Shown here: positions 1-64,000 of the stretch, one piece after another
Position numbering within the stretch: the stretch's first letter is position 1
How the letters are laid out: every line of letters begins with the position of its first letter
Source of the DNA: a virus
Strand: one strand, 5' to 3'
IMG/VR virus record: IMGVR_UViG_3300030333_004588
Span: 1-64,000 of that record
Length of the DNA stretch: 64,000 bases
The notes under the pieces: generated by a model
The model's database searches: none
What the model was told of the DNA's origin: nothing
What the model saw: the letters and a program-made list of their open reading frames with translations, nothing else
Made by a program: the position numbers and the translations under genes

Positions 1-63
1 CCCCAAGATGATAGTGACCATTATTAACTCAATCAATGTAAATCCTTTTTGATTTTTTATCAT
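1..63 (-). CDS. Type IV prepilin, 5' end only (runs off the window)
   Basis: Not in ORF track. Manual translation from ATG at 63 gives MIKNQKG|FTLIELIMVTIILG, a canonical class III signal peptide (G|F, E5). AGAGAGGAGA RBS just upstream. Confidence 0.9.
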   Translation of the reverse strand, partial: MIKNQKGFTLIELIMVTIILG

Positions 64-85
64 GACCAATCTCCTCTCTACTAAC

Positions 86-742
86 TTATGGTGTTAGTGT
101 TTTATGCATTTGTAATGGGTTCTCAATATCTGCCACAAGTAAGGCAGGTGCCTTTGCAGTTGTTCCACTACCACTTCCAGGTATCACAAGATAAATGTAT
201 CCACCATCCTGAAAGGGTGAGTCAATTCCTTGATTACCAAAGTTCTTCTTAAAGGCAACTGCACCATCTTCATCAAAACCAACATCTACTTGATGAACAT
301 TATCACTATCTACACTCATCCAACCACCTTGTAATGCATCTTCATCATCTACTGCCGGTGAAAACACATATACGAAATCAGTTAGGTCTGAAGTATATCC
401 AGTTATACCAATTAAAACATCTTCAAGATATGTTTCTAATGCCTCATCTGTATCAGTATCGGCAGGTAAATCAAATCCACCTACTTTTGAGTCGTATTTA
501 GATTGTCCAGGAAATCTTCCCTTACCCTCTTCAGATACTGCCTCATTATAATAGTTGTTTGCTACGGTCAGAATTTTATCAATGTTTGCCATCGTTTTCT
601 TTTCCTTGGCACCTGCACCAACACTACCAAATTTAGGGGCAGCAGTTGTCGCGAGAGTTGCCATCATTGCAGTAGTAACTGCAAATTCTGCAAGAGAGTT
701 TCCACTCCTACTTTTTATTTTTTTAATTAGGTTTATCAACAT
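86..742 (-). CDS. Type IV pilin-like / pseudopilin protein
   Basis: Basic leader, then KSRSG|NSLAEFAVTTAMMATLATTAAPKF (E5, hydrophobic helix, P22) and an amphipathic helix. Adjacent to a canonical prepilin. Confidence 0.75.
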   Translation of the reverse strand: MLINLIKKIKSRSGNSLAEFAVTTAMMATLATTAAPKFGSVGAGAKEKKTMANIDKILTVANNYYNEAVSEEGKGRFPGQSKYDSKVGGFDLPADTDTDEALETYLEDVLIGITGYTSDLTDFVYVFSPAVDDEDALQGGWMSVDSDNVHQVDVGFDEDGAVAFKKNFGNQGIDSPFQDGGYIYLVIPGSGSGTTAKAPALLVADIENPLQMHKTLTP

Positions 743-779
743 GATTTTTCTCCTTTAATTAATGTTGTTACCTATATAC

Positions 780-795
780 TACAAAAAGCATACCA
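780..795 (-). promoter_or_regulatory. Sigma54-like -24/-12 promoter upstream of the pilins
   Basis: Minus strand TGGTAT-GCTTT-TTGTA versus consensus TGGCAC-N5-TTGCW, ~40 nt upstream of the start codon. Confidence 0.45.
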
Positions 796-888
796 AACCG
801 CGTAATTTTTGAAAAATAATTTAATTTATTTTTAAGTCTGTATATATGTGAAGTTAGAGATGAGAAATTTTAAATAATATTAGGCATT

Positions 889-911
889 AAAAAACCACCG
901 AATTGGTGGTT
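889..911 (-). terminator. Intrinsic terminator
   Basis: AACCACC-AATTC-GGTGGTT hairpin running into a T tract on the minus strand. Confidence 0.6.
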
Positions 912-930
912 AATTATTTTTGTATTGAAT

Positions 931-949
931 TGTTACATTAAATGTAACA
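931..949. promoter_or_regulatory. Perfect inverted repeat, candidate activator-binding site
   Basis: TGTTACATT-A-AATGTAACA, ~140 bp upstream of the sigma54-like element. Confidence 0.4.
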
Positions 950-964
950 TTATGTGAAGTGTGG

Positions 965-1252
965 TTACACTCCTTTAAACATATCCCAAACATGTTTAAA
1001 TAATAATCCTAAAAAACCTGTTCCAATAACACCTCTCCATTTTTGAGAATCCTGTCTAAATTGTGTGTTTTGTTTTGTTTCTGCCCATAATCCCTCATGT
1101 GGATTAAATAGGTTTTCTTTGATAAACTTTAGATTTTCTTCAGTTTTGACATGTGCAGCATTCATTTCTACTTTTAAATCATCAATTGATTGTGTAATAT
1201 TATCAATTTTATTATGAATTAAGTCAAATTCTGTTCTATCTTTTTGGTTCAA
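965..1252 (-). CDS. Small coiled-coil protein with C-terminal hydrophobic segment
   Basis: ORF track; heptad-like N-terminus, C-terminal GVIGTGFLGLLF. Confidence 0.5.
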   Translation of the reverse strand: MNQKDRTEFDLIHNKIDNITQSIDDLKVEMNAAHVKTEENLKFIKENLFNPHEGLWAETKQNTQFRQDSQKWRGVIGTGFLGLLFKHVWDMFKGV

Positions 1253-1304
1253 GGTAATTCTCCATAGTTTGTATTCTATTATAAATATCTAACTTCTAAA
1301 AAAC

Positions 1305-2069
1305 TTATATGGAAAACAACTCATTAAAAAAATTATTTTTTCTACTGATTTTTGTAATTCTCTTTGTGATAAATCTATTTTTATTATTGTGTTCAATGTA
1401 GTTAAAAACTTCCATAGATTTGTTCATACATTCAATGTATTTTTCAGTAAGTATGTTGTCCATAAAATCTATCTTTTTAAATCTATCATCATCTCTTAAT
1501 ATAATTTTTAATGATTTTACTTCTTCCATGTGACTTATTACATCCCCATAACTACTTTTCCAATCAATACCCTCAATTTGTTTTGACAACAACCATTCTA
1601 CATAATAACTCCAATGTCGTTTTAGATTAACAAAATGAACTTTATTCAAATCTTTAAATTCACTAACTTGTTTTATCCTTGTATGTAAATCTATAACTGA
1701 ATGGTTATGAAAAAGAACTTTATCTTTTTCTTTTGTATAGACATCGTATAACCTATCAACTAAATCTGGTCTATTCGCAATCATATTATCATGCCATACA
1801 TGACCCTCAAAATATCCTCTCAAATCTTGGACTTGACCAGATAAAAATCTTTCCATTGGATTTCTATATATAAATACTTTTAAATAATCTTCATATTTTT
1901 CATAATCAATCTCATGTCCATAAAATTCACCTGACTTATGTCCACATGAAAAATGTTCATAATTAACATTTTTTAAATAAATGTTTCTAATGTGACTTGA
2001 ACCAAGTTTGGCACCAGTATATATCATTATTTTACTTTTAGGTATTGTAAATACTGATGCCATACTCAT
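1305..2069 (-). CDS. Sulfotransferase-family protein
   Basis: AKLGSSHIR (5'-PSB-like) and FIYRNPMERFLSG (3'-PB-like) motifs. Confidence 0.6.
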   Translation of the reverse strand: MSMASVFTIPKSKIMIYTGAKLGSSHIRNIYLKNVNYEHFSCGHKSGEFYGHEIDYEKYEDYLKVFIYRNPMERFLSGQVQDLRGYFEGHVWHDNMIANRPDLVDRLYDVYTKEKDKVLFHNHSVIDLHTRIKQVSEFKDLNKVHFVNLKRHWSYYVEWLLSKQIEGIDWKSSYGDVISHMEEVKSLKIILRDDDRFKKIDFMDNILTEKYIECMNKSMEVFNYIEHNNKNRFITKRITKISRKNNFFNELFSI

Positions 2070-2320
2070 TATTTTTTATAACTTTTCTTATAAGGTCTTC
2101 TTTTTCTTGGTTGTGGTTTACTTTTTTTAGTAACTCTAAATATCTCTTGTTTTAGTGCATTTCTTTGTGCCAGTAACTCTTCTACTCTATTATCTAATTC
2201 AATAACTTGGTCTCTTTGTCTACTATCTTTATTAATATTAACAAACCCTAATACTAATACTCCTAAACAACTACCAATCAATAATCCACATCCAAATGCA
2301 ATCCATGCCGATTCAATCAT
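2069..2320 (-). CDS. Small membrane-anchored protein
   Basis: N-terminal TM helix, coiled coil, basic tail. Confidence 0.55.
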   Translation of the reverse strand: MIESAWIAFGCGLLIGSCLGVLVLGFVNINKDSRQRDQVIELDNRVEELLAQRNALKQEIFRVTKKSKPQPRKRRPYKKSYKK

Positions 2321-2321
2321 T

Positions 2322-2543
2322 TTATTCTCCTATTATTACTACTCCTGTATTACCATCCCATGATGGTTCTACATTAAATTTTTGTTTTGAACATTCCTCT
2401 TTCACAATGTTCTTCATTTTTTCACTATTACCTGTGATAACTTTAATTGGAAAATTACCCATATTATATTGTAATATAACCCAATTTATTAATTTATCTT
2501 TTACTTCTTCGTGTTTCCAATTATGTAAATCAATTTCTACCAT
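2322..2543 (-). CDS. Stand-alone Smr-domain protein
   Basis: EIDLHN...KVITGNS...GNTGVVII matches the Smr DLHG / IxGxG / NxG pattern. Confidence 0.7.
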   Translation of the reverse strand: MVEIDLHNWKHEEVKDKLINWVILQYNMGNFPIKVITGNSEKMKNIVKEECSKQKFNVEPSWDGNTGVVIIGE

Positions 2544-2549
2544 CTTTTA

Positions 2550-2852
2550 TCATTTTGGTGGCCCTACTCGTCTTTTTCTCTCAAACAACGACATTTCATC
2601 ATCAACTATTGCCTTTTCTTCTTTCCACCAATCGTATCCTTGTGATTGTGATGATGGTTTTCTTGTAGTTGCCTCATATATTCTATCATATTCTGTTCTT
2701 GTCATAACTTTCCATAAATTACTAAAAACTTCTCTATCAGGCATCTGTTTTACACCTTGAAAATAAGTTGTTGCACCACCAATACCAACATCACTTGCAA
2801 GGTTTGCAGAAAACACAATTTCATCTTGTTTATTAACTAATACATATTCCAC
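2550..2852 (-). CDS. Hypothetical protein
   Basis: ORF track; AGGAG RBS upstream. Confidence 0.55.
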   Translation of the reverse strand: MEYVLVNKQDEIVFSANLASDVGIGGATTYFQGVKQMPDREVFSNLWKVMTRTEYDRIYEATTRKPSSQSQGYDWWKEEKAIVDDEMSLFERKRRVGPPK

Positions 2853-2862
2853 ATTATTACTC

Positions 2863-3447
2863 CTAATTTAATATTATTCCGAATGTCCTATCTTTATATT
2901 CTCCATACCAATCAGTAAAGGACACATTTACATGAACGGTATCTCCAACCATAGTTTTTACTGGCCCAAATATCGTATTTACTTCACCATATGTTTCGGG
3001 TTGTGTTGATGGGTATGATGAACCATTTACGGTTGGAACTTCAAATCCACTAAAATGTGTTACATAAGTTGTATCATAAGAGACATATTCTAAATCATCT
3101 GTTACTCCTCGTTTAACTATGTAACCAAGTGTATCACCAATTGTCCAATAGTGTGTAGAACGCCATCTTACTGGTAACCATTCCATGTCATCTCTTTCCC
3201 ACCAATCATAATCTTTACCCTCACTTGTGATATGTGCAGTCAATCGTTTTATTGATTGCCACTTATTCATATCAAGAGACATATGATAATAACCATTTTC
3301 ATCTTGTGGTAACTCTACACTCAATTCAATATTGAAGTCAGGATAATCATATTTTGTATCCTCACATCCAATAAATAATAATAAACTAATTCCTATTAGG
3401 ATGTTTTTTATTGAACTTCGTGTTTTGTTTTTTATTAATTTCATCAT
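2863..3447 (-). CDS. Putative lipoprotein
   Basis: Basic N-terminus, hydrophobic stretch and lipobox LLFIG|C. Confidence 0.65.
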   Translation of the reverse strand: MMKLIKNKTRSSIKNILIGISLLLFIGCEDTKYDYPDFNIELSVELPQDENGYYHMSLDMNKWQSIKRLTAHITSEGKDYDWWERDDMEWLPVRWRSTHYWTIGDTLGYIVKRGVTDDLEYVSYDTTYVTHFSGFEVPTVNGSSYPSTQPETYGEVNTIFGPVKTMVGDTVHVNVSFTDWYGEYKDRTFGIILN

Positions 3448-3547
3448 AACTTTTTTTCTTCCTTTTTGGTTTTATTTTTGGTTGTATTCTTTTACGGAAA
3501 GTCTCTTCTTCCAGTTCTTCCCATTCTTCCCAATCATATTTCGGCAT
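3386..3547 (-). CDS. 53-aa acidic/basic peptide (not in ORF track)
   Basis: Manual translation MPKYDWEEWEELEEETFRKRIQPKIKPKRKKKSYDEINKKQNTKFNKKHPNRN*; AGGAG RBS and a sigma70 promoter immediately upstream. Confidence 0.7.
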   Translation of the reverse strand: MPKYDWEEWEELEEETFRKRIQPKIKPKRKKKSYDEINKKQNTKFNKKHPNRN

Positions 3548-3560
3548 CTATATTACTCCT

Positions 3561-3590
3561 AATATACTAATTTTTTATTGTTAATGTCAA
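3561..3590 (-). promoter_or_regulatory. Sigma70-type (early) promoter
   Basis: TTGACA-N18-TATATT preceded by an A tract; same architecture at 23977-24006 and 36402-36431. Confidence 0.7.
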
Positions 3591-3598
3591 GCACTTTT

Positions 3599-3865
3599 TT
3601 AATTTCTTTTACCACACATGGTTCTTATTTTTAATTTCTCAATAACATCAAGAAATTCCTCAACACTATATACTTTTCCTTTCTCATCAAGAATAGTATA
3701 ATTCTCTATTGATTCAGGACTTATATTCATCATGTTATTCAGTGCAACCCAACCTTGTTCAGGATAGAATTTACCCAAACTTTCTTCTCCCAATATATTA
3801 CTACTGAACATTAGGTTTTCTTTTGATTCATTTTTATGTATTATAAAGTATGTCATGAATATCAT
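3599..3865 (-). CDS. Hypothetical protein
   Basis: ORF track; overlaps neighbour in operon fashion. Confidence 0.5.
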   Translation of the reverse strand: MIFMTYFIIHKNESKENLMFSSNILGEESLGKFYPEQGWVALNNMMNISPESIENYTILDEKGKVYSVEEFLDVIEKLKIRTMCGKRN

Positions 3866-4520
3866 TTGCTACTATTTCGTAACCCTTTGTTGATGGATGT
3901 GCTCTTCCTTTGATAAATTTCTCTTCATTCTTTCTACTTTGTATATCCAATCCTCTTTCAAATAATGTAGGTTCTTTCTTATCTAATAACATATTTGTAA
4001 TAGAACTATTTGTATATAAATAGTTTTTCTCATCAACAAAATCAGGTTTTTTATAACTCTCTACCGTATTTACAAACAAATAACCTTTAACATTTGGTGT
4101 ATTATCAAGTAAGTGTTTTACCTTTAACATCCAACATTTATATATTGTATTAAAATACTCCTCATCATAACAATAAATTAAATAGTCTTTCCATAATTCA
4201 TTATTTTTTGTATCTGTAAGATTAGGATGGTCATACTTATCCTCTCTTAATATATTTCTTCCCCATGAAGATGCAAAATCTAAAAATGGTAAGTTTTCCC
4301 TTAAAAAAGAAGTAACACCTACAACACAAAAACTCTCATCAACAAATGGATATTGTTCTATACTTGATAATATTTCTGTATTATTTGAACCATTATAACC
4401 ATGATTAGTTGTATTCCAATTTTTTTCTTTTAAAAAGTAATCAATGTTCATTTTTCTATCATTATCGTAATCTGCACATGACCCATAAATAAAACTATCA
4501 CCAAACAAATCAATTATCAT
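3834..4520 (-). CDS. SGNH/GDSL hydrolase-like protein
   Basis: FGDSF block I, GxNG block II, C-terminal HPSTKGY. Confidence 0.7.
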   Translation of the reverse strand: MIIDLFGDSFIYGSCADYDNDRKMNIDYFLKEKNWNTTNHGYNGSNNTEILSSIEQYPFVDESFCVVGVTSFLRENLPFLDFASSWGRNILREDKYDHPNLTDTKNNELWKDYLIYCYDEEYFNTIYKCWMLKVKHLLDNTPNVKGYLFVNTVESYKKPDFVDEKNYLYTNSSITNMLLDKKEPTLFERGLDIQSRKNEEKFIKGRAHPSTKGYEIVANDIHDILYNT

Positions 4521-5700
4521 TTTTAATTAACTCCTCTTCTGAAGTTTGTAGATTAGTAATTCTAATTTTTAATATACCTAACTCAAAAGAACCAAAGTCT
4601 CCACTATCGTTAATTATTTCAGGTAACTTCATAATGTATTGAAAATTTTCATCGTTTAATCTTTCACCATCAACTCTAACAACAACACCATTTTTAGGAT
4701 ATGCCCTATCACGATGAACTCTTCTTCTTAATGAGTAATCAGTTCTTGGTTGTTCATTCTTTATATACTCTTGTAGATAACCACCATCTGGAACAAATAT
4801 ATTATTACACCATGGTTCACAATTAGATAAGATACTATAATCACAATAATTCTCAATCACAATACCAATATCATATTTAGGTGAAATGATTGGTTTCATA
4901 TGTTCATCATGTTGAACTACACTTCCCCATTTTCTGATAAAGTTTCTCATGTTTTTAGTGGTAGTCTCAATCCATTCAGGACTATCTTTTCCAACTCCAC
5001 CTCCAGACATTGGGTTAAATCTACTACCACGACAAGTCATATGATATACAAATCCTTGCCAAGTCTGTATAAATTTTGTTCCATTTAAATGTAGTCTATT
5101 AAAGATATCACTATCTTCTTTTGATTGTGGTCTGAATAATTTATCGTGACCACCTATTTTTTGAAAATCTTCTTTATAGATTGCCCATGGTGCAAATACT
5201 CCCTCGGTGTATTTATCTTCTGAATATTCCCTATCATTTTCTAACCAATCCATTAATTCTTGTTCCTTAAAATTATCAGGTTCTATTCCAAAATCTTGTA
5301 ATATTTTCTCTGGGCCATCAGGATGTAATGGTGGTTCTATTCTTGTAAGTGATACAACTTTACCTGGTTCTAATAAATTATCTATCTCTACATCTGCATT
5401 TGGACACAAATACATATCAGAATGAAAGAACATAACTCTATCATTAGTTGCATATTCATTTACTAATTTATCATATAGTATTGTAAGACCTTCTCTTTCA
5501 GGGCCTTTGTTTACATGAAGTTTAATATTTTTATCTCTCTTCATCCAAACTAATATATGTTCTAATGTTCCATCTGTTGAGGCATCATCTGCAAAACATA
5601 TTTCATGTTCTACTGATGAGTTTTTACGAATACTTTCGTAACACCATTTCAAATAAGTTAAATTGTTTCTACTTGGTATTATAAAACTAATCGGTTTCAT
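4510..5700 (-). CDS. Glycosyltransferase family 2
   Basis: ISFIIPSRN...DDASTDGT...HSD...IGGHD...EDSD. Confidence 0.85.
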   Translation of the reverse strand: MKPISFIIPSRNNLTYLKWCYESIRKNSSVEHEICFADDASTDGTLEHILVWMKRDKNIKLHVNKGPEREGLTILYDKLVNEYATNDRVMFFHSDMYLCPNADVEIDNLLEPGKVVSLTRIEPPLHPDGPEKILQDFGIEPDNFKEQELMDWLENDREYSEDKYTEGVFAPWAIYKEDFQKIGGHDKLFRPQSKEDSDIFNRLHLNGTKFIQTWQGFVYHMTCRGSRFNPMSGGGVGKDSPEWIETTTKNMRNFIRKWGSVVQHDEHMKPIISPKYDIGIVIENYCDYSILSNCEPWCNNIFVPDGGYLQEYIKNEQPRTDYSLRRRVHRDRAYPKNGVVVRVDGERLNDENFQYIMKLPEIINDSGDFGSFELGILKIRITNLQTSEEELIKNDN

Positions 5701-6700
5701 GTTGTTCCATCCACTCTCTTAAATGTTCTAATCGTTTCTCTTCACTTGGGAATGCTCCTTTATTACATTTTCTACACATTCTAAGTTTATCTCTATGTCC
5801 TTTTTTTAGTGTCTCTCTGTAATGAGTATATGAATCATTAATCCATACATCTTCAATTCTTTCATTCAATACATTACCATGTATCACTTTATATTCCCAA
5901 TCACAACAACATAACAAGGCATCCCCGTTCCATTTGATATACATTTGTGAACTTGGAAAATGACAATCTTTTTGTGGAACTGGCATATCAGGATTCACAT
6001 TTGTTAAACCACCACGATTCCAAAATGTAAATGGGCCGAAGTGACTATCCTTTGACATACCCTTTTTCATTTGTGTCACATTGTAATTTGATGATAATGT
6101 AATGAAACATTTACCATTAACACCTTGGAATGGTTCCAATTGTTTTAGTAATTTAGTGGCATATTTATCATCAAAATAATCATCTATTTGTATTGAAGTT
6201 AGTCCTGCATCAATCATGTCACCAAGAAACTCTGTGGTTAATCCTGTTCCATTTGTATTAATTTTTATTGGATTTTTTGGTAAATATTTTCTTGTTATTC
6301 CAATTATCTCTACCATTCTATCTTTATCCATTAATGGTTCATTCATAAGATAAGGTGAAACTCTACCAGTAAAATTTAAGTCTGCCAAGTTCTTTACTAT
6401 TTTGGTATAGTTTTCAATAGACATTATATTATAAGGAATACCTTTTTTCTTTCCCTCTAACCTATCCCATATCATATAATGATTAGGACAAAAGTCACAT
6501 TTCAAATTACAAAATTCTATTGTTTGAATTTGTATCTGACCAAATAGTGGAAATCCTTCTATTTTTGGTGGTTCATAACCTAATGATAAGTGTGGATTAA
6601 CTGCATCATGTGTTGCAACATCTTCAGATGGAACACCAATTAATATATCTCTAATTGGATAAAACTCTATGTGTTTGTTTGGTTCCAATGTTTTAACCAC
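5687..6700 (-). CDS. Radical SAM protein with C-terminal SPASM/twitch domain
   Basis: CNLKCDFC; C-terminal CxxP...LCCCD...GN...W...CRKC. Confidence 0.85.
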   Translation of the reverse strand: MVKTLEPNKHIEFYPIRDILIGVPSEDVATHDAVNPHLSLGYEPPKIEGFPLFGQIQIQTIEFCNLKCDFCPNHYMIWDRLEGKKKGIPYNIMSIENYTKIVKNLADLNFTGRVSPYLMNEPLMDKDRMVEIIGITRKYLPKNPIKINTNGTGLTTEFLGDMIDAGLTSIQIDDYFDDKYATKLLKQLEPFQGVNGKCFITLSSNYNVTQMKKGMSKDSHFGPFTFWNRGGLTNVNPDMPVPQKDCHFPSSQMYIKWNGDALLCCCDWEYKVIHGNVLNERIEDVWINDSYTHYRETLKKGHRDKLRMCRKCNKGAFPSEEKRLEHLREWMEQHETD

Positions 6701-7593
6701 GCCTCCTCTGTATAATAATCATTAAATCTTTTCAATGCAGTCTCACTACATAATTTATAAAACTTTTCATCCTTTAGTTTCTTACCCAATTCAACTGCCT
6801 TATCCAAATCACCAACATCTACTGAAGTTAATGGATGAATTAACTCTTGTGTATCTAATCCCTTGTATCCAATACATGGTATTCCATGAAATCCACAATT
6901 CATTGCAAATGTCCCTGCGGCATGTGTTCTCATTAAATGAACACCTATATTATATTGTGATAAACAATTTATCCATTCTCTCCAACTCATATAAGGTAGA
7001 TAATTTATATCCTCAATCAAACTTTCTTGTTCTTGTTTCCTACCCATTGATGGTGCAGATATAGGGTCTCCAATCTCTCTTGCCACCATATAAGAATCAA
7101 ATCCACCATACCAATTAACAAAGTTACCACCAATCATTGTTGCATCTCCCCATTCATTTCGTGGAATTAATCCTTCAGGAATCATCAAACTTCTCATCAC
7201 TCTTACATCTTTACAACCTAATCCTAAATAATAATTTACATCACTTTCATTATGACAATATACCCAATCGGCATCTAATAATGTATTATAATAATGAAAT
7301 TGATTTTCAATAGTATAGTCTTGGAAATACCAATGTGGGCCTTCTTGCATTACTGCAACCTTATCACAATATTGTTTCATTTGATTTAAATCTACATTAG
7401 GATTATTTTTTGGTATAATAACAATACCCAAGTCAAAGTGTTCATTTGTGAAAGGGGCTTCTCTTGGACTTTGACCTATCGGACACCACTCTGCATCTAA
7501 TGCAACACTCCAACCAAATTCTGTTCTGGCATTTTCAAAATCTCTTGGAACTTTACCTCTAATTTGACTCTCTGAAAAAAATACTATATTCAT
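6667..7593 (-). CDS. Putative GT-B fold glycosyltransferase
   Basis: C-terminal GTFAMNCGFHGIPCIG resembles the GT-B ExxxxGxP region; gene context. Confidence 0.55.
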   Translation of the reverse strand: MNIVFFSESQIRGKVPRDFENARTEFGWSVALDAEWCPIGQSPREAPFTNEHFDLGIVIIPKNNPNVDLNQMKQYCDKVAVMQEGPHWYFQDYTIENQFHYYNTLLDADWVYCHNESDVNYYLGLGCKDVRVMRSLMIPEGLIPRNEWGDATMIGGNFVNWYGGFDSYMVAREIGDPISAPSMGRKQEQESLIEDINYLPYMSWREWINCLSQYNIGVHLMRTHAAGTFAMNCGFHGIPCIGYKGLDTQELIHPLTSVDVGDLDKAVELGKKLKDEKFYKLCSETALKRFNDYYTEEAWLKHWNQTNT

Positions 7594-8264
7594 AACTCTG
7601 ATATTGTTTTGAACTCTATTGTGAATTGTAATAATAAATAGTCTAAAATTCTCTGAAAATAGTTAAAATTTTCTTCATTCCATGTATTATCATTCCAATC
7701 TCCCTGTATGTGTGACTGAAACATAAATGTGTTACCATATAACTTTACATCATCACTTTGATGAATACCATCTGCACCCCAAAATAATTTAGTGTCAAAT
7801 CGTATACCTTGATTTATTTGTTCATGTTGTGCAACCCATTCAAAGTTTTCACTAACTACCTCTGCAGCCTCTTGTGATATTCCCCAACCTGGTGCTCTAA
7901 ATCCTTTTGGTTTGTGTCCACATTGTTCCCATAGGTTTAAACTATCTCTAACTCTATCTACTGCCTCATCTTTATTTAATTCTAAAAATTCTTGTTCACC
8001 TATTTCTTCTTTGGTGTATTTTTTGACATCGTGATAGTGGCCGTGATTACTCAACTCTACCCAATCAAATTGTTTCCAATACGAAACCCAATCTTTTGTT
8101 AATGGATATTCATTATGATAATAACTCGGACAAAATAAATTAAATTTAACTCCATATTTTTCATTGAGTTCTTTTAGATACTCTACTTGAATATCACCCT
8201 CACAACCCCAACCTTTTTGTGGATGTAAATCATCTATTGCAACTATTAAATTAGTGTTTACCAT
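7590..8264 (-). CDS. Polysaccharide deacetylase-like (NodB/DUF2334)
   Basis: IDD, HGHYH and GFRAPGW motifs. Confidence 0.75.
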   Translation of the reverse strand: MVNTNLIVAIDDLHPQKGWGCEGDIQVEYLKELNEKYGVKFNLFCPSYYHNEYPLTKDWVSYWKQFDWVELSNHGHYHDVKKYTKEEIGEQEFLELNKDEAVDRVRDSLNLWEQCGHKPKGFRAPGWGISQEAAEVVSENFEWVAQHEQINQGIRFDTKLFWGADGIHQSDDVKLYGNTFMFQSHIQGDWNDNTWNEENFNYFQRILDYLLLQFTIEFKTISEL

Positions 8265-8463
8265 ATCTTATCCTATTCCAAACTCTTTCGTGAAAATAAA
8301 ACATTATCATTCCTGTTACATTCATAATTACTGCATTCCAAAATGGTATCTCTGTAAAACTCATTGATAATACTAACCATGAATTACTAAATGCAATCAA
8401 TCTCCAACTAATTGATTTACTTGTAGACCTACTCCTTGTCTCTTTGAATACTTTCATACTCAT
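8251..8463 (-). CDS. DUF2061-like small membrane protein
   Basis: RSTSKSISWR...FYFHERVW pattern. Confidence 0.7.
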   Translation of the reverse strand: MSMKVFKETRSRSTSKSISWRLIAFSNSWLVLSMSFTEIPFWNAVIMNVTGMIMFYFHERVWNRIRYGKH

Positions 8464-9502
8464 TATAAAACTCCAAATTATATTTCTTTGACAAAACTTT
8501 TACTTCATCATTAAAAACTTTTATTTGTTCCTTACTTGGTAATAATTTATCATAAGAATACGATGGTATCATTACTCTAAAATCTAAAAAATTAAATCCC
8601 TTTTCTTCTGCAAGTCTAAAAATATCTCTAACTTCAACAATATTTTCATTTGTAAGAATTACGACATACTTTAAATTTGGTTTAGAACCTACTTTTTGAC
8701 TATTAATATAATCAACTCTTTCCCATAAGTGTTTCCAATCTTTTGGTTTTAATCTACGAGAGTCACAATATGTTTTTTCAGTTCCTGCAGATATATTAAT
8801 TTCAAGTCTGTCTACCTTTACATCTACAATTTCTTTTAATTGTTTGTCTGTTAGTCTTGATAGATTAGTAAATACCTTTAAGTAAAATCCTTTTTCTTTT
8901 GTGTATTTAATCATCTCTGTCATTTTAGGAACTAAAAATGGTTCACCACCACCACTAATTGATATCCATCTACAACCACCCATAGAATATAAATCATCAA
9001 TAATATTTTTATATATATCAAACTCAATAAAATGTTTAGACCACTCTTTCCAACCATCCCATTGTTTACCATCGTCTAACATATCTTTTGACCACGACCA
9101 ACAAAAATTACATCTATGATTACAAGGATTACCAACTTCAAATTGAAATTCTGTTGGTGCCGACATTGGTTTACCACTCAATATTCCTTGTCTAACTTCT
9201 GTAGGGAAATATTTCTCTATATTCTCCCAACTATCTAAATTATCTTGAATAACATTTTCTACGGTATAATGTGGACAATGAACACAAGAGTCATTCCACT
9301 CTTCATTCATTTCAGATAAATTATTTTTTAAGTTTTTTCTTAACTTAAAATATTTTTTAGAATTCCAAAATTTTTTAAATGAACCATCTTCACCATAATC
9401 ACCTATACTTGGAACTGAACCACAACATAACCAATATTTTTTATCAGGCGTTATCTTTCCAAATCTATAACCTATATTACACTTTGGAAGTAATTCGTTC
9501 AT
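8429..9502 (-). CDS. Radical SAM protein with N-terminal SPASM/twitch-like domain
   Basis: N-terminal C...LCC...FWNS...CVHC precedes CNHRCNFC and GGGEP. Confidence 0.85.
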   Translation of the reverse strand: MNELLPKCNIGYRFGKITPDKKYWLCCGSVPSIGDYGEDGSFKKFWNSKKYFKLRKNLKNNLSEMNEEWNDSCVHCPHYTVENVIQDNLDSWENIEKYFPTEVRQGILSGKPMSAPTEFQFEVGNPCNHRCNFCWSWSKDMLDDGKQWDGWKEWSKHFIEFDIYKNIIDDLYSMGGCRWISISGGGEPFLVPKMTEMIKYTKEKGFYLKVFTNLSRLTDKQLKEIVDVKVDRLEINISAGTEKTYCDSRRLKPKDWKHLWERVDYINSQKVGSKPNLKYVVILTNENIVEVRDIFRLAEEKGFNFLDFRVMIPSYSYDKLLPSKEQIKVFNDEVKVLSKKYNLEFYNEYESIQRDKE

Positions 9503-9961
9503 TTACCAACTTACTTCCCAATCTTTAAACTCTGATGCAATACAATCTATCTTGTAGTCTTTTCTACCACCAACTCGTTCCATAATTTTGTTCACGGCAG
9601 TGTTTCTTATACCATTAAGTCCATGTGTTAACATTAAATTATCGGAACCTCTTTCACCTTTCCTAACCATTGACTCATTATACCAAATATGAGCATTCAT
9701 TTGTGATAAAACTATAACTGCTCTGATGAATTCACCATCAATTTTACCACCCTTTTCTTTAAGTATTAATTCAATATCATGAACCATATCTTTCATCTCT
9801 TTTGCATAGTTATCTTTATTCTCAGGTATAAATACCTCTTTCAACTGATGAATACTTAATCTATCAATTAATTCACCTAATGTTGGTAACCACTTTCTAC
9901 TTTTTGACTTCATCTTTAAACTCCTCATATGTATTAAATTTAACTTGTCCTTGGTCTTCAA
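9503..9961 (-). CDS. Hypothetical protein (DUF6165-like N-terminus)
   Basis: TLGELIDRLSI motif; true start may be an internal Met. Confidence 0.45.
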   Translation of the reverse strand: MKTKDKLNLIHMRSLKMKSKSRKWLPTLGELIDRLSIHQLKEVFIPENKDNYAKEMKDMVHDIELILKEKGGKIDGEFIRAVIVLSQMNAHIWYNESMVRKGERGSDNLMLTHGLNGIRNTAVNKIMERVGGRKDYKIDCIASEFKDWEVSW

Positions 9962-10982
9962 ATCTCTTAATGTTCTTACGACTCATTTTAGTAATTATTT
10001 GAAACCAATTATTATCTCTTCTTTTTTCGTGTGTCATTTTATCTTGGTCTTCATCTTTGACATAAAGTCTTTTTCTTGGATGATTTCTATTATGAACCTT
10101 TAGTATATTCTTAATAACAAATTGTCTATAATCACTACCCATCATTTTCAAACATGATATTAAAAAACTTGTATCATCACCAACCATAGAAACTGCAGGT
10201 GGTAAGTTAACTCCACCTCTCACTAAATCTGATGACATCACTAAACAACTACCATCAAATTTTGGTTCTGTAATCAATTGAACATCAAGTTCTTTTGTTT
10301 TGGAATTAACTTCTTCCATTTCTTCTTGTGTCATAGTGTATCTAATAGACCAAGGTGATGTTAATGCCTTTCTTGTATCTTCCTCTGTATCCATATCATA
10401 ATATGGTTTATTAGTAAACTCAGGGTGTTCTAAAACTCTCCAAGTCTCATCCCACATTTTTCTAAGTGCAAATGTTAATGTATATCTGTAGATTTCTTGA
10501 GAGTCTGCATATTCTTTTACACCCTCTAATACATGAAAGAATTCTCTTGGTAATAAACAATCACTTTCACCCCACACTAAATAGTCACAAGGCATACACC
10601 ATTTTAAATTGAAATCTCTTCTATAGTCTGCAATACAATATGGTTTATCTGCCTGATAAACATTACTTTTTACCAACACTCCCCACTTACTAACTTCAGA
10701 ACATTTTTCATTAAATCTTTTGATTAATTCTTTTTTAGTAATTACATCATCATCTACTGATTCAAAGAATTCTGATATATTAAAGAATAAATCCACAATT
10801 ATATTTTTGGGATTTTCTACTATTTCAAGTGCTCTTTTTATTGAATTTAGATACTCATCTAACATCTCAATCTCATAAAACATTACATGACAACCTATTG
10901 CATATTTATTTTTTAAGTTCATCAAACAACTCCATTTGGTTTTTATCTTTTGGATATGGATTAAACCATTCACCATATTCAT
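9897..10982 (-). CDS. Putative GT-A glycosyltransferase
   Basis: DYLVWGESDCL (xxD motif), GDD; gene context. Confidence 0.5.
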   Translation of the reverse strand: MNMVNGLIHIQKIKTKWSCLMNLKNKYAIGCHVMFYEIEMLDEYLNSIKRALEIVENPKNIIVDLFFNISEFFESVDDDVITKKELIKRFNEKCSEVSKWGVLVKSNVYQADKPYCIADYRRDFNLKWCMPCDYLVWGESDCLLPREFFHVLEGVKEYADSQEIYRYTLTFALRKMWDETWRVLEHPEFTNKPYYDMDTEEDTRKALTSPWSIRYTMTQEEMEEVNSKTKELDVQLITEPKFDGSCLVMSSDLVRGGVNLPPAVSMVGDDTSFLISCLKMMGSDYRQFVIKNILKVHNRNHPRKRLYVKDEDQDKMTHEKRRDNNWFQIITKMSRKNIKRFEDQGQVKFNTYEEFKDEVKK

Positions 10983-11160
10983 CTACCCACAATTCCCATC
11001 CACGAAGATTTTCTCTTTTACTTCTCTTTTCATCATACATGAGATTTAATTGTATTGTCTCTAACATATCAGGTGTCAATCTATCACTACACTCTAAAAC
11101 TATTGGTAGTTTACTATGTCTAATTTTCTTCATAGTTTTCCTTAATTTCATTCCATACAT
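10906..11160 (-). CDS. Hypothetical protein
   Basis: ORF track. Confidence 0.45.
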   Translation of the reverse strand: MYGMKLRKTMKKIRHSKLPIVLECSDRLTPDMLETIQLNLMYDEKRSKRENLRGWELWVDEYGEWFNPYPKDKNQMELFDELKK

Positions 11161-11872
11161 TCATCATTAATTGATTTCTCATTTTCTTTTCAAATCCATT
11201 AAAGTGCCAAACATAACCAACTTCCCACATAGGACATAGATTACTTTGTAATACACCTCTTAAATGTAATTGTGATAAGTTAAATCTTTCATCAAGATAG
11301 TTTAATTTATGTTCACTTGCCCTTATCATATAATTAATTGGTGTTTGGTCTGACCCTTTTTTCAATGTTTCGTGTTGTCTTCTTCTTAACTCATCTTCAT
11401 TTTCAAGATAAAAATCCATAACACCTTTACACCAATCTTTGTGTTTTTTACTCATTACAATAAATCCACAATTAAAATAATCTGTCCAATCAAACTTTGT
11501 ATCTGGCCAGAAGTCTTGATATCCTTTTATACTATTGTGTGTCCATTCAATATTAAACTTATCCATCACTGCACTAAACTCACCATCAGTTTGTTCAAAG
11601 AAATTAGGACAATCCCAATGAACCATTGTGTCTACATCCACTAATGCAACTTGGTCATATTCTATCTCATTAGATTCAAGTATTTCATGAACCCACCATC
11701 TTTGCCATGTTGGTTTCATAATTGATTTATCTCTTATCTCTGTATCAAGAACAAATAATTCTACATTATTTTTCTTACACCAATAGTCCCATGATTTAAA
11801 ACACCATTCCTTGTAATCAAGATAGTCTGGTGCCCCATCCATACATGTCATAAATACTACATTATTCTTCAA
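11120..11872 (-). CDS. Glycosyltransferase (GT8/GT34-like)
   Basis: LVDVDT, YFNCGF, SDQTPINY and WHFNG motifs. Confidence 0.8.
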   Translation of the reverse strand: MKNNVVFMTCMDGAPDYLDYKEWCFKSWDYWCKKNNVELFVLDTEIRDKSIMKPTWQRWWVHEILESNEIEYDQVALVDVDTMVHWDCPNFFEQTDGEFSAVMDKFNIEWTHNSIKGYQDFWPDTKFDWTDYFNCGFIVMSKKHKDWCKGVMDFYLENEDELRRRQHETLKKGSDQTPINYMIRASEHKLNYLDERFNLSQLHLRGVLQSNLCPMWEVGYVWHFNGFEKKMRNQLMMNVWNEIKENYEEN

Positions 11873-12113
11873 TTAAACCACTCCATTTTTTTAGTTTTTC
11901 TCTTTTTATATCTGACCTTAAATCTACATCATCCCAACTGATTAAGTCATATTCATGTAGTAAATCAACCATACACATAACATCACCGACTTCTTCAGTT
12001 AGTTTTTCGTTATCGTAATACTTATCACATCTGATTGCCTTACTACATTCTTGAATTAATTCACCACACTCTTCCATAGTGATTGTTAATAGTTCTTGTA
12101 ATTTATCCTTCAT
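11862..12113 (-). CDS. MazG-like nucleotide pyrophosphohydrolase
   Basis: MEECGELIQ...EEVGDV. Confidence 0.8.
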   Translation of the reverse strand: MKDKLQELLTITMEECGELIQECSKAIRCDKYYDNEKLTEEVGDVMCMVDLLHEYDLISWDDVDLRSDIKREKLKKWSGLIEE

Positions 12114-12999
12114 TAGTCCCTCTTACACCCTCAATATAATCTAATAAATCTATTGTTGGATTCCAACCCAATAGTTCTTTTGCCTTAGTATCTGTACAAA
12201 GTGTTTCTTTTACTTCACCTGGTCTTTTTGGTATGTAAGTATATCCCCAATCAAATGATTGTGCAACAACATTAATTGAATAATTTTCTCCTCTACCCAA
12301 TTCAAATATTTGTCCATTTACTTTATATTTGTTTGTATCTAATACTAATGCATCACCACATTTAACTAACCCATCTACAATATCATATACATGAGTAAAG
12401 TCTCTTCTCTGTTCACCATCACCTGTAATAGTTAATTCATCTCCATTTTTATATTGTGTTTCAAATATACCAATTACAGTACAATATTCACCCTCTGTTA
12501 ATTGATGAGGCCCATATACATTATAAAATCTACATATTGCCATTGGTAAATCAAATAGTTTATTATACATTTGAATAACTTCTTCACCTTGCCACTTTGT
12601 AAATGTGTATGGATTTTTATATACACCACCATGAAAACTACTTGACCCTGCATAAACTATTGGGATATCATCTTCTTTATTTCTTACCCATTCTAATAAA
12701 TTCAATGTTCCAAGAACATTTGCCTCAAAAGTTATTGCAGGAAACTCAAATGATGGTTGTATCCTTGGTAATGCAGCTAAATGATAAATTAAATCAGGTT
12801 TTTCTATAAAGAAATCAAAGTCAACTGCATCCCTTAAATCTACATTAAAGTATGTTACATTTTTATGGTCAATTTCATTTTCTTCTTTACCTGTTGAATA
12901 ATTATCTAAACTAACTACTTTGTGTCCATCGTCCAATAATCTCTTTATCAGATTTGTTCCAACAAATCCTGCACCTCCTGTGACTAATATTTTCATCAT
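12103..12999 (-). CDS. NAD-dependent nucleotide-sugar epimerase/dehydratase
   Basis: GGAGFVG, YxxxK (YTFTK), RFYNVYGP, RDFTHV. Confidence 0.9.
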   Translation of the reverse strand: MMKILVTGGAGFVGTNLIKRLLDDGHKVVSLDNYSTGKEENEIDHKNVTYFNVDLRDAVDFDFFIEKPDLIYHLAALPRIQPSFEFPAITFEANVLGTLNLLEWVRNKEDDIPIVYAGSSSFHGGVYKNPYTFTKWQGEEVIQMYNKLFDLPMAICRFYNVYGPHQLTEGEYCTVIGIFETQYKNGDELTITGDGEQRRDFTHVYDIVDGLVKCGDALVLDTNKYKVNGQIFELGRGENYSINVVAQSFDWGYTYIPKRPGEVKETLCTDTKAKELLGWNPTIDLLDYIEGVRGTNEG

Positions 13000-13008
13000 C
13001 TTTTTCTC

Positions 13009-13689
13009 CTATATTTTGTAAGTCTCAAATTTTGTTCCCTCTAATCTTAAATTAATAAAAGGATTTAAAGAACATATATTAACTTCATGAAAGTTTAATA
13101 ATTGTTTTAATGCAATTGTTTCTCTTTCCATGTTGTTTAAAAATCCTTTTATACCATCCCAATTACTTGCAGATGTCCAATCTTTTTCTACATATTCATG
13201 ATAATACATTTTACCATCAATCTCTCCACCATCATGTCCACATAATATTATATTTTTTGCTCCCATATAGTATGCAATGTGAACTGCAGTGGTCACGGTT
13301 GAACGACTAACAATAATTTCTTCATCAATGTCAAGTTCCATTAGTTCCATGTCAAAATCTTTTTTTCTTGGATTATGAGTAAACATATATGAATTAGGAT
13401 TATTACAATTATTCACTCCTTTGTCTTCATAACCTTTATAATACTGACTATAAATTAATGGTATATCTTTTTCTTTTAATTCTTCTACCAATCTTGTAAA
13501 TCTTGGTTCTTCATTACAATCTTTTACAACTACATAATCACATTCAAAGTATCTGAAAATATCATTTACACCAAGAACTATTTTATTATCAAAAAAACTT
13601 TTGTCAATATGATTTAATGATGGGCCACCACTAACAACATAAATGTCTTTGTCTTTATGAATATTTTTTAATGAACCGAAATCTTTCAT
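13009..13689 (-). CDS. Maf/DUF115 (MptE-like) putative ulosonate transferase
   Basis: VVSGGPSL...GVN...AYYMGAKNIILCGHD. Confidence 0.7.
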   Translation of the reverse strand: MKDFGSLKNIHKDKDIYVVSGGPSLNHIDKSFFDNKIVLGVNDIFRYFECDYVVVKDCNEEPRFTRLVEELKEKDIPLIYSQYYKGYEDKGVNNCNNPNSYMFTHNPRKKDFDMELMELDIDEEIIVSRSTVTTAVHIAYYMGAKNIILCGHDGGEIDGKMYYHEYVEKDWTSASNWDGIKGFLNNMERETIALKQLLNFHEVNICSLNPFINLRLEGTKFETYKI

Positions 13690-14357
13690 TTTGTGAATCT
13701 CCTATATAAAAATTTACCAAAATCAAAATCAATTTGATTATCAACATCAACACCCTCTACATCATCAATCTCATAAAAATGTGGTTTATACCCAATTATA
13801 TTTTTACTATCAATCATAACATTTCTATCAATAATAGAAAGACTATAAGTTAGTTTATAGATATCAGGTAAGTCTTGTGTATTTGGTGAATTCATTGGGT
13901 CATAGTTTAATGGTTTATCATCTAACCACATATGATGTTTCAATACATTCACGGTAGTCAAACTATCGTATCCATTATCTATACCATTAATAAATCTGTT
14001 AATAAAATCATAATATGTGCTTTCTTTAACTAATGGTGCAGTGCAAGGACTATAAATTAAATAATCTGTATCTGTTGTTTTTGCCATGTTCTCAAAGAAT
14101 TCACTATTAGTACATTCGTTACTTGCATAATATGTTTCTCTTCTTTTTTTACTAACACCATATTTGTCTGCAATGTCCATGGCTCTTTGTGAATCAGTAT
14201 TAACAATAATCTCATCAATTAAAGTAATCTTTTTCAACATCTCAAGTTTAACCTCAAGTAAACTTTTACCATCAACAAATGGTATAAAGTTTTTATCAAT
14301 TATTCTTTGTGACCCTTTCCTAATAGGAACCACCGCAGTTATTTTTTTTCTACTCAT
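13686..14357 (-). CDS. neuA: Acylneuraminate/ulosonate cytidylyltransferase (NeuA-like)
   Basis: VPIRKGSQRIIDKN, TAPL, DVDNQIDF. Confidence 0.8.
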   Translation of the reverse strand: MSRKKITAVVPIRKGSQRIIDKNFIPFVDGKSLLEVKLEMLKKITLIDEIIVNTDSQRAMDIADKYGVSKKRRETYYASNECTNSEFFENMAKTTDTDYLIYSPCTAPLVKESTYYDFINRFINGIDNGYDSLTTVNVLKHHMWLDDKPLNYDPMNSPNTQDLPDIYKLTYSLSIIDRNVMIDSKNIIGYKPHFYEIDDVEGVDVDNQIDFDFGKFLYRRFTK

Positions 14358-14721
14358 CTAACAATCTCTCCAATAAAAATAATGTTCTATCTCTTGATTC
14401 ATCATCACCAAATTCTAACGCCTTATCATCAATATAATAATCTGCAATTATTTTTGGACTTGGGCCTGATACCTTTTTTGTATATGGATTAACTTGATGC
14501 ATATCAAATATCAATCCTTTACTTTCACACCAATCAATTGCTTCTTGTAGTGCAGGTTCACCTCTACTTGTCCATAAAATTAACTTGTGTCCTTTTTTCT
14601 GTAATTTTTTTAGAATACTCATTAATCGTTTTTGTTTTTTAGTTTGTTCTCCTATGTCAGGAAAATTATACTCTGTTAAACAACCATCAAAATCAACTGC
14701 GAATATAAGTGTTTGACCCAT
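14350..14721 (-). CDS. HAD-family phosphatase (capless)
   Basis: VDFDGCL, WTSR, K...YIDDKA. Confidence 0.8.
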   Translation of the reverse strand: MGQTLIFAVDFDGCLTEYNFPDIGEQTKKQKRLMSILKKLQKKGHKLILWTSRGEPALQEAIDWCESKGLIFDMHQVNPYTKKVSGPSPKIIADYYIDDKALEFGDDESRDRTLFLLERLLDE

Positions 14722-15817
14722 AACTTTCTCCTTTATTTATATTACTATCTACTAATTCTTTTCCTATAAGATATGCCTCACGAATATTATTTAAATCATT
14801 ATAAAACCCATTATCATTATAATCGTAGACATCTTTAATATGTTTATAAATAAGATTTCTTGCAAATGTTCCAACTGCAACTCCTTGAAATCTTACATTA
14901 CCTTGAACTGCTAAATCTGCAGTCAATGAATTTGTTCCACCTGATAAGACAACATTCAATTGTCGTCTTCTCTTGTATATCAATTGTTTATCTTTTTTAT
15001 TTAATCTCATATTAAATTGTTTATTAACTACATCTGCAGTTGCAACTGCCTGTAATGTAGTATTGAAATCATTTCTACCACCACTCATTGGATAACCATC
15101 TGCCTGTAATATCATTAGTCCAGGTTTTGTCATATCTAATGCCTTCTCAATTCTATTTTTTAATTCAAAGTTTCCAATGTGTAATCTATCCAAACACATA
15201 CTATTGTGTCCATCTGGATTTGCCTTCACAACCATTTCCCATTCTTTCATAATCACATCGGTTTCTGCAACTGCCGCATGTAACTCTATATTCTCTGCAC
15301 CTAACTCTATACATTGTGGTAATAATTCTTCTAATGCCTTTTCATTATGACTATAAGTTATACACTCTACAATAGGACAAACTGCACTACATGCACCACA
15401 CCCAATACATTTCTCAGTAATCACAAATGCAGTTTCAACTTTTATTTCAATAGGTTCAATTGCCTCTGTAGGACAAACTGGTGCAACACATAAACCACAT
15501 TTTACACACATATCTTCATGTATGAATGCCTTCCTAACATGGTGGTCACCTGGCATTCCAACACTAACCATAACATATGGTCTTACACCAATATCAATAC
15601 CAAGTTTATCTGACACATCATATGCCCTATCAATACCATCCATTGCTGCCTTTACAACATCAGGTGTTGTAGAAATATCTAATCCCTTTGCACCTGCCAA
15701 TGTATAAATCATTGCAAGTCTACGAACTTCTTCAGTATCTTCGTTACCTGCCCCACATATCATCTTGAAATATTGATTGTTATGAAATAATTCTTGTAAT
15801 TGTTCTTGTCTTGTCAT
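14693..15817 (-). CDS. LdpA-like 2x[4Fe-4S] protein
   Basis: FKMICGAG...YTLAGA N-terminus, DHHVRKA, two ferredoxin motifs (CVKCGLC..CP; CIGCGACSAVCP), QADGYPMSG, SGGTN. Confidence 0.75.
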   Translation of the reverse strand: MTRQEQLQELFHNNQYFKMICGAGNEDTEEVRRLAMIYTLAGAKGLDISTTPDVVKAAMDGIDRAYDVSDKLGIDIGVRPYVMVSVGMPGDHHVRKAFIHEDMCVKCGLCVAPVCPTEAIEPIEIKVETAFVITEKCIGCGACSAVCPIVECITYSHNEKALEELLPQCIELGAENIELHAAVAETDVIMKEWEMVVKANPDGHNSMCLDRLHIGNFELKNRIEKALDMTKPGLMILQADGYPMSGGRNDFNTTLQAVATADVVNKQFNMRLNKKDKQLIYKRRRQLNVVLSGGTNSLTADLAVQGNVRFQGVAVGTFARNLIYKHIKDVYDYNDNGFYNDLNNIREAYLIGKELVDSNINKGESYGSNTYIRS

Positions 15818-16566
15818 AACCTATCCTGTATTTCTTTTGACCTTGTATTATATTCTGTTGAGAACCTATTGTAATGTGATGCCTTACTTTCTAACCACAA
15901 TGATTCCCACTCTAACATAAGTGAAATGATTGTGTTTAAATCATTTATATTACTTTCATCTAAACTCAAAATAACATTTCTTGTCTCAATACAATCTAAT
16001 ATTTCTTTCTTAAATAATTCTTGAATAAACTCTATACTTTGTGTTCCAATGTTTCCACCCATATAAGTTTTCAATCCTAATTTCTTTGACTCTTGTAAGA
16101 TATGAGTTACCACCTTACAAATTTCAGAAGACATTACATCTTGTTTACCATAACCAAATGACTTTGTTAAATCAGAACGACCAACTACAATACCACTTAA
16201 CATTTTACTTGTAGGTGATTCTAATATATCATTCAAATTATTATATGCCTGTTGACTTTCAATATTAATAAATTTATTACCATCATAAGGTAATTTATTA
16301 ATTGATTCTGAAAACTTTTGTAATGCAAATCTTGATTCAACCATTGGTGCAACAATCCCATCCACATTTAAATCAATACAACGATTGATATCAGAGATTG
16401 CTTCACACCCACCAATTTTAACACTCAATTTTAAATCTAATTCTCTACAAACTTTAGATATTTTCCAAAGGTCTGAATCTAAAACTCCTTCATCTTCAAA
16501 AGATTGTTTTATTCCTATGACACCATTATCTTTAAGTTCATCCAATAATTTTACCATATAACTCAT
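15814..16566 (-). CDS. HpcH/HpaI aldolase / citrate-lyase-beta family protein
   Basis: KIGGCEA, GIVAPMVES, INIES, VGRSDL. Confidence 0.75.
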   Translation of the reverse strand: MSYMVKLLDELKDNGVIGIKQSFEDEGVLDSDLWKISKVCRELDLKLSVKIGGCEAISDINRCIDLNVDGIVAPMVESRFALQKFSESINKLPYDGNKFINIESQQAYNNLNDILESPTSKMLSGIVVGRSDLTKSFGYGKQDVMSSEICKVVTHILQESKKLGLKTYMGGNIGTQSIEFIQELFKKEILDCIETRNVILSLDESNINDLNTIISLMLEWESLWLESKASHYNRFSTEYNTRSKEIQDRL

Positions 16567-17164
16567 TTTGTTTTTCTTGTTTTTCTATTGTTTTTGGGTG
16601 ATAAATACACAATTCTTCATGTGGTGGTAAATGTGAATATGTTTTACAACCTGTAATTATTTCGTGTACTGGTTTCTCCCATCTGATATCATCTCTATTT
16701 CTAAAAACTCTACTTTGATAATCAGGAAAATTAATCCACCCTTTTTCTGTTACTGACCATCTCCATTTATCAATATGTTCTTGTGTAATACCATCTACGG
16801 TATTAATTCTTGGTATCCAAATTAAATCAACATCATTAATTTCTAATATTTGTTTTAATTGTGACATAAGAACTTTATGTGGTATTTCATCTGCATCCAA
16901 ATGAAATATATAGTCACCTGTAGATTTTTCTATAACTGAATTTTTCTTTCTTGAAAAATCATTATTTAATTGTTGTTCATAAAAAACTATATCAGGATAT
17001 TGTCCATGTATATATTCATCAAATACTCTCCAACATTGATAATCAGAATGGTCGTCACATATAACAATTTCGTCACCCTCATCACGATGTTCAACAAGAA
17101 ACTTAAGTAGTTTTTCTATTTCTTTATGTTCATTATGAACGGTTATACCATAGGTAATCTTCAT
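16538..17164 (-). CDS. Glycosyltransferase family 2
   Basis: VHNE, DDHSD, HLDADE, VHE. Confidence 0.85.
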   Translation of the reverse strand: MKITYGITVHNEHKEIEKLLKFLVEHRDEGDEIVICDDHSDYQCWRVFDEYIHGQYPDIVFYEQQLNNDFSRKKNSVIEKSTGDYIFHLDADEIPHKVLMSQLKQILEINDVDLIWIPRINTVDGITQEHIDKWRWSVTEKGWINFPDYQSRVFRNRDDIRWEKPVHEIITGCKTYSHLPPHEELCIYHPKTIEKQEKQNELYGKIIG

Positions 17165-17646
17165 AATTCAATATCAAGTTCCATTATTTTTTGTTCTATA
17201 ATCAAATCATCTAAGGCTTCTTGTGGTAATTCATGATACTCATCTTCAAGATAAACTCTTCTTTTTCTACACTCTCTTAAAGTATAAGTTCTGAATATTT
17301 TATATTGTTCTATATAATCTTTTAATGTTCTGTATAATTTTTTTACATCTGATTGTGAAATTGTATTTTGGAAATCACCAACCTCTGTTGTGTTTTTATC
17401 TTTACTTAATCCACCAAATTGTTCAATCAATGCTTGAAATTTTGAGGCAGTGATTGGTCTTGTGACTGCAGTGTCTAATTGTAACCCAACAAAAAAGTAT
17501 GTAAGTCTTCCATTCTTTTTTCTATATGGATATCTTGGACTTAAACATAACACGGTTCTTCTAATTCCTTTTGTTTCATTTTTACTCTTATAAATAAAAG
17601 AAACTATCTGACCTGGTTGAACTTTATCCCATGAAGTATTTTTCAT
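17161..17646 (-). CDS. Hypothetical protein
   Basis: ORF track; overlapping start/stop codons. Confidence 0.55.
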   Translation of the reverse strand: MKNTSWDKVQPGQIVSFIYKSKNETKGIRRTVLCLSPRYPYRKKNGRLTYFFVGLQLDTAVTRPITASKFQALIEQFGGLSKDKNTTEVGDFQNTISQSDVKKLYRTLKDYIEQYKIFRTYTLRECRKRRVYLEDEYHELPQEALDDLIIEQKIMELDIEL

Positions 17647-18086
17647 TCTTTTATAATTCCCATATCTTTACATGCATCCATGAACTCGTGTTGTCCATAT
17701 GACTTTGCATTATCAACATCTAATTTATGTTCATGTCCCTCATATTGTGGGTCTTTCATTTCTTCTTCTGTTAATTTAGTTACTTGTGCAAATTTCCACA
17801 TCCAATTATTTTTAGTCCCATCTGGATAAATTATTCCAAACTTACCCATGTTTAATACTGATGGAAACCATGTAATCTTTCTATCATAATCAAATACTGA
17901 TATTTCATTCATTAATTGTGTTGATGATTCAACTGCCTTTTTCAGTTCTTCTGTATCGTTTTTGTAATATGAATTACTTGTGAACCCACATTTAAAACAA
18001 ATATAGGAAGTAAAGTGTTCAGTAGATTCTTCAAAACATTGATTCTCAGTAAAACAATTTGGACATTTAGTTTTTACTTCTGACAT
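17643..18086 (-). CDS. Zn-ribbon hypothetical protein
   Basis: CPNC...CFKCG. Confidence 0.6.
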   Translation of the reverse strand: MSEVKTKCPNCFTENQCFEESTEHFTSYICFKCGFTSNSYYKNDTEELKKAVESSTQLMNEISVFDYDRKITWFPSVLNMGKFGIIYPDGTKNNWMWKFAQVTKLTEEEMKDPQYEGHEHKLDVDNAKSYGQHEFMDACKDMGIIKE

Positions 18087-19408
18087 TATATCTTCCTCAA
18101 TTTAGGTAAACCCTTTTCTTTTGGTTTATCTTCTGTTTTCATATTGGGTAATTTTATATCAACTTGTTTAGGTAATGTATCTAATTGTTGGTCAATAATT
18201 TGTTCTAATCTTTCTCTCATTTTATCATGAGTAAACTTTTTTCTATTCATCAACATTAATTTTTTACCTTTAACTGCATACTTCGTATAATTTTTATATA
18301 CATCTCTAAGTATCTGTGATGCAAGACCATAATTAACACCAAACCACTCACAAGTATCAACCATAAATTCTTTTGGAAATGCACCTTTTGGAACTTTTAC
18401 ATATTGTCCAATAAGTTTTACGGTATTATTTTCATCAAGAAAATCTTTTTGTCCAGTCTCACATGGTGCAATAATTGGTTTACCACTAAATGATGCTTCA
18501 AGTAATGGACGACCAAAACCCTCACCATGAGTAAAAGATAAATGTGCCTTTACCTTTGGATGATTATATAAACAATTCATTTCATCATCAGTCAAGTCCC
18601 CATGTAATAACCAAACTTTAGGATATGTTTTTGCCTTTACATCTTTCCTTATATATTCAATTTTCTTTTTTATATCTTCTCTATCTATAACTGAAAATCC
18701 TGCACTACTTGTTTTTAAAATAAGTCCTGGTGGATTTGGCATATTTTTAAATACTTCAAAAAATACTTTAATCATCATACCGACATCTTTTCTATCTTCA
18801 CCGAGACCACCTTGTAACCAATGACCTGTATATAAAAAATTCCAATCTGTAGTTATCTTTTCAAACTCATCAACAAGTTGTTTTGAAAATTCATTAGTCT
18901 CTTTAAATATCTCTGGGTCTGCACCTTCAAATAATGTTGTTAACTGACTATTAACTTTTAGTTGACCTACTACTTTTCCACTTTGGTCTTTTTTATCATA
19001 AGATACATTTTTAAAATTAACTGCACTCCACTCTGATGTTATAATATTAACATCCATACGATTCAAACCCTCAACCCATGGTGCTGGTGGTATAGTATGT
19101 TCTATACCTGCCGTTACACCAATATTCTTTTTTGCAATTGGTGAAAATTCATTAGGTACACTAATTTGTAAATGAACTTCAGGTTGTCTTTCAATGTTTG
19201 GTTGTTTTAATATTCGTTTATGTATTTCTCTATGCCAATGATTGTGTTCTTCTAATGCATTCATTGGTGTGGTTCCCCATCTCATAGATTGTATTCTAAC
19301 ATCATATTTATCAGATTCAATAAGTGCCCTACAAATATCTCTTGTGTGATTTCCATATCCACTTCTTGTTGAAACTGGTCCAGTAACTAATACAATTGGT
19401 TTACTCAT
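18086..19408 (-). CDS. Glycosyltransferase family 4
   Basis: SGYG N-terminus; GEGFGRPLLEA. Confidence 0.85.
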   Translation of the reverse strand: MSKPIVLVTGPVSTRSGYGNHTRDICRALIESDKYDVRIQSMRWGTTPMNALEEHNHWHREIHKRILKQPNIERQPEVHLQISVPNEFSPIAKKNIGVTAGIEHTIPPAPWVEGLNRMDVNIITSEWSAVNFKNVSYDKKDQSGKVVGQLKVNSQLTTLFEGADPEIFKETNEFSKQLVDEFEKITTDWNFLYTGHWLQGGLGEDRKDVGMMIKVFFEVFKNMPNPPGLILKTSSAGFSVIDREDIKKKIEYIRKDVKAKTYPKVWLLHGDLTDDEMNCLYNHPKVKAHLSFTHGEGFGRPLLEASFSGKPIIAPCETGQKDFLDENNTVKLIGQYVKVPKGAFPKEFMVDTCEWFGVNYGLASQILRDVYKNYTKYAVKGKKLMLMNRKKFTHDKMRERLEQIIDQQLDTLPKQVDIKLPNMKTEDKPKEKGLPKLRKI

Positions 19409-20829
19409 ACTTCAAATACCTCATAACTTTTTCTTGGTGTCCATTTTTCAAATGCAGTTTCCATATGGTCAATAAATAATTGAGACATATGTCTTGCAGT
19501 CATCATTGCATCATCTCCTGTTACAAATTCATGTCCGAGTTGACCTGCAGTTGTTCTTTCTTCTGGTGTTTTATCATACCAATATCTTATTGCATCTGCA
19601 ACATCAATCCAATCTGCTCTATCATCCATAATATATGGTGTTGGAACTGAACCTTGTAATGACCTTGTTCTCGGCCATACTGGTTTAACCCATTCACCAT
19701 GAGTTAAATCCTCGTTGTGTTCCCACTTTCTCCAATCGTGTAGTGAATGAATATCTTTGTAATCTTGATAAGTAATATACTCATCCTTTAATTTAAAACC
19801 ACATTGGTCTTGTAGTCCACCCGTAACATTAACAATGATTGGTGTTCCACTCATTAATGATTCACAAGTTCCTAATCCAAATCCCTCATTGGATGCAATA
19901 TTAATCGTTACATCAACTACATTATACAATTGATTCATACCCTCAGATGTAAGTTTCTCTGTTGAAAAGACAACATTTAAATCAGGACAAATTTCATCTA
20001 TGACTGCCGGTAAATCTGTTCCATTATTATCAACTGGTTGTGTATGTAAAACAAAACCAACTTTATCTCTTTGTTCTTGTGTTAATCCATCTGCAAATGT
20101 TTTAAATGCCAAGATTAAATCTGAAGTCATCTTTCTTCTAATATTTCTATTGTTAAATAAAATACAAAAATCTACCTCTTTACCATTAAACAATTCATTT
20201 TTTAGTTTATTAACTTTAAACTTTTCATCCTCATCAACTATTGGATAAAAATATTTCTCATTAATACCATGTGGAATATATGTTGAATCCCATTCTGTTC
20301 TTTCTTTATTCTGACAAACATTCTGAACAATATTGTGTGTTTGTTTAGAAATATTCATAATCAAATCACAACTCTCATAAAATGGTTCATTCCATTTTGG
20401 ATAAGGTAAGTCATCCCAAATATTATAATAGAAGATAGGAATACTTTGTCTAATTTCATGTTCCATTTGATACAACCAAACCCAAAATCTTGGGTCTGTG
20501 TAGTGTAGAATTGCATCTGGTTTTTCTTGAACTAAAAGTGACCTAACTAACTCTTGACTACCATAACCATCTATTGGATATATTGTTAATTTTGCATCTT
20601 CAACACCTGTTTCTTCCCTAACGGCCTGATTCATATCAATAATCTTTCCATTATCTGGATGTTTTATTGCTCCACCCACTTGAATCCAATCGTATTTATC
20701 AATAGTTCCGAAAACTATTTCCCTTGACATTGTTCCGACACCACTATGCATTCGTAAGTCATCTGACAATAATAAGATTTTCTTCTTTTTTGGTTTAGAA
20801 GAAATCTTCTGAAGTTTTGGTAATTGCAT
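19405..20829 (-). CDS. Glycosyltransferase family 4
   Basis: NRNIRRK; NEGFGLGTCESLMSGTP. Confidence 0.85.
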   Translation of the reverse strand: MQLPKLQKISSKPKKKKILLLSDDLRMHSGVGTMSREIVFGTIDKYDWIQVGGAIKHPDNGKIIDMNQAVREETGVEDAKLTIYPIDGYGSQELVRSLLVQEKPDAILHYTDPRFWVWLYQMEHEIRQSIPIFYYNIWDDLPYPKWNEPFYESCDLIMNISKQTHNIVQNVCQNKERTEWDSTYIPHGINEKYFYPIVDEDEKFKVNKLKNELFNGKEVDFCILFNNRNIRRKMTSDLILAFKTFADGLTQEQRDKVGFVLHTQPVDNNGTDLPAVIDEICPDLNVVFSTEKLTSEGMNQLYNVVDVTINIASNEGFGLGTCESLMSGTPIIVNVTGGLQDQCGFKLKDEYITYQDYKDIHSLHDWRKWEHNEDLTHGEWVKPVWPRTRSLQGSVPTPYIMDDRADWIDVADAIRYWYDKTPEERTTAGQLGHEFVTGDDAMMTARHMSQLFIDHMETAFEKWTPRKSYEVFEV

Positions 20830-20840
20830 TTATAACCTCT

Positions 20841-21035
20841 TTAAAATTTAGAACCACTTGTTTCTAAGTCGCTATTTTTTAGTACTTTTTCCTTAAATTC
20901 ATCATCGTATACAAATAAATGTAAACTACGATTAACTAATTTTTGTAACGAAAATTCTTCAGAGATAGATTTCTCTTTAAATTTACGATATAACTCATCA
21001 ATAACTTTTACTGATGTTAATTTTTCTTCACTCAT
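20841..21035 (-). CDS. Small putative DNA-binding protein (ribbon-helix-helix-like)
   Basis: LTSVKV strand followed by two helices. Confidence 0.5.
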   Translation of the reverse strand: MSEEKLTSVKVIDELYRKFKEKSISEEFSLQKLVNRSLHLFVYDDEFKEKVLKNSDLETSGSKF

Positions 21036-21089
21036 AATAATCTCTTTGTTTTAATTATCTATATATACATATATATATAAATATGTTAA

Positions 21090-21569
21090 TTAATCAAAAA
21101 TAATGAATTTTTTATCTATTTTTTTAGAATACTTTAATGCAGAACTTGTTCCATCTGTGACTTTACCATCTTTACAAAATGCAACTACATTATCACTATA
21201 TTTAACTAAATCCTTATTTCGTTTATGGTAATTTCCAACATTATATTGTTTATTATATCTAAATGCCCCAAACACACAATGTTGGTTATGTGATTCATGA
21301 TAAGGTGGAAACTCACTATAATCTATATCAAAGTCAAGTGAGAATTGTTTTGCATATTTATCTGCACCTTGTTTTGCACCACCACTAACTATTTCTAAAT
21401 CACTACCAATTTTTTCTTTTAATTTAAAAATAAAATCCTTTATTTTTCTTTTATTAGTATAACTTCTACTTCCTATGATTGCTACTTTCATCATCGTTTC
21501 TTTTTTGTCTCCTTGGTTTCTTATCTGGGTCTCTATTGACAAACTCCCAAGTCTGTTTAAAATTCTCAA
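21090..21569 (-). CDS. SLOG/DUF2493 (YspA-like) protein
   Basis: IIGSR, VSGGAKQGAD, RN, GT; true start is likely MMKVAIIG near 21494. Confidence 0.75.
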   Translation of the reverse strand: MRILNRLGSLSIETQIRNQGDKKETMMKVAIIGSRSYTNKRKIKDFIFKLKEKIGSDLEIVSGGAKQGADKYAKQFSLDFDIDYSEFPPYHESHNQHCVFGAFRYNKQYNVGNYHKRNKDLVKYSDNVVAFCKDGKVTDGTSSALKYSKKIDKKFIIFD

Positions 21570-21933
21570 TACCCTTTACTATACCATTACTTGGGTCATG
21601 GTATCTCCAACTAAATCTTGAATATTGTATATGATGTGCATCATGAACTTCCCTTGGTATAATATCATACCATATAAAATATAATTGTCTATCAAAAAAT
21701 TCAGGTCTTATTATAGTTTTTTGTGGTCTATCAGTAACAGCTTCCCTTTGTTTTAAAAATTCACTTAATCTACTTAAGTCTATAGTCTCGGTTTCCCTAT
21801 CATACCAAAAGTAAATTGTAAAGTGACATTGAAATGTATCTTCACTTATAGAAGATAAGGCATCTAATACTTCTTTTTCCCATGGTTTGTCAATAAAATC
21901 TGACAACTTTATTCTTAATGTTGGTGTAATCAT
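21466..21933 (-). CDS. Hypothetical protein
   Basis: ORF track. Confidence 0.5.
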   Translation of the reverse strand: MITPTLRIKLSDFIDKPWEKEVLDALSSISEDTFQCHFTIYFWYDRETETIDLSRLSEFLKQREAVTDRPQKTIIRPEFFDRQLYFIWYDIIPREVHDAHHIQYSRFSWRYHDPSNGIVKGIENFKQTWEFVNRDPDKKPRRQKRNDDESSNHRK

Positions 21934-22766
21934 TATAAGTCCTTACATAGTCTACATTTTTTATGTTTTTCACATTTTTCATAATCATGTGCGATAATTT
22001 TACCATTCTCGTCATAACACTCAGCCATAAATTCATCTAATCTACTCATAACCTTATTAATACTTGGTTTACCACTCGCAGGTGAAAACACTTGTAACCT
22101 TTTTTGTGGATATTGTATATTCTCATACAATTTTCTCTTCAATATTAAATATTCAATATCTATTTTATCCATTGGAATATCAGTAGTATCTGAAAAGAAT
22201 TTTTTATACAACAATAACTGATTAGTTTTATTCTTATCTGCCTTTTGATATTTATTCCAACCAAATGTTGCAGTTTTAATATCAATAATCTTAATACGAC
22301 CTGTTACTTTATTATGAATTACCACATCCATATATCCAACAAAAGTTAATTTATTTTCTAATTCAGATTTTATATCTAACTCAATACCAACTAATTCTGT
22401 ATTCTTTTTTGGAAAATGACTTGACTTTCTTTTTAGAAACTCGTCTATAATATTAATACCATCCTGAAAGAATGATTTCATATCTTCTAAACTTACATCA
22501 AAATCATCACCATGTTGTTCTTTAGATTTCTTGTAGTTCTCTTCCATTCTGTATTGTAGAATGTCATGTAGTGGTAATGAATCTGCATATTTAATTGTCT
22601 TACCATAATATGCAACCAAGTATGCCTGTATAGTTTCATGGATTGCAGTTCCAAATAAAGTATAAATGTTACCAACAAAAGTTTCTGCCTTATCTACATA
22701 ATCAAGTTTCCAAGTGTAAGGACACTTATCCCATTTTGAGAATTGACTATAACTAATTCTACTCAT
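21933..22766 (-). CDS. PD-(D/E)XK nuclease (RecB/Cas4-like)
   Basis: SYSQ..CP, GTAIHE, GYMD...IIDIKT, QLLLY, C-terminal Cys cluster. Confidence 0.8.
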   Translation of the reverse strand: MSRISYSQFSKWDKCPYTWKLDYVDKAETFVGNIYTLFGTAIHETIQAYLVAYYGKTIKYADSLPLHDILQYRMEENYKKSKEQHGDDFDVSLEDMKSFFQDGINIIDEFLKRKSSHFPKKNTELVGIELDIKSELENKLTFVGYMDVVIHNKVTGRIKIIDIKTATFGWNKYQKADKNKTNQLLLYKKFFSDTTDIPMDKIDIEYLILKRKLYENIQYPQKRLQVFSPASGKPSINKVMSRLDEFMAECYDENGKIIAHDYEKCEKHKKCRLCKDL

Positions 22767-23580
22767 CTATAATTGCTCTTCCTTTCATATCTTCCCAATC
22801 TCTATTCTTTCTTACTTTATTATTTACATTAAGAACCGATTTTAATAATTCTGAATCAAACTCACTAACTATGGCTGAAACATCTTTAGGTAAACAATGT
22901 CCACCAAATCCCAACTCACCATCTGGTCCTGGAACTGCCCAATGTGATTTACCTAATCGTTCATCATATGTGGCATACTCAACTACTTTGTCGTAGTCAA
23001 TTCCTATCTCATCACATACTATTTTCATTTCATTTGCAAATGATACTTTAGTTGCCAAGAAACAATTAATAAAATACTTGACCATTTCTGCAGTCTTACT
23101 ACCTGTCTTAACTATTGTGGCATGTGGAAATACTTTTGAATAAATTTGTCTTAACTTGTTAGTTCCTTTTCTTGTTCCACCTAATACTATACGACTTTGA
23201 TTCTTGAAGTCTTCAAGGTAGTTTGCTTCTGTTAAAAATTCTGGATTAAAAATAACACTAATATTATTATATTTTTTGTTCAAACTATCTGTAGTTCCAG
23301 GTGGAATGGTAGACTTAATCACTACAATATGTCCATTTCCATATTCATTAATCTCACTAATAACTTCTTCTACAATATCAATATGACAAGTTCCATCTTG
23401 TCTCATTGGTGTTGGGACACATACAAAGATTACTTCACATCTATCAACTAAATTTTCTATAGTATCACAAGTACTTCTTTCTTCAAGTTTATCATATACT
23501 TCTATATCATAGTATGGTTCAAACCCAACCTTAATTGCAGTTCCAACATAACCTTGACCAACTATTCCTATTTTCCCCAT
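22759..23580 (-). CDS. UDP-glucose/GDP-mannose dehydrogenase family (lacks C-terminal domain)
   Basis: GQGYVG, CVPTP, KST, NPEFL, GFGGHCLPKD. Confidence 0.85.
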   Translation of the reverse strand: MGKIGIVGQGYVGTAIKVGFEPYYDIEVYDKLEERSTCDTIENLVDRCEVIFVCVPTPMRQDGTCHIDIVEEVISEINEYGNGHIVVIKSTIPPGTTDSLNKKYNNISVIFNPEFLTEANYLEDFKNQSRIVLGGTRKGTNKLRQIYSKVFPHATIVKTGSKTAEMVKYFINCFLATKVSFANEMKIVCDEIGIDYDKVVEYATYDERLGKSHWAVPGPDGELGFGGHCLPKDVSAIVSEFDSELLKSVLNVNNKVRKNRDWEDMKGRAIIDE

Positions 23581-23963
23581 TTACCTCTTCCAACTATAGT
23601 TGCCATAATACCATAATTACTAACATCAAGATATGCATCTTCCATTGGTTCACCCTCAACTGCATTTTCTCTACCACTCATCAACAATGTTTTTAATCTC
23701 TGTAGTTTATCGTTCATCCTAAACCATAAACCTGTAAGTGATAACTTAACTTCATCATCTGTCTGTAATTGTGTTCCAACTGAAATATTACCTGGGCCGT
23801 AATCATGTTGTTTGTGTAAGAACAATTTATATTGTTCTGCCTGAATTCTTTTGAATTCTGTAGTCATCTCTGGCCACTCCTTTTCCATCTGTTCTACAAC
23901 ATCATATTCATGTGTAGTGGATGTAGGATTATCTTTGATAACCTTTACCATATTTTTCTCCAA
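23568..23963 (-). CDS. DUF1599 / nucleotide-modification-associated domain protein
   Basis: KQHDYG...RMNDKLQRL...DAYLDVSNYG. Confidence 0.7.
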   Translation of the reverse strand: MEKNMVKVIKDNPTSTTHEYDVVEQMEKEWPEMTTEFKRIQAEQYKLFLHKQHDYGPGNISVGTQLQTDDEVKLSLTGLWFRMNDKLQRLKTLLMSGRENAVEGEPMEDAYLDVSNYGIMATIVGRGKWGK

Positions 23964-23976
23964 TTTACTATATGTT

Positions 23977-24006
23977 AATATACGACACTTTTGGTATAAG
24001 TGTCAA
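23977..24006 (-). promoter_or_regulatory. Sigma70-type (early) promoter
   Basis: A tract-GC-TTGACA-N18-TATATT. Confidence 0.7.
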
Positions 24007-24014
24007 GCTTTTTT

Positions 24015-24569
24015 TTATACAATTTTATCAATGATACCATACTCTAAACATTTATCTGCATTTAAATATGAATCATTTCTTCCTGCAAGTTCCCAAAACC
24101 TTGCATCTTGATTTGTGATTTCACCCAACAATTTATTAATATCTTTTTGTAACTCTTTTAAATGGTCAACACCTTTCATAACATCTGTAGTTTTACCTGC
24201 CTCAAATGCTTGTCCCTCATGAACCATTACGGTGGAATGTTTTGTCATTGTTCTTTCACCTGTCCCACTTGCCAACAATACTGATGCAGCACTCATACAA
24301 GTTCCAACACAATGTGTATTTACTTTAACTGGTAAACTTCTAATATAATCTACCAACCCTAACATCGCATAAACATCACCACCATACGAAGCAATATTTA
24401 AATTGATATCAGTATCAGGGTTTACTCTCACTAAATAATCACACTTTACTATCGTTGAATACAATGAATCTATATCAAACTCATAATTCATATAAGTGGT
24501 ATTGGTTTTTGAATTAACACCCCACTCCATTTCTTTCATATAAAATGATTCTTCTTTTCTATAACTCAT
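24015..24569 (-). CDS. clpP: ClpP-like protease
   Basis: IASYGG, CMSAAS (catalytic Ser), VMVHE, YGIIDKI. Confidence 0.85.
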   Translation of the reverse strand: MSYRKEESFYMKEMEWGVNSKTNTTYMNYEFDIDSLYSTIVKCDYLVRVNPDTDINLNIASYGGDVYAMLGLVDYIRSLPVKVNTHCVGTCMSAASVLLASGTGERTMTKHSTVMVHEGQAFEAGKTTDVMKGVDHLKELQKDINKLLGEITNQDARFWELAGRNDSYLNADKCLEYGIIDKIV

Positions 24570-25000
24570 TACTTACTCCATATTTTTTTTAATTGTTTGT
24601 CTTCTACACCATATTTCATTATAATTGTGGTAACTTGTTCTTTTGTTAATAACTCTAAATGGTCTTCTACTTCTCTTGTACTACATTGAAAATAATCTAC
24701 CAAATGTTCCATTGCCCAACTTTCAACTTTAGATTTCTTTTTTGGTTTTACATATCTTAAAAAAGTTCTACCTCTTGGTAATATATCAATATAAAACTGA
24801 TAAAGATTCTTTGGATTCATTTCCCAATATTTTTGAACTTCATTTACAACTTGTATCCAATCTGATTTCATACTTAAAAACCTATTTACCATGTAATTTG
24901 ACCAAGTTTTCTTATCAGATTCAGATAATGAATCCCAATACAATGTATTTTGGACATTGGTAATTTGTTTTATATGGTCAAATAGTGTTTTTGCTTTCAT
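24569..25000 (-). CDS. Clamp loader small subunit (T4 gp62-like)
   Basis: LFDHI...YMVNRFLS...N...FLRY pattern; replication context. Confidence 0.65.
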   Translation of the reverse strand: MKAKTLFDHIKQITNVQNTLYWDSLSESDKKTWSNYMVNRFLSMKSDWIQVVNEVQKYWEMNPKNLYQFYIDILPRGRTFLRYVKPKKKSKVESWAMEHLVDYFQCSTREVEDHLELLTKEQVTTIIMKYGVEDKQLKKIWSK

Positions 25001-25050
25001 GTTGAATAACCTTTAGATATATATAAATAGTTTATCACTAATCAAAAACA

Positions 25051-25482
25051 TTAATTTTTTTCTTTCTTTGATAGAAAATCAACTATATTTTCGTAGTATA
25101 AAATTCTATGATTTGGATGTAATTGAACTAAACCTTTCATTTTTTTATTTGCACTCATTATTTCATAACGAGTTAACTTTATTCCCTCAAGTTTATAATA
25201 AGAATCAACTTGTGCTCCTATATCTTTTCTTAACAATAAAAATACCATATCGGCATAATCAATTATTTCTTTAAGATAATCTTGACTTTTTACAAAATCA
25301 CACTTCATACTTTTCCATTTGGATTTTTCCATAAACTTTTCAAATCCCATTGATTGAATTGTATTTTTATGTTTATCAAAATCTGGTTCATTCCAAAATT
25401 CTTGACCTGTGATTTGTTCTAAGGTCTTTTTGAAATTAGTTGAACCAACTCTCCAATGTGATAATATTACTATTTTAGACAT
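25051..25482 (-). CDS. Short sulfotransferase-like (P-loop) protein
   Basis: HWRVGST, NEP, LLRKD..AQVDS, YYE. Confidence 0.55.
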   Translation of the reverse strand: MSKIVILSHWRVGSTNFKKTLEQITGQEFWNEPDFDKHKNTIQSMGFEKFMEKSKWKSMKCDFVKSQDYLKEIIDYADMVFLLLRKDIGAQVDSYYKLEGIKLTRYEIMSANKKMKGLVQLHPNHRILYYENIVDFLSKKEKN

Positions 25483-26024
25483 TCCATTTCCTTACATTGA
25501 AAACATTCACCACAAATTTCTTCCTCTCTACACCACCAAACTTCCTCTTGTATTCCACTTCCTAATAAATTCCAACACTTTTCTTTAGTAAACTTTTTCA
25601 ATGGTGTTGTTAATTTTATTTTATGTTTTGTATAAACATCGTTCTCATTACATGCATCAACCATTTGATATAATGTTTTTAAATTTGTTGGTGAATCTTC
25701 AGTATCATTATCTGATTTTGTAAACCCTACTGATACTTCATCATACTCTTCTTGATATGCAATTCTCATACCATCAACCAAACATATAAACACATCACCA
25801 AGAACACTTGCATATTGAGTAGATGTAGTGAACTCAAATGGTTTTATTTTTTGTAATATTGGTTCTATATTTTTAACGGCATTCAATTGTTTATTAACCA
25901 TACCACCTCTGTTTAACAATTTAACATGGTGTGCATGAACTTCACAATTTGTTTGTTCTAAATGAAACTTTAAAAGTGCAGTTGAATCAACTCCACCACT
26001 CCATAATATCAAAACTTTTACCAA
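25470..26024 (-). CDS. QueC-like PP-loop ATPase
   Basis: SGGVDS, PLKKFTK, WWC...CGECFQC. Confidence 0.7.
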   Translation of the reverse strand: MVKVLILWSGGVDSTALLKFHLEQTNCEVHAHHVKLLNRGGMVNKQLNAVKNIEPILQKIKPFEFTTSTQYASVLGDVFICLVDGMRIAYQEEYDEVSVGFTKSDNDTEDSPTNLKTLYQMVDACNENDVYTKHKIKLTTPLKKFTKEKCWNLLGSGIQEEVWWCREEEICGECFQCKEMECLK

Positions 26025-26557
26025 TTTAAATCCTCACCCATTGTCCATGATAATAATGTAATTCGTTTACCCTTTACTACAGGAGTAACTCTATGATATA
26101 AAAATATTGGAAACACTAATGCAACTCCAACTTCTTGTTTTACTTTAAAAACTTCACCTTGAAAAAATTCAAGTTCTCCACCCTCACAATCTAAACTTAA
26201 TGGTATTGTAACTCCCAATCTACGATTATCATTTAACACATCAGTATGCCAATCAAAACCATCATTAACATTATACTCTTTTATAGAGATATAGTCTACT
26301 AAACCCTTATATTGTGTATTGAAGTATTTTTCATTAATGATTGATAAATAGGTTTCCATCCTTTCTCTCACCCATGTATCATTATTTAAAATCTTTGCTG
26401 GATAATTTCCGTAATTCTTTGAATATTTTTTCTTTTGTTCAATTGCCTCTTTACTATCCTCAGTAATTAATTTGGATGGTAATTCTAATATCTTTTCACA
26501 CTCTTCTTTTGAAAATATCTTTTGTGTAATAACTAAATCTTTCATTATACAAAACAA
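26018..26557 (-). CDS. 2OG-Fe(II) oxygenase
   Basis: HTD...GGEL...HRVTPV..GKR. Confidence 0.85.
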   Translation of the reverse strand: MFCIMKDLVITQKIFSKEECEKILELPSKLITEDSKEAIEQKKKYSKNYGNYPAKILNNDTWVRERMETYLSIINEKYFNTQYKGLVDYISIKEYNVNDGFDWHTDVLNDNRRLGVTIPLSLDCEGGELEFFQGEVFKVKQEVGVALVFPIFLYHRVTPVVKGKRITLLSWTMGEDLNW

Positions 26558-27111
26558 TCTCCCTCTATTGTAAACATTACTACAAATCTATCTGCCCCAC
26601 TATATTTTAATGGACGATGTGCTGCAAATGATGGATACATAACTAATCTTCCAGTTTTTGGTTCAACTTTTCCTTTTAAAATTTCAAGTTCACCACCATC
26701 AAAATCATCATTCAAAAATACTATACCAGTTATCTTATGTGTTGTCCCATTTATACCAGTTTCATCTTCACCATTAGCAAAATCTGAATGTAATGTATAA
26801 TCACCACCATGTTCTCCATCAGGATAATATAAACCAGTTGAGTTTGTAATGTCCTCAATATCAAATTTCCAATATAAATTATTTGCAATTTTAAAATTTA
26901 CATAGGCCCTATCAACTAACCATTGATAATCAGTTTCTTCACCTTTATTATATAAAATTGATTTCCATTGTATACCCTCAGGAATATAACCATAATTTTT
27001 ACAAGTAGATTTAATGTGTTTTTTTAAATTATCACATTCTTCTTGTGATAAAAAATTATCTTTAATTACACTCCATTTAAAATCCCTATTTTCTTTAGGC
27101 AAAATGGTCAC
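26545..27111 (-). CDS. 2OG-Fe(II) oxygenase
   Basis: HSD...FDGGEL...H...R. Confidence 0.8.
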   Translation of the reverse strand: MTILPKENRDFKWSVIKDNFLSQEECDNLKKHIKSTCKNYGYIPEGIQWKSILYNKGEETDYQWLVDRAYVNFKIANNLYWKFDIEDITNSTGLYYPDGEHGGDYTLHSDFANGEDETGINGTTHKITGIVFLNDDFDGGELEILKGKVEPKTGRLVMYPSFAAHRPLKYSGADRFVVMFTIEGDCFV

Positions 27112-27730
27112 CTATAAACAATTCTTGTAACACATATCGTTTACCCTTTGTTACAGGTTTTACTCTATGTGATGTGAATGCAGGGAAGAATGTTATTGAA
27201 CCTTTTTTCTTTTCCATCTCATACCATTTTTTATCTTCATCTTGAAATCCAAACTGAACTTCTCCACCCTCATATTCACTTGGGTCTGTTAATTGAACTA
27301 TTGCAACTAATTTTCTTAAAGAACATATACCTGGATTAAAATCTGCATGCCATGTGTAATGTCCACCCTTATCATACTCAATCATTTTTAGTTCACCATC
27401 AGTATCTTTAATATCAAAATGAAATACACCATCATTAACAACTCTCATCATCATTTCTATTTTTTTAGATAACCATGTCCAATTACCATTTGGATAATCT
27501 GGTCTAAACTTATTTTCTAATTGTGGTAATAAATAATATTCTTTTGTGGTTCTAACCTCTGGCATTATTTGATTCTCTAATGGTTTACCATCTTCATCTT
27601 CTGAACCAACACAACCTATTACATTTGTTTCTTGTGATTTAATTTGTTCTACAAGTTCATCACACTTTTCGTCTGTTAAAAAGTTTGGTATCTGTATTGA
27701 CCATTTAAAATCGTTATTTTGTTTATACAA
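27095..27730 (-). CDS. 2OG-Fe(II) oxygenase
   Basis: HAD...RKL...YEGGE...HRVKPVTKGKR. Confidence 0.85.
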   Translation of the reverse strand: MYKQNNDFKWSIQIPNFLTDEKCDELVEQIKSQETNVIGCVGSEDEDGKPLENQIMPEVRTTKEYYLLPQLENKFRPDYPNGNWTWLSKKIEMMMRVVNDGVFHFDIKDTDGELKMIEYDKGGHYTWHADFNPGICSLRKLVAIVQLTDPSEYEGGEVQFGFQDEDKKWYEMEKKKGSITFFPAFTSHRVKPVTKGKRYVLQELFIGDHFA

Positions 27731-28295
27731 AAGTATCTCCTTCCATCCAGGTAATTATTGAATATCTTGTTCCTTTAGTTATTGGTGTAACTCTATGTGA
27801 TAAGAAAGATGGAAATACTAATAAACAACCTTTACCTCTATTTCCCTTTACTAAATCATCACCCTTAGCATCTGTTATACCAAATTCAAAATCACCACCC
27901 TCATAATCTTTATCATCACTCAACTGAATGATTGCAGTAAGTTTTCTCATAGAACACTCATGTCTTCCATAATCTGTATGCCAATTGTAAGTTCCACCTA
28001 TTCCATACTTTAAGAACCTAAGTGTATCTATACTTTCTATATCATATCTAAAGTAATTTATATTTGCAACTTTAATTGCTGAATTTATTTTATTGAATAG
28101 GTTTTTATCAAGGAAATCAACATTGAGTGTTTGTCTGACATTATTATTGATATTTTTTTTACCACTATAATCTCCTACTACCTCACCCTCTGTTAATTCA
28201 TCAGTATCAAGAGATTGAATTAATTTATCACATTCTATATCACTTAAAAAATTCTCTTTGAATACTACAAACTGAAACCTATCATTTTTTTTCAT
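27723..28295 (-). CDS. 2OG-Fe(II) oxygenase
   Basis: HTD...RKL...YEGGD...HRVTPITKGTR. Confidence 0.85.
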   Translation of the reverse strand: MKKNDRFQFVVFKENFLSDIECDKLIQSLDTDELTEGEVVGDYSGKKNINNNVRQTLNVDFLDKNLFNKINSAIKVANINYFRYDIESIDTLRFLKYGIGGTYNWHTDYGRHECSMRKLTAIIQLSDDKDYEGGDFEFGITDAKGDDLVKGNRGKGCLLVFPSFLSHRVTPITKGTRYSIITWMEGDTFV

Positions 28296-28300
28296 ACAGC

Positions 28301-29662
28301 CTATTCTTTTTTTGGAATATTGTGAACTAATATGTCAGAACTAAAGTATGTATCAATATCTTCCACATCTAATGAATAAAAAGTTTCTTGTGATTGAACC
28401 AATGATATAGAATTGATATTTTGTTGTGAACCTGTTACATCAAGTAGTTTATCATCTTGTTGTAATTGATAAGGATACTTCCATGACCATGTTCCATCAC
28501 TACCAGATGCAAATACTGCACCATTAGTATCATCGGCAAGAACTTTCATACTACCATTTATTAGATAATATGATTCTCCAACTTGTGATTGTTTACCAAC
28601 AACTACAGAACCACTAAATGAACCCGATAAGGTACTCATACTAAAATTTTTAAAATTCATATCTGATAATGACATTCCTACTGGTTGATATGACTTAACA
28701 ACATCACCAACTTCTACATCTTGAATCTGTTTTGTAGAATTATCATACATACGAATTAAACTACCACTAACACCAAATGAACTATTATTAACAGAATATC
28801 TCCATGTATCATTACCACTATCTTTATGTAATTTTGTTCTTTGATTGACCCACCAATCTTGTAATATATGTGTAGATTCTGGTGTAGATAAATAAAGTAT
28901 TCTACCAGATGATACATAAGGTGAATCAGAATAACTACCTGAACCTATAATAAACTTCTCTGTTATATTTTCATTATCAACTGCATCTTTATAAGAATCT
29001 GTAGAATTATCAAAAGTATAAAAATCAATTGATGCATTTGATATACTATTATCAATTGATGAAGACTTACTTATATAATCAGGAAAATTAGTATTTGGTG
29101 TATATGATGAAGAATTAAATAATGGTATTAATGACCCTGATTCAGGAGAATTTCCTAATAATGTTCTAAAACTATTTTTAGATATAGAACCACTTGTGAA
29201 CTCTGCTAAATTATCTGTAGTAAACCAAGGTGTATCTATGAATAAATGAAAACTACCAGAATGTTGTGCCTCACCAAAATGGTCAATGTATGTAGAATCA
29301 TACCATTTATCATCTTCAAAATTAACAGATATATTATTAGTTGCAAAACTTGAACTAATTATTGGTCTTTGATATTCTTGTGGATTTTTTTGTCCATCAA
29401 TAGTAACACCATAAACATAGGCAGTATTAAAATTTTGGGATGATGCATAATCACTTATCTTATTAAAAATACTTTGTTGTGTTGATAAATTTCCTGTTAC
29501 ACGAACATTAGTATTCATCTCACAAAAATAAATGTCATTGGAACCTGTCTCTATTATATAGTCAAATCCACCTAATATACCTGCACGACTTAAATTAGGC
29601 CAGTTTCCACCACTTCCTGTGATATAATTAACGATATTTTTTACTTTGTTTTCTATAGACAT
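28301..29662 (-). CDS. ATP-grasp-like N-terminal region fused to a C-terminal Hint domain
   Basis: N-terminal FDYII...IYFCEMNTN. C-terminal GSLIRMYDNSTKQIQDVEVGDVV ... YSLDVEDIDTYFSSDILVHN (Hint blocks A, F, G). Confidence 0.65.
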   Translation of the reverse strand: MSIENKVKNIVNYITGSGGNWPNLSRAGILGGFDYIIETGSNDIYFCEMNTNVRVTGNLSTQQSIFNKISDYASSQNFNTAYVYGVTIDGQKNPQEYQRPIISSSFATNNISVNFEDDKWYDSTYIDHFGEAQHSGSFHLFIDTPWFTTDNLAEFTSGSISKNSFRTLLGNSPESGSLIPLFNSSSYTPNTNFPDYISKSSSIDNSISNASIDFYTFDNSTDSYKDAVDNENITEKFIIGSGSYSDSPYVSSGRILYLSTPESTHILQDWWVNQRTKLHKDSGNDTWRYSVNNSSFGVSGSLIRMYDNSTKQIQDVEVGDVVKSYQPVGMSLSDMNFKNFSMSTLSGSFSGSVVVGKQSQVGESYYLINGSMKVLADDTNGAVFASGSDGTWSWKYPYQLQQDDKLLDVTGSQQNINSISLVQSQETFYSLDVEDIDTYFSSDILVHNIPKKE

Positions 29663-29684
29663 ATTTTTTTCCTACCTATAAATA

Positions 29685-30242
29685 TCATTTCTCTAATAAA
29701 TCTATGATGTTTGAATTTAAACTTTTTATACAATGAACTATAGTATATTTATTCCAAATTTCAACATCATGTATTATAGAATCTTTACCAATTCTTTCCA
29801 TCTCTCTAAATGAACGAAGATTTAGATGTTTACCTGAACCACGATATTTTTTAGTAATCCATGTATTATAAGAATAACTATTATTTTCACCAACACTCAT
29901 TACTTCACAATCATAACCACAACTTGGTGAATCAAAAGCTGGTGACCCATTTTCATCCCAATATTTTAATACTTCTCCATTTGGTGATTGCCATACAAAT
30001 CCTATTATTTCATTATCTTCAATTAAGTAATGAAATTTTCTACCATTTTCTATTCTCCACAGATAATCATCTATGTTCCACATACCATCATAATTACCAA
30101 TATCTTTATGAAATGATAATAGTGCTAATTCTACTAATTCTATAGTAGGTTCTTCTGTATGAAAACTCCAACCAAGTGGTAACTCTTCTAAATCCCAGAC
30201 ACCATTACATGGTCTTTGAAATCTAATTTGTTTATTAAACAT
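29685..30242 (-). CDS. GNAT-like acyltransferase
   Basis: IIGFVW; YNTWITKKYRGSG (motif A); WN. Confidence 0.55.
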   Translation of the reverse strand: MFNKQIRFQRPCNGVWDLEELPLGWSFHTEEPTIELVELALLSFHKDIGNYDGMWNIDDYLWRIENGRKFHYLIEDNEIIGFVWQSPNGEVLKYWDENGSPAFDSPSCGYDCEVMSVGENNSYSYNTWITKKYRGSGKHLNLRSFREMERIGKDSIIHDVEIWNKYTIVHCIKSLNSNIIDLLEK

Positions 30243-30483
30243 CAGTTTGTTGAATTTGACTCATCATGTTCTTTGGTATAGAACCACAATTACCACATGC
30301 AAATACTTGAATTGGAACAATTGCTTCTTTACCTGTTGGTGATACTAATGGTGATATTCTTTTTAGAAAGAATGATTGTATGAAAGATGCGTTTCCACAC
30401 TCTTCACAAAGTATTGTTTCTGTATCACCGATATCTATTTGTTGTGGTGGTTCTTGTCCCACGAACTTTCTATCTTTACTCAT
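30235..30483 (-). CDS. Zn-ribbon protein
   Basis: CEECG...CGNCG. Confidence 0.6.
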   Translation of the reverse strand: MSKDRKFVGQEPPQQIDIGDTETILCEECGNASFIQSFFLKRISPLVSPTGKEAIVPIQVFACGNCGSIPKNMMSQIQQTDV

Positions 30484-31424
30484 TTTATTTTCCCTATTAT
30501 TTCTATGAACATCGCCATAACATTAATTTCTTTATCTACTACTACCGCATCACTTTGTTGGTATTGTGAAAGTATCAATATACATTCTGCAATATGACCT
30601 CTTCCCCAATCTTCTACGGTATCAAACAACAATCTAAATAAATCACTAAAGTCTGTAACTTTAGAATCTGCCAATAGTTGTCTTATATTTTTAAAACTAT
30701 TCTTTTTATCTTGAGTTTTTAAAATCTCTAAAACTTTTACCTTATAATCATTTTGAATACTCATTCCCTCGTCAATAACTAACTTACCATTCACTACTTG
30801 TCTTTGAGATGCATTTATAACTCTTCTTATATCTGGATAACCACCATTTACAATTGTTACGATATCATTAATATCAGATTCTACTTTTTCTTTGGTTAAT
30901 ATATTACCCAAGTGAACGGCAACTTGTTTTCTATCAGGTGGAACTATCTGAAATGATTGACATCTTGATTGTATCGGGTCAATAATTCTCTCAACATAAT
31001 TACAAGTCAATATAAATCTACAATGTTTACTAAATGTTTCCATAAGATTACGAAGTGCAGCCTGTGATGCTGGTGTAATGTAATCTGCCTCATCTAAAAT
31101 AATGACTTTCATATTTGAAAACCCAATAGTTGATGCAAAGTTTTTAACTTTATCTCTAACCATTTCAAGTTTTCTCTCATCCGAAGCATTAATATATAGA
31201 TAATCACAATCTATATTGTTAACTAATAATTTAGCGAGAGTGGTCTTACCTGTACCGGCTCTTCCATATAGTAGAAGATGTGGTAAGTCTCCACTCTCCA
31301 AATAAACCTCAACCTTACTTTTTAGGTGTTCATTACCTATATAAGATTCAAGATTTGAAGGCCGATACTTTTCTACCCATAACGAGTTTTTAATTTCATC
31401 CATTATAACTTTCTCCATATCCAA
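30480..31424 (-). CDS. Clamp loader large subunit (gp44/RFC)
   Basis: WVEKYRP, GRAGTGKT, DEAD, SRC. Confidence 0.93.
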   Translation of the reverse strand: MDMEKVIMDEIKNSLWVEKYRPSNLESYIGNEHLKSKVEVYLESGDLPHLLLYGRAGTGKTTLAKLLVNNIDCDYLYINASDERKLEMVRDKVKNFASTIGFSNMKVIILDEADYITPASQAALRNLMETFSKHCRFILTCNYVERIIDPIQSRCQSFQIVPPDRKQVAVHLGNILTKEKVESDINDIVTIVNGGYPDIRRVINASQRQVVNGKLVIDEGMSIQNDYKVKVLEILKTQDKKNSFKNIRQLLADSKVTDFSDLFRLLFDTVEDWGRGHIAECILILSQYQQSDAVVVDKEINVMAMFIEIIGKIK

Positions 31425-32629
31425 ATTGGTTCACAAAACCTTTTATCTTTTGTTTCTTCTGCTCTTTGTATTGTAGTGTCTTGAAACCTTTCATCTGTTG
31501 CTCTTGCCATTCCTGCACCACCACTATTTGGTCGTTTTGCCATTTCCATTCCTATACAACCTTGATATTCTGAATCACTAAATGTTGATAAGAAATCATT
31601 CATAGGATTACAAATCTCTACCATATTTCTTTGACCTGCAGTTCTTGCAAATACATCAGCAATGTTCACTAATAAATATCCACCACTCTTAATAGAAATC
31701 CATAAATTTTTAATAGTTTTCTGTAAAAATTCTTCATTCCATCTGTCAATAGTTTTATACCTTACCCAACTCTGAGTATCATCATAACTATATCGTTCAA
31801 CACTAAAGTATGGTGGTGATGTAAATACGGTATCAAATGTATCTTTGTATTTAGTGAAATCAACATCTTCTGCTGGTGATTCTAAGAATTCATATTTCTT
31901 TTCAACTTCAAACAATGTTCTATGTTTATCATAAAACTCTGCCTGTTCTTTGTAGATTGGATGATTTTCTTTTCGTGGGTCAATACCAAGATAATACTCA
32001 CCTGTTTCACTACCATAAAATCCTGCCAACCTATCTCCCCAACCTGCACTAAAGTCTAATATGTTTTCACTACCTAACTTATCATATAGAACTTTGGCAA
32101 CATTTGGTTTGAATTGAGAACAAATATATTTTCTCAAACCAATCATAACACGAAATGCACTCTTATCAATTTTTGGTAGTTTTAGAGAGTAGGCAGAACC
32201 AATTAATGTAGTCATAAATTTATGACTTTCCCATGTTCTATGTGGGCCTGGGGCAATAGTCCCATCAACACTCCAACGATTCTTTTGTTGAAAATAATTA
32301 CTTACATCATTTCCTGTATTAATTCGTTTGAAGTATTGTTGTTTACCCTCATAAGTTAAGTCATATCTATATTCAGTTCCTTCACGAGCAAACCACTCAC
32401 CATCAACTAAAATTTCATTATGTCTCATACCTTTTAGTTTTTGAAGTTCTCTTCTGACATCCTTTTCGGATATATCCATGTATGGTGGTGGATATGACAT
32501 AGCAACTTTTGCAAGACTTTCTCTAACATCTTGTTTATCAAAAGTTTTTTTGATATATTCCCACTCTTCCTCATCTATGAAAAGATATGGTTCCATATCA
32601 TAGAATTTGTCAAAGTATGAAAGATACAT
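31403..32629 (-). CDS. Amino-(N6A/N4C) DNA methyltransferase-like protein
   Basis: DFSAGWG (motif I) followed by FTSPPYF (motif IV). Confidence 0.75.
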   Translation of the reverse strand: MYLSYFDKFYDMEPYLFIDEEEWEYIKKTFDKQDVRESLAKVAMSYPPPYMDISEKDVRRELQKLKGMRHNEILVDGEWFAREGTEYRYDLTYEGKQQYFKRINTGNDVSNYFQQKNRWSVDGTIAPGPHRTWESHKFMTTLIGSAYSLKLPKIDKSAFRVMIGLRKYICSQFKPNVAKVLYDKLGSENILDFSAGWGDRLAGFYGSETGEYYLGIDPRKENHPIYKEQAEFYDKHRTLFEVEKKYEFLESPAEDVDFTKYKDTFDTVFTSPPYFSVERYSYDDTQSWVRYKTIDRWNEEFLQKTIKNLWISIKSGGYLLVNIADVFARTAGQRNMVEICNPMNDFLSTFSDSEYQGCIGMEMAKRPNSGGAGMARATDERFQDTTIQRAEETKDKRFCEPIWIWRKL

Positions 32630-33360
32630 TATGTATTAGTTTGTGTTGATACTAAATAATATTCAGATTCATAATCATCTATTGTAAAGTTTATTTTAGA
32701 TAAACCTGCAGATGAAACTTTCATAGTTGCATTTTGACATTCTTTGTTAGCACTTAAGATATTTGAAAACATTTCAGCACTGAATGAAATAGGTTCAATA
32801 TCTGAATAGTTATCTACACTAACAGGAATTGTAACTCTATTTGATGCAATATTTGAAAAACCAATAACTATGTTAACTTTACCATTATCTGAAATAATAG
32901 TAAATGTTTCTGTTTCTGGTAAAGCACTTTTACCACTAATGAAAGTTCCAATGAAATATGAATCCAATTTCAAAGATAACTCAAATTCACTTGGTAAGTT
33001 TTTCAAAGGTGGTGGTGTTGGGATTACTGATAAATCACTCAACATATATTTAGATGTTGTTCCATGACCTGTATCTTTCATCTGTAATGATACAAATTTT
33101 CCACCCATATTATCTATTGTGAAATCAACATCGTCACCTACTACAGAAAGTAATGATAATAATTGTGATGTATTATATACACCAATTTCACTTGGGTCAA
33201 ATGCATCAAACTTATCCATTTTAACACTACCTACAACTGATTTATCACCTGAGATAAATCTTGTTACAAGAGTTTTACCATCTGATTCTATCTTAGTAGA
33301 TTTGATTTCTCCACCAAGATGATATTTGTTAATAAAACCTACTAACTTGTTTTTATCCAT
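32629..33360 (-). CDS. Sliding clamp (gp45-like)
   Basis: 243 aa, EIGVYN..QLLSLL, ends YYLV; lies next to PolB and the clamp loader. Confidence 0.75.
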   Translation of the reverse strand: MDKNKLVGFINKYHLGGEIKSTKIESDGKTLVTRFISGDKSVVGSVKMDKFDAFDPSEIGVYNTSQLLSLLSVVGDDVDFTIDNMGGKFVSLQMKDTGHGTTSKYMLSDLSVIPTPPPLKNLPSEFELSLKLDSYFIGTFISGKSALPETETFTIISDNGKVNIVIGFSNIASNRVTIPVSVDNYSDIEPISFSAEMFSNILSANKECQNATMKVSSAGLSKINFTIDDYESEYYLVSTQTNT

Positions 33361-33427
33361 TTTTCATTCTCCTATTGTTAATAATTTAATTGTCTCTATA
33401 TATACATATATATAAGTTTTCTCAAAA

Positions 33428-33868
33428 TCAAAAAAATCTTTCTATTTTTACAGGGTCACCAAACATTTCTTTTAAAAATTCTTGAAACTTATCTTCAGGA
33501 TAATTAGACCTACCAAGATTCATAAACCTTGTAGTGATTACAAAATTACCCTTGACATAACCACCCTTTGGGTCAGGCCATCTGTCAACTGATGGTGCTT
33601 TAATTGAATGTGGAACAAATATTTCATTCAAATCTATTTGATAATGAGGCATCCAATAATCACAACCCTTTTGTTTTTTAAATTGTTCCTCTAAGTCATC
33701 TCTTGTTATACCAACTTCAAGTTGTTTTTTGTATCTGTAAATCCTACCCTCTTTACTAACTGCCAACTCTCTTTTTAATTTTGAATTTAAATTTCCTCTT
33801 GTACTTCCTTGATTCTGTGATGACATATTTACATTTGACATCATTTTTTTAAATGGGTCTTTTGCCAT
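33428..33868 (-). CDS. Degenerate HNH-like endonuclease
   Basis: PSVDR...GYVKGN......N pattern. Confidence 0.5.
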   Translation of the reverse strand: MAKDPFKKMMSNVNMSSQNQGSTRGNLNSKLKRELAVSKEGRIYRYKKQLEVGITRDDLEEQFKKQKGCDYWMPHYQIDLNEIFVPHSIKAPSVDRWPDPKGGYVKGNFVITTRFMNLGRSNYPEDKFQEFLKEMFGDPVKIERFF

Positions 33869-36369
33869 TAGAAAAACCTCTCTATACTTTTTGTATTATC
33901 TACAACCTTTTCCCATTTCATTGCTTTATAAAACATACCAATCTTTTTACTCATTGCCTGTTCAAACATTCTTTCATGGTCAATATGTGTTTTAATTAAA
34001 TCTAAAATCTGTGGTGGGTCTTCGTAACCTTTATAACCTATAGTATCAAAACCAAACTCGTTATTCTTTAAATACACCCATTTAATCTTACTACCATTTG
34101 TAATCTTTTCATATTTCCTACCCTCATACCAATATTCTAAAAGTGAATTATAATTAATTGCAGATTTTACATGAACTGGTGTTCCCTTTTTATATCCACT
34201 AAATGCAGAGTCTTCTATTTTTACTTCATACTTACCAATACCCTTTACACCGATTGGATTTGCCATAACATCATAGTGAAGTGAATTCATGTTCCTTTTA
34301 AAAATACTAATTCTTTCATCAATTTTATCCTTTGGAACATCTGCCAAAATATCATCCAACACATTTTGTAATAACTCTTTCATTGCAACTGCAAAGTTAC
34401 TACGAACCGTATCCAATCCCTTTACATGTATTTTATTTACCTTACGACCTGCATCATTAATGATTCGTAACCCATATCTTTTCTTTGTAATAAATAATCC
34501 ACTCTTGGCAATCACCTCTTGTTTAATATCAAATACATGTTCATCAAGATTAAGAAACTTCTTTGCAAAATAATTATAACTTTGATTTAGATAATCTTGA
34601 ACCTCACCACATACTTCCAATATTCGTTGAGTCATCATTGCCTCAGATAATTTATCTTTCGGAAATCTTTTCTTTATCAATGGAATTGCAGAGGCGAAGA
34701 TTGAATCTGTATCAATGTATATAACATAATCATCGTTATCTCCAAGTTCTTTGTTATAAAAATGATTCGTTATCTTCTTACTGAACTTAATTAAGGCTTG
34801 ACCGGTAAGAGTCGTCGCCTCTGCGTTATCCAAGTCATAAAATCTAAATACTGATAGTCCTAACACACCATATAATGAATTTAAAATAATTTTCTGTATA
34901 TATTGTCGTCTGTCAAAGTAATCCTCTAATTCCTTGTCACCCTCTTCGTGATATTTCTTCACGAGTTTTCTCATCTCTACTCTTTCATTAAACCACTTAG
35001 TTAAAAGTGCAGGTATTAATCCTTGTTTATCTGTTCTATACATCACACCATTAGATGCAATACTAATTTTATTTGTTATTAAATAATTTTCTAATTCACC
35101 ATTTGTAAATTTACCAACTTCTTTTCCTTTATTATTATTCATCGTATATGTTTTTGTTAACCCTTTTTTCAAAAACTCTTCTGCATCCCAACCTTCAACT
35201 TTACCAAGTTTAGTTTCAGGACTAATATTCAATGAACGAATAACACTTGGATACATAGATGTGATATCTAAATCATAAACCCAATCGTGTTTACCTGCCT
35301 GTGGTGATTGAACATATGCACCTGCAAACTTATCATCAAGAAATTTCTTTGGTCTTGGTGGTTTATTTGGTGCAACAATACCAAGTTTTTTTAGATAAAC
35401 TAATATCGCACCCTCAAGATATCTTGAACTCATAAATACTTCCTCATAAGGAATATGTCCAAGATGTGCAATACCACGAGATATTTCTATTAGATTAAGT
35501 TTTTTATCTAATTCAACTAATATTTTTACATCTCGGATATTATAGTCAATAAATGTTTGTAAATCATTTTCATATAAATCATTAAGTGTTCCCTCATATG
35601 AAACCTTTTTCATACCAACTTCAACTTCACCAATGTAATCCAATCTATAACTTGATTGTTGGGAAAATGAAAACTTTCTATATAATGATAAGTAATCTAA
35701 ACAACTAACACCTGCAATTACATATCTCTTTTTAAATTCATTATAAAAGACTTGAGAGATAGGTGATAATAAATTTGCAACACTAACACCTAATACATTA
35801 ACTGCTCTATTATAAAGATATGGTATATCAAAATAGTCTGAATTCCAACCACTTAATATAGTTGGTTTTATTTCTAAATACTTTTGGAAGAACTTGTTCA
35901 ACATTTCATATTCAGTATCATATACCTCTACGATTTTATTATCTTTAGTATATGATTGAAGTCTCTTCTTTGCATCAAACACATATGTATAATATTTCTC
36001 TGTTAAAAAATCATAAAGTGCTATGGAAGTTATAACATTATTTGCCTTCATCACATCAGGAAAACCATCTGTAACCTCTACCTCTATATCAAAAAATATT
36101 TTTCTATGTCCCTCTGATACTTCATCTGAATCTGTATATTGGTCAACTAAAAATCTTGTTGTTGGTGGGACATCACTTTCGTGAAGTGTTGGGTCTTCCT
36201 TATCATAATTAAATACTTTCTTTACTCTATCACCATATAGTGAAACATGTTGACCACTTGAATTTTTTACATAGGCATACTTTTTATATGGGATAATTAA
36301 ATATCCTTTTTTATCATCCCAAAGATGAACTTTTTGTTTACGATTATCAAAATATATATTTTGGTACAT
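33868..36369 (-). CDS. Family B DNA polymerase (gp43-like)
   Basis: DIE exo I, DITSMYPS, KIILNSLYG, YIDTDS; C-terminal clamp-binding-like IERFF. Confidence 0.96.
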   Translation of the reverse strand: MYQNIYFDNRKQKVHLWDDKKGYLIIPYKKYAYVKNSSGQHVSLYGDRVKKVFNYDKEDPTLHESDVPPTTRFLVDQYTDSDEVSEGHRKIFFDIEVEVTDGFPDVMKANNVITSIALYDFLTEKYYTYVFDAKKRLQSYTKDNKIVEVYDTEYEMLNKFFQKYLEIKPTILSGWNSDYFDIPYLYNRAVNVLGVSVANLLSPISQVFYNEFKKRYVIAGVSCLDYLSLYRKFSFSQQSSYRLDYIGEVEVGMKKVSYEGTLNDLYENDLQTFIDYNIRDVKILVELDKKLNLIEISRGIAHLGHIPYEEVFMSSRYLEGAILVYLKKLGIVAPNKPPRPKKFLDDKFAGAYVQSPQAGKHDWVYDLDITSMYPSVIRSLNISPETKLGKVEGWDAEEFLKKGLTKTYTMNNNKGKEVGKFTNGELENYLITNKISIASNGVMYRTDKQGLIPALLTKWFNERVEMRKLVKKYHEEGDKELEDYFDRRQYIQKIILNSLYGVLGLSVFRFYDLDNAEATTLTGQALIKFSKKITNHFYNKELGDNDDYVIYIDTDSIFASAIPLIKKRFPKDKLSEAMMTQRILEVCGEVQDYLNQSYNYFAKKFLNLDEHVFDIKQEVIAKSGLFITKKRYGLRIINDAGRKVNKIHVKGLDTVRSNFAVAMKELLQNVLDDILADVPKDKIDERISIFKRNMNSLHYDVMANPIGVKGIGKYEVKIEDSAFSGYKKGTPVHVKSAINYNSLLEYWYEGRKYEKITNGSKIKWVYLKNNEFGFDTIGYKGYEDPPQILDLIKTHIDHERMFEQAMSKKIGMFYKAMKWEKVVDNTKSIERFF

Positions 36370-36401
36370 TTAGGTTGTAATATCCCTATTTTTCATAACT
36401 G

Positions 36402-36431
36402 AATTTAATAATAAAACCATATACTTGTCAA
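36402..36431 (-). promoter_or_regulatory. Sigma70-type promoter of the DNA polymerase
   Basis: A tract-GC-TTGACA-N18-TAAATT. Confidence 0.65.
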
Positions 36432-36443
36432 GCTTTTTTTTTA

Positions 36444-36472
36444 ATAAAGTGGGCGGTATGTTTCAACCGCCC
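36444..36472 (-). terminator. Terminator after the TonB-dependent receptor
   Basis: GGGCGGT-TGAAACAT-ACCGCCC stem-loop followed by ACTTTATT. Confidence 0.65.
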
Positions 36473-36481
36473 AAATTATAG

Positions 36482-39223
36482 TTAGAAATTAATAGTCAAT
36501 CCAATATTTGCATATCGTGGTGTTCCTAAGAATACCTCTGCATTGTGAGCCAAGTGAAGTTTATCACCAAACCCATTGTATTTACTATTATCTACGGCAT
36601 CTTGTACGAATACTTCATCAAGTGCATTGAAGACATGTCCTGTTAAAGAAATGTCATATCCCTTGATTGGAAGTTTATATGATGCGTGTAAATCAAGTTT
36701 TGAGTAACCTGGGGCTTCCCAAACTTGTGCTCTGTCTGCAACTCCATCCTCAATCTCTCTTGCTGCTGGACTCCAATCAGAGTAGTTTTTATCATATGTT
36801 TTATACAACGCCTGTAATCTCAATCCTTTTACTGGTTTAAGAGTTAAACCTAAGATATAAGATGTTTGTGGCATATCACCTACATACAATCCATCAAGTG
36901 CATATCCATATTCGGTTGAAGTTTGTCCAATTACTTGTCCATCTTCATTATATTCCATTTCTTGGTAAGTACCATTGGCATCACCATCAAATGTCCATTT
37001 ACCAAATGATGCGATAAAATCAAGTTCTACCATATCGTGTGGATGAACTTTTGTTTCAAGTTCTACACCTGAGTGTTTTTGGTTTACACCTTTTAGGAAG
37101 ATAATATCAGTATCACCTGATGAACCTTGACCAGTCTCTACTGATTTAGTCAAGTTTCTATCTAACCAATCTGTGTTATATGCACTAACCCTAACACCAA
37201 GTTTATGTGCTTCGTAGTTTAAACCAACTTCATTTGCAATGAATTTTTCATTTGCAGGGTCGGTTGCTACGGTTCCATCATAGTAGATAACATTATCTAA
37301 TATAGGTGCCTTTTGGACATATCCACTATTAACGAATACTCCAAGATTATCACTTACATCATATAATGCACCACCTTTAACTTGATATGTTTGTATTGGG
37401 TCTGCAGTAATTACTTCATCCTCAATTGTAAAGTGGTCTTGATAAGAATACTGAATAGATGAAACTCCACCCATACCATATAGGTTTAATTTATCTGTAG
37501 TATAATTACCTTGTATGAAACCACCTAACCAATCTACGGTTGTTTCATTGTGATATGCAATGATATCACCTAAACGAACAACTTTACCATCAGGTGCGTT
37601 ATCATCGGCGAAATCTACATAGTAGTCTCCACCAAGTAAATCACGAACCTCACGAGCATGTTCAATTCCTGCTGTTCTCCAGTCTAAACCAACTTGTAGT
37701 TCTAAATTGTCATTTACATCATAGTTTAATTTAGAAATCAAACCATATGTGTTTTGACGATTAATAGAATTACGAAGTATACCTTTTGAACGAGCTTCAG
37801 TTTCAGAAAAATCAGCATCTATGTTATTAGAATTAACACTAATCGCTTCATTCCAATTCCATCCCCATGGTGAACTAGCCCACCAATTGTTTCCTTCAAC
37901 TGCTGGACTTCTGAAAGAAGAACCATAAGTTCCTGTTCCACCACCTGAACCACCACTCCAATAAAGAACTGAACTCAAACGAGTTTTATCATTTATTGTT
38001 AAAAAGTGATTTAAATTAACAAGTGGTTTATGAAAGAAGTTTTCTCTTTCGTTAAGGAAGTTAGGATTGTATCTATCGGTTGTTCTTGCACCATACATAT
38101 ACCAATATTGTTTACCTGTATATGATGGGTCAACAGGACCCCAGTTCTGATTGAAAAATCTACCAGCTTCATGTTCAAACTTATTACCCTCTGCGAAGGC
38201 ATCTGTATCGTATCCATCAATACTACCTGCCAACTCTTGAGAATAAGTTGCAATGTTCTGTTTGTATAGATTTTGTCCATGTCTTTGTGGAGCTCCGATG
38301 GCATATAATTCAAATCGTTGGTCTTCACTTACTGCATAACTACCACCAAAGTAGTATGCCCAAGCATCAGTCCAAGTTCCATCTATAATCCCATCACCAG
38401 TTTTACGAACAATCGTTCCACTCAAAGCCAACTTATCTCCAATGAGACCAGTATTATAGTTTAAGGTTGTTTTAAGAAAACCACCATCACCAGCTTCTTG
38501 TTTGAACTTTCCACCCTTTTCAAAAGATGTAGGGTCGGTTATGATATTCATGGTTCCACCAATTGATGGTGTGGCAAGATTTACAGCACTTAGTCCTCTT
38601 TGAACCTGTATAGATGCAGTTGCATCTCCTACTCCATCCCAATTAGACCAGTATACCCAACCATTTTCCATGTCGTTTTGTGGAACACCATTTATCATTA
38701 CTGCAACATTTCGTTGATTAAAACCACGAATGTTGATACGAGCATCACCCGCACCACCACCTTGTTGAGTTGCATATACACTTGGTGTAGTGTTAAGAAT
38801 CATTGGAATATCTTGTGAACCAAGTCTTACTTCCATTTCTTCTTTACTAACATTAGTGTAAGCAACGGGTGTAGTCTCAGATGCACGAGATGCTAACACC
38901 TCAACATCTGATAGAACAACTGCACCGACCTCTAATACAAAGTCAAGATTTGTTGTTCCTGTATCACCAATAACAACTGATTTAGTTATTGATGAATAGC
39001 CAATAAAAGAAGCAGTTACATCATATGTTCCTGTTGGAACTTCGTTGATTGTAAAAGCACCATCTGGATTAGTGGTTGCTCCTAAATCTGTTCCAACAAG
39101 GACAACATTTGCCCCTTCAAGTGGCATTGAGTTAGTACCCCATACGGTTCCTACTACATTTTGTGAAAACAATGTAGTAATCATCATAAGTGATACCATT
39201 AGATTACGATATTTCATAATCAT
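36482..39223 (-). CDS. TonB-dependent outer-membrane receptor with N-terminal carboxypeptidase-regulatory-like domain
   Basis: Signal peptide; PLEGANV...GTYDVTASFIGY; plug IRGF...INGVP...IQVQRG...GGTMNIIT; beta-barrel; terminal Phe. Confidence 0.92.
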   Translation of the reverse strand: MIMKYRNLMVSLMMITTLFSQNVVGTVWGTNSMPLEGANVVLVGTDLGATTNPDGAFTINEVPTGTYDVTASFIGYSSITKSVVIGDTGTTNLDFVLEVGAVVLSDVEVLASRASETTPVAYTNVSKEEMEVRLGSQDIPMILNTTPSVYATQQGGGAGDARINIRGFNQRNVAVMINGVPQNDMENGWVYWSNWDGVGDATASIQVQRGLSAVNLATPSIGGTMNIITDPTSFEKGGKFKQEAGDGGFLKTTLNYNTGLIGDKLALSGTIVRKTGDGIIDGTWTDAWAYYFGGSYAVSEDQRFELYAIGAPQRHGQNLYKQNIATYSQELAGSIDGYDTDAFAEGNKFEHEAGRFFNQNWGPVDPSYTGKQYWYMYGARTTDRYNPNFLNERENFFHKPLVNLNHFLTINDKTRLSSVLYWSGGSGGGTGTYGSSFRSPAVEGNNWWASSPWGWNWNEAISVNSNNIDADFSETEARSKGILRNSINRQNTYGLISKLNYDVNDNLELQVGLDWRTAGIEHAREVRDLLGGDYYVDFADDNAPDGKVVRLGDIIAYHNETTVDWLGGFIQGNYTTDKLNLYGMGGVSSIQYSYQDHFTIEDEVITADPIQTYQVKGGALYDVSDNLGVFVNSGYVQKAPILDNVIYYDGTVATDPANEKFIANEVGLNYEAHKLGVRVSAYNTDWLDRNLTKSVETGQGSSGDTDIIFLKGVNQKHSGVELETKVHPHDMVELDFIASFGKWTFDGDANGTYQEMEYNEDGQVIGQTSTEYGYALDGLYVGDMPQTSYILGLTLKPVKGLRLQALYKTYDKNYSDWSPAAREIEDGVADRAQVWEAPGYSKLDLHASYKLPIKGYDISLTGHVFNALDEVFVQDAVDNSKYNGFGDKLHLAHNAEVFLGTPRYANIGLTINF

Positions 39224-39247
39224 CTCCTTGTTTGTTTACTTGTGAAC

Positions 39248-39280
39248 GGCACATTTTTATTCTGGTGTGCCTTCTGCCAG
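39248..39280 (-). promoter_or_regulatory. Putative H-type pseudoknot in the nrdJ-TBDR spacer
   Basis: CUGG-CAGAA-GGCACA-CCAG-AAUAAAAA-UGUGCC: two interleaved stems and an A-rich loop 3. Confidence 0.45.
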
Positions 39281-39292
39281 GGTATGTGAAAT

Positions 39293-41305
39293 TTAATTTG
39301 CATACTCTTGGTCGTCATTATCTCCTGTCAAACTCGGTACCTCACAAGAGTCATTATTACAAAATTTATCTATCTCTGCCTCTTCATTTTTAATAACACC
39401 AAAAGATAATTTACCAAGTTTTTTGATTTGTTTCTTATAAACTTTTTCATCAATAGATTCATATGGCATTTGTGGATATGCTCCCCAATCATGTCTTGGT
39501 AGTAAACTGATACCTTTCAAATGATATTGGAAATAATTCAATACATTTGGTATTTCATGTCCCTCTTTCTCTGGGTCAAATGTTACTGTACAACTTACTT
39601 GGTTATCTGCCCAATGTCTTTGTAGGAAAGATGCTATACTAAATTGTTCCCATATAGAAAGTTCAGATGCAGTTCTAATTCCCTCACCAACATCAACTGG
39701 TATCTCAACCACTAATGTTGAATCTTCTGAACCGAAGGCAGGTTCAATTTTGTAACCTGCCTTCTTCAATGGTTCTACTAAATCGGAATTAATTGATAGT
39801 CTAATTCTTCTAATATAAAATCTTGATTCTGGATAGTGTAGTCCTGGTGTTGCCCCCGCTAACAATGATACGGTTCCACTTGGTTTTACTGATGTAGTCT
39901 TGATTGACTTTGGAATAGCAAACCAATCACTATATACTTTATCCCAATCTTGTATTGTGTCATAACCTGCTTCTAACCAATTTTGTAATTCATTTAATCC
40001 ACGATTTGTAATGAATTGTGCAACTCCACTTACAGAACATCCTATTCTTCTGTTTCTTAACATCACTCTATTAGTATCTGCCCAATGTGTTCTTCCAAGT
40101 GTTACGGTTTTTGCATATAAATATGCATATTTTAATGTTCTTTGATAGTCCTCTAATGAATCATGATTATCTGGAAATGTTTCTACTAAACAACATAATT
40201 CATAACTTTCTAATGTTTGTTCCAAACAAGGATTACCACCAGCCGCTCTATGGTCTTTATCATCTCCACCATTCTTCATTCTTGAATAATGTCTCATATT
40301 ATCTAACCATGCTAATCCTGGTTCACCATTGTCTACAATTCTCTTTGATACTTCTGTATAATCCATACCTAACTCTGCAAATATTGAATTGTTTGAAGTC
40401 CAACCATATTGGTCTCTATGTGGATTAACTTTATAATTCTTTAAATCTAAATATTCTTCTGAATCTGAATCACCAAATACAATCTCTGCAGTTCTTCTAA
40501 CATTACCTGCCACAACACACTTACCGATTAAATTCATAATATCTACGATGGTTGTGATTGTGATTGGATTACCACTATTCTTCTCTAATACTTTTCTAAT
40601 ATCTTCGTGAACTTCTTCTAATGGTTCTGGTCCTGAAGATAATCCACCAAAACCTTTGATTGGTTCTCCTGCACCTCTTATTTCTGAATAATCAAAGTTT
40701 ACTTCTGCCTGACCATGAAAATAACTTTCTAATAATAATCTCATGGATTCAACCCAACCCTCACGAGTGTCTGGTATTACAAACATAGTTCCTCGTGTTT
40801 TATCAACACCTTTAACTATAATTTCTCCTGCTCCTTTGGTATCAAATCCTACACCAACACCTAACATTGAGGCATCCATTAAAAAACAAAAAGGTTTTGA
40901 ATAATCTTCTTTAATTGTTTCTGTAGAAACGAATGCACAATTATTTAATGCAGCATACAATCCTTTTTCTTCGGTGATTGGTGTTCCCATAGCCCACAAA
41001 CCACGACCTGGTGGTAAGAACTTCATATTGAAAATTCTATCATACATATCTTGTGCTGACTTTTGTGCTTGCCAAGGATTCCAACCTAACTGATGTGATT
41101 CAATCCAATTCATTTGCATTGAGTAGGTTCCCTCTACAACTCTCTGAACGGTTTCCCACCATCTTTCGTTTTTACCATTGTCTTTAATACGAGAATATGT
41201 TCTCATATAAACTAATTCACCTAACCCATTAAAACCGAAAGGTGGTTTCTTTCTTTTGTATTTTGAAACAAAATTATCTGATAACTTGAACTTGTGTTTT
41301 CCCAT
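39293..41305 (-). CDS. nrdJ: Class II (adenosylcobalamin-dependent) ribonucleotide reductase
   Basis: PPGRGLW, NNCAF, NPCLEQ, KPSGTVS, C-terminal CxxxxC. Confidence 0.92.
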   Translation of the reverse strand: MGKHKFKLSDNFVSKYKRKKPPFGFNGLGELVYMRTYSRIKDNGKNERWWETVQRVVEGTYSMQMNWIESHQLGWNPWQAQKSAQDMYDRIFNMKFLPPGRGLWAMGTPITEEKGLYAALNNCAFVSTETIKEDYSKPFCFLMDASMLGVGVGFDTKGAGEIIVKGVDKTRGTMFVIPDTREGWVESMRLLLESYFHGQAEVNFDYSEIRGAGEPIKGFGGLSSGPEPLEEVHEDIRKVLEKNSGNPITITTIVDIMNLIGKCVVAGNVRRTAEIVFGDSDSEEYLDLKNYKVNPHRDQYGWTSNNSIFAELGMDYTEVSKRIVDNGEPGLAWLDNMRHYSRMKNGGDDKDHRAAGGNPCLEQTLESYELCCLVETFPDNHDSLEDYQRTLKYAYLYAKTVTLGRTHWADTNRVMLRNRRIGCSVSGVAQFITNRGLNELQNWLEAGYDTIQDWDKVYSDWFAIPKSIKTTSVKPSGTVSLLAGATPGLHYPESRFYIRRIRLSINSDLVEPLKKAGYKIEPAFGSEDSTLVVEIPVDVGEGIRTASELSIWEQFSIASFLQRHWADNQVSCTVTFDPEKEGHEIPNVLNYFQYHLKGISLLPRHDWGAYPQMPYESIDEKVYKKQIKKLGKLSFGVIKNEEAEIDKFCNNDSCEVPSLTGDNDDQEYAN

Positions 41306-41422
41306 TTGAAACTAACTCCTATTTTTGATTCTTTATCGTCCCAATATAACTATAATATATATTAAGAATAAGGGCACATTTATTATTTTTTTAGAAGTTT
41401 TAAAAAGATTTTCTTTGAAGTT

Positions 41423-42790
41423 TTATTCAAACCCATCATTGTCAAAATCTTTCTTCTTCTGTGCCAATGTCTTACGAATGTATTCATCAGCATTATTCAT
41501 TTTACCTTGAACTTCCTTACCACCTTGTGTGTTACTTTCATAAATCTGAATGTATCCTGTATTAGTATTTATGGTTGCTGGGAATGTGATACCATCTGGA
41601 CCAAATCTATTTTTGATAACATGAAATCTACCTGTGTTTGCAATCTTGTCTTCTACTTTTCTACTCATACTCATAACAAAATCTGAAGTCATAACTTTAC
41701 TATAATCTTCACTAACTTTCTCTGCACCAATTACATCTTCCTCTAATGATGAACGATTTGCCTGTGATGCAGTCCATATTGGAATATCAAACTCACCTGC
41801 CATACCACGAAGTTCTTCATATACATGACCTATCTGATGTCGTTTCTCATTGAAGTGTTGTGTAGATTTCATAATGTCTGCATAATCAACAATAACTAAA
41901 TCAGGTTTGATACCTTGTAGTTCACATTGTTGTAAGTGTGCAGTTAATGTGTTTACACTTGCAGTTCTTGTTGGATAATATTTGATAATCAGATTACCCT
42001 TTAACTGATTAATTTTCTTTAATACTTCTTCTTTATAATATTGTAAGTTTCCAGTTGGTTGTCCTGATACAATCGTATCATATCTTAATCCAACATACTG
42101 AGCATTTAACTCTAATGTATAATGAATCACGGTCATACCTTTTTTAACTGCATGTGCACCGATTGCCTGTAGTGTCCACGATTTACCAATACCAGCAGGT
42201 GCAACTACAACTCCAAGTTCACCACCTGCCAATCCACCATCCATTAAATCATTAATACTATCCCATTGAGTTGGTAATGTCTCTCTTGTTTGTTGTGTCA
42301 TTCTTTCTTCAAAACCTGTAATGTATTCATGTCCGATATCTCTTTCAACACCTGCAGTCATTGCATTATCTATAACACTTTTTATCTCATCATATTTTTG
42401 ACTATCAAGTAATTCAACTGATTCCATAATGGCACTTTTTATAACTTGATTCTTACAAAACTCAAGAGATTTCTCTTTGACAAATTCTAAGTCTGGGTCT
42501 TCTCTATGTTGCCATGCATTCCTCAACGAATCAACTATACTCGTTTTTAATACATCATTCTCTACATCATCAATCACCACTTTTAATGCTTCCATTGTTG
42601 GTGGTGTTTTGTATTTTTTAAAATAATCAACGATTGATTTTACAAGAAATTTGTTTGAATCAGAATCAAAATAACTAACCTCTAAAATGTCACCAATAGT
42701 TTTAATAAACTTAGTATCAACTATTAAAGAAGTAATAATTTTACTCTGAAAAGATGTTCCATATTTAATTAAAGATTCACTCATAACCAA
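41423..42790 (-). CDS. Replicative DnaB-like helicase (gp41)
   Basis: APAGIGKS, LE, VDYAD, ASQANR, KNRFG. Confidence 0.92.
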   Translation of the reverse strand: MVMSESLIKYGTSFQSKIITSLIVDTKFIKTIGDILEVSYFDSDSNKFLVKSIVDYFKKYKTPPTMEALKVVIDDVENDVLKTSIVDSLRNAWQHREDPDLEFVKEKSLEFCKNQVIKSAIMESVELLDSQKYDEIKSVIDNAMTAGVERDIGHEYITGFEERMTQQTRETLPTQWDSINDLMDGGLAGGELGVVVAPAGIGKSWTLQAIGAHAVKKGMTVIHYTLELNAQYVGLRYDTIVSGQPTGNLQYYKEEVLKKINQLKGNLIIKYYPTRTASVNTLTAHLQQCELQGIKPDLVIVDYADIMKSTQHFNEKRHQIGHVYEELRGMAGEFDIPIWTASQANRSSLEEDVIGAEKVSEDYSKVMTSDFVMSMSRKVEDKIANTGRFHVIKNRFGPDGITFPATINTNTGYIQIYESNTQGGKEVQGKMNNADEYIRKTLAQKKKDFDNDGFE

Positions 42791-42799
42791 TTATAATTA

Positions 42800-43933
42800 T
42801 CATTTAGTTTTCGGAAAAACACGATTTATTTTATCATTATAGTTTTTTATTTCCATATAATTTCCACTTCGTGTTCCCATAAATTTTAAAATATTATTTA
42901 ATTCTATTTTTGTTTTTTCTGTTACATTATCCATATTTTTTTCAAAGGTATTTATAACCTTAAACTTATCTCTCTCTTGTAAATTCTGTATACATATACC
43001 ATCAGGTGCCCATGCATAATGAAATGATATATCATCAGTACTCTCAATAATACCTAAATCAAGGAATTGTTCAATTGATTCAAATATGTGATGTATGTTA
43101 TATGTGGATACGGTATATTGAATTCCATAGTGAATATCATTATCTTTTAGTTTTTGTATATTACTTACAAACTTTTTATGATTAAAACCAACTCTGATAT
43201 ACTCACCCAAATCGTAAAGTCCATCACAAGATACTGCAATGTATATGGTTCCCTTTTCTTTAATCTTATTCCAATACTTAAATAATGATTCTTCTTGATA
43301 TTTTAATGTAGATAAGTTTGTATTATAATGTAAATGTAATTTCAATTCTTTATCAGTAACAAATTTAAGTATATCCATGTGTTCAGGCATTATCAATGGT
43401 TCTCCACCTGCAAAATATATTTTATTAAGTTTATCTAAATGTCCTTTTAAATTTTGAATAAAATTATTTTTTACTTTTATTACTTTATTTGTATCTGGGG
43501 ATAATCCACCCATTAACATTTCAGGTTCATACCAAGATGACGAGAAATCATGACAACATGTTCTACATTTAAAATTACATTGATTAGAAAATCTAATATC
43601 TATATACTGAAACTCTAATGGAACTTCACCATCGGTAGTTTCTGGTATTTCAAATTCATTATTCTGTGGTTCTAAAAATCCTTGTCGTGCACTTATCTCA
43701 CCTCTATCTTCTGCAAGATAACAAATATCACATAACTTATTTCTTTCCCCATTTAACATATCAACACGAAGTTTTTTCATTTCTTCTGAGTTGAATACCT
43801 CATCTATTGTTTCATTATTTAAATTATGTGTGTATATAGTCTCTGCTATACAACAGGGTTTAACATGTCCTGATGGTTGTGCATATAAATGAACGAATGG
43901 TAAGGGACAAAATGTTTTACTTGTTTTACTCAC
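42800..43933 (-). CDS. Twitch-domain radical SAM protein
   Basis: N-terminal CPLPF...KPCC...CDIC, then CNFKCRTC and AGGEP. Confidence 0.85.
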   Translation of the reverse strand: MSKTSKTFCPLPFVHLYAQPSGHVKPCCIAETIYTHNLNNETIDEVFNSEEMKKLRVDMLNGERNKLCDICYLAEDRGEISARQGFLEPQNNEFEIPETTDGEVPLEFQYIDIRFSNQCNFKCRTCCHDFSSSWYEPEMLMGGLSPDTNKVIKVKNNFIQNLKGHLDKLNKIYFAGGEPLIMPEHMDILKFVTDKELKLHLHYNTNLSTLKYQEESLFKYWNKIKEKGTIYIAVSCDGLYDLGEYIRVGFNHKKFVSNIQKLKDNDIHYGIQYTVSTYNIHHIFESIEQFLDLGIIESTDDISFHYAWAPDGICIQNLQERDKFKVINTFEKNMDNVTEKTKIELNNILKFMGTRSGNYMEIKNYNDKINRVFPKTK

Positions 43934-44115
43934 TCAATGTTCCCATACATATCTTGCACTTTCTTATCATAAAATTCTTTTCTTTTTTTCTCACGATATT
44001 TTTGACGAGCCTTTGCCTTTATTTCTTCTGCATTTCTTTTATAATGTTCCATTTGCCATCTTCTTTGGGCGTCTCGTTTTTCTTTATCCGAGAAATATTT
44101 TCTTTTTCTACCCAT
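43930..44115 (-). CDS. Small basic helical protein
   Basis: ORF track; overlapping start/stop codons. Confidence 0.5.
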   Translation of the reverse strand: MGRKRKYFSDKEKRDAQRRWQMEHYKRNAEEIKAKARQKYREKKRKEFYDKKVQDMYGNIE

Positions 44116-45172
44116 GGGTTTTCTCCGCCATAAAATTTAATCTATTAAATGTATTTGCTAACCAACTATTTAGATTAGGTAAGGCAGTATACATTTTATC
44201 TTCAAGAAACATTTTTTGAAATTTATGTTTTATTATTCTTTGGATTGGTTGTGATGTAATATTTTGTACTTTTAATTTACTATTACCTGACATAATACCA
44301 TCATCTAAATCCATCAATCTTCTATTAAGGAAAATTTTATCTCTTTCATCTACCATATTTTCACACAACTTATATTGTGTCTTTTTAGTATCAGCACTTT
44401 TTAATAAATCTTCAATTGTATATTGATGTGGTTCTCCCAACCAAGGAAACATTTTCAATAATGTTTTAATACCAGCACCTTTGATACCTGGTATACTATC
44501 TGACTTATCACCATCTAAAACTCTGAATAAAAGAAAGTTTTTTGGATGTATACCATATTCCTCTAAAACTCTCTCTTGATTATACATTAACTTTTTAGTT
44601 GGTGAGTAAACTTGAATTCTGTCATCTATTAATTGTAAGAAATCTTTATCAGTAGACATAATGGTGACTTTATCTTTAAATACATGTTTACTACAATAAC
44701 CAATGACATCATCTGCCTCTATATTATCTATATTGATTATTGTTAATGGTAAACATTCAAGATATTCCACAACACGATTTAACTGATGAACCATCATTCG
44801 TTGTTCATCTTCACGAGTTAAGAAATCATGTGCACGATTTAAACGATGAGACATCTTTCGTCCCATTTTGTATTGTGGAAATATTTTTCTACGGCGGTTA
44901 GACCCACCTTTACCATCAAAAACTATAATGGTTCGTGTAGGTCTAACCATATTGATTGTGTAAGCCAATGACCTTAAAAAACCAACTATTCCACCAATGT
45001 GAACCCCATCATCATTAGTAGTTGGTATTGCTGAAAACACTCTAATAAAGGTGTTCAGTCCATCTATAAGTAAAACCGAGTCATTTGGTTTTCCACTATC
45101 TATTTTACCGCCAGATTTTTTAATCTCTTCAAGTATTGAAAGATATCTCTGCTTAGTCACCGAGAACCTCAT
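44108..45172 (-). CDS. 5'-3' exonuclease / RNase H (T4 rnh-like)
   Basis: IDGLN, FDG, EADD, STDKDFLQL, GDKSDSIPG. Confidence 0.92.
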   Translation of the reverse strand: MRFSVTKQRYLSILEEIKKSGGKIDSGKPNDSVLLIDGLNTFIRVFSAIPTTNDDGVHIGGIVGFLRSLAYTINMVRPTRTIIVFDGKGGSNRRRKIFPQYKMGRKMSHRLNRAHDFLTREDEQRMMVHQLNRVVEYLECLPLTIINIDNIEADDVIGYCSKHVFKDKVTIMSTDKDFLQLIDDRIQVYSPTKKLMYNQERVLEEYGIHPKNFLLFRVLDGDKSDSIPGIKGAGIKTLLKMFPWLGEPHQYTIEDLLKSADTKKTQYKLCENMVDERDKIFLNRRLMDLDDGIMSGNSKLKVQNITSQPIQRIIKHKFQKMFLEDKMYTALPNLNSWLANTFNRLNFMAEKTHG

Positions 45173-46250
45173 CTGTAAATTCTACATCATCAATACCAAG
45201 TTTTTCCTTGTATTGTAATATAACCTTTTCACAAATGAGATTGTATATGTATTCTCGTAACTCTTCATTCTTAGAAATTAACTCTTCCCAATCTTTTGAT
45301 TGGAATTTATGTTCTTTTCCATCTTGGTCAACAAGAGTATACCATGCACCACCAACCTTAACTAATTTATGTTCTTTAAGAACGGTCAACCATGCACCAT
45401 AATTATCAATACCTCTATCAAAATACATGTCATAATCTGCATGTCTCAAAGGTGGGCCTAAACGATTCTTAATAATCTGTGCTCTACACTTCATACCAAG
45501 AACATTCTTTGCACTATCTTTGATTTGCCCCATATTCTTTAAACGAATACGAGTTGATGAATGAAATGGTAATGCCTTTCCACCACTTGTTGTCCAAGGG
45601 TCTCCAAACATTACTCCAAGTTTTTGTCTTAATTGATTTGTAAATACGAGAGCTATTTTTTCTCTACCGATGAGTTGAGTGATTTTTCTCATTGCCTTTG
45701 ATATAATGATTGCCTTGGCTGTTGCCCAACCATCTTTATCAAAATCTGCCTCTAACTCTACTTTAGTAGATGCGGCTGCAAGTGAATCAACCAAGATAGT
45801 TACCATTCTATCTTTATCACTTTCTCTTACCTTAGTTACAATTTCTTCAATTGCCTCAAAGATATCCTCTACGGTTTCTAAGTGTAAGTATAACATTTTA
45901 TTTAAGTCTAAACCAATCACTTCCATAAACTCTTGTGAAACTGAAGTCTCAGTATCTATATAAACTGCTACTCCACCTTTCTTTTGAGTTTCTGCAAGGA
46001 TGTGTGCACCAAGTAATGATTTACCACTTGATTCTAATCCATTGATTTCTGTAATTCTACCAACTGCGATTCCACCATTTGGACGATTTGAAATCGCCAA
46101 GTCTAACATACTACTACCTGTAGAAATAAACTCTTTTATGTCTGTAGGTGTAGTGTCACTCCCATCCAAAAAGTATGCAACTTTAGTATCTTTAAACTTC
46201 TTGTTTAGACTATTTGCCAAAGTGTCGGCCAATACATCATTTACTGACAT
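45153..46250 (-). CDS. uvsX: RecA/UvsX recombinase
   Basis: GLESSGKS, DSLAA, NQLR, TSGGKALPF. Confidence 0.93.
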   Translation of the reverse strand: MSVNDVLADTLANSLNKKFKDTKVAYFLDGSDTTPTDIKEFISTGSSMLDLAISNRPNGGIAVGRITEINGLESSGKSLLGAHILAETQKKGGVAVYIDTETSVSQEFMEVIGLDLNKMLYLHLETVEDIFEAIEEIVTKVRESDKDRMVTILVDSLAAASTKVELEADFDKDGWATAKAIIISKAMRKITQLIGREKIALVFTNQLRQKLGVMFGDPWTTSGGKALPFHSSTRIRLKNMGQIKDSAKNVLGMKCRAQIIKNRLGPPLRHADYDMYFDRGIDNYGAWLTVLKEHKLVKVGGAWYTLVDQDGKEHKFQSKDWEELISKNEELREYIYNLICEKVILQYKEKLGIDDVEFTDEVLGD

Positions 46251-46271
46251 TCATTTCTCCTATCATTAATA

Positions 46272-46296
46272 ATGGGAGCCAATATATGACTCCCAT
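46272..46296 (-). terminator. Stem-loop between gp32 and uvsX
   Basis: ATGGGAG...CTCCCAT inverted repeat; weak U tail. Confidence 0.4.
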
Positions 46297-46309
46297 ATAT
46301 TGTTATTGT

Positions 46310-47074
46310 TTATGAATTAAATAATTCATCAAAAGCTTCTGAAGTGTCTTTCACTTTGGAAGACTCTAAATCAGCACTTGTTACGGTATCTTTTTCTTCA
46401 TTATCATTTGATTCTGTATCGTCTTCTTCTGATGGATTTAACCATTCATTCAATACACCTGATAAATCATCATAAGATAACTCTTGATAAATTTCACGAA
46501 TGTCTTGTTGTTCTTTGACCTTTTCCAAAATTTCAGGTTCATCTGAAATTGGTGTTTGATTAGGTTTTACTCTAATCTTTGTTGTAGGGAAACTCGCTCC
46601 AGTTTCCTCTGCAGATATGAACTCAACAACAACATCACGACCATTAACTGGGTCTGTTATGTCACCATAATCAGGGTCAGCAATTACTGAAAGAAGTTCT
46701 TGGTATACGGTTTTACCGAATCCCCAAAACTTTACTCCTGCCTTTTCCTCACCTCTAACGATGACTGGTGCAAAAGTTCTCATTTTTGCCTCTAATTTAC
46801 GAGCCAATTGATAATCTTCTTTATTACCACTTCCACGAAGTTTCTGTGCAAACTCTTCAATCGGGTCTGGTCTACCAAAGGATATTGGTGAAAGATATGA
46901 ACGATTGTTAAGATTGTAGTGGAAAAATAACTCAATAAAAGGATTGTCTTTATTGAATGAATAAGGTACGATTCTTATTTGAGTTTTACCTGGTTGTGGT
47001 TTCCAAAGACTTGATGTTCTGTTGTTTGTAGTTTGAAGTTGTGATAACCTCTTACGAATAGCATTTAAGTCCAT
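46310..47074 (-). CDS. Single-stranded DNA-binding protein (gp32-like)
   Basis: LWKP...IRIVP, FGKTVY, DPVNGRD; acidic tail ending FDELF. Confidence 0.85.
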   Translation of the reverse strand: MDLNAIRKRLSQLQTTNNRTSSLWKPQPGKTQIRIVPYSFNKDNPFIELFFHYNLNNRSYLSPISFGRPDPIEEFAQKLRGSGNKEDYQLARKLEAKMRTFAPVIVRGEEKAGVKFWGFGKTVYQELLSVIADPDYGDITDPVNGRDVVVEFISAEETGASFPTTKIRVKPNQTPISDEPEILEKVKEQQDIREIYQELSYDDLSGVLNEWLNPSEEDDTESNDNEEKDTVTSADLESSKVKDTSEAFDELFNS

Positions 47075-47187
47075 TATTTATCTCCTATTAATTTATATTC
47101 ATTGTTCAATTTATAATCAAGTGTAACCTTGATACATTAATAAGTATAAGATATATTTGTAAAAAACGGATTTATTTTTATTTTTCG

Positions 47188-47260
47188 CAAAAAAAATGGT
47201 CATCTTGTTTTTAAGTTTGTAAATAAGGTGGAAACTAAAAATCGTGTGACCATTTTTTTT
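47188..47260 (-). terminator. Long imperfect hairpin with T tracts downstream of the ncRNA
   Basis: AAAAAAAATGGTCA...TGACCATTTTTTTT with an inner TTTTTA(A)GTTT/AAACTAAAAA pairing. Confidence 0.6.
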
Positions 47261-47278
47261 AAATCTATGAAATTTTTT

Positions 47279-47665
47279 GGGAATGTGGGATTAACGATTA
47301 CCCACAACTTAAAGCTTGGATTTTTTCTACCTTGAACCTAACACCCATCAGTTACGATGATTCTCCTCAGGATGGTTAATCCCATTGAAGTGGTTACAAC
47401 ACCTGTGTCATTACTTTATCTCTCCAAGTTTAGATTGATTCAGTCATAAAGTGGGATTTCAGTATTACCCTTACCCACAACAAGGTCAATAGAATCGTTT
47501 CTATTGTTTTTTCTTCAAGTACATTAGATGATTGATGTCTCAACTACTCCACCATTCGGCCTTGTAGGTTCACCACGAACTCATCTTGGATTACCTTATG
47601 GGCTTCTAAAGGATACCCATTATTCGGTCAATTCCATACAGAGTTAATTACTCTCTGTACTTTCC
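47279..47665 (-). ncRNA. Large structured non-coding RNA (family not identified)
   Basis: No ORF in the track, GC-richer than its flanks, 10 or more local and long-range helices; G-U pairs favour the minus strand. Confidence 0.7.
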
Positions 47666-47779
47666 AAAATTTCAAATTGTCAAAAAACTAATTTACTTAA
47701 GACCAATTAAGTAAGTTATATTTATATATATATACGAAAAATCTCAAACCGTATTTTTTTTTATTTTTTTTTTAATTTT

Positions 47780-48187
47780 TTATTTTAACCACTCATTTAC
47801 ATCAATAATTGAGTGTATTTTAGTAGGTATTTTTGTTAGACCACTCTCATTTGTTAATAAAAGTGTATTTTGAAACTCATTCCAATCAACTATATATTTT
47901 TTATCTAAAATTCCATTATTCTTTGAACGAATAACTTCATTTAATGCATTGATTGTATAGAGTGTATTAGATTGTTTCTTTCTATGAAGTGATATAGTAT
48001 CTATTGTTGGTTCTTGAAAGTCTTCATTGAATTCAACATTGTATGTGCATAACAATTGATTTGGGTCATTAACATCTGTAAAGACATAAATCTTATCATA
48101 TAAAATTTTATTACATGAAACTATAATATCAATAGTCTCATTGAGTTTCTCTTGTTTAGTGAATGTGCATAGTAATTGAGTCTTCAT
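47780..48187 (-). CDS. Hypothetical phage protein
   Basis: ORF track; QLLCTF...HRKKQSNTLYTINALN. Confidence 0.6.
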   Translation of the reverse strand: MKTQLLCTFTKQEKLNETIDIIVSCNKILYDKIYVFTDVNDPNQLLCTYNVEFNEDFQEPTIDTISLHRKKQSNTLYTINALNEVIRSKNNGILDKKYIVDWNEFQNTLLLTNESGLTKIPTKIHSIIDVNEWLK

Positions 48188-50280
48188 TATCTTTTACCCT
48201 TTTTTTCAAAACATTCTTTCATATCTTTAGACCAATTATATACGGTTTGTAATTTACCTGTCTTACCAGTTTTGGTTCTCATTACCTTTTGACCAATTTC
48301 AATTCTTTTACCACCTGAAGTTATCGCATATACAATTTGTTTACCACCTGTTGTTTTTCCTTTTTGTGTTCCACTAACACCCTTTTGGTCTTCTATATCA
48401 CCAACCTCAAATCTCTTTATAAAATCATTTTTATTTTTAACATCACCACCCATACATTCAATTAGTGTTTCACCATCAACTGAAAGTCCACCATGATTAG
48501 TTTCAAACATACCCGGGTATTTGTGAACTCCTACTTCTGAATTAGAATTAACTGCCTCTAAATGGAATTGTTTCCATACGGTTCCACCCTCTAAAAATGT
48601 TCCCAATCCTACATCTTCACCATCAACATCTATTTTTATTTCATCATTATTTTTAATGAAATCTCTTTGTGCCTGTAATGTTCTATTTCTAATATCTTCT
48701 AATTGAGAAAATATATCAGGTGCACCCTTTTCAATAAATCTTGAATTTAATCTTTCCATCAATGTTACTTGGTCTGCAGTAGGTTCTTCTTCTTTATTTT
48801 CATCGGACATAAACTTTAAAAATGCTTCAAGAGCTTGTTCTTCTGATGGATTGTTTGGGTCAGCACCTTCTGGTAAATATTTTACTAAATTACTATTAAT
48901 CTTACCAGTTTTTTTACTTATAACTGAATTCCATTTAGATTTTGTTGAATTATTATCTGTACTTCCATCAAGATTCTCATCATTCATAATACTCTTTAGT
49001 GCATCTTTTGGTTTTACATTTTTTAAGAACCAATTACCTGGTCCTGTAACAACTTCTTTTAATTCGGTTTCAATTTCATTAAGTGTATCTACTAATTCTC
49101 TATTTTCACCTTTAATTGCCTGTCCTTGTTCTTCTGTTATTTTACCACTCTCAACTAACTTATCAATATTTTTTTCATTTGCTTCTGCTTCTGCCTTTGC
49201 ACTTGATTGTGCAACAAGGGCTTCAGTACTATCTTTATCAGAATGGAATAACATTATCACTTTATTTGAATCTTTATCAAATACTAATGTGGCGGTATCT
49301 GATGGATTATCTCCACCACCACCTGACCTAATTAAGTGTTCGGCTTCTTCTTGTGATATCTCTGTACCATCTGGCCCAATAACTTGTTTACCCTTTATAT
49401 CATTAACCATTGCATCAAATGATGATGAATGTCCATAATAATTTTCTATCTTTGAGTTTTTAAATCCATTCTTTTTTGCAACTTCTTGAGCTTTCTTATG
49501 TTTTCTTTTTCCACTTCTTACTGCCAAAATTAATTTACTATGTAAACCTTTGTTCTTACCCTCAGGTATATCCTTAGCTTTTAAACCACCTGCAATTGTA
49601 TTACTCATATTTCCAATTTTAGATTTAGTGGTTGCTGTAAATAATGGTTTGTCACCAAATCTCTTATATAATATATCAATAAGTTCTTCTTCACTTAAGT
49701 TTGGATTTTCTTCTAACATCTGTGCGACTTCACCCGATACAATTTCATTTAACATAGAACCCGCATTACCTGGTGCGGGTTTAAATATAATATTTCCATC
49801 TTTATCTGTTACTTCTTTAAATCCATATTCAAGTGCTTGATTTTTTACTTCACTATCTCCACCTCTATCTATTGTATTTGACATAGATACTTTTGAATCT
49901 CCACTATCATCTGTGGATTTTTCAGATTGTTTTTCAATATCATCATCAGATACACCTTGGTCACCTAACCAACTTTTTGCTACATTATATGCATTTCGGT
50001 CTGATTTCTTTTTACCTAATAATGTTGAAACTTGATTTAAGTTACCAGTTGTTGGATTCTTTAATTTGTGTTTCAACAACTTATCATCAATTTCTACTAA
50101 GTTATCTTTATTAGATTCAGTAAGATTATGGATAAGTTCTACGCGTGCTTCTATCGGCCAGTTAAACTCTTTCAATACATCCCATAACTTAATAAGATGT
50201 TGTTCATTGTTTAAATTTGGAATCCCATCCTTAACACGATAGGATAGTTCGGTTAATATTTTCTTAAGATTAGTTTTCAT
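48187..50280 (-). CDS. Large hypothetical protein (possibly virion-associated)
   Basis: 697-aa ORF; no recognisable motif. Confidence 0.6.
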   Translation of the reverse strand: MKTNLKKILTELSYRVKDGIPNLNNEQHLIKLWDVLKEFNWPIEARVELIHNLTESNKDNLVEIDDKLLKHKLKNPTTGNLNQVSTLLGKKKSDRNAYNVAKSWLGDQGVSDDDIEKQSEKSTDDSGDSKVSMSNTIDRGGDSEVKNQALEYGFKEVTDKDGNIIFKPAPGNAGSMLNEIVSGEVAQMLEENPNLSEEELIDILYKRFGDKPLFTATTKSKIGNMSNTIAGGLKAKDIPEGKNKGLHSKLILAVRSGKRKHKKAQEVAKKNGFKNSKIENYYGHSSSFDAMVNDIKGKQVIGPDGTEISQEEAEHLIRSGGGGDNPSDTATLVFDKDSNKVIMLFHSDKDSTEALVAQSSAKAEAEANEKNIDKLVESGKITEEQGQAIKGENRELVDTLNEIETELKEVVTGPGNWFLKNVKPKDALKSIMNDENLDGSTDNNSTKSKWNSVISKKTGKINSNLVKYLPEGADPNNPSEEQALEAFLKFMSDENKEEEPTADQVTLMERLNSRFIEKGAPDIFSQLEDIRNRTLQAQRDFIKNNDEIKIDVDGEDVGLGTFLEGGTVWKQFHLEAVNSNSEVGVHKYPGMFETNHGGLSVDGETLIECMGGDVKNKNDFIKRFEVGDIEDQKGVSGTQKGKTTGGKQIVYAITSGGKRIEIGQKVMRTKTGKTGKLQTVYNWSKDMKECFEKKGKR

Positions 50281-50495
50281 TGTGCCGTTGGAACATTTTT
50301 TGGTTCTTTCTCATCACTACCAGAATCAACTATTATCGTTAGACCATCTTTTTCTAAACTCTTATCTTTCTTCAATTGAAACAACTCATCTTTTGTTATA
50401 TGTATTATGGTTGGTTTATTGAAATCAATTTTCTTTACAACAGGATTACTTAAACCTTCGTCTTTTTCGTTGATAAGTTTTGATAGTTTAATCAT
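50277..50495 (-). CDS. Small hypothetical protein
   Basis: Begins MIKLSKLINE; overlapping start/stop codons. Confidence 0.5.
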   Translation of the reverse strand: MIKLSKLINEKDEGLSNPVVKKIDFNKPTIIHITKDELFQLKKDKSLEKDGLTIIVDSGSDEKEPKNVPTAQ

Positions 50496-51763
50496 TTAAA
50501 TCTCTCCGTTATATCTTTCATCTCGTGGTAATTATTACCCATTGAAACTTTTGTTGGATACTTACCATCTTGTTCAAGTATCTCTTTTACATTCTTTAAG
50601 TAATCTAAACCATCTGATATATCAAAGTCAAACAAAAAAGCATCATAATTATAAAGTATTAGTTTACTTTTATCATCTTCAATTTCAAATAAAAGGTCTT
50701 CTAATACACTAACATTATGTTCTGTTTCCATCAACTGAATCATATAATTAAATAATTTATTAGGATTCATATCAGATAGATTATTTCTACTTATTATTCT
50801 ATTATAAATATCAGATTTTATGATTTTATCCCTTTTCCACACATTCCAAAGGTCTTGTATATACTCATCTACCTTACTAAAAAATGGATTATCTTTCATT
50901 TCATTAGTAATTCCACCATATAAATACTTAAATGTTAATTGTTTACCCTCATCATAACTTAATCCATATGTATCTGCCAAGTGTTGATGAACACTACCTT
51001 GTGGAAATTCATAATCTATTTTATCTCCAATCAATCGTGGATGATAGGCATCATAATCAAATTCAACCAACACACCATTCTTAAATCTACTAATAAATTG
51101 TTTTCTACTACCATCTTTTTTATTTAGTGCCGCAAAGTTCATACCACCAAAACGATTACTTGGACGACCTGTTGATGTGTAAGGATTATATTCCGTATAA
51201 ACCATACCATTTGTAGTTTGTAATCCATTCTTTTCTACATTAGATAAAACTTCTAAGATTGTTTGGTCATAATAATTTACATCTTCCATGTAACTCAATA
51301 AGTCTTTTCCTACTCGTTCAAGATATTCTGCATGTTTTACTAATGGTATAACATCATTGATATTTTCTTTATCATAATGTGTTCTATAATACCAATGATG
51401 TGCTGATGTTAAATGTTTATCCATATCATATGGTTCATTTGTCTTCATATAATGACACCAATTCATATCCACTAATCCAAACCATCCATCATATTTAACC
51501 ATTGAATTATGTAGGAATGATTTCATATCATTCACACATATTTTACTATTGTCTACATCAATTTTTTCTATGGTTCCAAATCTCTCATTATGATTTACAG
51601 GCACAATATATCCCTCTGTCATTGTTTGTATATAAAAACAAGACACACGATTTTGTTTAGGATGTTTATTTACATCCGATAACATTTGTAGATATACGAA
51701 GTGTTGTACCCTCATCCTCTTTTGAAGATGAGACCACTTCTCTTTAGAATTTACTATAACCAT
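50492..51763 (-). CDS. Short divergent family A DNA polymerase-like protein
   Basis: TGRPS, motif A FDYDAYHPRL, motif B KQLTFKYLYG, NYMIQ, motif C YNYDAF. Confidence 0.75.
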   Translation of the reverse strand: MVIVNSKEKWSHLQKRMRVQHFVYLQMLSDVNKHPKQNRVSCFYIQTMTEGYIVPVNHNERFGTIEKIDVDNSKICVNDMKSFLHNSMVKYDGWFGLVDMNWCHYMKTNEPYDMDKHLTSAHHWYYRTHYDKENINDVIPLVKHAEYLERVGKDLLSYMEDVNYYDQTILEVLSNVEKNGLQTTNGMVYTEYNPYTSTGRPSNRFGGMNFAALNKKDGSRKQFISRFKNGVLVEFDYDAYHPRLIGDKIDYEFPQGSVHQHLADTYGLSYDEGKQLTFKYLYGGITNEMKDNPFFSKVDEYIQDLWNVWKRDKIIKSDIYNRIISRNNLSDMNPNKLFNYMIQLMETEHNVSVLEDLLFEIEDDKSKLILYNYDAFLFDFDISDGLDYLKNVKEILEQDGKYPTKVSMGNNYHEMKDITERFK

Positions 51764-52654
51764 TTAACCCAACTTATATTTTACATAAGTAACTATTTGT
51801 TCTGCAATGTTTGTTTTACAATATTTATCCATTCCTTCAAATCCTGGTGATGAATTTACTTCACATATTTTATAACCACCATTATCAAATAATAAATCAA
51901 CACCCGCAACATCTAAATTTAATAACCTCGCACACTCACCACCTAACCATTCTATCTCTTCTGTAATTTGATAAGGAATTCCCTCACCACCTCTTGTGAT
52001 GTTAGCTCTGAAATCATCATCGGTGGATTGTCTCATCATACAACCCACTACTTTACCATTCAAAACAAATACTCTTAAATCTTTTCCATAACTATCTTTT
52101 ATATATTCTTGTATAATGATATCATAATTTTCATTTGTTATTTCTGCCATTTTTATCAGTTGTTTTAATTGTTTTCTTGTCTCTGCCATAAAAACACCTG
52201 CACCAAATGACCCACTTAATGTTTTAATAATTGCTGGATAACCTATGTTACTTTCCACAAACTCAACATCAATAGGATGTTTAACCAATAATGTTTTTGG
52301 AACTGGTAGATTTGATTGTCCGAGAATTTGTTGTGTATATAACTTATCTTTAACTGCATCTATTGAATTACTTCCATTAATAAGTATCACTCCCATTCTC
52401 TCTAAATGACGAATAATTGCCTTAATAAAGTAAGTTGTTCCACTACCTGTTCTTGGTAATACAAAATCAGGTAATTTTCTTGGTTTTCCACTAACTCTAA
52501 TACTCTTTCTATCATCTCTATCTACAAAGATATCTACATCTTGTGGATTAACTACACGAATAGAAATATCTTGTTTCTCAAATTCTTCAACTAATCTCTG
52601 AATTTCATAAGACTCTTCAATATCTTTTTTATATAATATCCAACCACTCATCAA
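51764..52654 (-). CDS. rimK: RimK-family ATP-grasp alpha-L-glutamate ligase
   Basis: DK, PVPKT, GSFGAGV, QEYI, DLRV, FRANITRGG, EVNSSPG. Confidence 0.88.
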   Translation of the reverse strand: MMSGWILYKKDIEESYEIQRLVEEFEKQDISIRVVNPQDVDIFVDRDDRKSIRVSGKPRKLPDFVLPRTGSGTTYFIKAIIRHLERMGVILINGSNSIDAVKDKLYTQQILGQSNLPVPKTLLVKHPIDVEFVESNIGYPAIIKTLSGSFGAGVFMAETRKQLKQLIKMAEITNENYDIIIQEYIKDSYGKDLRVFVLNGKVVGCMMRQSTDDDFRANITRGGEGIPYQITEEIEWLGGECARLLNLDVAGVDLLFDNGGYKICEVNSSPGFEGMDKYCKTNIAEQIVTYVKYKLG

Positions 52655-53349
52655 TCTAAATAAATTTCACTCCATAATTTTGTTGTTTCAGGAAATACAT
52701 CTAACATTATTTCTTTCATTGCTTTTGCATATTCTTGTATTTCTACTTGTGATGTTGACTCATCTCTTAATTCAATAAAATTCATAATACTTTGAAATGA
52801 TGCAGTCCACCACACTTTTGTATAAACCGTAAGTGGTAAGATACTACGAGCTTGTTCTTTTGCCATACCATTTCTTAACATCTCTTTATATGCAGAGATA
52901 GAATTTTGTTGAGAGATAGTCCATAATTGTTTCATCTCTTTTTGATTATCCACTAATCCATCACTTGCCTGTTTATTATCATCACTTTGTTTTCTGAATT
53001 CTGATGGCATATAGAACTCATCATATGGAACATATCTTCCACTAATCTCATTCCATGCATGGTCTTTAGTAGGATGATTACTTGTGGTTTCAATACCTAC
53101 GACATGTTTATACCATTGTCTCATCACAAACTCTGGTGCCTTTATAATAAACATACAATGTTGGTGTCTGAATGGTGAGAAGTGTTTGTGTTTAATTAAG
53201 AACTTAGATAACTTTCTATCTTTCTCTTCAAATGTTTCACTCCTACCACCAAATGATACTCTTGCGGCATTAACTGGTGTTAAGTCATCACCAAGTGTAT
53301 CTACTAATTCTATATATCCTTTATCTAATACATTCACTTGAGTTTTCAT
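52651..53349 (-). CDS. thyX: Flavin-dependent thymidylate synthase
   Basis: AARVS, HFSPF, RQWYKH, NEISGRY, EQARSILP. Confidence 0.92.
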   Translation of the reverse strand: MKTQVNVLDKGYIELVDTLGDDLTPVNAARVSFGGRSETFEEKDRKLSKFLIKHKHFSPFRHQHCMFIIKAPEFVMRQWYKHVVGIETTSNHPTKDHAWNEISGRYVPYDEFYMPSEFRKQSDDNKQASDGLVDNQKEMKQLWTISQQNSISAYKEMLRNGMAKEQARSILPLTVYTKVWWTASFQSIMNFIELRDESTSQVEIQEYAKAMKEIMLDVFPETTKLWSEIYLD

Positions 53350-53683
53350 ATAATTTTCTCCTAATTTCAGTTGCAGATATTTTTTTTATATTTTCAGGTG
53401 GTTTATGTTCAATAATATCATAACCAACACCTCTTCCATAATTAACAGATTCAATATCAGGAATTATCATTACCTTAACTTTACCCTCATCTATAAACTC
53501 TTTTAATTCTATTTGTAAATTATCATATACTTCTTCACAAGTATAAGGATTATTCTCATCAGGTAACATATCACGAATACATATCAAAACATTTTTACCT
53601 TTTTTTAATCGTTGGTCAATTAACCATTGATGACCATCATGCCAAGGTTGCCATCTACCTATAAACATTGAGTATTTCATCAA
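53321..53683 (-). CDS. Small HxGH nucleotidyltransferase
   Basis: GRWQPWHDGH, YGRGVGY, ISATEIR. Confidence 0.75.
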   Translation of the reverse strand: MMKYSMFIGRWQPWHDGHQWLIDQRLKKGKNVLICIRDMLPDENNPYTCEEVYDNLQIELKEFIDEGKVKVMIIPDIESVNYGRGVGYDIIEHKPPENIKKISATEIRRKLYENSSECIR

Positions 53684-54071
53684 TACACTCCTCTATTGGT
53701 TTGTCTGTATTTATTTCTGTAAAGTTTTCTAAGGGTGGTTCAAAATTATCAACATGATATTCTTCCCTAAGTGGTCGTGTTGAATTAAGATAAAATATAT
53801 CTCCAAATCTTAAATCACGATAAGGTGAGACTAATGATACCAATACACAATAACCTTTGTTTTCCATAACTTTTGCCATATTAATAGCAAACTGAATATT
53901 TTTTCTACGACCTTTTTCTGAATAATCTTTATTATCTAAGATATCTCTTAAATCATCACCATCAATTTGAAATGTTTTTTCACAATATCCCATTGAAATA
54001 AGAACCTCTGAAAGTTCATTACACAATGTTGTTTTACCACTACCTGGTTGTCCTGTAAACCATAGAATCAT
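53655..54071 (-). CDS. cysC: Adenylyl-sulfate kinase
   Basis: WFTGQPGSGKTT, DGDDLR, LVSPY, FEPP. Confidence 0.82.
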   Translation of the reverse strand: MILWFTGQPGSGKTTLCNELSEVLISMGYCEKTFQIDGDDLRDILDNKDYSEKGRRKNIQFAINMAKVMENKGYCVLVSLVSPYRDLRFGDIFYLNSTRPLREEYHVDNFEPPLENFTEINTDKPIEECIDEILNVYR

Positions 54072-54129
54072 TATAACCTCATTTATTTATTAATAAATAT
54101 ATACAACTAAGTTCAAAATAAAAAATATT

Positions 54130-56925
54130 TTATGATTTGTATACATGACCAGTAGTTGTTTTGAAAGTTTTACCAGTCTTGATAGCTTCTTGAACATTAT
54201 CCTCATATTCTTTAGCAGGATTAGTAATACTACCTGCACCACCACCCCAATAACTTGTATTTTTACGATTTGAATTATTAGATGCCTTAGTTTTCCCTCT
54301 AAGTTTTTCTGCTAAATCATCATAGGCCTCATCAAGGTCAGAAAATCCATCATAATTTTTAATAAGTTTTTGTAAATCATCATCACTTGCTTGACCACCT
54401 CTAATTTCTCTTAATTTTTCACCATTAATTTGCATTACTGCCTCAATTTTTGTAAACCAACCACTTGGTGTAACATCATGTCCAATTTTTGTTATCATGA
54501 AATGTGTACATTGACGATAAACTTCTGGTAAATAATCCACTACAAATAAATTACCTATTCGTAGACCACCTAATCCATCTATTGTTAAACTTAATCTTAT
54601 TGGTATTGGAATTACTGCTTTATAAAATTTACCTGCATTAAAAGTACCTTGTGCCTCATTAATTAAAAAATTATGAATTTTTTCAAAATATTCATCCATT
54701 TCACCACTTTTAGTATAAACCTTACTTAAATCACTTTCTGGCCAAAATAAATATTTACCCTCTTCTTTTAATTCGTCTGCAATTTCATCTACTGATTTAT
54801 TTCCATATTCCTCATTTGCTTTTTGAAGTCTTTTTATTTTTTTACTTGTAGATTTATCAACATCATCCACACTACTAAAATCAAAACCAAAATATGAATT
54901 AGCCGCTAATGGTTTTGGATGTGCAACTTGTTTTCTTGTGATAGTGGAACCAGGTGTAAGGTTTTGTTCTATTGCAAAAGTAAGTTCTTTCATAACCTCA
55001 TCAGGTGTTGACTTCTTATGTGGTGTTGATTGTCCACTACTATTAAATAACATTCCAAGTGCACGAACACCCAAATCATCCATACCTTGTGGTGGACTAC
55101 CACCACTAAGTTCAATGTCTGCCTGTGAACCATAAACTGCTTGAGTTGCCATTTGTGAATTCATTTTTACATCCAGACTAAAATCTTTTACAATAGAGTT
55201 ATCACTATAGATTGGCATTAAAAACATTCGTTGTGGGTCTTTTTTAGTTCCATTATAAGTTAAATAATCATTTATATTTTTAGTAGAATTACTAACTAAA
55301 TCTTTATAATTAGTATAGTAGTCCAAATTAGTAGCAACACCACTTGAACCAAAATATTCTACCATACCTATTCTTCCAGTATCCATATCATCATTAACCA
55401 CATCAAAAGCCCAAAAATTACCATAAAGTGAAGAAACTGCACCCCAAAAACTTTTTAATCCTTGTTCTATACTTGTGATACCTTTAAAATGTTGTTGTAA
55501 AAATTGAACAGGAAATACCATATTTCTAATCACACCCACATTTGACATAGCTGGATTTGGATTTTTATCAAATGGAGTACCTGTTAATTCTTTAATTTCA
55601 AATCGTGGAAATTTTGAATCAATAAGTTGAAATAATTTAACTATTTCTTCTTGACCTGATGCCTTCTTTGGAAATTTATTATTACCTGGTAAAATACATG
55701 TTGTTAATCCATGTGAAACTAAATATGGATGTGAATTACATGTATTATTTTCCTCAGTTAATTTACCATCGTTTTCAATTAATGTAGTGCTTCTAATTGA
55801 AGTTCTGAACTTCTCATCAATCGTTCCATCAACTAATGAATTACCTGGAACTTGTTTACTCATAAAAGAAAAATAAGTATTTAATACAACATCTTCAAAC
55901 CATCCCCAAGTTACATAATCTCTCTGTGGTCTTTCACCCCACCTAAACCAATCAATATTTGGCCAATCAACAATATGTAATGCACCATTTCTGTATTGAT
56001 AACTTCCTTTTCCACCAAAGTAAGGCGTTGGTTTTGAACTACCTACTTTACAATATTCTTTAACAACATCATCTAAATTTTCTATTACAGATTCAAATGC
56101 AGTAAAATTTTTCATAAATCTATTTGTTGTTTCTTCTGATACTTCTTCTTTTGATTCTGCAATTCTACCTATGATATCATCAGGCCCACCTTTTTGTATA
56201 TGTTGACCTAAAACATTTATACCTTGTGATGCAATTGTAAAACTACATTCATATACACCAGAATTATTAATATTAAATGAAAAATCAACTATAACACCTA
56301 ACATTCCATGATAATTACCTTTAGAAGTCTCATTAATTTTAGTTAATCTTGATTGTAGATTAACAAAGGAACTAAAATCTGTCTTCTCATAAGAGACTCC
56401 TGTATCCATTTCTTCTGTTGAATAACCAAATTCTAAAAATATTAAATTACCATGTCTTAAAAATCCCTCTTGTAAAATATCAAATTCTCTTGGATTAGGA
56501 ATTTGAAAACTTACGGTAGCCTTATTCATAAAAAAGTTTTTAGTATCAACACTAATATTAGTAATACCCGATGCACCTCTGAATATTTCACTTCTATCAA
56601 GTGTATAGATATTTCCCTTTTTACTTCTTGATTTTAATGGATTTTGTGTTGAGATATGTTCTTGAACAACTACACCCTCTTTATATGCAGAACTTAATCT
56701 CATTATACCTAATTCTTCTACTACCTTTTGATTATCATCCATAATATATCTTGGTGTATGACATCTTGCCCATACTCCTCTTGACATCATGGTTCCCCAA
56801 GGTGAATCATTACTATTATAATCTTTAGTTTCAAGTATATTATTAACTTTACTTCTTGAAATGCGTTGCATTTTACTCAAAAGATTTTTTTGAACGAAAG
56901 GTGATATGTGGGTTCTGAATTTCAT
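54130..56925 (-). CDS. Baseplate hub / tail-associated protein
   Basis: GITNISV, EFGY, LSLTIDGLGGLRIGN.F.VDYLP...GWFT; position after the LysM/wedge gene. Confidence 0.6.
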   Translation of the reverse strand: MKFRTHISPFVQKNLLSKMQRISRSKVNNILETKDYNSNDSPWGTMMSRGVWARCHTPRYIMDDNQKVVEELGIMRLSSAYKEGVVVQEHISTQNPLKSRSKKGNIYTLDRSEIFRGASGITNISVDTKNFFMNKATVSFQIPNPREFDILQEGFLRHGNLIFLEFGYSTEEMDTGVSYEKTDFSSFVNLQSRLTKINETSKGNYHGMLGVIVDFSFNINNSGVYECSFTIASQGINVLGQHIQKGGPDDIIGRIAESKEEVSEETTNRFMKNFTAFESVIENLDDVVKEYCKVGSSKPTPYFGGKGSYQYRNGALHIVDWPNIDWFRWGERPQRDYVTWGWFEDVVLNTYFSFMSKQVPGNSLVDGTIDEKFRTSIRSTTLIENDGKLTEENNTCNSHPYLVSHGLTTCILPGNNKFPKKASGQEEIVKLFQLIDSKFPRFEIKELTGTPFDKNPNPAMSNVGVIRNMVFPVQFLQQHFKGITSIEQGLKSFWGAVSSLYGNFWAFDVVNDDMDTGRIGMVEYFGSSGVATNLDYYTNYKDLVSNSTKNINDYLTYNGTKKDPQRMFLMPIYSDNSIVKDFSLDVKMNSQMATQAVYGSQADIELSGGSPPQGMDDLGVRALGMLFNSSGQSTPHKKSTPDEVMKELTFAIEQNLTPGSTITRKQVAHPKPLAANSYFGFDFSSVDDVDKSTSKKIKRLQKANEEYGNKSVDEIADELKEEGKYLFWPESDLSKVYTKSGEMDEYFEKIHNFLINEAQGTFNAGKFYKAVIPIPIRLSLTIDGLGGLRIGNLFVVDYLPEVYRQCTHFMITKIGHDVTPSGWFTKIEAVMQINGEKLREIRGGQASDDDLQKLIKNYDGFSDLDEAYDDLAEKLRGKTKASNNSNRKNTSYWGGGAGSITNPAKEYEDNVQEAIKTGKTFKTTTGHVYKS

Positions 56926-57224
56926 TAAATTCTATTTAGTTTATTAAGTTCACTTATTGCCTCTGATATATCGGTTGGTATATATAACTCTTGACCTATA
57001 ACAGGATAAATAGTATTGGTGAATTTATTTCTTCTTGCAATAATCCAATATAAATCTACATCACCATAATATTCAAAGGCAAGTTTAGTAAGATTATCAC
57101 CATATTTTGCAATAATTTTTACATCAGTATCTTGTTCTTCTATAACAGGATATTTAGTTCTACTTAAAAATTGAACTTCTGTATCTTTATCTCTTCTTAT
57201 TGGTTGAAATTTATATCTTCTCAT
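56925..57224 (-). CDS. LysM-like baseplate wedge protein (gp53/GpX-like)
   Basis: GDNLTKLAFEYYGDVDLYWIIA..N...GQELYIP. Confidence 0.75.
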   Translation of the reverse strand: MRRYKFQPIRRDKDTEVQFLSRTKYPVIEEQDTDVKIIAKYGDNLTKLAFEYYGDVDLYWIIARRNKFTNTIYPVIGQELYIPTDISEAISELNKLNRI

Positions 57225-57236
57225 TGTTTAACCCTA

Positions 57237-59597
57237 TTATCGTGGTATTTCGTCAATTGGTAAATCAACTGGCATATCTTCCCCATCAAATCCTACTTCT
57301 GGTAAGGGTATTTCTGGTCTTTCAGCTGATAGATGTTCTTGAGTCATTGCAACACTTGGTTTTGTTCCACCTGAACCCAACCAACTATTATAAGTCACAT
57401 CCCTATCATCTACCTTTTGAGTACTTCTTTCAGGATATTTTATTGATGTCTTTTTAGGGTCATCGGTTCCAAATATACCAAATTTATCTTCACCAACTCC
57501 ACTATCTTTTAACCATGGTATATCATAATGTTTACCAAGTGTTTGTGGTATTTTCTTACCAAGGTATACAAATTCAACTGAAACATCTGCAACATGTGGA
57601 TACTGAACTCCATCGGAAATTTCCCATGACATTGTATTATTAATTTGAACATTTACACTACTGAAATAACCAGGTGTATTGTTGAATAAATCACCAATAG
57701 TTAAATAAACATATGGTGACACTGGTCTAACTTCTTTATCATCAGTTAAGAATTTTTTAAATGATGGTGTTGTTAAACCTTTAAGTGCATTTAACTTTTC
57801 CCAAATTATTGGAACATCATTTCTTTTTAATGCAGCAACTTTGAAAGTTAATGATATATTTCTTGTATATCCTTGATAAATATGAACTGCGTCTGGTCTA
57901 CCAATATATCGTTCTTGTGCATATTCCGCACTTGAATTATCAGTAATATCTTCAATATATGCAGGGAAGATAATCCATTTACCATTTACTGCATCTCTAA
58001 TTCTAAATTTAATTAAATCTGTTGGAAAATCTTTGTCATTTGTTAATTTTTTAATCTGACCAAATTGTCCTTGATATGGTACTTGTGGGTCATTATCGTA
58101 ATCAATCGTTACACCTAATTGTTTAACACCAATCTGACCAAGTGAAAGCTTTCTTTGATTTCTTACCATGTTTATACCAAATGAAGAACCATCAACCTCA
58201 CGACTATTATATTTCATACCACCAATTAGTTTTGCAGTTTGTTTATCTGTTTTGGTACTATCTTCTTTTGGTAATCTATCTGATTTAAATTTTTTCTCGT
58301 GAATTATATTTTCATATCTTGGTACTTGTCCTATTGGATTTGCAAATAAACTACCAAGAAACCCATCTCCTGATGGTTCATTATGTCTTGGTTCATGAAA
58401 GAGTCCTGTGGAACTTAAACTTGTTGATAATACATTAAAACTTCGTGTTTCTTTTCTTGGATTCATTTTCTGTAGAACGAATTGTTTTACATTCCATATT
58501 AATCCTTTTGGTGATAATAAAAATTTACCAATTCTTTCTGCATCAGTTATCATTCTATTAGTATAAGTAACAACTCCACCTCTAAATAATCCTTCATCAA
58601 ATACATAAGGTGAACCTGCACCAAAATCTCTTTCACCAATCTCTCTAATCACATATGGTTCTGTAAAAAATCTTGAACTTCCTCTTAATCCTTTATTACC
58701 ATCAAATTTACCATACATCTTCTTTAAAAAATCTTTTCCTGCAATGGTATCACCAATATATGGCCCGAATGGTAATTCAATATTACTTTTTAATCCTGAA
58801 ACTGCAGAAACGGTTCCAATTTGTATTTGTTGTCCTTGACCAACTTTAATTGAACCTGCATTACCTTGGTCTATACTTGTTAAATTTACATCTAACATAT
58901 TTCCAAGTTTTGTTTCTGAGGCTATTGTAAAATCTGTTTCATTATGACCATCGTGTGCCAATGGTGGTTCCGAATCTCTTCTTGGCCCATGAACTCCACC
59001 GAAATTAGTATCATAATTTTTAACACCTGCATTACTAAAAATTTTTATTTCTTCATGATTTTGTGGATTATTCTTTGACCCAACTTTATCATCAAAAATA
59101 CTTGAACCATCAATATATTCTGATGGGTCTTTCTCTTTTCTATCTAATGTGAATCCTGTTGCATTGTTATTATGAAAATAATCAACTGGTCCTGGCCAAG
59201 ATTCTTTAAATATAGATGACTCTAAGTCATATTCTGTAACATCACCTTGTTGTCTATTTAATGTGAATCCTGTTGCATTATTATTGTGAAAATAATCAAC
59301 TGGTCCTGGGAATCCATCTAACTTAATACTTGATTGTGTAAAATATTCTGTTGGGTCTTGTTCTTGTCTACCAATTGTAAATCCTGTTGCATTGATATCT
59401 TTCATAAAATTAACAGGTCCTGGCCAACCATCAAGTTGAACCGAAGACTCTACTGCATATTCTGTAGTATCACCATATACTCTATTAGGTGTAAATCCTG
59501 TTGCATTATCTTCTCCAAAATATTCACCATGTTTGGTTCCTATTTTTGAATAATCAAATGAACTTAAATCTGTTTTTAATTTATCTAATAAACTCAT
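57237..59597 (-). CDS. Baseplate/tail-tube initiator-like protein with N-terminal repeats
   Basis: C-terminal FPAYI..ITDN..A.Y....YIGR....Y.GYTR.ISLTF; located after the tape measure gene. Confidence 0.6.
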   Translation of the reverse strand: MSLLDKLKTDLSSFDYSKIGTKHGEYFGEDNATGFTPNRVYGDTTEYAVESSVQLDGWPGPVNFMKDINATGFTIGRQEQDPTEYFTQSSIKLDGFPGPVDYFHNNNATGFTLNRQQGDVTEYDLESSIFKESWPGPVDYFHNNNATGFTLDRKEKDPSEYIDGSSIFDDKVGSKNNPQNHEEIKIFSNAGVKNYDTNFGGVHGPRRDSEPPLAHDGHNETDFTIASETKLGNMLDVNLTSIDQGNAGSIKVGQGQQIQIGTVSAVSGLKSNIELPFGPYIGDTIAGKDFLKKMYGKFDGNKGLRGSSRFFTEPYVIREIGERDFGAGSPYVFDEGLFRGGVVTYTNRMITDAERIGKFLLSPKGLIWNVKQFVLQKMNPRKETRSFNVLSTSLSSTGLFHEPRHNEPSGDGFLGSLFANPIGQVPRYENIIHEKKFKSDRLPKEDSTKTDKQTAKLIGGMKYNSREVDGSSFGINMVRNQRKLSLGQIGVKQLGVTIDYDNDPQVPYQGQFGQIKKLTNDKDFPTDLIKFRIRDAVNGKWIIFPAYIEDITDNSSAEYAQERYIGRPDAVHIYQGYTRNISLTFKVAALKRNDVPIIWEKLNALKGLTTPSFKKFLTDDKEVRPVSPYVYLTIGDLFNNTPGYFSSVNVQINNTMSWEISDGVQYPHVADVSVEFVYLGKKIPQTLGKHYDIPWLKDSGVGEDKFGIFGTDDPKKTSIKYPERSTQKVDDRDVTYNSWLGSGGTKPSVAMTQEHLSAERPEIPLPEVGFDGEDMPVDLPIDEIPR
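59095..59515 (-). repeat. Four tandem 114-bp (38-aa) intragenic repeats
   Basis: AATCCTGTTGCATT recurs at about 59152, 59266, 59380 and 59494; protein unit PGPVxxFxxxNATGFTxxRxxxDxxEYxxxSS. Confidence 0.9.
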
Positions 59598-61774
59598 TAC
59601 ACATTTCCTACCAAGTCACTAAATCCTTGTTTCTGTTCTCTTCTTAGTGCCTGTAATTCTGAAACAATACCATTATTACCTTCTTCTTGTTTATTAACAA
59701 GTTTATCGGTTGCAAAAAGACCAAGTGCTGCTCCACCTAATGAACCAACGATACCACCGATTGCAGTTCCAATACCTGGGGCAATTGCTGTACCAATCGC
59801 GGCTCCAAGTTTTGCACCACCCCATGCACCTGCACTTGTTCCGACTCCTGTTGCAACTTGTCCCATATCACCACTCATTATTCCACCTATCATATTAGGT
59901 GCACCTGCTAATAATCCACCAACTCTTGCATATCTCATCGCACTCATTGCTCTTGGTGAGTTTTGCATTGCTTTTTGTATTTGGTATGCCTTACCCATTT
60001 GAGTCATGTTCATACCTCTACCCGCATTTGCCTTTCTAAATTCATTGAAATTTTTAAAGTTTTTTGGAACACCACCACCACCTGGAGTAAATGGTAAAAC
60101 ATTACTACCCTTTTGAGCTCTGTGAGTTCTGTAAAATGCAGCAATGTTTTTGCCCAATGCAATAGTATTTGCAACAAGTGCAACTATTAAAGTACCTATC
60201 ACACCATTTAAAAAGGCCATCAAAATATTATTTTTATCAATACCTTCTGCCTTAAACTTTACATTACCTTGTGCAAGTCTATTTAACTCTGAAACCTCTA
60301 TACCAAGTGATTGTGCCAATGACCTTCTGGCCACTACATTCATGTTTTGTAATTGTTGTTCACTTCCAACTTGTTTTACAATTTCTTTTTGTAAGGCCTG
60401 CATATCACCCGCCAATGCAAGTTCACGAGCCCTATTAAGATTTAATTGTCTACCAATCAGTAATGAGGCCTCTAATTCATTCTCAATACTACTTTCAAAA
60501 TCTAATAATGAGTTTGCAATCTTCGCAGTTGTACCTAAACTCATTCCAAGTTTACGAGCTTGAATAGCAGTTTGTGCCATATTTTTACCACCATCATTTG
60601 TAAACTCTGCAATTAATTGTGAGTTGTCTGCCATATCCTTTATGATATCTGCTGGTAATACTCCTGCTCTTTTTGCCTGTCTGGATATATCTCTTTGAGT
60701 TGCAAGTGCTTGGTCAATTGATAAACCTGATATAGAACTTTGTATTTTTGCAAGTTCAAGTGCTTCTTTTTTCTGTATACCAAATAGGATAGCGTTAAGA
60801 GATAAGTTTTTTGAAATACTAAATGAAAACTGACTTATATCCCCAAATACCTCTACAAAATCTCTAAAACCTGGTATAAATTGTTTTGAAATATCTTGTA
60901 TAGGTAATTTTGAAATACCATCTTGAAGACCTTTGAATAGTGCAACTGCACCAAGTGCACCTGCAACTCTCCACGCAGTTTTCCATTTTCCACCACTTCT
61001 AAACCCTTCAACAAGTCTGACGGTGGCATCTCTTTCACCTTTACCAATCAAACTATCAACCATGTCATTTAAACCACTATTTTCATCAGCAAAGGCAAAT
61101 TGAAATCCACTCATATCAACATTTCCACCAGCCCTTTCAATTGCAGCTGCAACTTCTGCCGCGATTTCTTTTTTTGATTGTGGATTTGCCCTAAACATAT
61201 TAGATATAAATCCACCAACTGCCTCTTGTCCTGCACCTTTCCAGAATTTTTCAGGTTTAAATGCTTCTCTAACTGCATCCGCCATATCTTGACCTAAACT
61301 ATCAATACCCAATGCAGTAGATAAGAATCCACCTATTACAGGTATACCACTTACCGCACTACTAATATTATCACCAAATGACTTTGCAGCATTCGCAGAC
61401 GCATTGATTTGACTATTTATAGATTTTTGAATTCTTTGTTCGTGTTTTAAAACTTGAAGGATTGCTTTCCTATTCTTTAATCCTTGTTTTGAAAACTCTG
61501 CAGATAATTCATCTAAATCTACGGTTTCAAAAGTTTCTTTATTTATATTTCTACGATTACCTAATATTTGTTGTTGAAGGTCATTAGATTTTTTTAGTGT
61601 GTTGAGTTGGCTGTCGGATAGCTTTTTATAGTCTGAAAATGTTTGAACTAATCTCTTACCATAATTTACTATATCAGGAAACTCTTTAGATATTTCTTTA
61701 ATAAATTTTTCAGTTTCTTGAACTGATTTTTGGATATCCTCAAAGTTTCTTTTTGCTTTATCAGATTGTGCCAT
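59597..61774 (-). CDS. Tape measure protein
   Basis: Helical, Ala/Gly-rich; LLDFESSIENELEASLLIG; Gly-rich hydrophobic C-terminus; follows the chaperone genes. Confidence 0.8.
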   Translation of the reverse strand: MAQSDKAKRNFEDIQKSVQETEKFIKEISKEFPDIVNYGKRLVQTFSDYKKLSDSQLNTLKKSNDLQQQILGNRRNINKETFETVDLDELSAEFSKQGLKNRKAILQVLKHEQRIQKSINSQINASANAAKSFGDNISSAVSGIPVIGGFLSTALGIDSLGQDMADAVREAFKPEKFWKGAGQEAVGGFISNMFRANPQSKKEIAAEVAAAIERAGGNVDMSGFQFAFADENSGLNDMVDSLIGKGERDATVRLVEGFRSGGKWKTAWRVAGALGAVALFKGLQDGISKLPIQDISKQFIPGFRDFVEVFGDISQFSFSISKNLSLNAILFGIQKKEALELAKIQSSISGLSIDQALATQRDISRQAKRAGVLPADIIKDMADNSQLIAEFTNDGGKNMAQTAIQARKLGMSLGTTAKIANSLLDFESSIENELEASLLIGRQLNLNRARELALAGDMQALQKEIVKQVGSEQQLQNMNVVARRSLAQSLGIEVSELNRLAQGNVKFKAEGIDKNNILMAFLNGVIGTLIVALVANTIALGKNIAAFYRTHRAQKGSNVLPFTPGGGGVPKNFKNFNEFRKANAGRGMNMTQMGKAYQIQKAMQNSPRAMSAMRYARVGGLLAGAPNMIGGIMSGDMGQVATGVGTSAGAWGGAKLGAAIGTAIAPGIGTAIGGIVGSLGGAALGLFATDKLVNKQEEGNNGIVSELQALRREQKQGFSDLVGNV

Positions 61775-61815
61775 ATGTTATTATCTCAACTTAAATATAT
61801 AACCGAATATGTTTT

Positions 61816-62073
61816 TTAAAGTATGTCGCTGATATCTCTTCCAAACAAATCATCCATATCTGATTTCCAATTTGGGTCTCTCATTTTTTTATTAAGATAT
61901 TTTTGTGTTTGTTTGTCAATTTGAGCTATTTTTTCAATACTCTGTTTAATAACAGGGTCTTTAGATAATTTCTTAATCACATTTTTTTTCGCTCTCTTTG
62001 TCGCTAAGGCTTTCATAAGAGAACCCACAAACTCTGGTATTAATTTTTTATCTTTGATTATTATTTTAGACAT
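61816..62073 (-). CDS. Hypothetical protein
   Basis: ORF track; AGGAG RBS. Confidence 0.55.
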   Translation of the reverse strand: MSKIIIKDKKLIPEFVGSLMKALATKRAKKNVIKKLSKDPVIKQSIEKIAQIDKQTQKYLNKKMRDPNWKSDMDDLFGRDISDIL

Positions 62074-62112
62074 TTTGACTCCTGTTTAATCATTAATAAA
62101 TATCAGGAATCA

Positions 62113-62341
62113 TTATTTTTTGAACTGAGGCATCTGAACTCCACCTTGTCCTTTTTGAGCTTTATCCATTCCCTTTTTCTGTTCTTCTAAGGCCTTTAAT
62201 ATCTCTTGAATATAGAATTTTCTGAGTGGAATGGGCATATTATAGACTTCTTGGTGGGTAAACCCTCCGTTACCATAATATGTTAGGCTGAAGATTTCTT
62301 CGTGTATTGCCGGCCTGTTACTCGCCGGCTGGCCAAAAAAA
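62113..62341 (-). CDS. Tail assembly chaperone C-terminal (frameshift) segment
   Basis: No ATG/RBS at its 5' end; overlaps the upstream gene at a U7 run; YNMPIPLRKFY motif. Confidence 0.7.
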
Positions 62342-63088
62342 GTCAATCCCAAGTGCAATGGGAATTTTGTGTTGTTTACCCACCTTACTTGTATAGTTTA
62401 TACTAACATCAACATCTGGTTGAATCTTACTTACATATTTTCTGAATTCACGAGTATCTAATGCAAGAAATTGGTTATCTACAAAATTATCAATTTCTTT
62501 TTGGTCTGTTACACCATCAACTGAAAGTATTTGGTGTTTCAAACGAAGTGTCATTTCATTACTTACACCTGTTACATTAGTTACTTTTTCATATGATTGT
62601 ATCAATTTATCTATTGTTTCTTCATCACTATGTGTTAGTAATTTAAACTCAATAACCTTTTTAGAATTAGGTAATGTGAATGAAAATTTATTTTCACCCT
62701 TGAATACTGATTCATCAAACTTAGTATTTTTAAGTTTAGTTAAATCAATTTCTGTTTCTACTGAATCACCTGTATCTGGGTCAGTCAATGTCACAGGATA
62801 ATCTTTACCATATCCCAAAACACGAGTCCCAATCATTATTGCGTTTTTATCACCAATAAGTAAGTCACCTAACTTAACACCCTCTGTTGCAATAATACTA
62901 TCTAATAGTCTATCAATTACAACACCTTGTTGTATAAGATTTTGTGAAGTTAAGATATCTTCTTCTTTTGCTGTCATATATTTTACATCAATTGTTCCCT
63001 TACTTAAAGGACTATCTTTAGGATATAGTAATCCCTTTGATGGTAAAGATAGCACTTCAGTAGGAAATGCATACTGATTTTCTGCCAT
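62318..63088 (-). CDS. Tail/baseplate assembly chaperone (T4 gp26-like)
   Basis: LPSKGLLY, MTAKEEDIL, ends DFFWP; between tube and tape measure genes. Confidence 0.75.
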   Translation of the reverse strand: MAENQYAFPTEVLSLPSKGLLYPKDSPLSKGTIDVKYMTAKEEDILTSQNLIQQGVVIDRLLDSIIATEGVKLGDLLIGDKNAIMIGTRVLGYGKDYPVTLTDPDTGDSVETEIDLTKLKNTKFDESVFKGENKFSFTLPNSKKVIEFKLLTHSDEETIDKLIQSYEKVTNVTGVSNEMTLRLKHQILSVDGVTDQKEIDNFVDNQFLALDTREFRKYVSKIQPDVDVSINYTSKVGKQHKIPIALGIDFFWPAGE

Positions 63089-63162
63089 GTTATTAATCTC
63101 CTTGATTAAGAATTAAATTTAAAACCATATATTATAACTATTTTTGGATTTTCAAAATTTAA

Positions 63163-63390
63163 TTATTTTTTATTTCCAAGAACTTTTTCTGCACCTGCGA
63201 TACCGAAAGACCCTAAAGTAGTGAATAGAAATGAATTATAAACAACATCATTAATCACTAAATCTTTTCCAAGTATTCCAGTAACGACATCTGCCATTGC
63301 GAACATAACCATTATTGTAAATGCTCCGAATCCAATGATTGATTTTTCATTGTAATCGTTATCGTCCTTGAATATTTCCCACATTTTCAT
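63163..63390 (-). CDS. Small two-TM membrane protein (holin-like)
   Basis: Two hydrophobic helices, basic C-terminus. Confidence 0.5.
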   Translation of the reverse strand: MKMWEIFKDDNDYNEKSIIGFGAFTIMVMFAMADVVTGILGKDLVINDVVYNSFLFTTLGSFGIAGAEKVLGNKK

Positions 63391-63403
63391 ATATCTCCGA
63401 TTG

Positions 63404-63895
63404 TTAGAATTGTAGTATTGCGTAATCGTAACGAAGTGTTAAAGAAATATCAGCAACATCTGTTCCATTTGCGAAATCTAAATCATTGAAGTTTGCTGAT
63501 TGAATTTGTGCACCTTTTAATGTCCACTCTTCTACTTTATCACCTACTGGCCCGAGTAAATTGAAAGTAATATCTTTTTTATAGAAATCAGAATATCCAT
63601 CACGACCTGTTACTGATTCGTGGTGTAATCTTACCCACTCCATAACAGCTTGTGCTCCACTTGGAACAACTGGGTCATATAGAGTTACTTCTAAAGTTTC
63701 CCATGCTCCTTTACCTTTAACATATCGTTTTACATTGATATGTTCTAATACGATTTCTTCAAAAGTTATTGTTGGTCTATTCGCAGTCTTTACAAGATAT
63801 GCTGGAATGCCATCAATGTACATGATGAACCTATTTTTTGTTTTAGGTTCAAACGGGGTATAAAAAATTTCATTTGGGTCAATTAATTCTGCCAT
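63404..63895 (-). CDS. Tail tube protein (gp19-like)
   Basis: FEPK..NRF, RP, W..L.VTLYDP, WVR, EEWTLKGA, LTLRYD. Confidence 0.88.
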   Translation of the reverse strand: MAELIDPNEIFYTPFEPKTKNRFIMYIDGIPAYLVKTANRPTITFEEIVLEHINVKRYVKGKGAWETLEVTLYDPVVPSGAQAVMEWVRLHHESVTGRDGYSDFYKKDITFNLLGPVGDKVEEWTLKGAQIQSANFNDLDFANGTDVADISLTLRYDYAILQF

Positions 63896-64000
63896 TTTAT
63901 TTCTCCTATTAGGCCAGTTTTACTTTCATATATAAATATAAGAAAAGGAAAAAAAGTGTATTAGTATATTATTATATTTTTAGAAGTTTTTTTGAAGTTT

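What the first reader, a model, noticed from the sequence alone, without database searches (positions are those of the whole stretch)
1..950. Phage-encoded type IV pilin cluster with its own sigma54-like promoter and palindromic upstream site
Seen: two consecutive prepilin-type genes. One is canonical (G|FTLIEL, missed by the ORF track) and one is a variant (G|NSLAEF). They are insulated by a terminator and preceded by TGGTAT-N5-TTGTA plus a perfect 19-bp palindrome ~140 bp upstream. Known: bacterial major pilin genes are often sigma54/PilR-driven, and pili are common phage receptors. Inference: the phage expresses pilins through host pilus regulation, to remodel or jam the pilus (superinfection exclusion) or to alter adhesion.
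Basis: partly seen in the sequence, partly recalled or inferred. Interest (0 to 1): 0.78.

Follow-up and report, generated by a model that had tools for sequence, protein, structure and literature searches.

The report
Phage pilin genes with host sigma-54 switch
An uncultured T4-like ocean phage carries two pilus-subunit genes copied from its probable host phylum, Marinimicrobia (SAR406), together with that host's sigma-54 promoter and activator sites, so infected cells probably put phage-made subunits into their own pili.

Summary
Gene A (742..86, minus strand, 218 aa) starts G|NSLAEF. Gene B starts G|FTLIEL; only 21 codons are present (63..1) because the contig ends there. Upstream lie a terminator hairpin (893-911), TGGTAT-N5-TTGTA (795..780) and a perfect 19-bp palindrome (931-949).

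About 80 related phage contigs carry the same cassette between phage genes. In distinct upstream regions, 56 carry the -24/-12 box and 52 of these have two or more TGTWACA-type sites. Gene A's only cellular relatives are in Marinimicrobia genomes. There, A-type genes follow pilD, pilB, a sigma-54 activator gene and pilC. They carry canonical TGGCA[CT]-N5-TTGC promoters and the same upstream sites. Four of five host genomes searched encode RpoN.

Five phage contigs show no PilB, PilC, PilD, RpoN or activator. A confident model of gene A (pLDDT 87) matches only pilins and pseudopilins at the top of an unbiased structure search, at modest Z.

The functional reading, pilus re-surfacing for superinfection exclusion, is inferred. 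It has a 2026 laboratory precedent (P-FimU and P-PilA). This scan has already reported the same cassette on other phage genomes, so this is a further instance.

The parts
1..63 (-). 5' end (21 codons) of gene B, a canonical prepilin (MIKNQKG|FTLIEL...), truncated by the contig end. The full gene is 144 aa in the near-identical contig L003:6680-7114.
86..742 (-). Gene A, a 218-aa A-type prepilin. It has a basic leader, G14 at -1, Asn at +1, Glu at +5, and Pro22-Lys23-Phe24 of the mature protein. It is the ortholog of the Marinimicrobia pilin paralog that sits directly before the B-type gene.
749..755 (-). Ribosome-binding site AAGGAGA, in a predicted 5' UTR of about 27 nt.
   Evidence: the sequence AGGAGAAC is conserved in relatives
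780..795 (-). Sigma-54-type promoter TGGTAT-N5-TTGTA. GG is at 794/793 and GT at 782/781. The predicted start of transcription is near 769 (inferred, not mapped).
893..911 (-). Intrinsic-terminator-like hairpin that ends the upstream 95-aa gene and insulates the cassette.
   Evidence: relatives keep a hairpin of differing sequence here
931..949 (.). Perfect 19-bp palindrome made of two TGTWACA half-sites. It is the candidate binding site (UAS) for the host pilus-locus sigma-54 activator. A third GTTACA hexamer lies at 964-969.

Best explanation
This is a host-derived type IV pilin cassette in a T4-like phage whose probable host is a Marinimicrobia (SAR406) bacterium.

Proposed mechanism:
1. 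The host's RNA polymerase with sigma-54 binds TGGTAT-N5-TTGTA.
2. It is opened by the host's pilus-locus enhancer-binding protein, bound at the TGTTACA/TGTAACA palindrome about 140 bp upstream.
3. Genes A and B are transcribed together.
4. Both prepilins insert in the inner membrane, are cut after the conserved Gly by host PilD, and are polymerised by host PilB/PilC.

Gene A keeps the host's assembly helix (89% identity) but has an almost entirely different exposed middle part (19% identity). The pilus of an infected cell would therefore be re-surfaced rather than blocked. The most likely benefit is that other pilus-binding phages, or the phage's own progeny, no longer adsorb.

Shown here: gene identity, host origin, conservation of the control elements, the host's possession of the needed factors, and the absence of those factors from the phage contigs searched.

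Inferred: use of the promoter, processing, assembly and the exclusion benefit.

I put identity plus regulation at about 0.85 and the exclusion benefit at about 0.4.
For: Cassette in phages:
- About 80 phage contigs carry gene A followed by 1-3 G|FTLIEL prepilins.
- It is flanked by phage genes: polynucleotide kinase, gp32-like SSB and UvsX on one side, the window's genes on the other.

Pilin identity:
- PF07963 and TIGR02532 hits for gene B.
- The gene A profile hits Geopilin (E = 0.001) and MshA (E = 0.009) over the leader and helix.
- G14 and E19 are invariant in 87 phage and host sequences.
- The model has pLDDT 87 and pTM 0.76, with a 56-residue N-terminal helix and four strands.
- The top 19 of 48,161 PDB representatives are all pilins or pseudopilins, at Z 4.0-5.6.

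Host origin:
- Relatives are found only in Marinimicrobia-type genomes, with the same A-then-B gene order.
- Phage A groups with the host paralog next to B; SH-aLRT 98.

Regulation:
- Canonical sigma-54 boxes precede 72 of 85 host A-type genes with a full 260-nt upstream window.
- TGTWACA sites are the top enriched word in both phage and host upstream regions.
- RpoN is present in 4 of 5 host genomes.
- Host loci read pilD-pilB-activator-pilC-A.
- No PilB, PilC, PilD, RpoN or true activator was found in five phage contigs.

Region-wise identity is 89/60/19/56%.

Contigs from four metatranscriptome libraries match genes A and B. One bridges the A-B gap with no differences.

Precedent: P-FimU and P-PilA (PMC12952977).
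Against: - The -12 element is GT, not the near-universal GC, and the -24 box is GGT, not GGC. Some 54 of 56 phage copies share this, so the promoter may be weak or read differently.
- No transcription start is mapped. RNA-library contigs cannot show strand, start or level, and DNA may be present in such libraries.
- Gene A has no Pfam, NCBIfam or PHROG hit.
- Foldseek found nothing significant, and the structural Z scores are modest.
- The phage contigs are only 40-72% complete, so missing machinery is not proven absent.
- The host assignment rests on gene similarity alone. A donor need not be the host.
- No data bear on adsorption or exclusion.
Confidence: 0.6

Rival explanations
1. Pilus maintenance or boost. 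The phage supplies fresh subunits so that the host pilus keeps working after host gene expression is shut down, for attachment to particles, DNA or nutrient uptake, or motility. Changing its surface for exclusion is not the point.
For: E5, P22 and the whole assembly helix are kept. Many relatives also carry 2-3 further prepilins, which suggests building rather than merely decorating a fibre. The host's own control region is retained.
Against: The exposed middle of gene A is only 19% identical to host orthologs and sits on a long branch. A plain replacement part would not need that.
Confidence: 0.25
2. Jamming. The phage pilins act as dominant-negative subunits that stall assembly or titrate PilD. 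Pili are removed, so no further phage can adsorb and energy is saved.
For: Asn instead of Phe at +1 and an unusual Thr/Ala-rich helix in gene A. The paper on P-PilA raises this idea for truncated phage PilA.
Against: Asn or Gln at +1 and the same helix are the host's own normal state in dozens of Marinimicrobia genes. The proteins are full length with a conserved, confidently folded globular part.
Confidence: 0.1
3. The conserved upstream boxes are not a sigma-54 promoter in the phage. They would be a phage-specific promoter or operator, for example one read by a phage factor at the adjacent TATATAGGTA. The resemblance to sigma-54 would then be a decaying relic of the captured host DNA.
For: Both conserved C's are T in 54 of 56 phage copies. 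TATATAGGTA follows the -12 box in most phages.
Against: GG, TG and the exact 5-bp spacing are invariant. A relic would not be kept across proteins only 46% identical. Of 67 host promoters, 18 also use TTGT. Some host paralogs have the same ATATATAGGTAAC after the box. TATATAGG is not a recurrent motif before other genes of this phage: 3 copies in 64 kb. The upstream sites are conserved with it.
Confidence: 0.08
4. Assembly artefact: a host fragment wrongly joined to the end of a phage contig.
For: The cassette lies at the very end of the contig.
Against: A 99.66%-identical contig runs on through the cassette for 5.9 kb into phage replication genes. Dozens of other phage contigs hold the cassette internally. 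GC is an even 30%. Fourteen DNA runs from 13 studies each hold at least 78% of the sampled words of window 1-3000.
Confidence: 0.02

Closest known systems
P-FimU and P-PilA: phage- and prophage-encoded type IV pilus subunits (Sztanko et al., Cell Rep 2026, PMC12952977)
   Same: A phage carries a copy of a host pilus structural subunit and no assembly machinery. P-FimU is incorporated into the pilus without loss of function and blocks phages that bind the pilus. PilA-like genes were also noted in virulent phages.
   Different: Here the carrier is a T4-like phage of an uncultured marine phylum. The cassette pairs a major-type subunit with a canonical prepilin (up to four genes in relatives). It carries the host's sigma-54 promoter and activator sites. 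No function has been tested.
RpoN plus PilS/PilR control of major pilin genes (Pseudomonas aeruginosa pilA, Myxococcus, Geobacter; from general knowledge)
   Same: A -24/-12 promoter with correct spacing before the major pilin gene, upstream activator sites, and an activator with a sigma-54 interaction domain and a Fis-type HTH.
   Different: The control region sits in a virulent phage genome. The -12 is GT. The host activator is encoded between pilB and pilC and showed no receiver domain at E <= 1e-5, so it is not shown to be a PilR ortholog.
Marinimicrobia (SAR406) chromosomal pilus locus: pilD-pilB-activator-pilC, A-type pilin array, B-type pilin, four further prepilins
   Same: Gene order A then B. 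The first 36 residues of mature gene A (15-50) are 89% identical on average. Same promoter type and same TGTWACA sites.
   Different: The phage keeps only A and B, has a divergent exposed region in A, places the sites upstream of a terminator, and has T for C in both promoter boxes.
PHROG 3433 'pilin' (moron/auxiliary gene category)
   Same: Gene B matches it at E = 8.8e-9 over the N-terminal segment.
   Different: Gene A matches no PHROG. No cultured phage in the 50,697-record collection encodes a relative of gene A.

Membership tests
Type IV pilin / class III signal peptide proteins (PF07963, TIGR02532) | Short basic leader ending in Gly, Glu at +5, and about 20 hydrophobic residues forming the N-terminal half of a long helix | tested here: met
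   Gene B scores 31.1 bits on PF07963 (cut-off 21.2) and 28.8 on TIGR02532. In gene A, G14 and E19 are invariant in 87 sequences, and P22-K23-F24 of the mature protein matches gene B's P22-R23-Y24. The gene A profile hits Geopilin and MshA over this segment. Gene A itself gets no PF07963 hit.
Type IV pilin / class III signal peptide proteins (PF07963, TIGR02532) | Phe (or Met/Leu) at +1 of the mature protein | tested here: not met
   Gene A has Asn at +1; relatives have Asn or Gln. Gene B has Phe. The host's own A-type pilins share Asn/Gln, so this is a lineage trait and not a defect.
Type IV pilin / class III signal peptide proteins (PF07963, TIGR02532) | Pilin fold: a roughly 53-residue N-terminal helix packed on a four-stranded antiparallel sheet | tested here: met
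   The AF2 model has pLDDT 87.2, helix 17-72 and strands 119-125, 182-187, 200-205, 213-216. Ranks 1-19 of an all-against-48,161 search are pilins or pseudopilins, with Z 4.0-5.6, rmsd 2.2-4.6 A and 67-124 residues aligned. Z is modest and Foldseek found nothing. Gene B was not modelled.
Type IV pilin / class III signal peptide proteins (PF07963, TIGR02532) | Encoded with, or dependent on, a prepilin peptidase, an assembly ATPase and a platform protein | tested here: met
   Host orthologs lie directly after pilD, pilB, an activator gene and pilC. The phage contigs have none of these, so dependence on the host is inferred.
Type IV pilin / class III signal peptide proteins (PF07963, TIGR02532) | Cleavage and N-methylation by the prepilin peptidase, and assembly into a fibre | not testable with these tools
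   Needs protein work.
Sigma-54 (RpoN) dependent, enhancer-activated promoter | GG at -24 and TG at -13/-14 with exactly 5 bp between TGGYAY and TTGY | tested here: met
   Window 795..780. Invariant in 56 distinct phage copies and 67 host copies. Present in 65 of 77 and 72 of 85 upstream windows, against 0.5% and 1.2% of random windows.
Sigma-54 (RpoN) dependent, enhancer-activated promoter | C at -12 (GC dinucleotide) | tested here: not met
   The window has GT. So do 54 of 56 phage copies and 18 of 67 host copies. Two phage lineages have GC.
Sigma-54 (RpoN) dependent, enhancer-activated promoter | Sigma-54 and an enhancer-binding ATPase available in the cell | tested here: met
   PF04552 hits at E 1e-48 to 1e-50 in 4 of 5 Marinimicrobia genomes. 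The pilus-locus proteins score 218-221 bits on PF00158 and carry HTH_8. Neither factor was found in the phage contigs.
Sigma-54 (RpoN) dependent, enhancer-activated promoter | Upstream activator sites about 80-200 bp from the promoter | tested here: met
   TGTWACA/TGWTACA sites lie at -110 to -185 in phages and -50 to -160 in hosts. Two or more sites occur in 52 of 56 and 40 of 67 regions, against about 1% of random windows. Binding itself is not tested.
Sigma-54 (RpoN) dependent, enhancer-activated promoter | Transcription start about 12 nt after the -12 element, dependent on RpoN | not testable with these tools
   Only contigs of RNA libraries were available. They end at 703 and cannot show starts.
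Phage-encoded pilus subunits that give superinfection exclusion (P-FimU / P-PilA type) | Phage-borne homolog of a host pilus structural subunit, without assembly genes | tested here: met
Phage-encoded pilus subunits that give superinfection exclusion (P-FimU / P-PilA type) | Incorporation into the pilus and a block of adsorption by pilus-binding phages | not testable with these tools
   Only indirect: a conserved assembly helix with a divergent exposed region.

The most novel reading that the evidence does not exclude
A virulent T4-like phage has wired a captured structural operon to its host's enhancer-dependent sigma-54 pathway. Phage pilin output would then be decided by the host's pilus sensor-activator, not by the phage's own early, middle or late programme. 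Sigma-54 holoenzyme would give the phage a transcription channel that escapes its takeover of sigma-70. That would be the first enhancer-dependent promoter shown to work in a lytic phage. The cassette would also serve as a sequence marker tying an abundant uncultured phage group to SAR406.
Probability: 0.3. Interest if true: 0.8.

Novelty: new variant of a known kind. Interest (0 to 1): 0.6.

Why it matters
Phage copies of pilus subunits were shown only in 2026 to act as a defence against competing phages, and only in Pseudomonas prophages.

Here the same idea appears in an abundant family of large lytic ocean phages. Nearly 3,000 relatives of gene A at E <= 0.001 are on record. The cassette comes with a multi-gene layout and the host's own sigma-54 promoter and activator sites.

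It gives three testable things:
- a probable host (SAR406/Marinimicrobia, an uncultured and globally abundant phylum) for a phage group with no cultured member;
- the first sketch of how that phylum controls its pili (promoter, activator, binding motif);
- a case in which a lytic phage leaves the timing of one of its operons to a host signalling protein.

Tried and rejected
- **Family searches for gene A.** Pfam, NCBIfam and PHROGs gave nothing even at E <= 10.
- **Cultured phages.** tblastn against 50,697 phage records gave no relative of gene A and only short N-terminal hits for gene B.
- **Foldseek against PDB.** No significant match for either model.
- **Sigma54_activat hits in three phage contigs.** These are CobS/MoxR-type AAA+ proteins (AAA_5 plus CbbQ_C), not activators. 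The sub-threshold T2SSE hits are the same gene.
- **TGTTACA as a general early-promoter -35 box of this phage.** Rejected: it occurs once in intergenic DNA in 64 kb.
- **TATATAGGTA or TATAAATA as a recurrent late promoter explaining the site.** Not supported.
- **An IHF-like site in the conserved AACAATAT..AACAC motif.** The match to the consensus recalled from memory is poor, and the motif is in only about a third of phages and absent from hosts.
- **RNA libraries.** Contigs from four studies cover only 1-703 of window 1-3000. The lack of cover beyond 703 is not evidence, and no start, strand or level can be read.
- **Rfam on 1-1400.** Nothing.
- **The 35-nt match between 711-745 and 54830-54866.** It is A/T-rich coding sequence, taken as chance.
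- **No tRNA genes** were found to help with the host.
- **Literature searches.** No paper was found on Marinimicrobia phage pilins or on sigma-54 promoters in phage genomes. Labonte 2015 reports Marinimicrobia-associated viruses but does not mention pili.
Full report
**What is in the sequence**

The window is the first 64 kb of a 74,113-bp linear IMG/VR virus record that CheckV estimates as 40% complete. All genes lie on the minus strand and GC is an even 30%. The phage is T4-like. It has a family B DNA polymerase (PHROG 262, E = 5e-181), a DnaB-like helicase and a ribonucleotide reductase. Its best cultured relative is Microcystis phage Mel-JY01, at 44.6% polymerase identity.

Gene A occupies 742..86 and encodes 218 aa. 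It begins with a basic leader ending in Gly14, followed by NSLAEFAVTTAMMATLATTAAPKF. Twenty-two bases after its stop, a second frame starts at 63 and reads MIKNQKG|FTLIELIMVTIILG before running off the record. This fragment passes the curated cut-offs of PF07963 (31.1 against 21.2 bits) and TIGR02532 (28.8 against 16.3).

Upstream of gene A, reading the minus strand, the order is:
- the stop of a 95-aa gene at 965;
- a perfect 19-bp palindrome TGTTACATT-A-AATGTAACA at 949..931;
- a hairpin with a T run at 911..893;
- A/T-rich DNA;
- TGGTATGCTTTTTGTA at 795..780;
- GTATATAGGTAAC;
- a strong ribosome-binding site and the ATG.

**Not an assembly artefact**

The protein search in IMG/VR returned 90 relatives of gene A, of which 80 loci were kept (46-100% identity). 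L003 aligns with window 1-6742 at 99.66% identity without a gap. It continues for 5.9 kb beyond the window's end. There it holds the complete 144-aa gene B, two small exported or membrane proteins, a polynucleotide kinase-phosphatase, a gp32-like single-strand DNA-binding protein, UvsX and an exonuclease.

Fourteen DNA runs from 13 studies each hold at least 78% of the sampled words of window 1-3000. The cassette is thus a normal internal part of this phage genome, and gene B is cut only by the contig end.

**A conserved cassette**

In the related contigs, gene A (G|N or Q, S or T, then LAEF) is followed by one to three canonical G|F-T-L-I/V-E-L prepilins of 130-160 aa wherever the contig extends far enough. 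Representatives of each type pass PF07963. The large protein collection holds 2,973 relatives of gene A at E <= 0.001, mostly from ocean metagenomes including Tara. No cultured phage record encodes one.

**Is gene A a pilin?**

Library HMMs do not see it. Four other lines of evidence do.

1. The mature N-terminus matches the type IVa pattern position for position: Glu5, Pro22, Lys/Arg23, Phe/Tyr24, as in gene B. Gly(-1) and Glu5 are invariant across 87 phage and host sequences.
2. A profile of 29 phage sequences searched against all PDB sequences returns four hits. The top three are pilins: Geopilin at E = 0.001 and 0.007, and MshA at E = 0.009. They align over the leader and helix. Gene B hits 17 solved pilins down to E = 1.5e-8.
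3. With the deeper alignment, AlphaFold2 gives pLDDT 87.2 and pTM 0.76. The model has an unbroken helix at 17-72, a short helix, and a four-stranded sheet. Foldseek finds nothing significant. An exhaustive alignment against 48,161 PDB representatives puts pilins or type II secretion pseudopilins at every one of ranks 1-19. These include PilJ, EpsG, XcpW, PilA4, PilE, EpsI, a Shewanella pilin, CofA-type, PilV, GspI, MshA, K122-4 and PulG. Z is 4.0-5.6, rmsd 2.2-4.6 A, and 67-124 residues align. The Z values are modest, so I rely on the family-pure ranking and not on any single score.
4. The genomic context of the cellular homologs, described next.

**Cellular relatives and the likely host**

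I scanned one genome for each of 185,579 species with two conserved peptides of gene A. This found 45 loci at 35-65% identity. They come overwhelmingly from Candidatus Marinimicrobia/Neomarinimicrobiota (SAR406) MAGs and single-cell genomes, or from unclassified marine MAGs. A few labels probably reflect binning errors.

These loci hold one to four tandem A-type genes. They are followed by a B-type gene whose N-terminus is identical to the phage's gene B, and then by four more prepilins.

In a single-cell genome (L087) and a MAG (L114), the A-type gene follows directly after four genes:
- a prepilin peptidase (A24_N_bact plus Peptidase_A24);
- a PilB-type ATPase (T2SSE, 424-429 bits, plus MshEN);
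- a sigma-54 enhancer-binding protein (Sigma54_activat, 218-221 bits, plus HTH_8);
- a PilC-type platform protein (T2SSF).

A maximum-likelihood tree of 87 mature sequences places 25 of the 26 phage proteins with the 13 host copies that sit immediately before the B-type gene; the 26th (L082) branches beside them, and the starred branch holding all 39 has SH-aLRT 98. The other host paralogs fall outside this group. The window's sequence lies in a 17-member, all-phage clade on a long stem (support 100, length 1.17).

The phage cassette is therefore the A-then-B segment of the Marinimicrobia pilus locus. This makes Marinimicrobia the probable host. That remains an inference from gene origin.

**The promoter**

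Anchored on the G codon, 65 of 77 phage upstream windows contain TGG[CT]A[CT]-N5-TTG[CT][ATC], against 15 of 2,989 random windows from the same loci. For host A-type genes the figures are 72 of 85 against 19 of 1,533.

The window's box is one of only two exact matches to the degenerate pattern in 64 kb, and the other lies inside a coding frame.

| Set | -24 box | -12 box |
|---|---|---|
| Host (67 distinct copies) | TGGCA[CT] in 61 | TTGC in 49, TTGT in 18 |
| Phage (56 distinct copies) | TGGTA[CT] in 54 | TTGTA in 54 |

Two phage lineages (L023, L058) have the textbook TGGCAT-N5-TTGCA. GG, TG and the spacing never vary.

Four of five host genomes searched encode the sigma-54 DNA-binding domain at E about 1e-49. 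The control genomes ring only where sigma-54 is known. I conclude that this is a real sigma-54 promoter inherited with the gene. The systematic C-to-T change at both boxes is unexplained. It could be drift in a 30%-GC genome or deliberate weakening.

By the usual geometry, transcription should start near 769. That gives a 27-nt leader. This is inferred.

**The palindrome**

An unbiased count of 7-mers in the 200 nt upstream of the -24 box gave TGTAACA/TGTTACA as the word present in the largest share of regions in both sets, and the top-ranked group of enriched words in each set are TGTAACA or overlapping variants of it. It occurs in 93% of phage regions against 5.9% of background, and in 73% of host regions against 7.4%.

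Counting the close variants TGWTACA as well:
- two or more sites occur in 52 of 56 phage regions against 37 of 2,975 random windows;
- two or more sites occur in 40 of 67 host regions against 16 of 1,456 random windows.

Sites often form inverted pairs with spacers of 1-7 or more bases. They lie 110-185 bp before the -24 box in phages and 50-160 bp before it in hosts.

The motif is not a general signal of this phage, since it has one intergenic copy in 64 kb. The window's 19-bp palindrome is thus one instance of a site family shared by phage and host. It is best read as the binding site of the pilus-locus activator, whose Fis-type HTH suits an inverted repeat. Binding is not shown.

In phages the sites lie upstream of the terminator hairpin. 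In hosts they usually lie downstream of it.

**What the phage lacks**

Five phage records of 74-132 kb (40-72% complete) showed none of the following:
- prepilin peptidase;
- PilB above cut-off;
- PilC;
- RpoN;
- a true activator; the weak PF00158 hits are a CobS/MoxR-type AAA+ protein.

Expression, processing and assembly must therefore use host parts, as far as incomplete genomes can show.

**Expression**

A search with window 1-3000 found six RNA-library runs holding 5-8% of its words. When four of them, from four studies, were laid on the stretch, every matching contig fell within 1-703, that is, on genes A and B. Several have no differences, and one covers 1-209 across the A-B gap.

This shows that sequence of this cassette is present in metatranscriptome libraries, and it is compatible with co-transcription. 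It does not show strand, start or level. The lack of cover upstream is not evidence.

**Mechanism and purpose**

Compared with its 13 host orthologs, gene A shows this pattern:

| Residues | Mean identity to host orthologs |
|---|---|
| 15-50 (assembly helix) | 89% |
| 51-90 | 60% |
| 91-170 | 19% |
| 171-218 | 56% |

Gene B is 39-51% identical to host B-type genes.

A subunit that keeps the polymerisation interface but replaces the exposed surface fits incorporation with re-surfacing better than it fits blocking.

The laboratory precedent is P-FimU. These are prophage copies of a minor pilin that enter the Pseudomonas pilus, leave its function intact and stop tip-binding phages from adsorbing. 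The same paper lists PilA-like genes in Xylella prophages and in several virulent phages, and it suggests the same role (PMC12952977).

I therefore favour superinfection exclusion, or protection of progeny from adsorbing to doomed cells, at about 0.4. Maintaining pilus function comes next at about 0.25, and jamming at about 0.1.

**Relation to earlier work in this scan**

I reached the Marinimicrobia origin and the promoter comparison first. I then found that follow-up agents had reported the same cassette, host origin and sigma-54 control region on other phage genomes. Their notes gave me the Sztanko reference, which I read myself. This report is an independent confirmation on a further genome of the same phage family. 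It is not a first sighting.

**Verdict**

The functional interpretation is plausible but untested. This is a new variant of a recently described kind, phage-encoded pilus subunits. It is distinguished by its carrier (lytic T4-like ocean phages), its probable host (SAR406), its multi-gene form and its co-captured enhancer-dependent promoter.

Noticed in passing
window 780-795 compared with L003-L130: Both conserved cytosines of the sigma-54 boxes are T in 54 of 56 phage copies (TGGTAY, TTGTA). The corresponding figures in host copies are only 6 of 67 and 18 of 67. This could be drift in an AT-rich genome or a deliberately weakened promoter; it is unexplained.
   Followed up: partly
L101:3145-4854 (host), and window 3834-23580: In a Marinimicrobia MAG, an O-antigen-ligase-like gene (Wzy_C plus Wzy_C_2) lies directly before the pilin array. 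This is the family of pilin O-glycosyltransferases such as PilO/PglL. A link through phage-directed pilin glycosylation is possible but untested.
   Followed up: no
phage loci, about 45-55 bp upstream of the -24 box (window about 835-852): A second conserved motif (AACAATAT..AACAC, or CATATATACAGAC in the window) is present in about a third of phage upstream regions at a fixed distance, and is absent from host regions. Its role is unknown.
   Followed up: partly
L093 (PAYZ01000004.1) and L117: Contigs with a typical Marinimicrobia pilin locus are filed under a 'Methanobacteriota archaeon' MAG and a 'Gammaproteobacteria' MAG. These are probably binning errors.
   Followed up: no
L111:7956-16617 and L112:7956-15626: Some Marinimicrobia chromosomes hold very long arrays of 12-15 tandem prepilin genes with duplicated A-plus-B blocks. 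This suggests rapid turnover of pilus subunits in the host.
   Followed up: no
L087:5132-6589 and L114:5181-6644: The host pilus-locus sigma-54 activator is encoded between pilB and pilC. Its first ~140 residues gave no Pfam domain at E <= 1e-5 (1e-4 for L114), so no receiver domain was seen and its input signal is unknown.
   Followed up: partly
window 711-745 and 54830-54866: A 35-nt stretch at the start of gene A is 86% identical to a stretch inside the 931-aa gene. It is A/T-rich and lysine-coding, and is taken as chance.
   Followed up: partly
L003:6996-7861 (beyond the window's end): Directly after gene B, the near-identical contig encodes two small proteins with an N-terminal signal or membrane segment (153 and 135 aa) and no family match. 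They may belong to the cassette.
   Followed up: no

What the first reader, a model, noticed from the sequence alone, without database searches (positions are those of the whole stretch)
13009..16566. Candidate non-canonical ulosonic (sialic/Kdo-like) acid pathway containing an LdpA-like Fe-S protein
Seen: five overlapping genes in the order HpcH-type aldolase, LdpA-like 2x[4Fe-4S] protein, HAD phosphatase, NeuA-like CMP-transferase, Maf/DUF115. Known: ulosonate pathways run synthase, phosphatase, CMP-activation, transferase, and Maf proteins transfer such sugars to flagellin. No NeuB or KdsA synthase is present in the window. LdpA is known as a cyanobacterial clock-input protein with no assigned reaction. 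Inference: the aldolase replaces NeuB/KdsA and LdpA is a redox or dehydratase enzyme in making an unusual 2-keto-acid sugar. That would give LdpA a biochemical function.
Basis: partly seen in the sequence, partly recalled or inferred. Interest (0 to 1): 0.8.

Follow-up and report, generated by a model that had tools for sequence, protein, structure and literature searches.

The report
Phage keto-acid sugar module with Fe-S enzyme
An uncultured T4-like ocean phage carries five coupled genes, built around an iron-sulfur relative of the cyanobacterial clock protein LdpA, that most likely make and CMP-activate an acidic keto-sugar without the usual synthase; the same uncharacterised core recurs in over a hundred phage, bacterial and archaeal gene clusters.

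Summary
Five overlapping minus-strand genes (16566-13009) encode a divergent HpcH/HpaI-fold aldolase, an LdpA-superfamily TIM barrel with an inserted 2x[4Fe-4S] ferredoxin domain, a small HAD phosphatase, a NeuA/PseF-like cytidylyltransferase and a minimal DUF115 (Maf/Cst fold) domain. The 74-kb phage record has no NeuB, KdsA, second aldolase or ThDP enzyme.

In 113 related loci the Fe-S gene almost always lies between a pyruvate-aldolase-type gene (97/109) and a HAD phosphatase (102/108). The flanking genes belong to different, non-homologous families in phages and in cells. A CMP-transferase lies within three genes in 69/90 loci. Most of the others carry a ThDP enzyme plus a reductase instead, as in published acyl-branched-sugar pathways that use aldolase-made alpha-keto acids.

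Best reading: the triad builds a hydroxylated alpha-keto (ulosonic) acid, which this phage CMP-activates and transfers. The chemistry of the Fe-S step is unknown. The protein is a paralogue of LdpA, not LdpA itself. NeuB or KdsA homologues occur elsewhere in some related islands, so "replaces NeuB" is plausible but unproven. This scan found the same cassette before on other DNA. No paper describing it was found.

The parts
15814..16566 (-). Divergent HpcH/HpaI-fold class II (metal-dependent) pyruvate-aldolase-type enzyme ('A'), 250 aa
   Evidence: Pfam HpcH_HpaI 33.6 bits. hhalign to the canonical HpaI-type family of related loci gives 97% probability, E 1e-10. The metal ligands are kept (E103, D132), but the position of the catalytic Arg holds the invariant K50. 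Closest solved chains are YfaU, HpaI and HpcH/HpaI aldolases, with weak pyruvate kinase hits. It is directly upstream of the Fe-S gene in 66 loci.
14693..15817 (-). LdpA-superfamily Fe-S enzyme: TIM barrel with a 2x[4Fe-4S] ferredoxin domain inserted at about residues 97-150, 374 aa
   Evidence: Pfam Fer4_21, LdpA_Fe-S-bd and LdpA_C. NCBIfam LdpA model aligns full length at 142 bits against a cut-off of 450. The AF2 model (pLDDT 70, pTM 0.73) is a (beta/alpha)8 barrel with only generic TIM matches, Z about 14-16. Eight Cys form two ferredoxin motifs. Barrel residues K18, D47, S85, D91, H93, K96, E178, H180, Q238, D240 and R320, plus the Gly-rich loops at 292-296 and 312-320, are invariant across the superfamily sample. 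It is the most conserved protein of the module: 83% identity to the L082 phage copy, where the aldolase is 66%.
14350..14721 (-). Small capless HAD phosphatase, BT0820 type, 123 aa
   Evidence: NCBIfam BT0820 family 78 bits against a cut-off of 165; phrog_1238. Motif I (DFDGC) and the later WTSR and DD motifs are visible in the translation. Closest solved chain is 2obb, E 1e-15. It is directly downstream of the Fe-S gene in 66 loci; a HAD-IA enzyme takes that place in 36 others.
13686..14357 (-). CMP-ulosonate synthetase-type cytidylyltransferase (NeuA/PseF-like), 223 aa
   Evidence: Pfam CTP_transf_3 45.7 bits. Best NCBIfam model is PseF, 57 bits against a cut-off of 205.7. The N-terminal nucleotide-binding motif PIRKGSQRIIDKN is present. 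Closest solved chains are NeuA enzymes. It follows the HAD gene in most phage-type loci.
13009..13689 (-). Minimal DUF115/MptE-like domain protein (Maf/CstII sialyltransferase fold), 226 aa: probable CMP-sugar-dependent transferase
   Evidence: Pfam MptE-like 47.5 bits; phrog_4603 'sialyltransferase' E 3e-6. AF2 model pLDDT 84. Best structural matches: Maf 5mu5 Z 13.8, archaeal HPPK MptE 8sd5 Z 12.6, Cst-I 2p56 Z 10.3. It is homologous to the C-terminal domain of the cellular HMGL-like aldolase (hhalign 95.6%). Of 56 loci with such a domain, 49 also carry a CMP-transferase.
16538..20829 (-). Co-conserved upstream block: GT2 (16538-17164), two unknown ORFs (17161-17646, 17643-18086) and two GT4-like glycosyltransferases (18086-19408, 19405-20829)
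   Evidence: Pfam. The same five genes precede the module in the same order in the nearest phage relatives: L001, L082, L084, L104-L106, L110-L112, L122, L126, L182.
9897..12999 (-). Co-conserved downstream block: NAD-dependent epimerase/dehydratase (12103-12999), MazG-like ORF (11862-12113), unknown 250-aa ORF (11120-11872) and unknown 361-aa ORF (9897-10982)
   Evidence: Pfam and PHROG. The SDR, 250-aa and 361-aa genes follow the module in L001, L082, L104-L106, L110, L126 and L182. The 361-aa family also occurs in ThDP-type loci.

Best explanation
The five genes are one translationally coupled biosynthetic unit inside the phage's roughly 20-kb glycan island. The first three genes form an evolutionarily fixed triad that builds a hydroxylated alpha-keto acid, that is, a 3-deoxy-2-ulosonic-type acid.

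Proposed steps:
1. The divergent HpcH-fold, metal-dependent aldolase joins pyruvate (or a close analogue) to a phosphorylated aldehyde. This is inferred.
2. The LdpA-like protein binds the phosphorylated intermediate through the standard phosphate-binding loops of its barrel. It carries out a tailoring step served by its two ferredoxin-type clusters. The most likely chemistry is a reduction or elimination (deoxygenation or enoate-type reduction). This is inferred and is the weakest link.
3. The HAD enzyme removes the phosphate. This is inferred from family and position.
4. The NeuA/PseF-like enzyme makes the CMP-sugar.
5. The minimal DUF115 domain, together with the neighbouring GT2 and GT4 enzymes, puts the sugar into a glycan made during infection.

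Shown here: the gene anatomy, the folds, the family relationships, the conserved synteny, and the absence of NeuB, KdsA or any other C-C-forming candidate from the 74-kb record. In other loci the same triad hands its keto acid to a YerE-like ThDP enzyme that would graft it onto a 4-keto sugar as a side branch.
For: - Anatomy and coupling.
- Triad conservation across 113 loci from phages, at least six bacterial lineages and an archaeon: aldolase-type neighbour 97/109, HAD neighbour 102/108.
- Non-homologous replacement of both partners while the Fe-S protein stays. HpcH-divergent swaps with the HMGL/DmpG-type (PDB 3DXI-like), and BT0820-HAD swaps with HAD-IA. This argues that function, not ancestry, holds the three together.
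- Two alternative outputs. A CMP-transferase is present in 69/90 loci. Most of the remaining 21 loci have a ThDP enzyme plus SDR instead; that ThDP enzyme scores 505 bits to solved chain 8rph and 252 bits to acetolactate synthase. Both outputs consume alpha-keto acids.
- Published work shows YerE-like enzymes using gamma-hydroxy-alpha-keto acids made by HMGL-type (ErwI) or HpcH/citrate-lyase-type (MMAR_2331) pyruvate aldolases (PMC9306805).
- The aldolase keeps its metal ligands.
- DUF115 domains co-vary with CMP-transferases and are fused to the aldolase or to the Fe-S protein in cells. The fold is closest to Maf.
- The record has no NeuB, KdsA, ThDP enzyme or second HpcH gene. Five more phage records of this type have no NeuB or KdsA either.
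- Near-identical DNA is present in 19 marine runs from at least 14 studies between 2014 and 2025. A metatranscriptome holds exact contigs across the cytidylyltransferase/DUF115 junction; this is weak evidence.
Against: - There is no biochemical evidence for any step.
- The aldolase has Lys where HpaI has its essential Arg, so its reaction may differ.
- The Fe-S barrel has no informative structural or profile relative, so a redox-tailoring role rests on the ferredoxin insert alone. The order of the Fe-S and aldolase steps is unknown.
- Many loci add a canonical HpaI-type aldolase, always paired with a KdsB-like transferase or the ThDP enzyme. Its role is unexplained, and it could be the real synthase there.
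- NeuB plus CTP_transf_3 plus MptE-like genes lie about 7-10 kb from the triad in phage record G004. A KdsA homologue lies near the module in G003. NeuB homologues lie 10-28 kb away in four cellular genomes.
- All records of this phage type are fragments, rated 8-40% complete.
Confidence: 0.5

Rival explanations
1. Same end product, different order. The Fe-S protein and the phosphatase act before the aldolase and supply an unusual aldehyde or deoxy-aldose from a common sugar phosphate. In this they would play the part that the aldehyde dehydrogenase ErwJ/DmpF plays for the aldolase ErwI/DmpG. The aldolase (and, where present, the canonical HpaI-type aldolase) then condenses that aldehyde with pyruvate.
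For: - The cellular partner is a DmpG/BphI-type aldolase that lacks its usual dehydrogenase partner and sits next to the Fe-S gene instead.
- The erwiniose cluster shows the aldolase-plus-aldehyde-supplier logic.
- Class II pyruvate aldolases of these families normally take unphosphorylated aldehydes (established knowledge).
- This order would also explain why a second aldolase can be added downstream.
Against: - Gene order is almost always aldolase, Fe-S, HAD.
- No precedent is known to me for a ferredoxin-domain TIM barrel that generates an aldehyde.
- The order of steps cannot be told from sequence.
Confidence: 0.2
2. Two pathways packed side by side. The cytidylyltransferase and the DUF115 protein belong to an ordinary pseudaminic/legionaminic-type route whose NeuB-type synthase lies in the unsequenced 60% of the phage or in the host. 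The triad makes an unrelated keto acid, for example a side chain or substituent.
For: - The cytidylyltransferase's best model is PseF.
- Phage record G004 has NeuB, CTP_transf_3 and MptE-like genes together, 7-10 kb from its triad.
- The complete 296-kb phage runs the triad without any CMP-transferase.
- Cellular loci hold NeuB homologues on the same contigs. At least L005 also holds its own PseF-like transferase.
Against: - The HAD and cytidylyltransferase genes overlap by 8 nt. That adjacency recurs in dozens of loci, with no NeuB in 17-kb neighbourhoods or in six phage records.
- In cells a dedicated KdsB-like enzyme sits inside the cassette in 69/90 counts.
- None of the other genes of a Pse/Leg route (PseB, PseC, PseH, PseG) flank the module in the window.
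Confidence: 0.15
3. The Fe-S protein is not a catalyst of sugar chemistry. It is a redox-sensing or electron-carrying subunit, as LdpA is thought to be, that gates or supports the aldolase.
For: - LdpA is known only as a redox-linked clock input (established knowledge; review PMC13421787 listed).
- Both clusters have four Cys ligands each, so neither has an open iron site.
Against: - The barrel holds about ten invariant polar residues (K, D, H, E, Q, R) on strand ends, plus phosphate-binding loops, conserved down to 25-30% identity. That is the signature of an active site.
- It is the most conserved protein of the module.
- It is kept while both partners are swapped for non-homologous ones.
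Confidence: 0.08

Closest known systems
CMP-Kdo and Kdn/Neu5Ac-9-phosphate pathways (KdsA-KdsC-KdsB; Kdn9P or Neu5Ac9P synthase, HAD phosphatase, CMP-synthetase)
   Same: The logic is the same: C-C condensation giving a phosphorylated 3-deoxy-2-ulosonic acid, a small HAD phosphatase, a CTP_transf_3 cytidylyltransferase, then a dedicated transferase. In this module the gene order follows that reaction order.
   Different: There is no PEP-dependent KdsA or NeuB barrel. A divergent pyruvate-aldolase fold stands in its place. An extra Fe-S TIM-barrel enzyme sits between synthase and phosphatase. The HAD is BT0820-type rather than KdsC/YrbI. The sugar is unknown.
Acyl-branched sugar pathways: yersiniose (YerE/YerF), erwiniose (ErwE/F/I/J), caryophyllose (MMAR_2331/2332); PMC9306805
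   Same: Pyruvate aldolases of the HMGL/BphI or HpcH/citrate-lyase families make a hydroxylated alpha-keto acid as a glycan building block. About a fifth of the loci related to this module contain a YerE-like ThDP enzyme and a reductase in place of the CMP-transferase.
   Different: The published clusters, as described in the paper, have no Fe-S protein or HAD phosphatase. This phage has no ThDP enzyme in its record and uses CMP activation instead.
LdpA, the cyanobacterial light-dependent period protein (NCBIfam NF045992)
   Same: The architecture is the same over the full length: barrel halves around a 2x[4Fe-4S] ferredoxin insert, with a shared set of invariant barrel residues across the superfamily sample.
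   Different: It scores 142 bits against a cut-off of 450. It sits in a phage glycan operon rather than a clock context. It is about 57% identical to the abundant cellular cassette form, and more distant superfamily members are about 25-30% identical. LdpA has no assigned reaction.
Maf (motility accessory factor, PDB 5MU5) and Cst-type sialyltransferases; archaeal MptE pyrophosphokinase (8SD5)
   Same: The DUF115 core fold is shared (Z 13.8, 10.3 and 12.6), as are the GxPS and GxDG motifs. Like Maf, it is associated with a CMP-sugar synthetase.
   Different: It is only 226 aa and lacks Maf's N- and C-terminal domains. The acceptor is unknown. The fold alone cannot exclude a pyrophosphokinase activity.

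Membership tests
LdpA (NCBIfam NF045992, equivalog) | Score above the curated equivalog cut-off (450 bits) | tested here: not met
   142 and 140.9 bits. Among the 14 control genomes only one passes the cut-off.
LdpA (NCBIfam NF045992, equivalog) | Full-length architecture: barrel halves flanking two CxxCxxCxxxCP ferredoxin motifs | tested here: met
   Model positions 10-326 of 360 are aligned. Eight Cys form two motifs, invariant in A1 and invariant or nearly so in A5. The AF2 model is a TIM barrel.
LdpA (NCBIfam NF045992, equivalog) | Cyanobacterial clock context or function | tested here: not met
   The gene is in a phage glycan operon, flanked by glycosyltransferases and sugar enzymes.
HpcH/HpaI class II aldolases (PF03328) | Homology to the family | tested here: met
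   Pfam 33.6 bits against a cut-off of 25. hhalign 97% to the canonical members of related loci. The top solved-structure hits are YfaU and HpaI.
HpcH/HpaI class II aldolases (PF03328) | Glu and Asp ligands of the divalent metal | tested here: met
   E103 and D132 are invariant and align with E153 and D179 of the canonical family.
HpcH/HpaI class II aldolases (PF03328) | Catalytic Arg (Arg70 of HpaI) | tested here: not met
   The aligned position holds the invariant Lys50 (VKIGG against VRV).
HAD phosphatases | Motif I DxDG(T/C) and the later Ser/Thr and acidic motifs | tested here: met
   DFDGC, WTSR and DDK are visible in the translation.
HAD phosphatases | Membership of the BT0820 equivalog or of KdsC | tested here: not met
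   BT0820 model 78 bits against 165. No KdsC/YrbI model is among the matches.
CMP-ulosonate synthetases (CTP_transf_3: KdsB, NeuA, PseF, LegF) | Family homology and the N-terminal nucleotide-binding motif | tested here: met
   Pfam 45.7 bits against 22.6. The motif PIRKGSQRIIDKN is present. NeuA structures are the closest solved chains.
CMP-ulosonate synthetases (CTP_transf_3: KdsB, NeuA, PseF, LegF) | Assignment to one substrate class (PseF or KdsB equivalog cut-offs) | tested here: not met
   PseF 57 bits against 205.7. KdsB models score below 27 bits.
Maf / DUF115 glycosyltransferases | DUF115 core fold and motifs | tested here: met
   Pfam 47.5 bits against 34.6. Maf 5mu5 Z 13.8 over 179 residues. 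G22, S24, G151 and D153 are conserved.
Maf / DUF115 glycosyltransferases | Flanking N- and C-terminal domains of Maf, and a flagellin acceptor | tested here: not met
   The protein is 226 aa and matches only residues 261-503 of the 632-aa Maf. The acceptor cannot be tested with these tools.
Canonical Kdo / nonulosonic acid pathways | PEP-dependent synthase (KdsA, PF00793, or NeuB, PF03102) | tested here: not met
   No match in the 74-kb record. The record is about 40% complete, so absence from the whole phage is not shown.
YerE-type acyl-branched sugar pathways | ThDP-dependent carboligase next to the keto-acid-forming genes | tested here: not met
   No TPP_enzyme_C match in the record. The feature is met in 16 related loci.

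The most novel reading that the evidence does not exclude
The LdpA superfamily is a previously unrecognised class of ferredoxin-linked TIM-barrel enzymes that act on phosphorylated keto-acid or sugar intermediates. Together with a pyruvate aldolase and a phosphatase it forms a universal, PEP-independent route to tailored ulosonic acids in phages, bacteria and archaea. Cyanobacterial LdpA would then be a metabolic enzyme, or a descendant of one, recruited as a redox input to the clock.
Probability: 0.3. Interest if true: 0.8.

Novelty: new variant of a known kind. Interest (0 to 1): 0.66.

Why it matters
If the reading holds, there is a second, pyruvate-aldolase-based way to make CMP-activated acidic keto-sugars. 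It would be widespread in marine phages and in many bacterial and archaeal surface-glycan loci, and it would include an Fe-S enzyme with no known chemistry.

- It would add a new sugar, or family of sugars, to microbial glycobiology.
- It would explain part of what abundant ocean phages do to their hosts' surfaces.
- It would give the first testable enzymatic hypothesis for the protein superfamily that contains the clock-input protein LdpA.
- The same triad feeding YerE-like enzymes would link ulosonic-acid and acyl-branched-sugar biosynthesis through one shared keto-acid module.

Tried and rejected
- BLAST of the region's DNA and of the Fe-S protein against deposited phages found no match. 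A cellular Fe-S homologue found no match in plasmids.
Contexts came from the search for related loci instead.
- Fold searches with the Fe-S model gave only generic TIM barrels, Z about 14-16 and many tied. NeuB, PseI, DAHP synthase, DERA, class II FBP aldolase, IspG and Hcy-methyltransferase barrels all appear without separation.
- A profile search of the PDB matched only the ferredoxin insert.
- hhalign of the Fe-S family against NeuB, KdsA, HMGL-type and both HpcH-type families gave probabilities of 4% or less. The idea that the Fe-S barrel is itself a disguised NeuB/KdsA-type synthase has no support.
- Phosphonate route (PEP mutase, decarboxylase, CMP-aminoethylphosphonate): considered because of the clan of the aldolase, the ThDP enzyme and a cytidylyltransferase-aminotransferase fusion. 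Set aside because the aldolase family matches HpaI/YfaU and not PEP mutase or isocitrate lyase. No PEP-mutase family turned up among the neighbour genes that were scanned; many ORFs in the related loci were not scanned.
- Third Fe-S cluster on C21/C169/C208: C169 lies in a helix on the far side of the modelled barrel, and C21 and C208 are not invariant across the superfamily. Left open, not adopted.
- Residue comparison with bona fide LdpA failed. Ten distant representatives all scored below the LdpA cut-off.
- Promoter, terminator and T4 late-promoter motif scans were uninformative.
- RNA run X21 gave no cover and X20 gave only patchy cover.
- Literature searches for HpcH plus cytidylyltransferase, LdpA-like, BT0820 and HMGL-like plus cytidylyltransferase found nothing that describes this cassette.

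Full report
**What is there.** The window is 64 kb of a 74,113-bp IMG/VR virus record that CheckV rates about 40% complete. It has 30% G+C, and almost every ORF of 100 aa or more, including every annotated gene, is on the minus strand. It encodes a family-B DNA polymerase, a ribonucleotide reductase and a DnaB-type helicase.

They overlap by 4, 29, 8 and 4 nt. A GT2 gene overlaps the first by 29 nt, an SDR epimerase/dehydratase gene follows after 9 nt, and no terminator-like site lies between 8 and 22 kb.

**What the proteins are.**

Gene 1 is a real but divergent member of the HpcH/HpaI fold.
- Pfam scores 33.6 bits over half the model, and profile-profile comparison with the canonical aldolases of related loci gives 97% probability.
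- The two metal ligands are kept (E103, D132), but the catalytic arginine position holds an invariant lysine.
- The closest solved chains are YfaU and HpaI, with weak pyruvate kinase hits.

Gene 2 aligns with the NCBIfam LdpA model over its whole length, but at 142 bits against a cut-off of 450. It is therefore a paralogue within the LdpA superfamily, not LdpA.
- The AlphaFold model (pLDDT 70, pTM 0.73; the ferredoxin insert is below 50) is a (beta/alpha)8 barrel with a two-cluster ferredoxin domain inserted after about residue 97.
- Fold and profile searches give only generic TIM barrels and ferredoxins. No profile-level link to NeuB, KdsA, HMGL-type or HpcH-type barrels was found.
- Across a sample reaching down to 25% identity, K18, D47, S85, D91, H93, K96, E178, H180, Q238, D240 and R320, plus two glycine-rich loops (SGGTN, GxxxGxxAR), are invariant or nearly so.
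- That pattern looks like an active site with a standard phosphate-binding motif. This reading is inference.

Gene 3 is a capless HAD of BT0820 type with intact motifs.

Gene 4 is a CTP_transf_3 enzyme nearest to NeuA and PseF.

Gene 5 is a bare DUF115 core. Its model (pLDDT 84) matches the central domain of Maf (Z 13.8), the archaeal pyrophosphokinase MptE (Z 12.6) and Cst-I (Z 10.3).

**Is the linkage conserved?** I collected the Fe-S family's neighbourhoods from three sources: GTDB genomes (11 true hits), IMG/VR (23) and JGI/ENA metagenome contigs (80).

Among 113 loci:
- The gene directly upstream is the divergent HpcH type in 66 and an HMGL-like, DmpG-type aldolase in 31. The latter is homologous to PDB 3DXI.
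- The gene directly downstream is the BT0820-type HAD in 66 and a HAD-IA enzyme in 36.
- A CMP-transferase lies within three genes in 69 of the 90 loci with enough sequence.

Two arrangements dominate.
- Phage-type: divergent HpcH, Fe-S, HAD, PseF-like transferase, with or without DUF115.
- Cell-type: HMGL-like aldolase fused to a DUF115-like domain, Fe-S, HAD-IA, canonical HpaI aldolase, KdsB-like transferase (259 bits), and a TIGR04326 / KpsC-S-like protein. It occurs in Nitrosomonadales, Microthrix, Omnitrophota, Bdellovibrionales, Syntrophorhabdus, Acidimicrobiales, other Deltaproteobacteria and a Micrarchaeota MAG.

Both partners of the Fe-S protein are thus replaced by non-homologous enzymes of the same general activity while the Fe-S protein stays. 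This is strong evidence for a functional triad.

The window's DUF115 protein is homologous to the C-terminal domain of the cellular aldolase (95.6%). The 200-residue N-terminal extension of the 557-aa Fe-S proteins (P0073 and relatives) is that same domain, E 6e-44.

**The second output.** Most of the loci without a CMP-transferase carry a 590-aa ThDP enzyme and an SDR next to the triad, often with a 4,6-dehydratase and a DegT aminotransferase. The ThDP enzyme scores 505 bits to solved chain 8rph, twice its score to acetolactate synthases. A 296-kb phage record of this type, rated 100% complete, has no CTP_transf_3, MptE-like, NeuB or KdsA match.

Steitz et al. [quoted passage not shown] They proposed that these acids are made by the pyruvate aldolases encoded beside those enzymes: ErwI, which is BphI/DmpG-like, and MMAR_2331, of the aldolase/citrate-lyase family.

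The simplest common denominator of both outputs is therefore that the triad delivers a hydroxylated alpha-keto acid. If the acid is long enough to cyclise, it is a 3-deoxy-2-ulosonic acid that a CTP_transf_3 enzyme can activate. Unknown CMP-activated ulosonic acids do exist in nature; the SugarBase preprint reports C10 species in Magnetospirillum.

**What remains uncertain.**
1. The chemistry of the Fe-S step is unknown, and so is whether it precedes or follows the aldol step. I favour a redox or elimination tailoring of the phosphorylated intermediate, because of gene order, the phosphate-binding loops and the electron-transfer insert. This is inference.
2. The lysine-for-arginine change in the aldolase may mean a different donor, for example PEP or a substituted pyruvate.
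3. The canonical HpaI aldolase is absent from this phage but present in most cell-type loci. There it is always paired with the KdsB-like or the ThDP enzyme, and its role is unexplained.
4. NeuB- or KdsA-type synthases are not excluded.
   - A KdsA homologue lies about 9 kb from the module in phage record G003.
   - NeuB plus CTP_transf_3 plus MptE-like genes lie 7-10 kb from the triad in G004.
   - NeuB homologues lie 10-28 kb away on the same contigs in four cellular genomes.
   - Against this, six phage records of the window's type lack both synthases. No NeuB or KdsA turned up among the neighbouring ORFs that I scanned, and many ORFs in those loci were not scanned.
5. The DUF115 fold is shared by sialyltransferases and a pyrophosphokinase. 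Its co-occurrence with CMP-transferases (49 of 56 loci) favours a transferase.

**Occurrence.** Near-identical DNA is present in 19 marine or seawater runs from at least 14 studies, 2014-2025. One DNA run covers the whole stretch almost without a difference (one mismatch). One metatranscriptome holds exact contigs at 13598-13914, across the cytidylyltransferase/DUF115 junction. This is weak evidence of expression, since DNA carry-over is not excluded.

**Relation to earlier work of this scan.** Look-ups made after my synteny analysis show that the scan has met this cassette several times on other DNA. It was seen in a phage form, in the cellular two-aldolase form, as the HMGL-DUF115 fusion, and in the ThDP/branched-sugar form. 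Those agents reached similar readings. Their notes gave me the 3DXI pointer, which I checked, and the erwiniose literature, which I read. I found no paper that describes the cassette or assigns a reaction to any LdpA-like protein.

**Verdict.** The Fe-S chemistry, the identity of the sugar and the "NeuB replacement" claim remain hypotheses. I rate it a new variant of a known kind of pathway, containing an enzyme family of unknown chemistry.

Noticed in passing
L138:13218-15263 (also L133, L140, L144): A 681-aa fusion of a CTP_transf_3 cytidylyltransferase with a class-III aminotransferase lies a few genes downstream of the module in several marine contigs. An aldo/keto reductase and a GNAT-like gene are next to it.
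   Followed up: partly
P0073, P0081, P0100; L154: These 557-aa forms of the Fe-S protein carry an N-terminal DUF115-like domain. In other loci the same domain forms the C-terminus of the HMGL-like aldolase, which suggests the three proteins form a physical complex.
   Followed up: partly
L182 (90% identical relative), Fe-S gene: The Fe-S ORF is split into 161-aa and 185-aa pieces on this metagenome contig. DNA run X4 shows a +1/-1 indel pair at window positions 14807 and 14811. It could be a frameshift variant or an assembly error.
   Followed up: no
window 11862-12113: A small MazG-like nucleotide pyrophosphohydrolase ORF (83 aa) is wedged between the SDR gene and the unknown 250-aa gene of the glycan island.
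   Followed up: no
window 8429-9502: A radical SAM protein has a SPASM-like region at its N-terminus and a weak HAD-like match at its C-terminus. It lies at the downstream edge of the island. B12-binding radical SAM genes also recur in several related loci (cluster c18).
   Followed up: no
window 21090-22766: A YspA/SLOG (DprA-like) protein and a PD-(D/E)XK nuclease lie directly upstream of the glycan island.
   Followed up: no
L190:2005-2835 (record G003): A phage closely related to this one (Fe-S protein 83% identical) carries a KdsA-type synthase gene about 9 kb from its module. That module also holds a canonical HpaI aldolase and a KdsB-like transferase.
   Followed up: partly
window 9897-10982 and 11120-11872: Two ORFs without any family match (361 and 250 aa) travel with the module in the nearest phages. 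The 361-aa family also appears in the ThDP-type loci, so it may belong to the shared chemistry or to transfer of the product.
   Followed up: no

What the first reader, a model, noticed from the sequence alone, without database searches (positions are those of the whole stretch)
36482..41305. B12-dependent RNR directly followed by a full-length TonB-dependent receptor
Seen: nrdJ and an intact 913-aa TBDR are 69 bp apart inside the replication core, with a terminator after the TBDR. Known: class II RNR needs adenosylcobalamin, which Gram-negative bacteria import via TBDRs. Inference: the phage supplies its own outer-membrane importer for cobalamin (or iron for its many Fe enzymes). Alternatively it acts as a receptor decoy or exclusion protein.
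Basis: partly seen in the sequence, partly recalled or inferred. Interest (0 to 1): 0.75.

Follow-up and report, generated by a model that had tools for sequence, protein, structure and literature searches.

The report
Phage-borne host outer-membrane nutrient importer
A widespread group of marine phages, probably infecting the uncultured SAR406 (Marinimicrobia) bacteria, carries an intact copy of one of the host's outer-membrane TonB-dependent importers behind its own small RNA pseudoknot. It is not the host's vitamin B12 importer, so its position next to the B12-dependent reductase looks positional, not functional.

Summary
nrdJ (39293-41305, -) and an intact TonB-dependent transporter (36482-39223, -) lie 69 nt apart. 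A terminator-like hairpin and the PolB gene follow.

The cobalamin reading is not supported:
- The gene gives no BtuB-family match.
- No cobalamin riboswitch lies in the window or in front of the eight host orthologues scanned.
- In three of five Marinimicrobia genomes searched, that riboswitch sits in front of a different, BtuB-like receptor of about 685 aa.

What the gene is:
- At least 328 IMG/VR contigs carry it. The 80 fetched are 72-86% identical to the window's copy.
- The phage copies form one clade nested inside Marinimicrobia receptors.
- dN/dS is about 0.17, and the plug is about 85% identical between phage and host copies.

Linkage to nrdJ is common but breakable. Four loci hold the receptor in another phage context. 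Three relatives keep nrdJ without the receptor, two of them with a deletion remnant.

A 33-nt H-type pseudoknot with compensatory changes precedes every phage copy, is absent from hosts and matches no Rfam family.

Best reading: an auxiliary uptake gene with the host orthologue's substrate, which is unknown. Receptor replacement or exclusion is not excluded.

The scan reached the same reading earlier on other genomes (e1-5747540, e1-4702854, e1-5342264).

The parts
39293..41305 (-). nrdJ: monomeric adenosylcobalamin-dependent ribonucleoside-triphosphate reductase (class II RNR, RTPR type), 670 aa
   Evidence: TIGR02505 scores 359.6 bits, above the 340 cut-off. Pfam RNR_Alpha and RNR-II_ins_dom match; phrog_367 E 8.7e-136.
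39282..39290 (-). TTCACATAC motif just upstream of the pseudoknot. It is conserved in most phage leaders and similar words occur upstream of some host orthologues. Possibly a promoter-proximal element carried over from the host.
   Evidence: Only exact copy in the window. Seen in the leader alignment and upstream of L085, L086, L121 and L110. Its function is inferred.
39248..39280 (-). 33-nt H-type RNA pseudoknot in the receptor's 5' leader. Stem 1 pairs 39280-39277 with 39265-39262. Stem 2 pairs 39271-39266 with 39253-39248. Loop 3 is A-rich.
   Evidence: Alignment A2 has 58 distinct leaders. 97.6% of cells pair, 6 of 11 pairs show changes on both sides, 0 of 500 shuffles reach this, and slid controls give 18-51% paired. 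The core motif occurs once per viral locus, always before the receptor, and never in the host loci L083-L161. It is unique in the window and has no Rfam match at E<=10.
39224..39229 (-). Shine-Dalgarno AAGGAG, 18 nt of A-rich spacer after the pseudoknot
   Evidence: Sequence read. GGAG is invariant in alignment A2.
36482..39223 (-). TonB-dependent outer-membrane transporter gene of host origin. The ORF is 913 aa; the probable start is the ATG at 39217, giving 911 aa. Parts: signal peptide residues 1-21, CarboxypepD_reg N-terminal extension 23-108, TonB-box-like LSDVEVLA 103-110, plug to about 262, beta-barrel about 263-913, terminal Phe.
   Evidence: Purifying selection. Phylogeny.
36450..36473 (-). 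Terminator-like hairpin after the receptor gene
   Evidence: 8-bp stem with 6 G-C pairs and an 8-nt loop, followed by CTTTATT and an A run. The T run is weak, so function is inferred.
36402..36431 (-). Sigma-70-like promoter-like site (TTGACA-18-TAAATT) ahead of PolB
   Evidence: 10 of 12 matches. This is a consensus match only.
33868..36369 (-). Family B DNA polymerase (T4 gp43-like), the downstream neighbour
   Evidence: PF00136 E 1.4e-40 and PF03104 E 1.4e-19. tblastn gives 44.6% to Microcystis phage Mel-JY01 and 31-35% to T4-like cyanophages and KVP40.

Best explanation
The gene is an auxiliary uptake gene. An ancestor of this marine phage group, which has a T4-type replication module, captured once a chromosomal TonB-dependent transporter of its Marinimicrobia (SAR406) host. 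The group has kept the gene working since. The phage transcribes it with or just after the replication genes. Its leader carries a phage-specific pseudoknot about 18 nt before the ribosome-binding site, which probably sets translation or mRNA stability. The host Sec and BAM machineries export the protein and insert it in the outer membrane, and the host TonB-ExbBD complex energises it. It then raises uptake of the same substrate that the host orthologue imports. That substrate is unknown, but it is not cobalamin taken up through the host's dedicated route. Shown here: the intact fold, host origin, single clade, purifying selection, the covarying leader, and the absence of BtuB features. Inferred: localisation, energisation, benefit to the phage, and the role of the leader.
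For: Intact transporter: signal peptide, conserved TonB-box-like VEV.A motif, Plug domain, barrel, terminal Phe. Breadth: 328 IMG/VR contigs encode relatives, and the best 80 are full length at 72-86% identity. Thousands of metagenome proteins match. Origin: the nearest cellular homologues are almost all Marinimicrobia MAGs and SAGs at 50-68% identity. The phage copies form one clade (SH-like 100 in FastTree, SH-aLRT 100 in IQ-TREE) nested among them. Selection: dN/dS is about 0.17 for close pairs. Same function as the host protein is likely: plug identity is 0.84-0.89 within and between groups, there are almost no fixed phage-versus-host differences, and loops are not accelerated. Regulation of its own: the pseudoknot leader travels with the gene into another phage context (L055, L060, L063, L076) and across a 1.1-kb insertion (L182, L190, L225). 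Contigs identical to the gene occur in four marine metatranscriptome runs of four studies. This is only a hint of transcription.
Against: No substrate can be named. Host neighbourhoods are housekeeping genes (dnaG, cvpA, yqeY, SRAP) and give no clue. No Ton-system genes were found in the 74-kb record, so the host system must be used, which is untested. The host assignment rests on this one gene. The phage PolB was found at only 33-36% identity in 3 of 401 Marinimicrobia genomes. Outer-membrane insertion late in a lytic cycle may be too slow to pay off. The RNA evidence comes from contigs and cannot prove transcription.
Confidence: 0.55

Rival explanations
1. Receptor replacement or superinfection exclusion. 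The host orthologue is the phage's own adsorption receptor. The phage copy replaces or dilutes it with a version that the phage cannot bind. This blocks superinfection and spares progeny from adsorbing to debris, while transport continues.
For: TonB-dependent transporters are classic phage receptors, and solved complexes such as FhuA-pb5 and FhuA-Llp appear among the fold matches. Loop L3 (residues 435-480) is the most diverged region between phage and host (identity 0.34) and is about 18 residues shorter in the phage copies. Relative to barrel strands, host loops vary more than phage loops: 1.3 times against about 1.0. Receptor alleles do not track the phage backbone. L077 and L081 have close flanking genes but a receptor from the other allele clade.
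Against: There is no general acceleration and there are almost no fixed differences in the extracellular loops. No phage is known to me that encodes a copy of its own receptor (own knowledge). The receptor of this phage is unknown.
Confidence: 0.2
2. Cobalamin importer that feeds the adjacent B12-dependent NrdJ.
For: The receptor lies next to nrdJ in 58 of 64 loci found with nrdJ that have room downstream, and in nearly all 80 loci found with the receptor. NrdJ needs adenosylcobalamin (established knowledge). Some JGI records name homologues 'outer membrane cobalamin receptor' by automatic annotation.
Against: There is no match to TIGR01779 or NF007926 (BtuB). E. coli BtuB is only rank 44 among fold matches. 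No cobalamin riboswitch lies in the window or in eight host loci. In three of five host genomes the riboswitch precedes a different 682-688-aa receptor whose best NCBIfam match is TonB-B12. That receptor is unrelated to this protein beyond the N-terminus (E 0.012). Host orthologues are never next to nrdJ. The receptor is kept away from nrdJ in four loci. nrdJ is kept without the receptor in L233, L227 and L235. The nrdJ-PolB junction behaves as an insertion hotspot.
Confidence: 0.07
3. Importer of another named micronutrient: iron-siderophore or haem for the phage's Fe-S and 2OG-Fe enzymes, or thiamine. An Atlas neighbour cluster is named 'Thiamin-regulated outer membrane receptor Omr1'.
For: The best fold matches are mostly siderophore and metal transporters. 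There is a plug-only match to the TonB haemoglobin/transferrin family.
Against: The fold matches reflect what has been solved, at 12-15% identity. The NCBIfam match covers only the plug and is far below the cut-off (45 against 324 bits). No TPP riboswitch was found in the eight host loci scanned. No iron or thiamine genes appear among the conserved host neighbours that were annotated. The Atlas name is automatic.
Confidence: 0.12
4. Functionless passenger picked up by chance and decaying.
For: It has been lost in a few sublineages (L233, L227, L235).
Against: All 80 fetched copies matched over most of their length and those extracted read through without a stop. dN/dS is about 0.17. The leader is conserved and covaries. 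The gene is retained across backbones whose PolB has diverged to 54-62% identity.
Confidence: 0.02

Closest known systems
The orthologous chromosomal TonB-dependent transporter of Marinimicrobia / Neomarinimicrobiota (SAR406), e.g. L086, L106, L099
   Same: Same architecture: CarboxypepD_reg, Plug, barrel. 50-68% identity over the full length. The plug is about 85% identical. The phage clade nests inside this family.
   Different: The host genes sit in a conserved housekeeping neighbourhood (dnaG, cvpA, yqeY, SRAP). They have no pseudoknot leader and have longer L3 loops. Their substrate is also unknown.
SusC-like TonB-dependent receptor genes reported as auxiliary metabolic genes in marine megaphages (Mar_Mega_1, LR745206; PMC9723777)
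   Same: A phage-encoded TonB-dependent receptor in marine phages, read as an uptake-boosting auxiliary gene. tblastn finds LR745206 and related records.
   Different: Only the plug region matches, at 27-31% identity over 15-22% of the query. The phage lineage and presumed host differ. No conserved RNA leader or lineage-wide synteny was described there.
E. coli BtuB and the riboswitch-controlled BtuB-like receptors of the host phylum
   Same: Same superfamily fold.
   Different: No family-level sequence match and no riboswitch. The host's own riboswitch-linked receptor is a separate gene of about 685 aa.
T4 gene 32 translational operator (5' pseudoknot followed by an unstructured A/U-rich stretch that reaches the ribosome-binding site); from my own knowledge, not tested
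   Same: Layout: a compact H-type pseudoknot, then an A-rich spacer, then the Shine-Dalgarno site, in a phage with a T4-type replication module.
   Different: No sequence relation was shown. The element precedes a membrane-protein gene, not the ssDNA-binding protein gene. This phage's own SSB gene is preceded by a manA RNA instead. Binding by any protein or ligand is untested.

Membership tests
TonB-dependent transporter superfamily | N-terminal signal peptide and C-terminal aromatic residue of an outer-membrane beta-barrel | tested here: met
   The protein begins with a hydrophobic leader ending ...TTLFSQ and ends ...INF. This was read from the sequence; no predictor was run.
TonB-dependent transporter superfamily | Plug domain filling the barrel | tested here: met
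   PF07715 scores 55.2 bits, above the 23.9 cut-off, over residues 116-224. It is modelled with pLDDT about 90.
TonB-dependent transporter superfamily | 22-stranded beta-barrel | tested here: met
   In the AlphaFold2 model my reading of the strand list gives 22 barrel strands. Foldseek E 2e-41 to PqqU, YncD, FhuA and FecA with target TM 0.76-0.81. The Pfam barrel model PF00593 itself gave no match even at E<=10.
TonB-dependent transporter superfamily | TonB box ahead of the plug | tested here: inconclusive
   The LSDVEVLA stretch (residues 103-110) lies in a flexible segment (pLDDT below 50), and VEV.A is in the family consensus. Interaction with TonB cannot be tested here.
SusC/RagA family (TIGR04056) | Score above the family cut-off, and an adjacent SusD-like lipoprotein gene | tested here: not met
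   54.3 bits against a 368 cut-off, N-terminal part only. No SusD-like gene is next to it: the terminator-like hairpin and PolB follow in the phage. No SusD-like family was found among the host neighbours annotated.
BtuB cobalamin receptor (TIGR01779 / NF007926) | Family-level sequence match | tested here: not met
   Neither model is listed at E<=0.01. E. coli BtuB 1nqe is rank 44 by fold.
BtuB cobalamin receptor (TIGR01779 / NF007926) | Cobalamin riboswitch control, typical of btuB genes | tested here: not met
   No RF00174 match in the window or in eight host loci. In three host genomes RF00174 precedes another receptor.
BtuB cobalamin receptor (TIGR01779 / NF007926) | Binds and transports cobalamin | not testable with these tools
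   Needs a binding or complementation assay.
Thiamin-regulated receptor 'Omr1' (automatic Atlas cluster name) | TPP riboswitch upstream | tested here: not met
   No RF00059 match in the window or the eight host loci at gathering threshold.
Class II RNR, monomeric RTPR type (for nrdJ) | Equivalog model above its cut-off | tested here: met
   TIGR02505 scores 359.6 bits against 340.05.
Known small pseudoknot riboswitches in Rfam (preQ1, SAM-II/V, guanidine-III and others) | Match to a curated covariance model | tested here: not met
   cmscan of 39150-39400 at E<=10 gave only chance snoRNA hits.

The most novel reading that the evidence does not exclude
The 33-nt pseudoknot is a new regulatory RNA that the phage lineage built in front of a stolen host transporter. 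It could be a minimal riboswitch sensing the transporter's substrate, or an operator for a phage RNA-binding protein in the manner of the T4 gene 32 operator. Either would tie outer-membrane remodelling to the state of infection. Together with allele swapping between backbones, the transporter would then be a regulated host-range or exclusion device and not a simple nutrient booster.
Probability: 0.15. Interest if true: 0.8.

Novelty: new variant of a known kind. Interest (0 to 1): 0.55.

Why it matters
[quoted passage not shown] A host-derived gene that nests cleanly inside the host phylum's own gene family gives a testable host assignment for a very common phage group.

The case also shows a phage keeping a 900-aa outer-membrane importer for a long evolutionary time and giving it its own RNA leader. 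This suggests that uptake across the outer membrane, or the make-up of the cell surface, limits phage production in these oligotrophs.

It is a caution for guilt-by-association as well. A near-universal adjacency to a B12 enzyme is here explained by an insertion hotspot and shared descent, not by shared function.

Tried and rejected
- **Cobalamin importer:** rejected as the main reading. See the rival explanation.
- **SusC/RagA membership:** rejected.
- **Thiamine lead from an automatic Atlas name:** no TPP riboswitch in the eight host loci.
- **Earlier scan note suggesting nucleotide-like phosphorus compounds from neighbourhoods (e1-5747540):** my clustering of flanking genes in 79 host loci found mostly housekeeping genes. 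A His_Phos_1 phosphatase occurs in only 13 loci, which is too weak to adopt.
- **Sequence search of PDB:** one partial match (9gbc_A, N-terminal part and plug only). No help on substrate.
- **Phage-encoded TonB or ExbB:** none in the 74-kb record. The record is only about 40% complete.
- **RTPR-type nrdJ in five host genomes:** not found with this query.
- **Independent host evidence:** a search for the phage PolB in 401 Marinimicrobia genomes gave only 33-36% matches in three genomes. No support and no contradiction.
- **RNR or PolB in the four records with the alternative receptor context:** none found, but these are fragments, 5-27% complete.
- **TTCACATAC as a general phage promoter:** rejected, because it is unique in the window.
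- **Metatranscriptome contigs:** they cover the receptor and hardly any of nrdJ. Contigs cannot rank genes or prove transcription, so this is used only as a weak hint.
- **Literature:** searches for this lineage or its receptor found only the megaphage report.


Full report
**Observation**

The gap between them is 69 nt.

- The upstream gene is a monomeric adenosylcobalamin ribonucleoside-triphosphate reductase. TIGR02505 scores 359.6 bits against a cut-off of 340.
- The downstream protein has a signal peptide, a CarboxypepD_reg domain, a Plug domain and a terminal Phe.
- With a 64-sequence alignment AlphaFold2 gives pLDDT 88 and pTM 0.82.
- Foldseek places the model on solved TonB-dependent transporters (PqqU, YncD, FhuA, FecA) with target TM about 0.8.
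- A hairpin at 36450-36473 and a promoter-like site precede PolB.
- AAGGAG touches the first ATG, so the second ATG at 39217 is the likelier start, giving 911 aa as in the homologues.

The record is an IMG/VR virus fragment of 74 kb, about 40% complete. It has a T4-type replication module: PolB, clamp, UvsX, DnaB-like helicase, endonuclease VII.

**How common it is, and where it came from**

- 328 IMG/VR contigs encode relatives, and the best 80 are full length at 72-86% identity.
- The large protein collections hold thousands more.
- In one genome per prokaryote species, the nearest cellular homologues are almost all Marinimicrobia/Neomarinimicrobiota (SAR406) MAGs and single-cell genomes, at 50-68% identity. 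Several lie on contigs of 100-570 kb.
- The one 85% hit, in a 'Flavobacteriales' MAG, is a mis-binned phage contig with the same nrdJ-receptor-PolB order.

In a FastTree tree of 177 rows, and in an IQ-TREE tree of 66 rows, the phage copies form one clade with support 100. This clade nests among the Marinimicrobia proteins. This points to one capture from that phylum, which makes it the probable host. The assignment rests on this gene alone, because a search for the phage PolB in 401 genomes of the phylum gave only distant hits.

**Is it kept working?**

- Those copies extracted from the 80 fetched loci read through without a stop.
- dN/dS against close relatives is about 0.17.
- The plug is 0.84-0.89 identical within phages, within hosts and between them.
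- There are almost no fixed phage-versus-host differences.
- The extracellular loops are not accelerated. Only loop L3 is clearly diverged and is about 18 residues shorter in the phage.

The simplest reading is that the phage protein does what the host protein does.

**Is it a cobalamin importer?**

The evidence says no.

- No BtuB model matches, and BtuB is an ordinary fold match at rank 44.
- No cobalamin riboswitch lies in the window or in eight host loci that hold the orthologue.
- Three of five host genomes do have the riboswitch. In each it sits directly in front of another receptor of 682-688 aa whose best NCBIfam match is TonB-B12.
- That receptor aligns with the phage protein only weakly, over the N-terminal part (E 0.012).

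So the host has a separate, dedicated candidate B12 route, and the phage did not take that gene. Host orthologues are never next to an nrdJ. No RTPR-type nrdJ was found in five host genomes.

**The linkage to nrdJ**

The order nrdJ-receptor-PolB holds in nearly all 80 loci found with the receptor. It also holds in 58 of the 64 loci found with nrdJ that have room downstream. This is one inherited arrangement, not many independent ones, and it breaks in both directions.

- L055, L060, L063 and L076 carry the receptor among other auxiliary genes: Hsp20, thymidylate kinase, peptide deformylase, QueE, QueC, GTP cyclohydrolase. No window gene is nearby.
- L233 has nrdJ followed directly by the PolB promoter.
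- L227 and L235 keep the leader and about the first 25 codons of the receptor, then another 483-aa gene. This is a deletion remnant.
- L182, L190 and L225 have a 1.1-kb insertion between nrdJ and the receptor.

The nrdJ-PolB junction is therefore a place where accessory DNA comes and goes. Receptor alleles also fail to track the backbone: L077 and L081 have close flanking genes but a receptor from the other allele clade. At depth, the receptor and nrdJ are less diverged than PolB and DnaB. Both patterns suggest exchange by recombination.

**The leader**

Every phage copy is preceded by a 33-nt element (39280-39248 on the minus strand) that folds as an H-type pseudoknot.

- In 58 distinct leaders, 97.6% of cells pair and 6 of 11 pairs show changes on both sides.
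- None of 500 shuffles reaches these values, and slid controls drop to 18-51% paired.
- Its core motif occurs once per viral locus, always before the receptor, including the loci without an adjacent nrdJ.
- It occurs in none of the host loci L083-L161 and once in the window.
- No Rfam family matches.

An A-rich spacer of about 18-35 nt separates the element from an invariant GGAG. A TTCACATAC word just upstream is unique in the window, and similar words recur upstream of some host orthologues. It may be a promoter-proximal piece carried over with the gene.

The layout recalls the T4 gene 32 operator (my own knowledge). A role in translation or mRNA stability is an inference.

**Substrate**

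The substrate is unknown.

- Conserved host neighbours are dnaG, cvpA, yqeY, a methylase, SRAP, DUF3228 and an unnamed 555-aa protein.
- An automatic Atlas name, 'thiamin-regulated Omr1', fails the riboswitch test in the loci scanned.
- An earlier scan note proposed nucleotide-like phosphorus compounds. I could not support that: a phosphatase neighbour occurs in only 13 loci.

**Expression**

Contigs identical to the receptor gene occur in four marine metatranscriptome runs of four studies, while nrdJ is almost uncovered. The tool warns that contigs cannot rank genes and that RNA libraries can hold DNA. I take this only as consistent with transcription.

**Verdict**

- The general idea that the phage carries its own outer-membrane importer is supported.
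- The cobalamin link is not supported.
- The exclusion or decoy alternative stays open at about one in five.

In the literature I could search, the nearest report is a SusC-like gene noted in marine megaphages (PMC9723777). It matches only over the plug. I found no description of this lineage, its host link or its leader.

The scan's own earlier follow-ups on other genomes reached the same reading. I reached the host, clade and not-BtuB conclusions before reading those notes. I had seen one leader hairpin in the sequence, took the pseudoknot reading from those notes, and then tested it.

Noticed in passing
window 47280-47479 (-): A manA RNA (RF01745) matches at 60.9 bits, above the 55.2 gathering score. 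It lies just upstream of the gene at 46310-47074, which an earlier first-reader note calls the ssDNA-binding protein gene. That note called the region an 'ornate non-coding RNA'.
   Followed up: partly
L227 8010-8230, also L235; L233 6710-6793; L182, L190, L225: The nrdJ-PolB junction is a hotspot. L227 and L235 keep the pseudoknot leader and about 25 codons of the receptor, followed by an unrelated 483-aa gene with no Pfam match. L233 is an empty site. Three loci have a 1.1-kb insertion between nrdJ and the receptor.
   Followed up: partly
L083 (4.3-kb contig of a Neomarinimicrobiota MAG): This receptor is 73% identical to the window's and nests inside the viral clade (SH-aLRT 99-100). It has no pseudoknot leader and its locus GC is 38%. 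A DegT aminotransferase gene lies upstream and a second receptor paralogue follows in tandem. It could be a phage-to-host return transfer, a phage fragment or a binning error.
   Followed up: partly
L082 (NZWA01000089.1, 'Flavobacteriales' MAG): This 44-kb contig carries the full nrdJ-receptor-PolB-endonuclease VII-clamp block at 85-97% identity. It is a phage contig binned into a bacterial MAG, which explains the 'Flavobacteriales' name on a public protein record.
   Followed up: yes
L165, L166, L167 (host genomes G001, G002, G004): The host cobalamin riboswitch precedes a 682-688-aa BtuB-like receptor. In L166 the next gene (432 aa) ends in a T9SS sorting domain. It might be a surface B12-binding partner.
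   Followed up: no
L116 8073-9740 (-) and 31 other host loci: An unnamed protein of about 555 aa with no Pfam match lies convergent, directly downstream of the host receptor orthologue in 32 loci. It has a glycine-rich C-terminal part that ends in Phe.
   Followed up: no
L053, L066, L068, L069: These relatives keep nrdJ (79-81%) and the receptor (73%), but their PolB is only 26-27% identical and lies 2.4 kb further downstream. The polymerase seems to have been replaced in this sublineage.
   Followed up: no
window 42800-43933 (-): A radical SAM / SPASM protein gene sits between the exonuclease and DnaB-like helicase genes. It is present only in the closest relatives (L002, L004, L005, L008, L048).
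   Followed up: no
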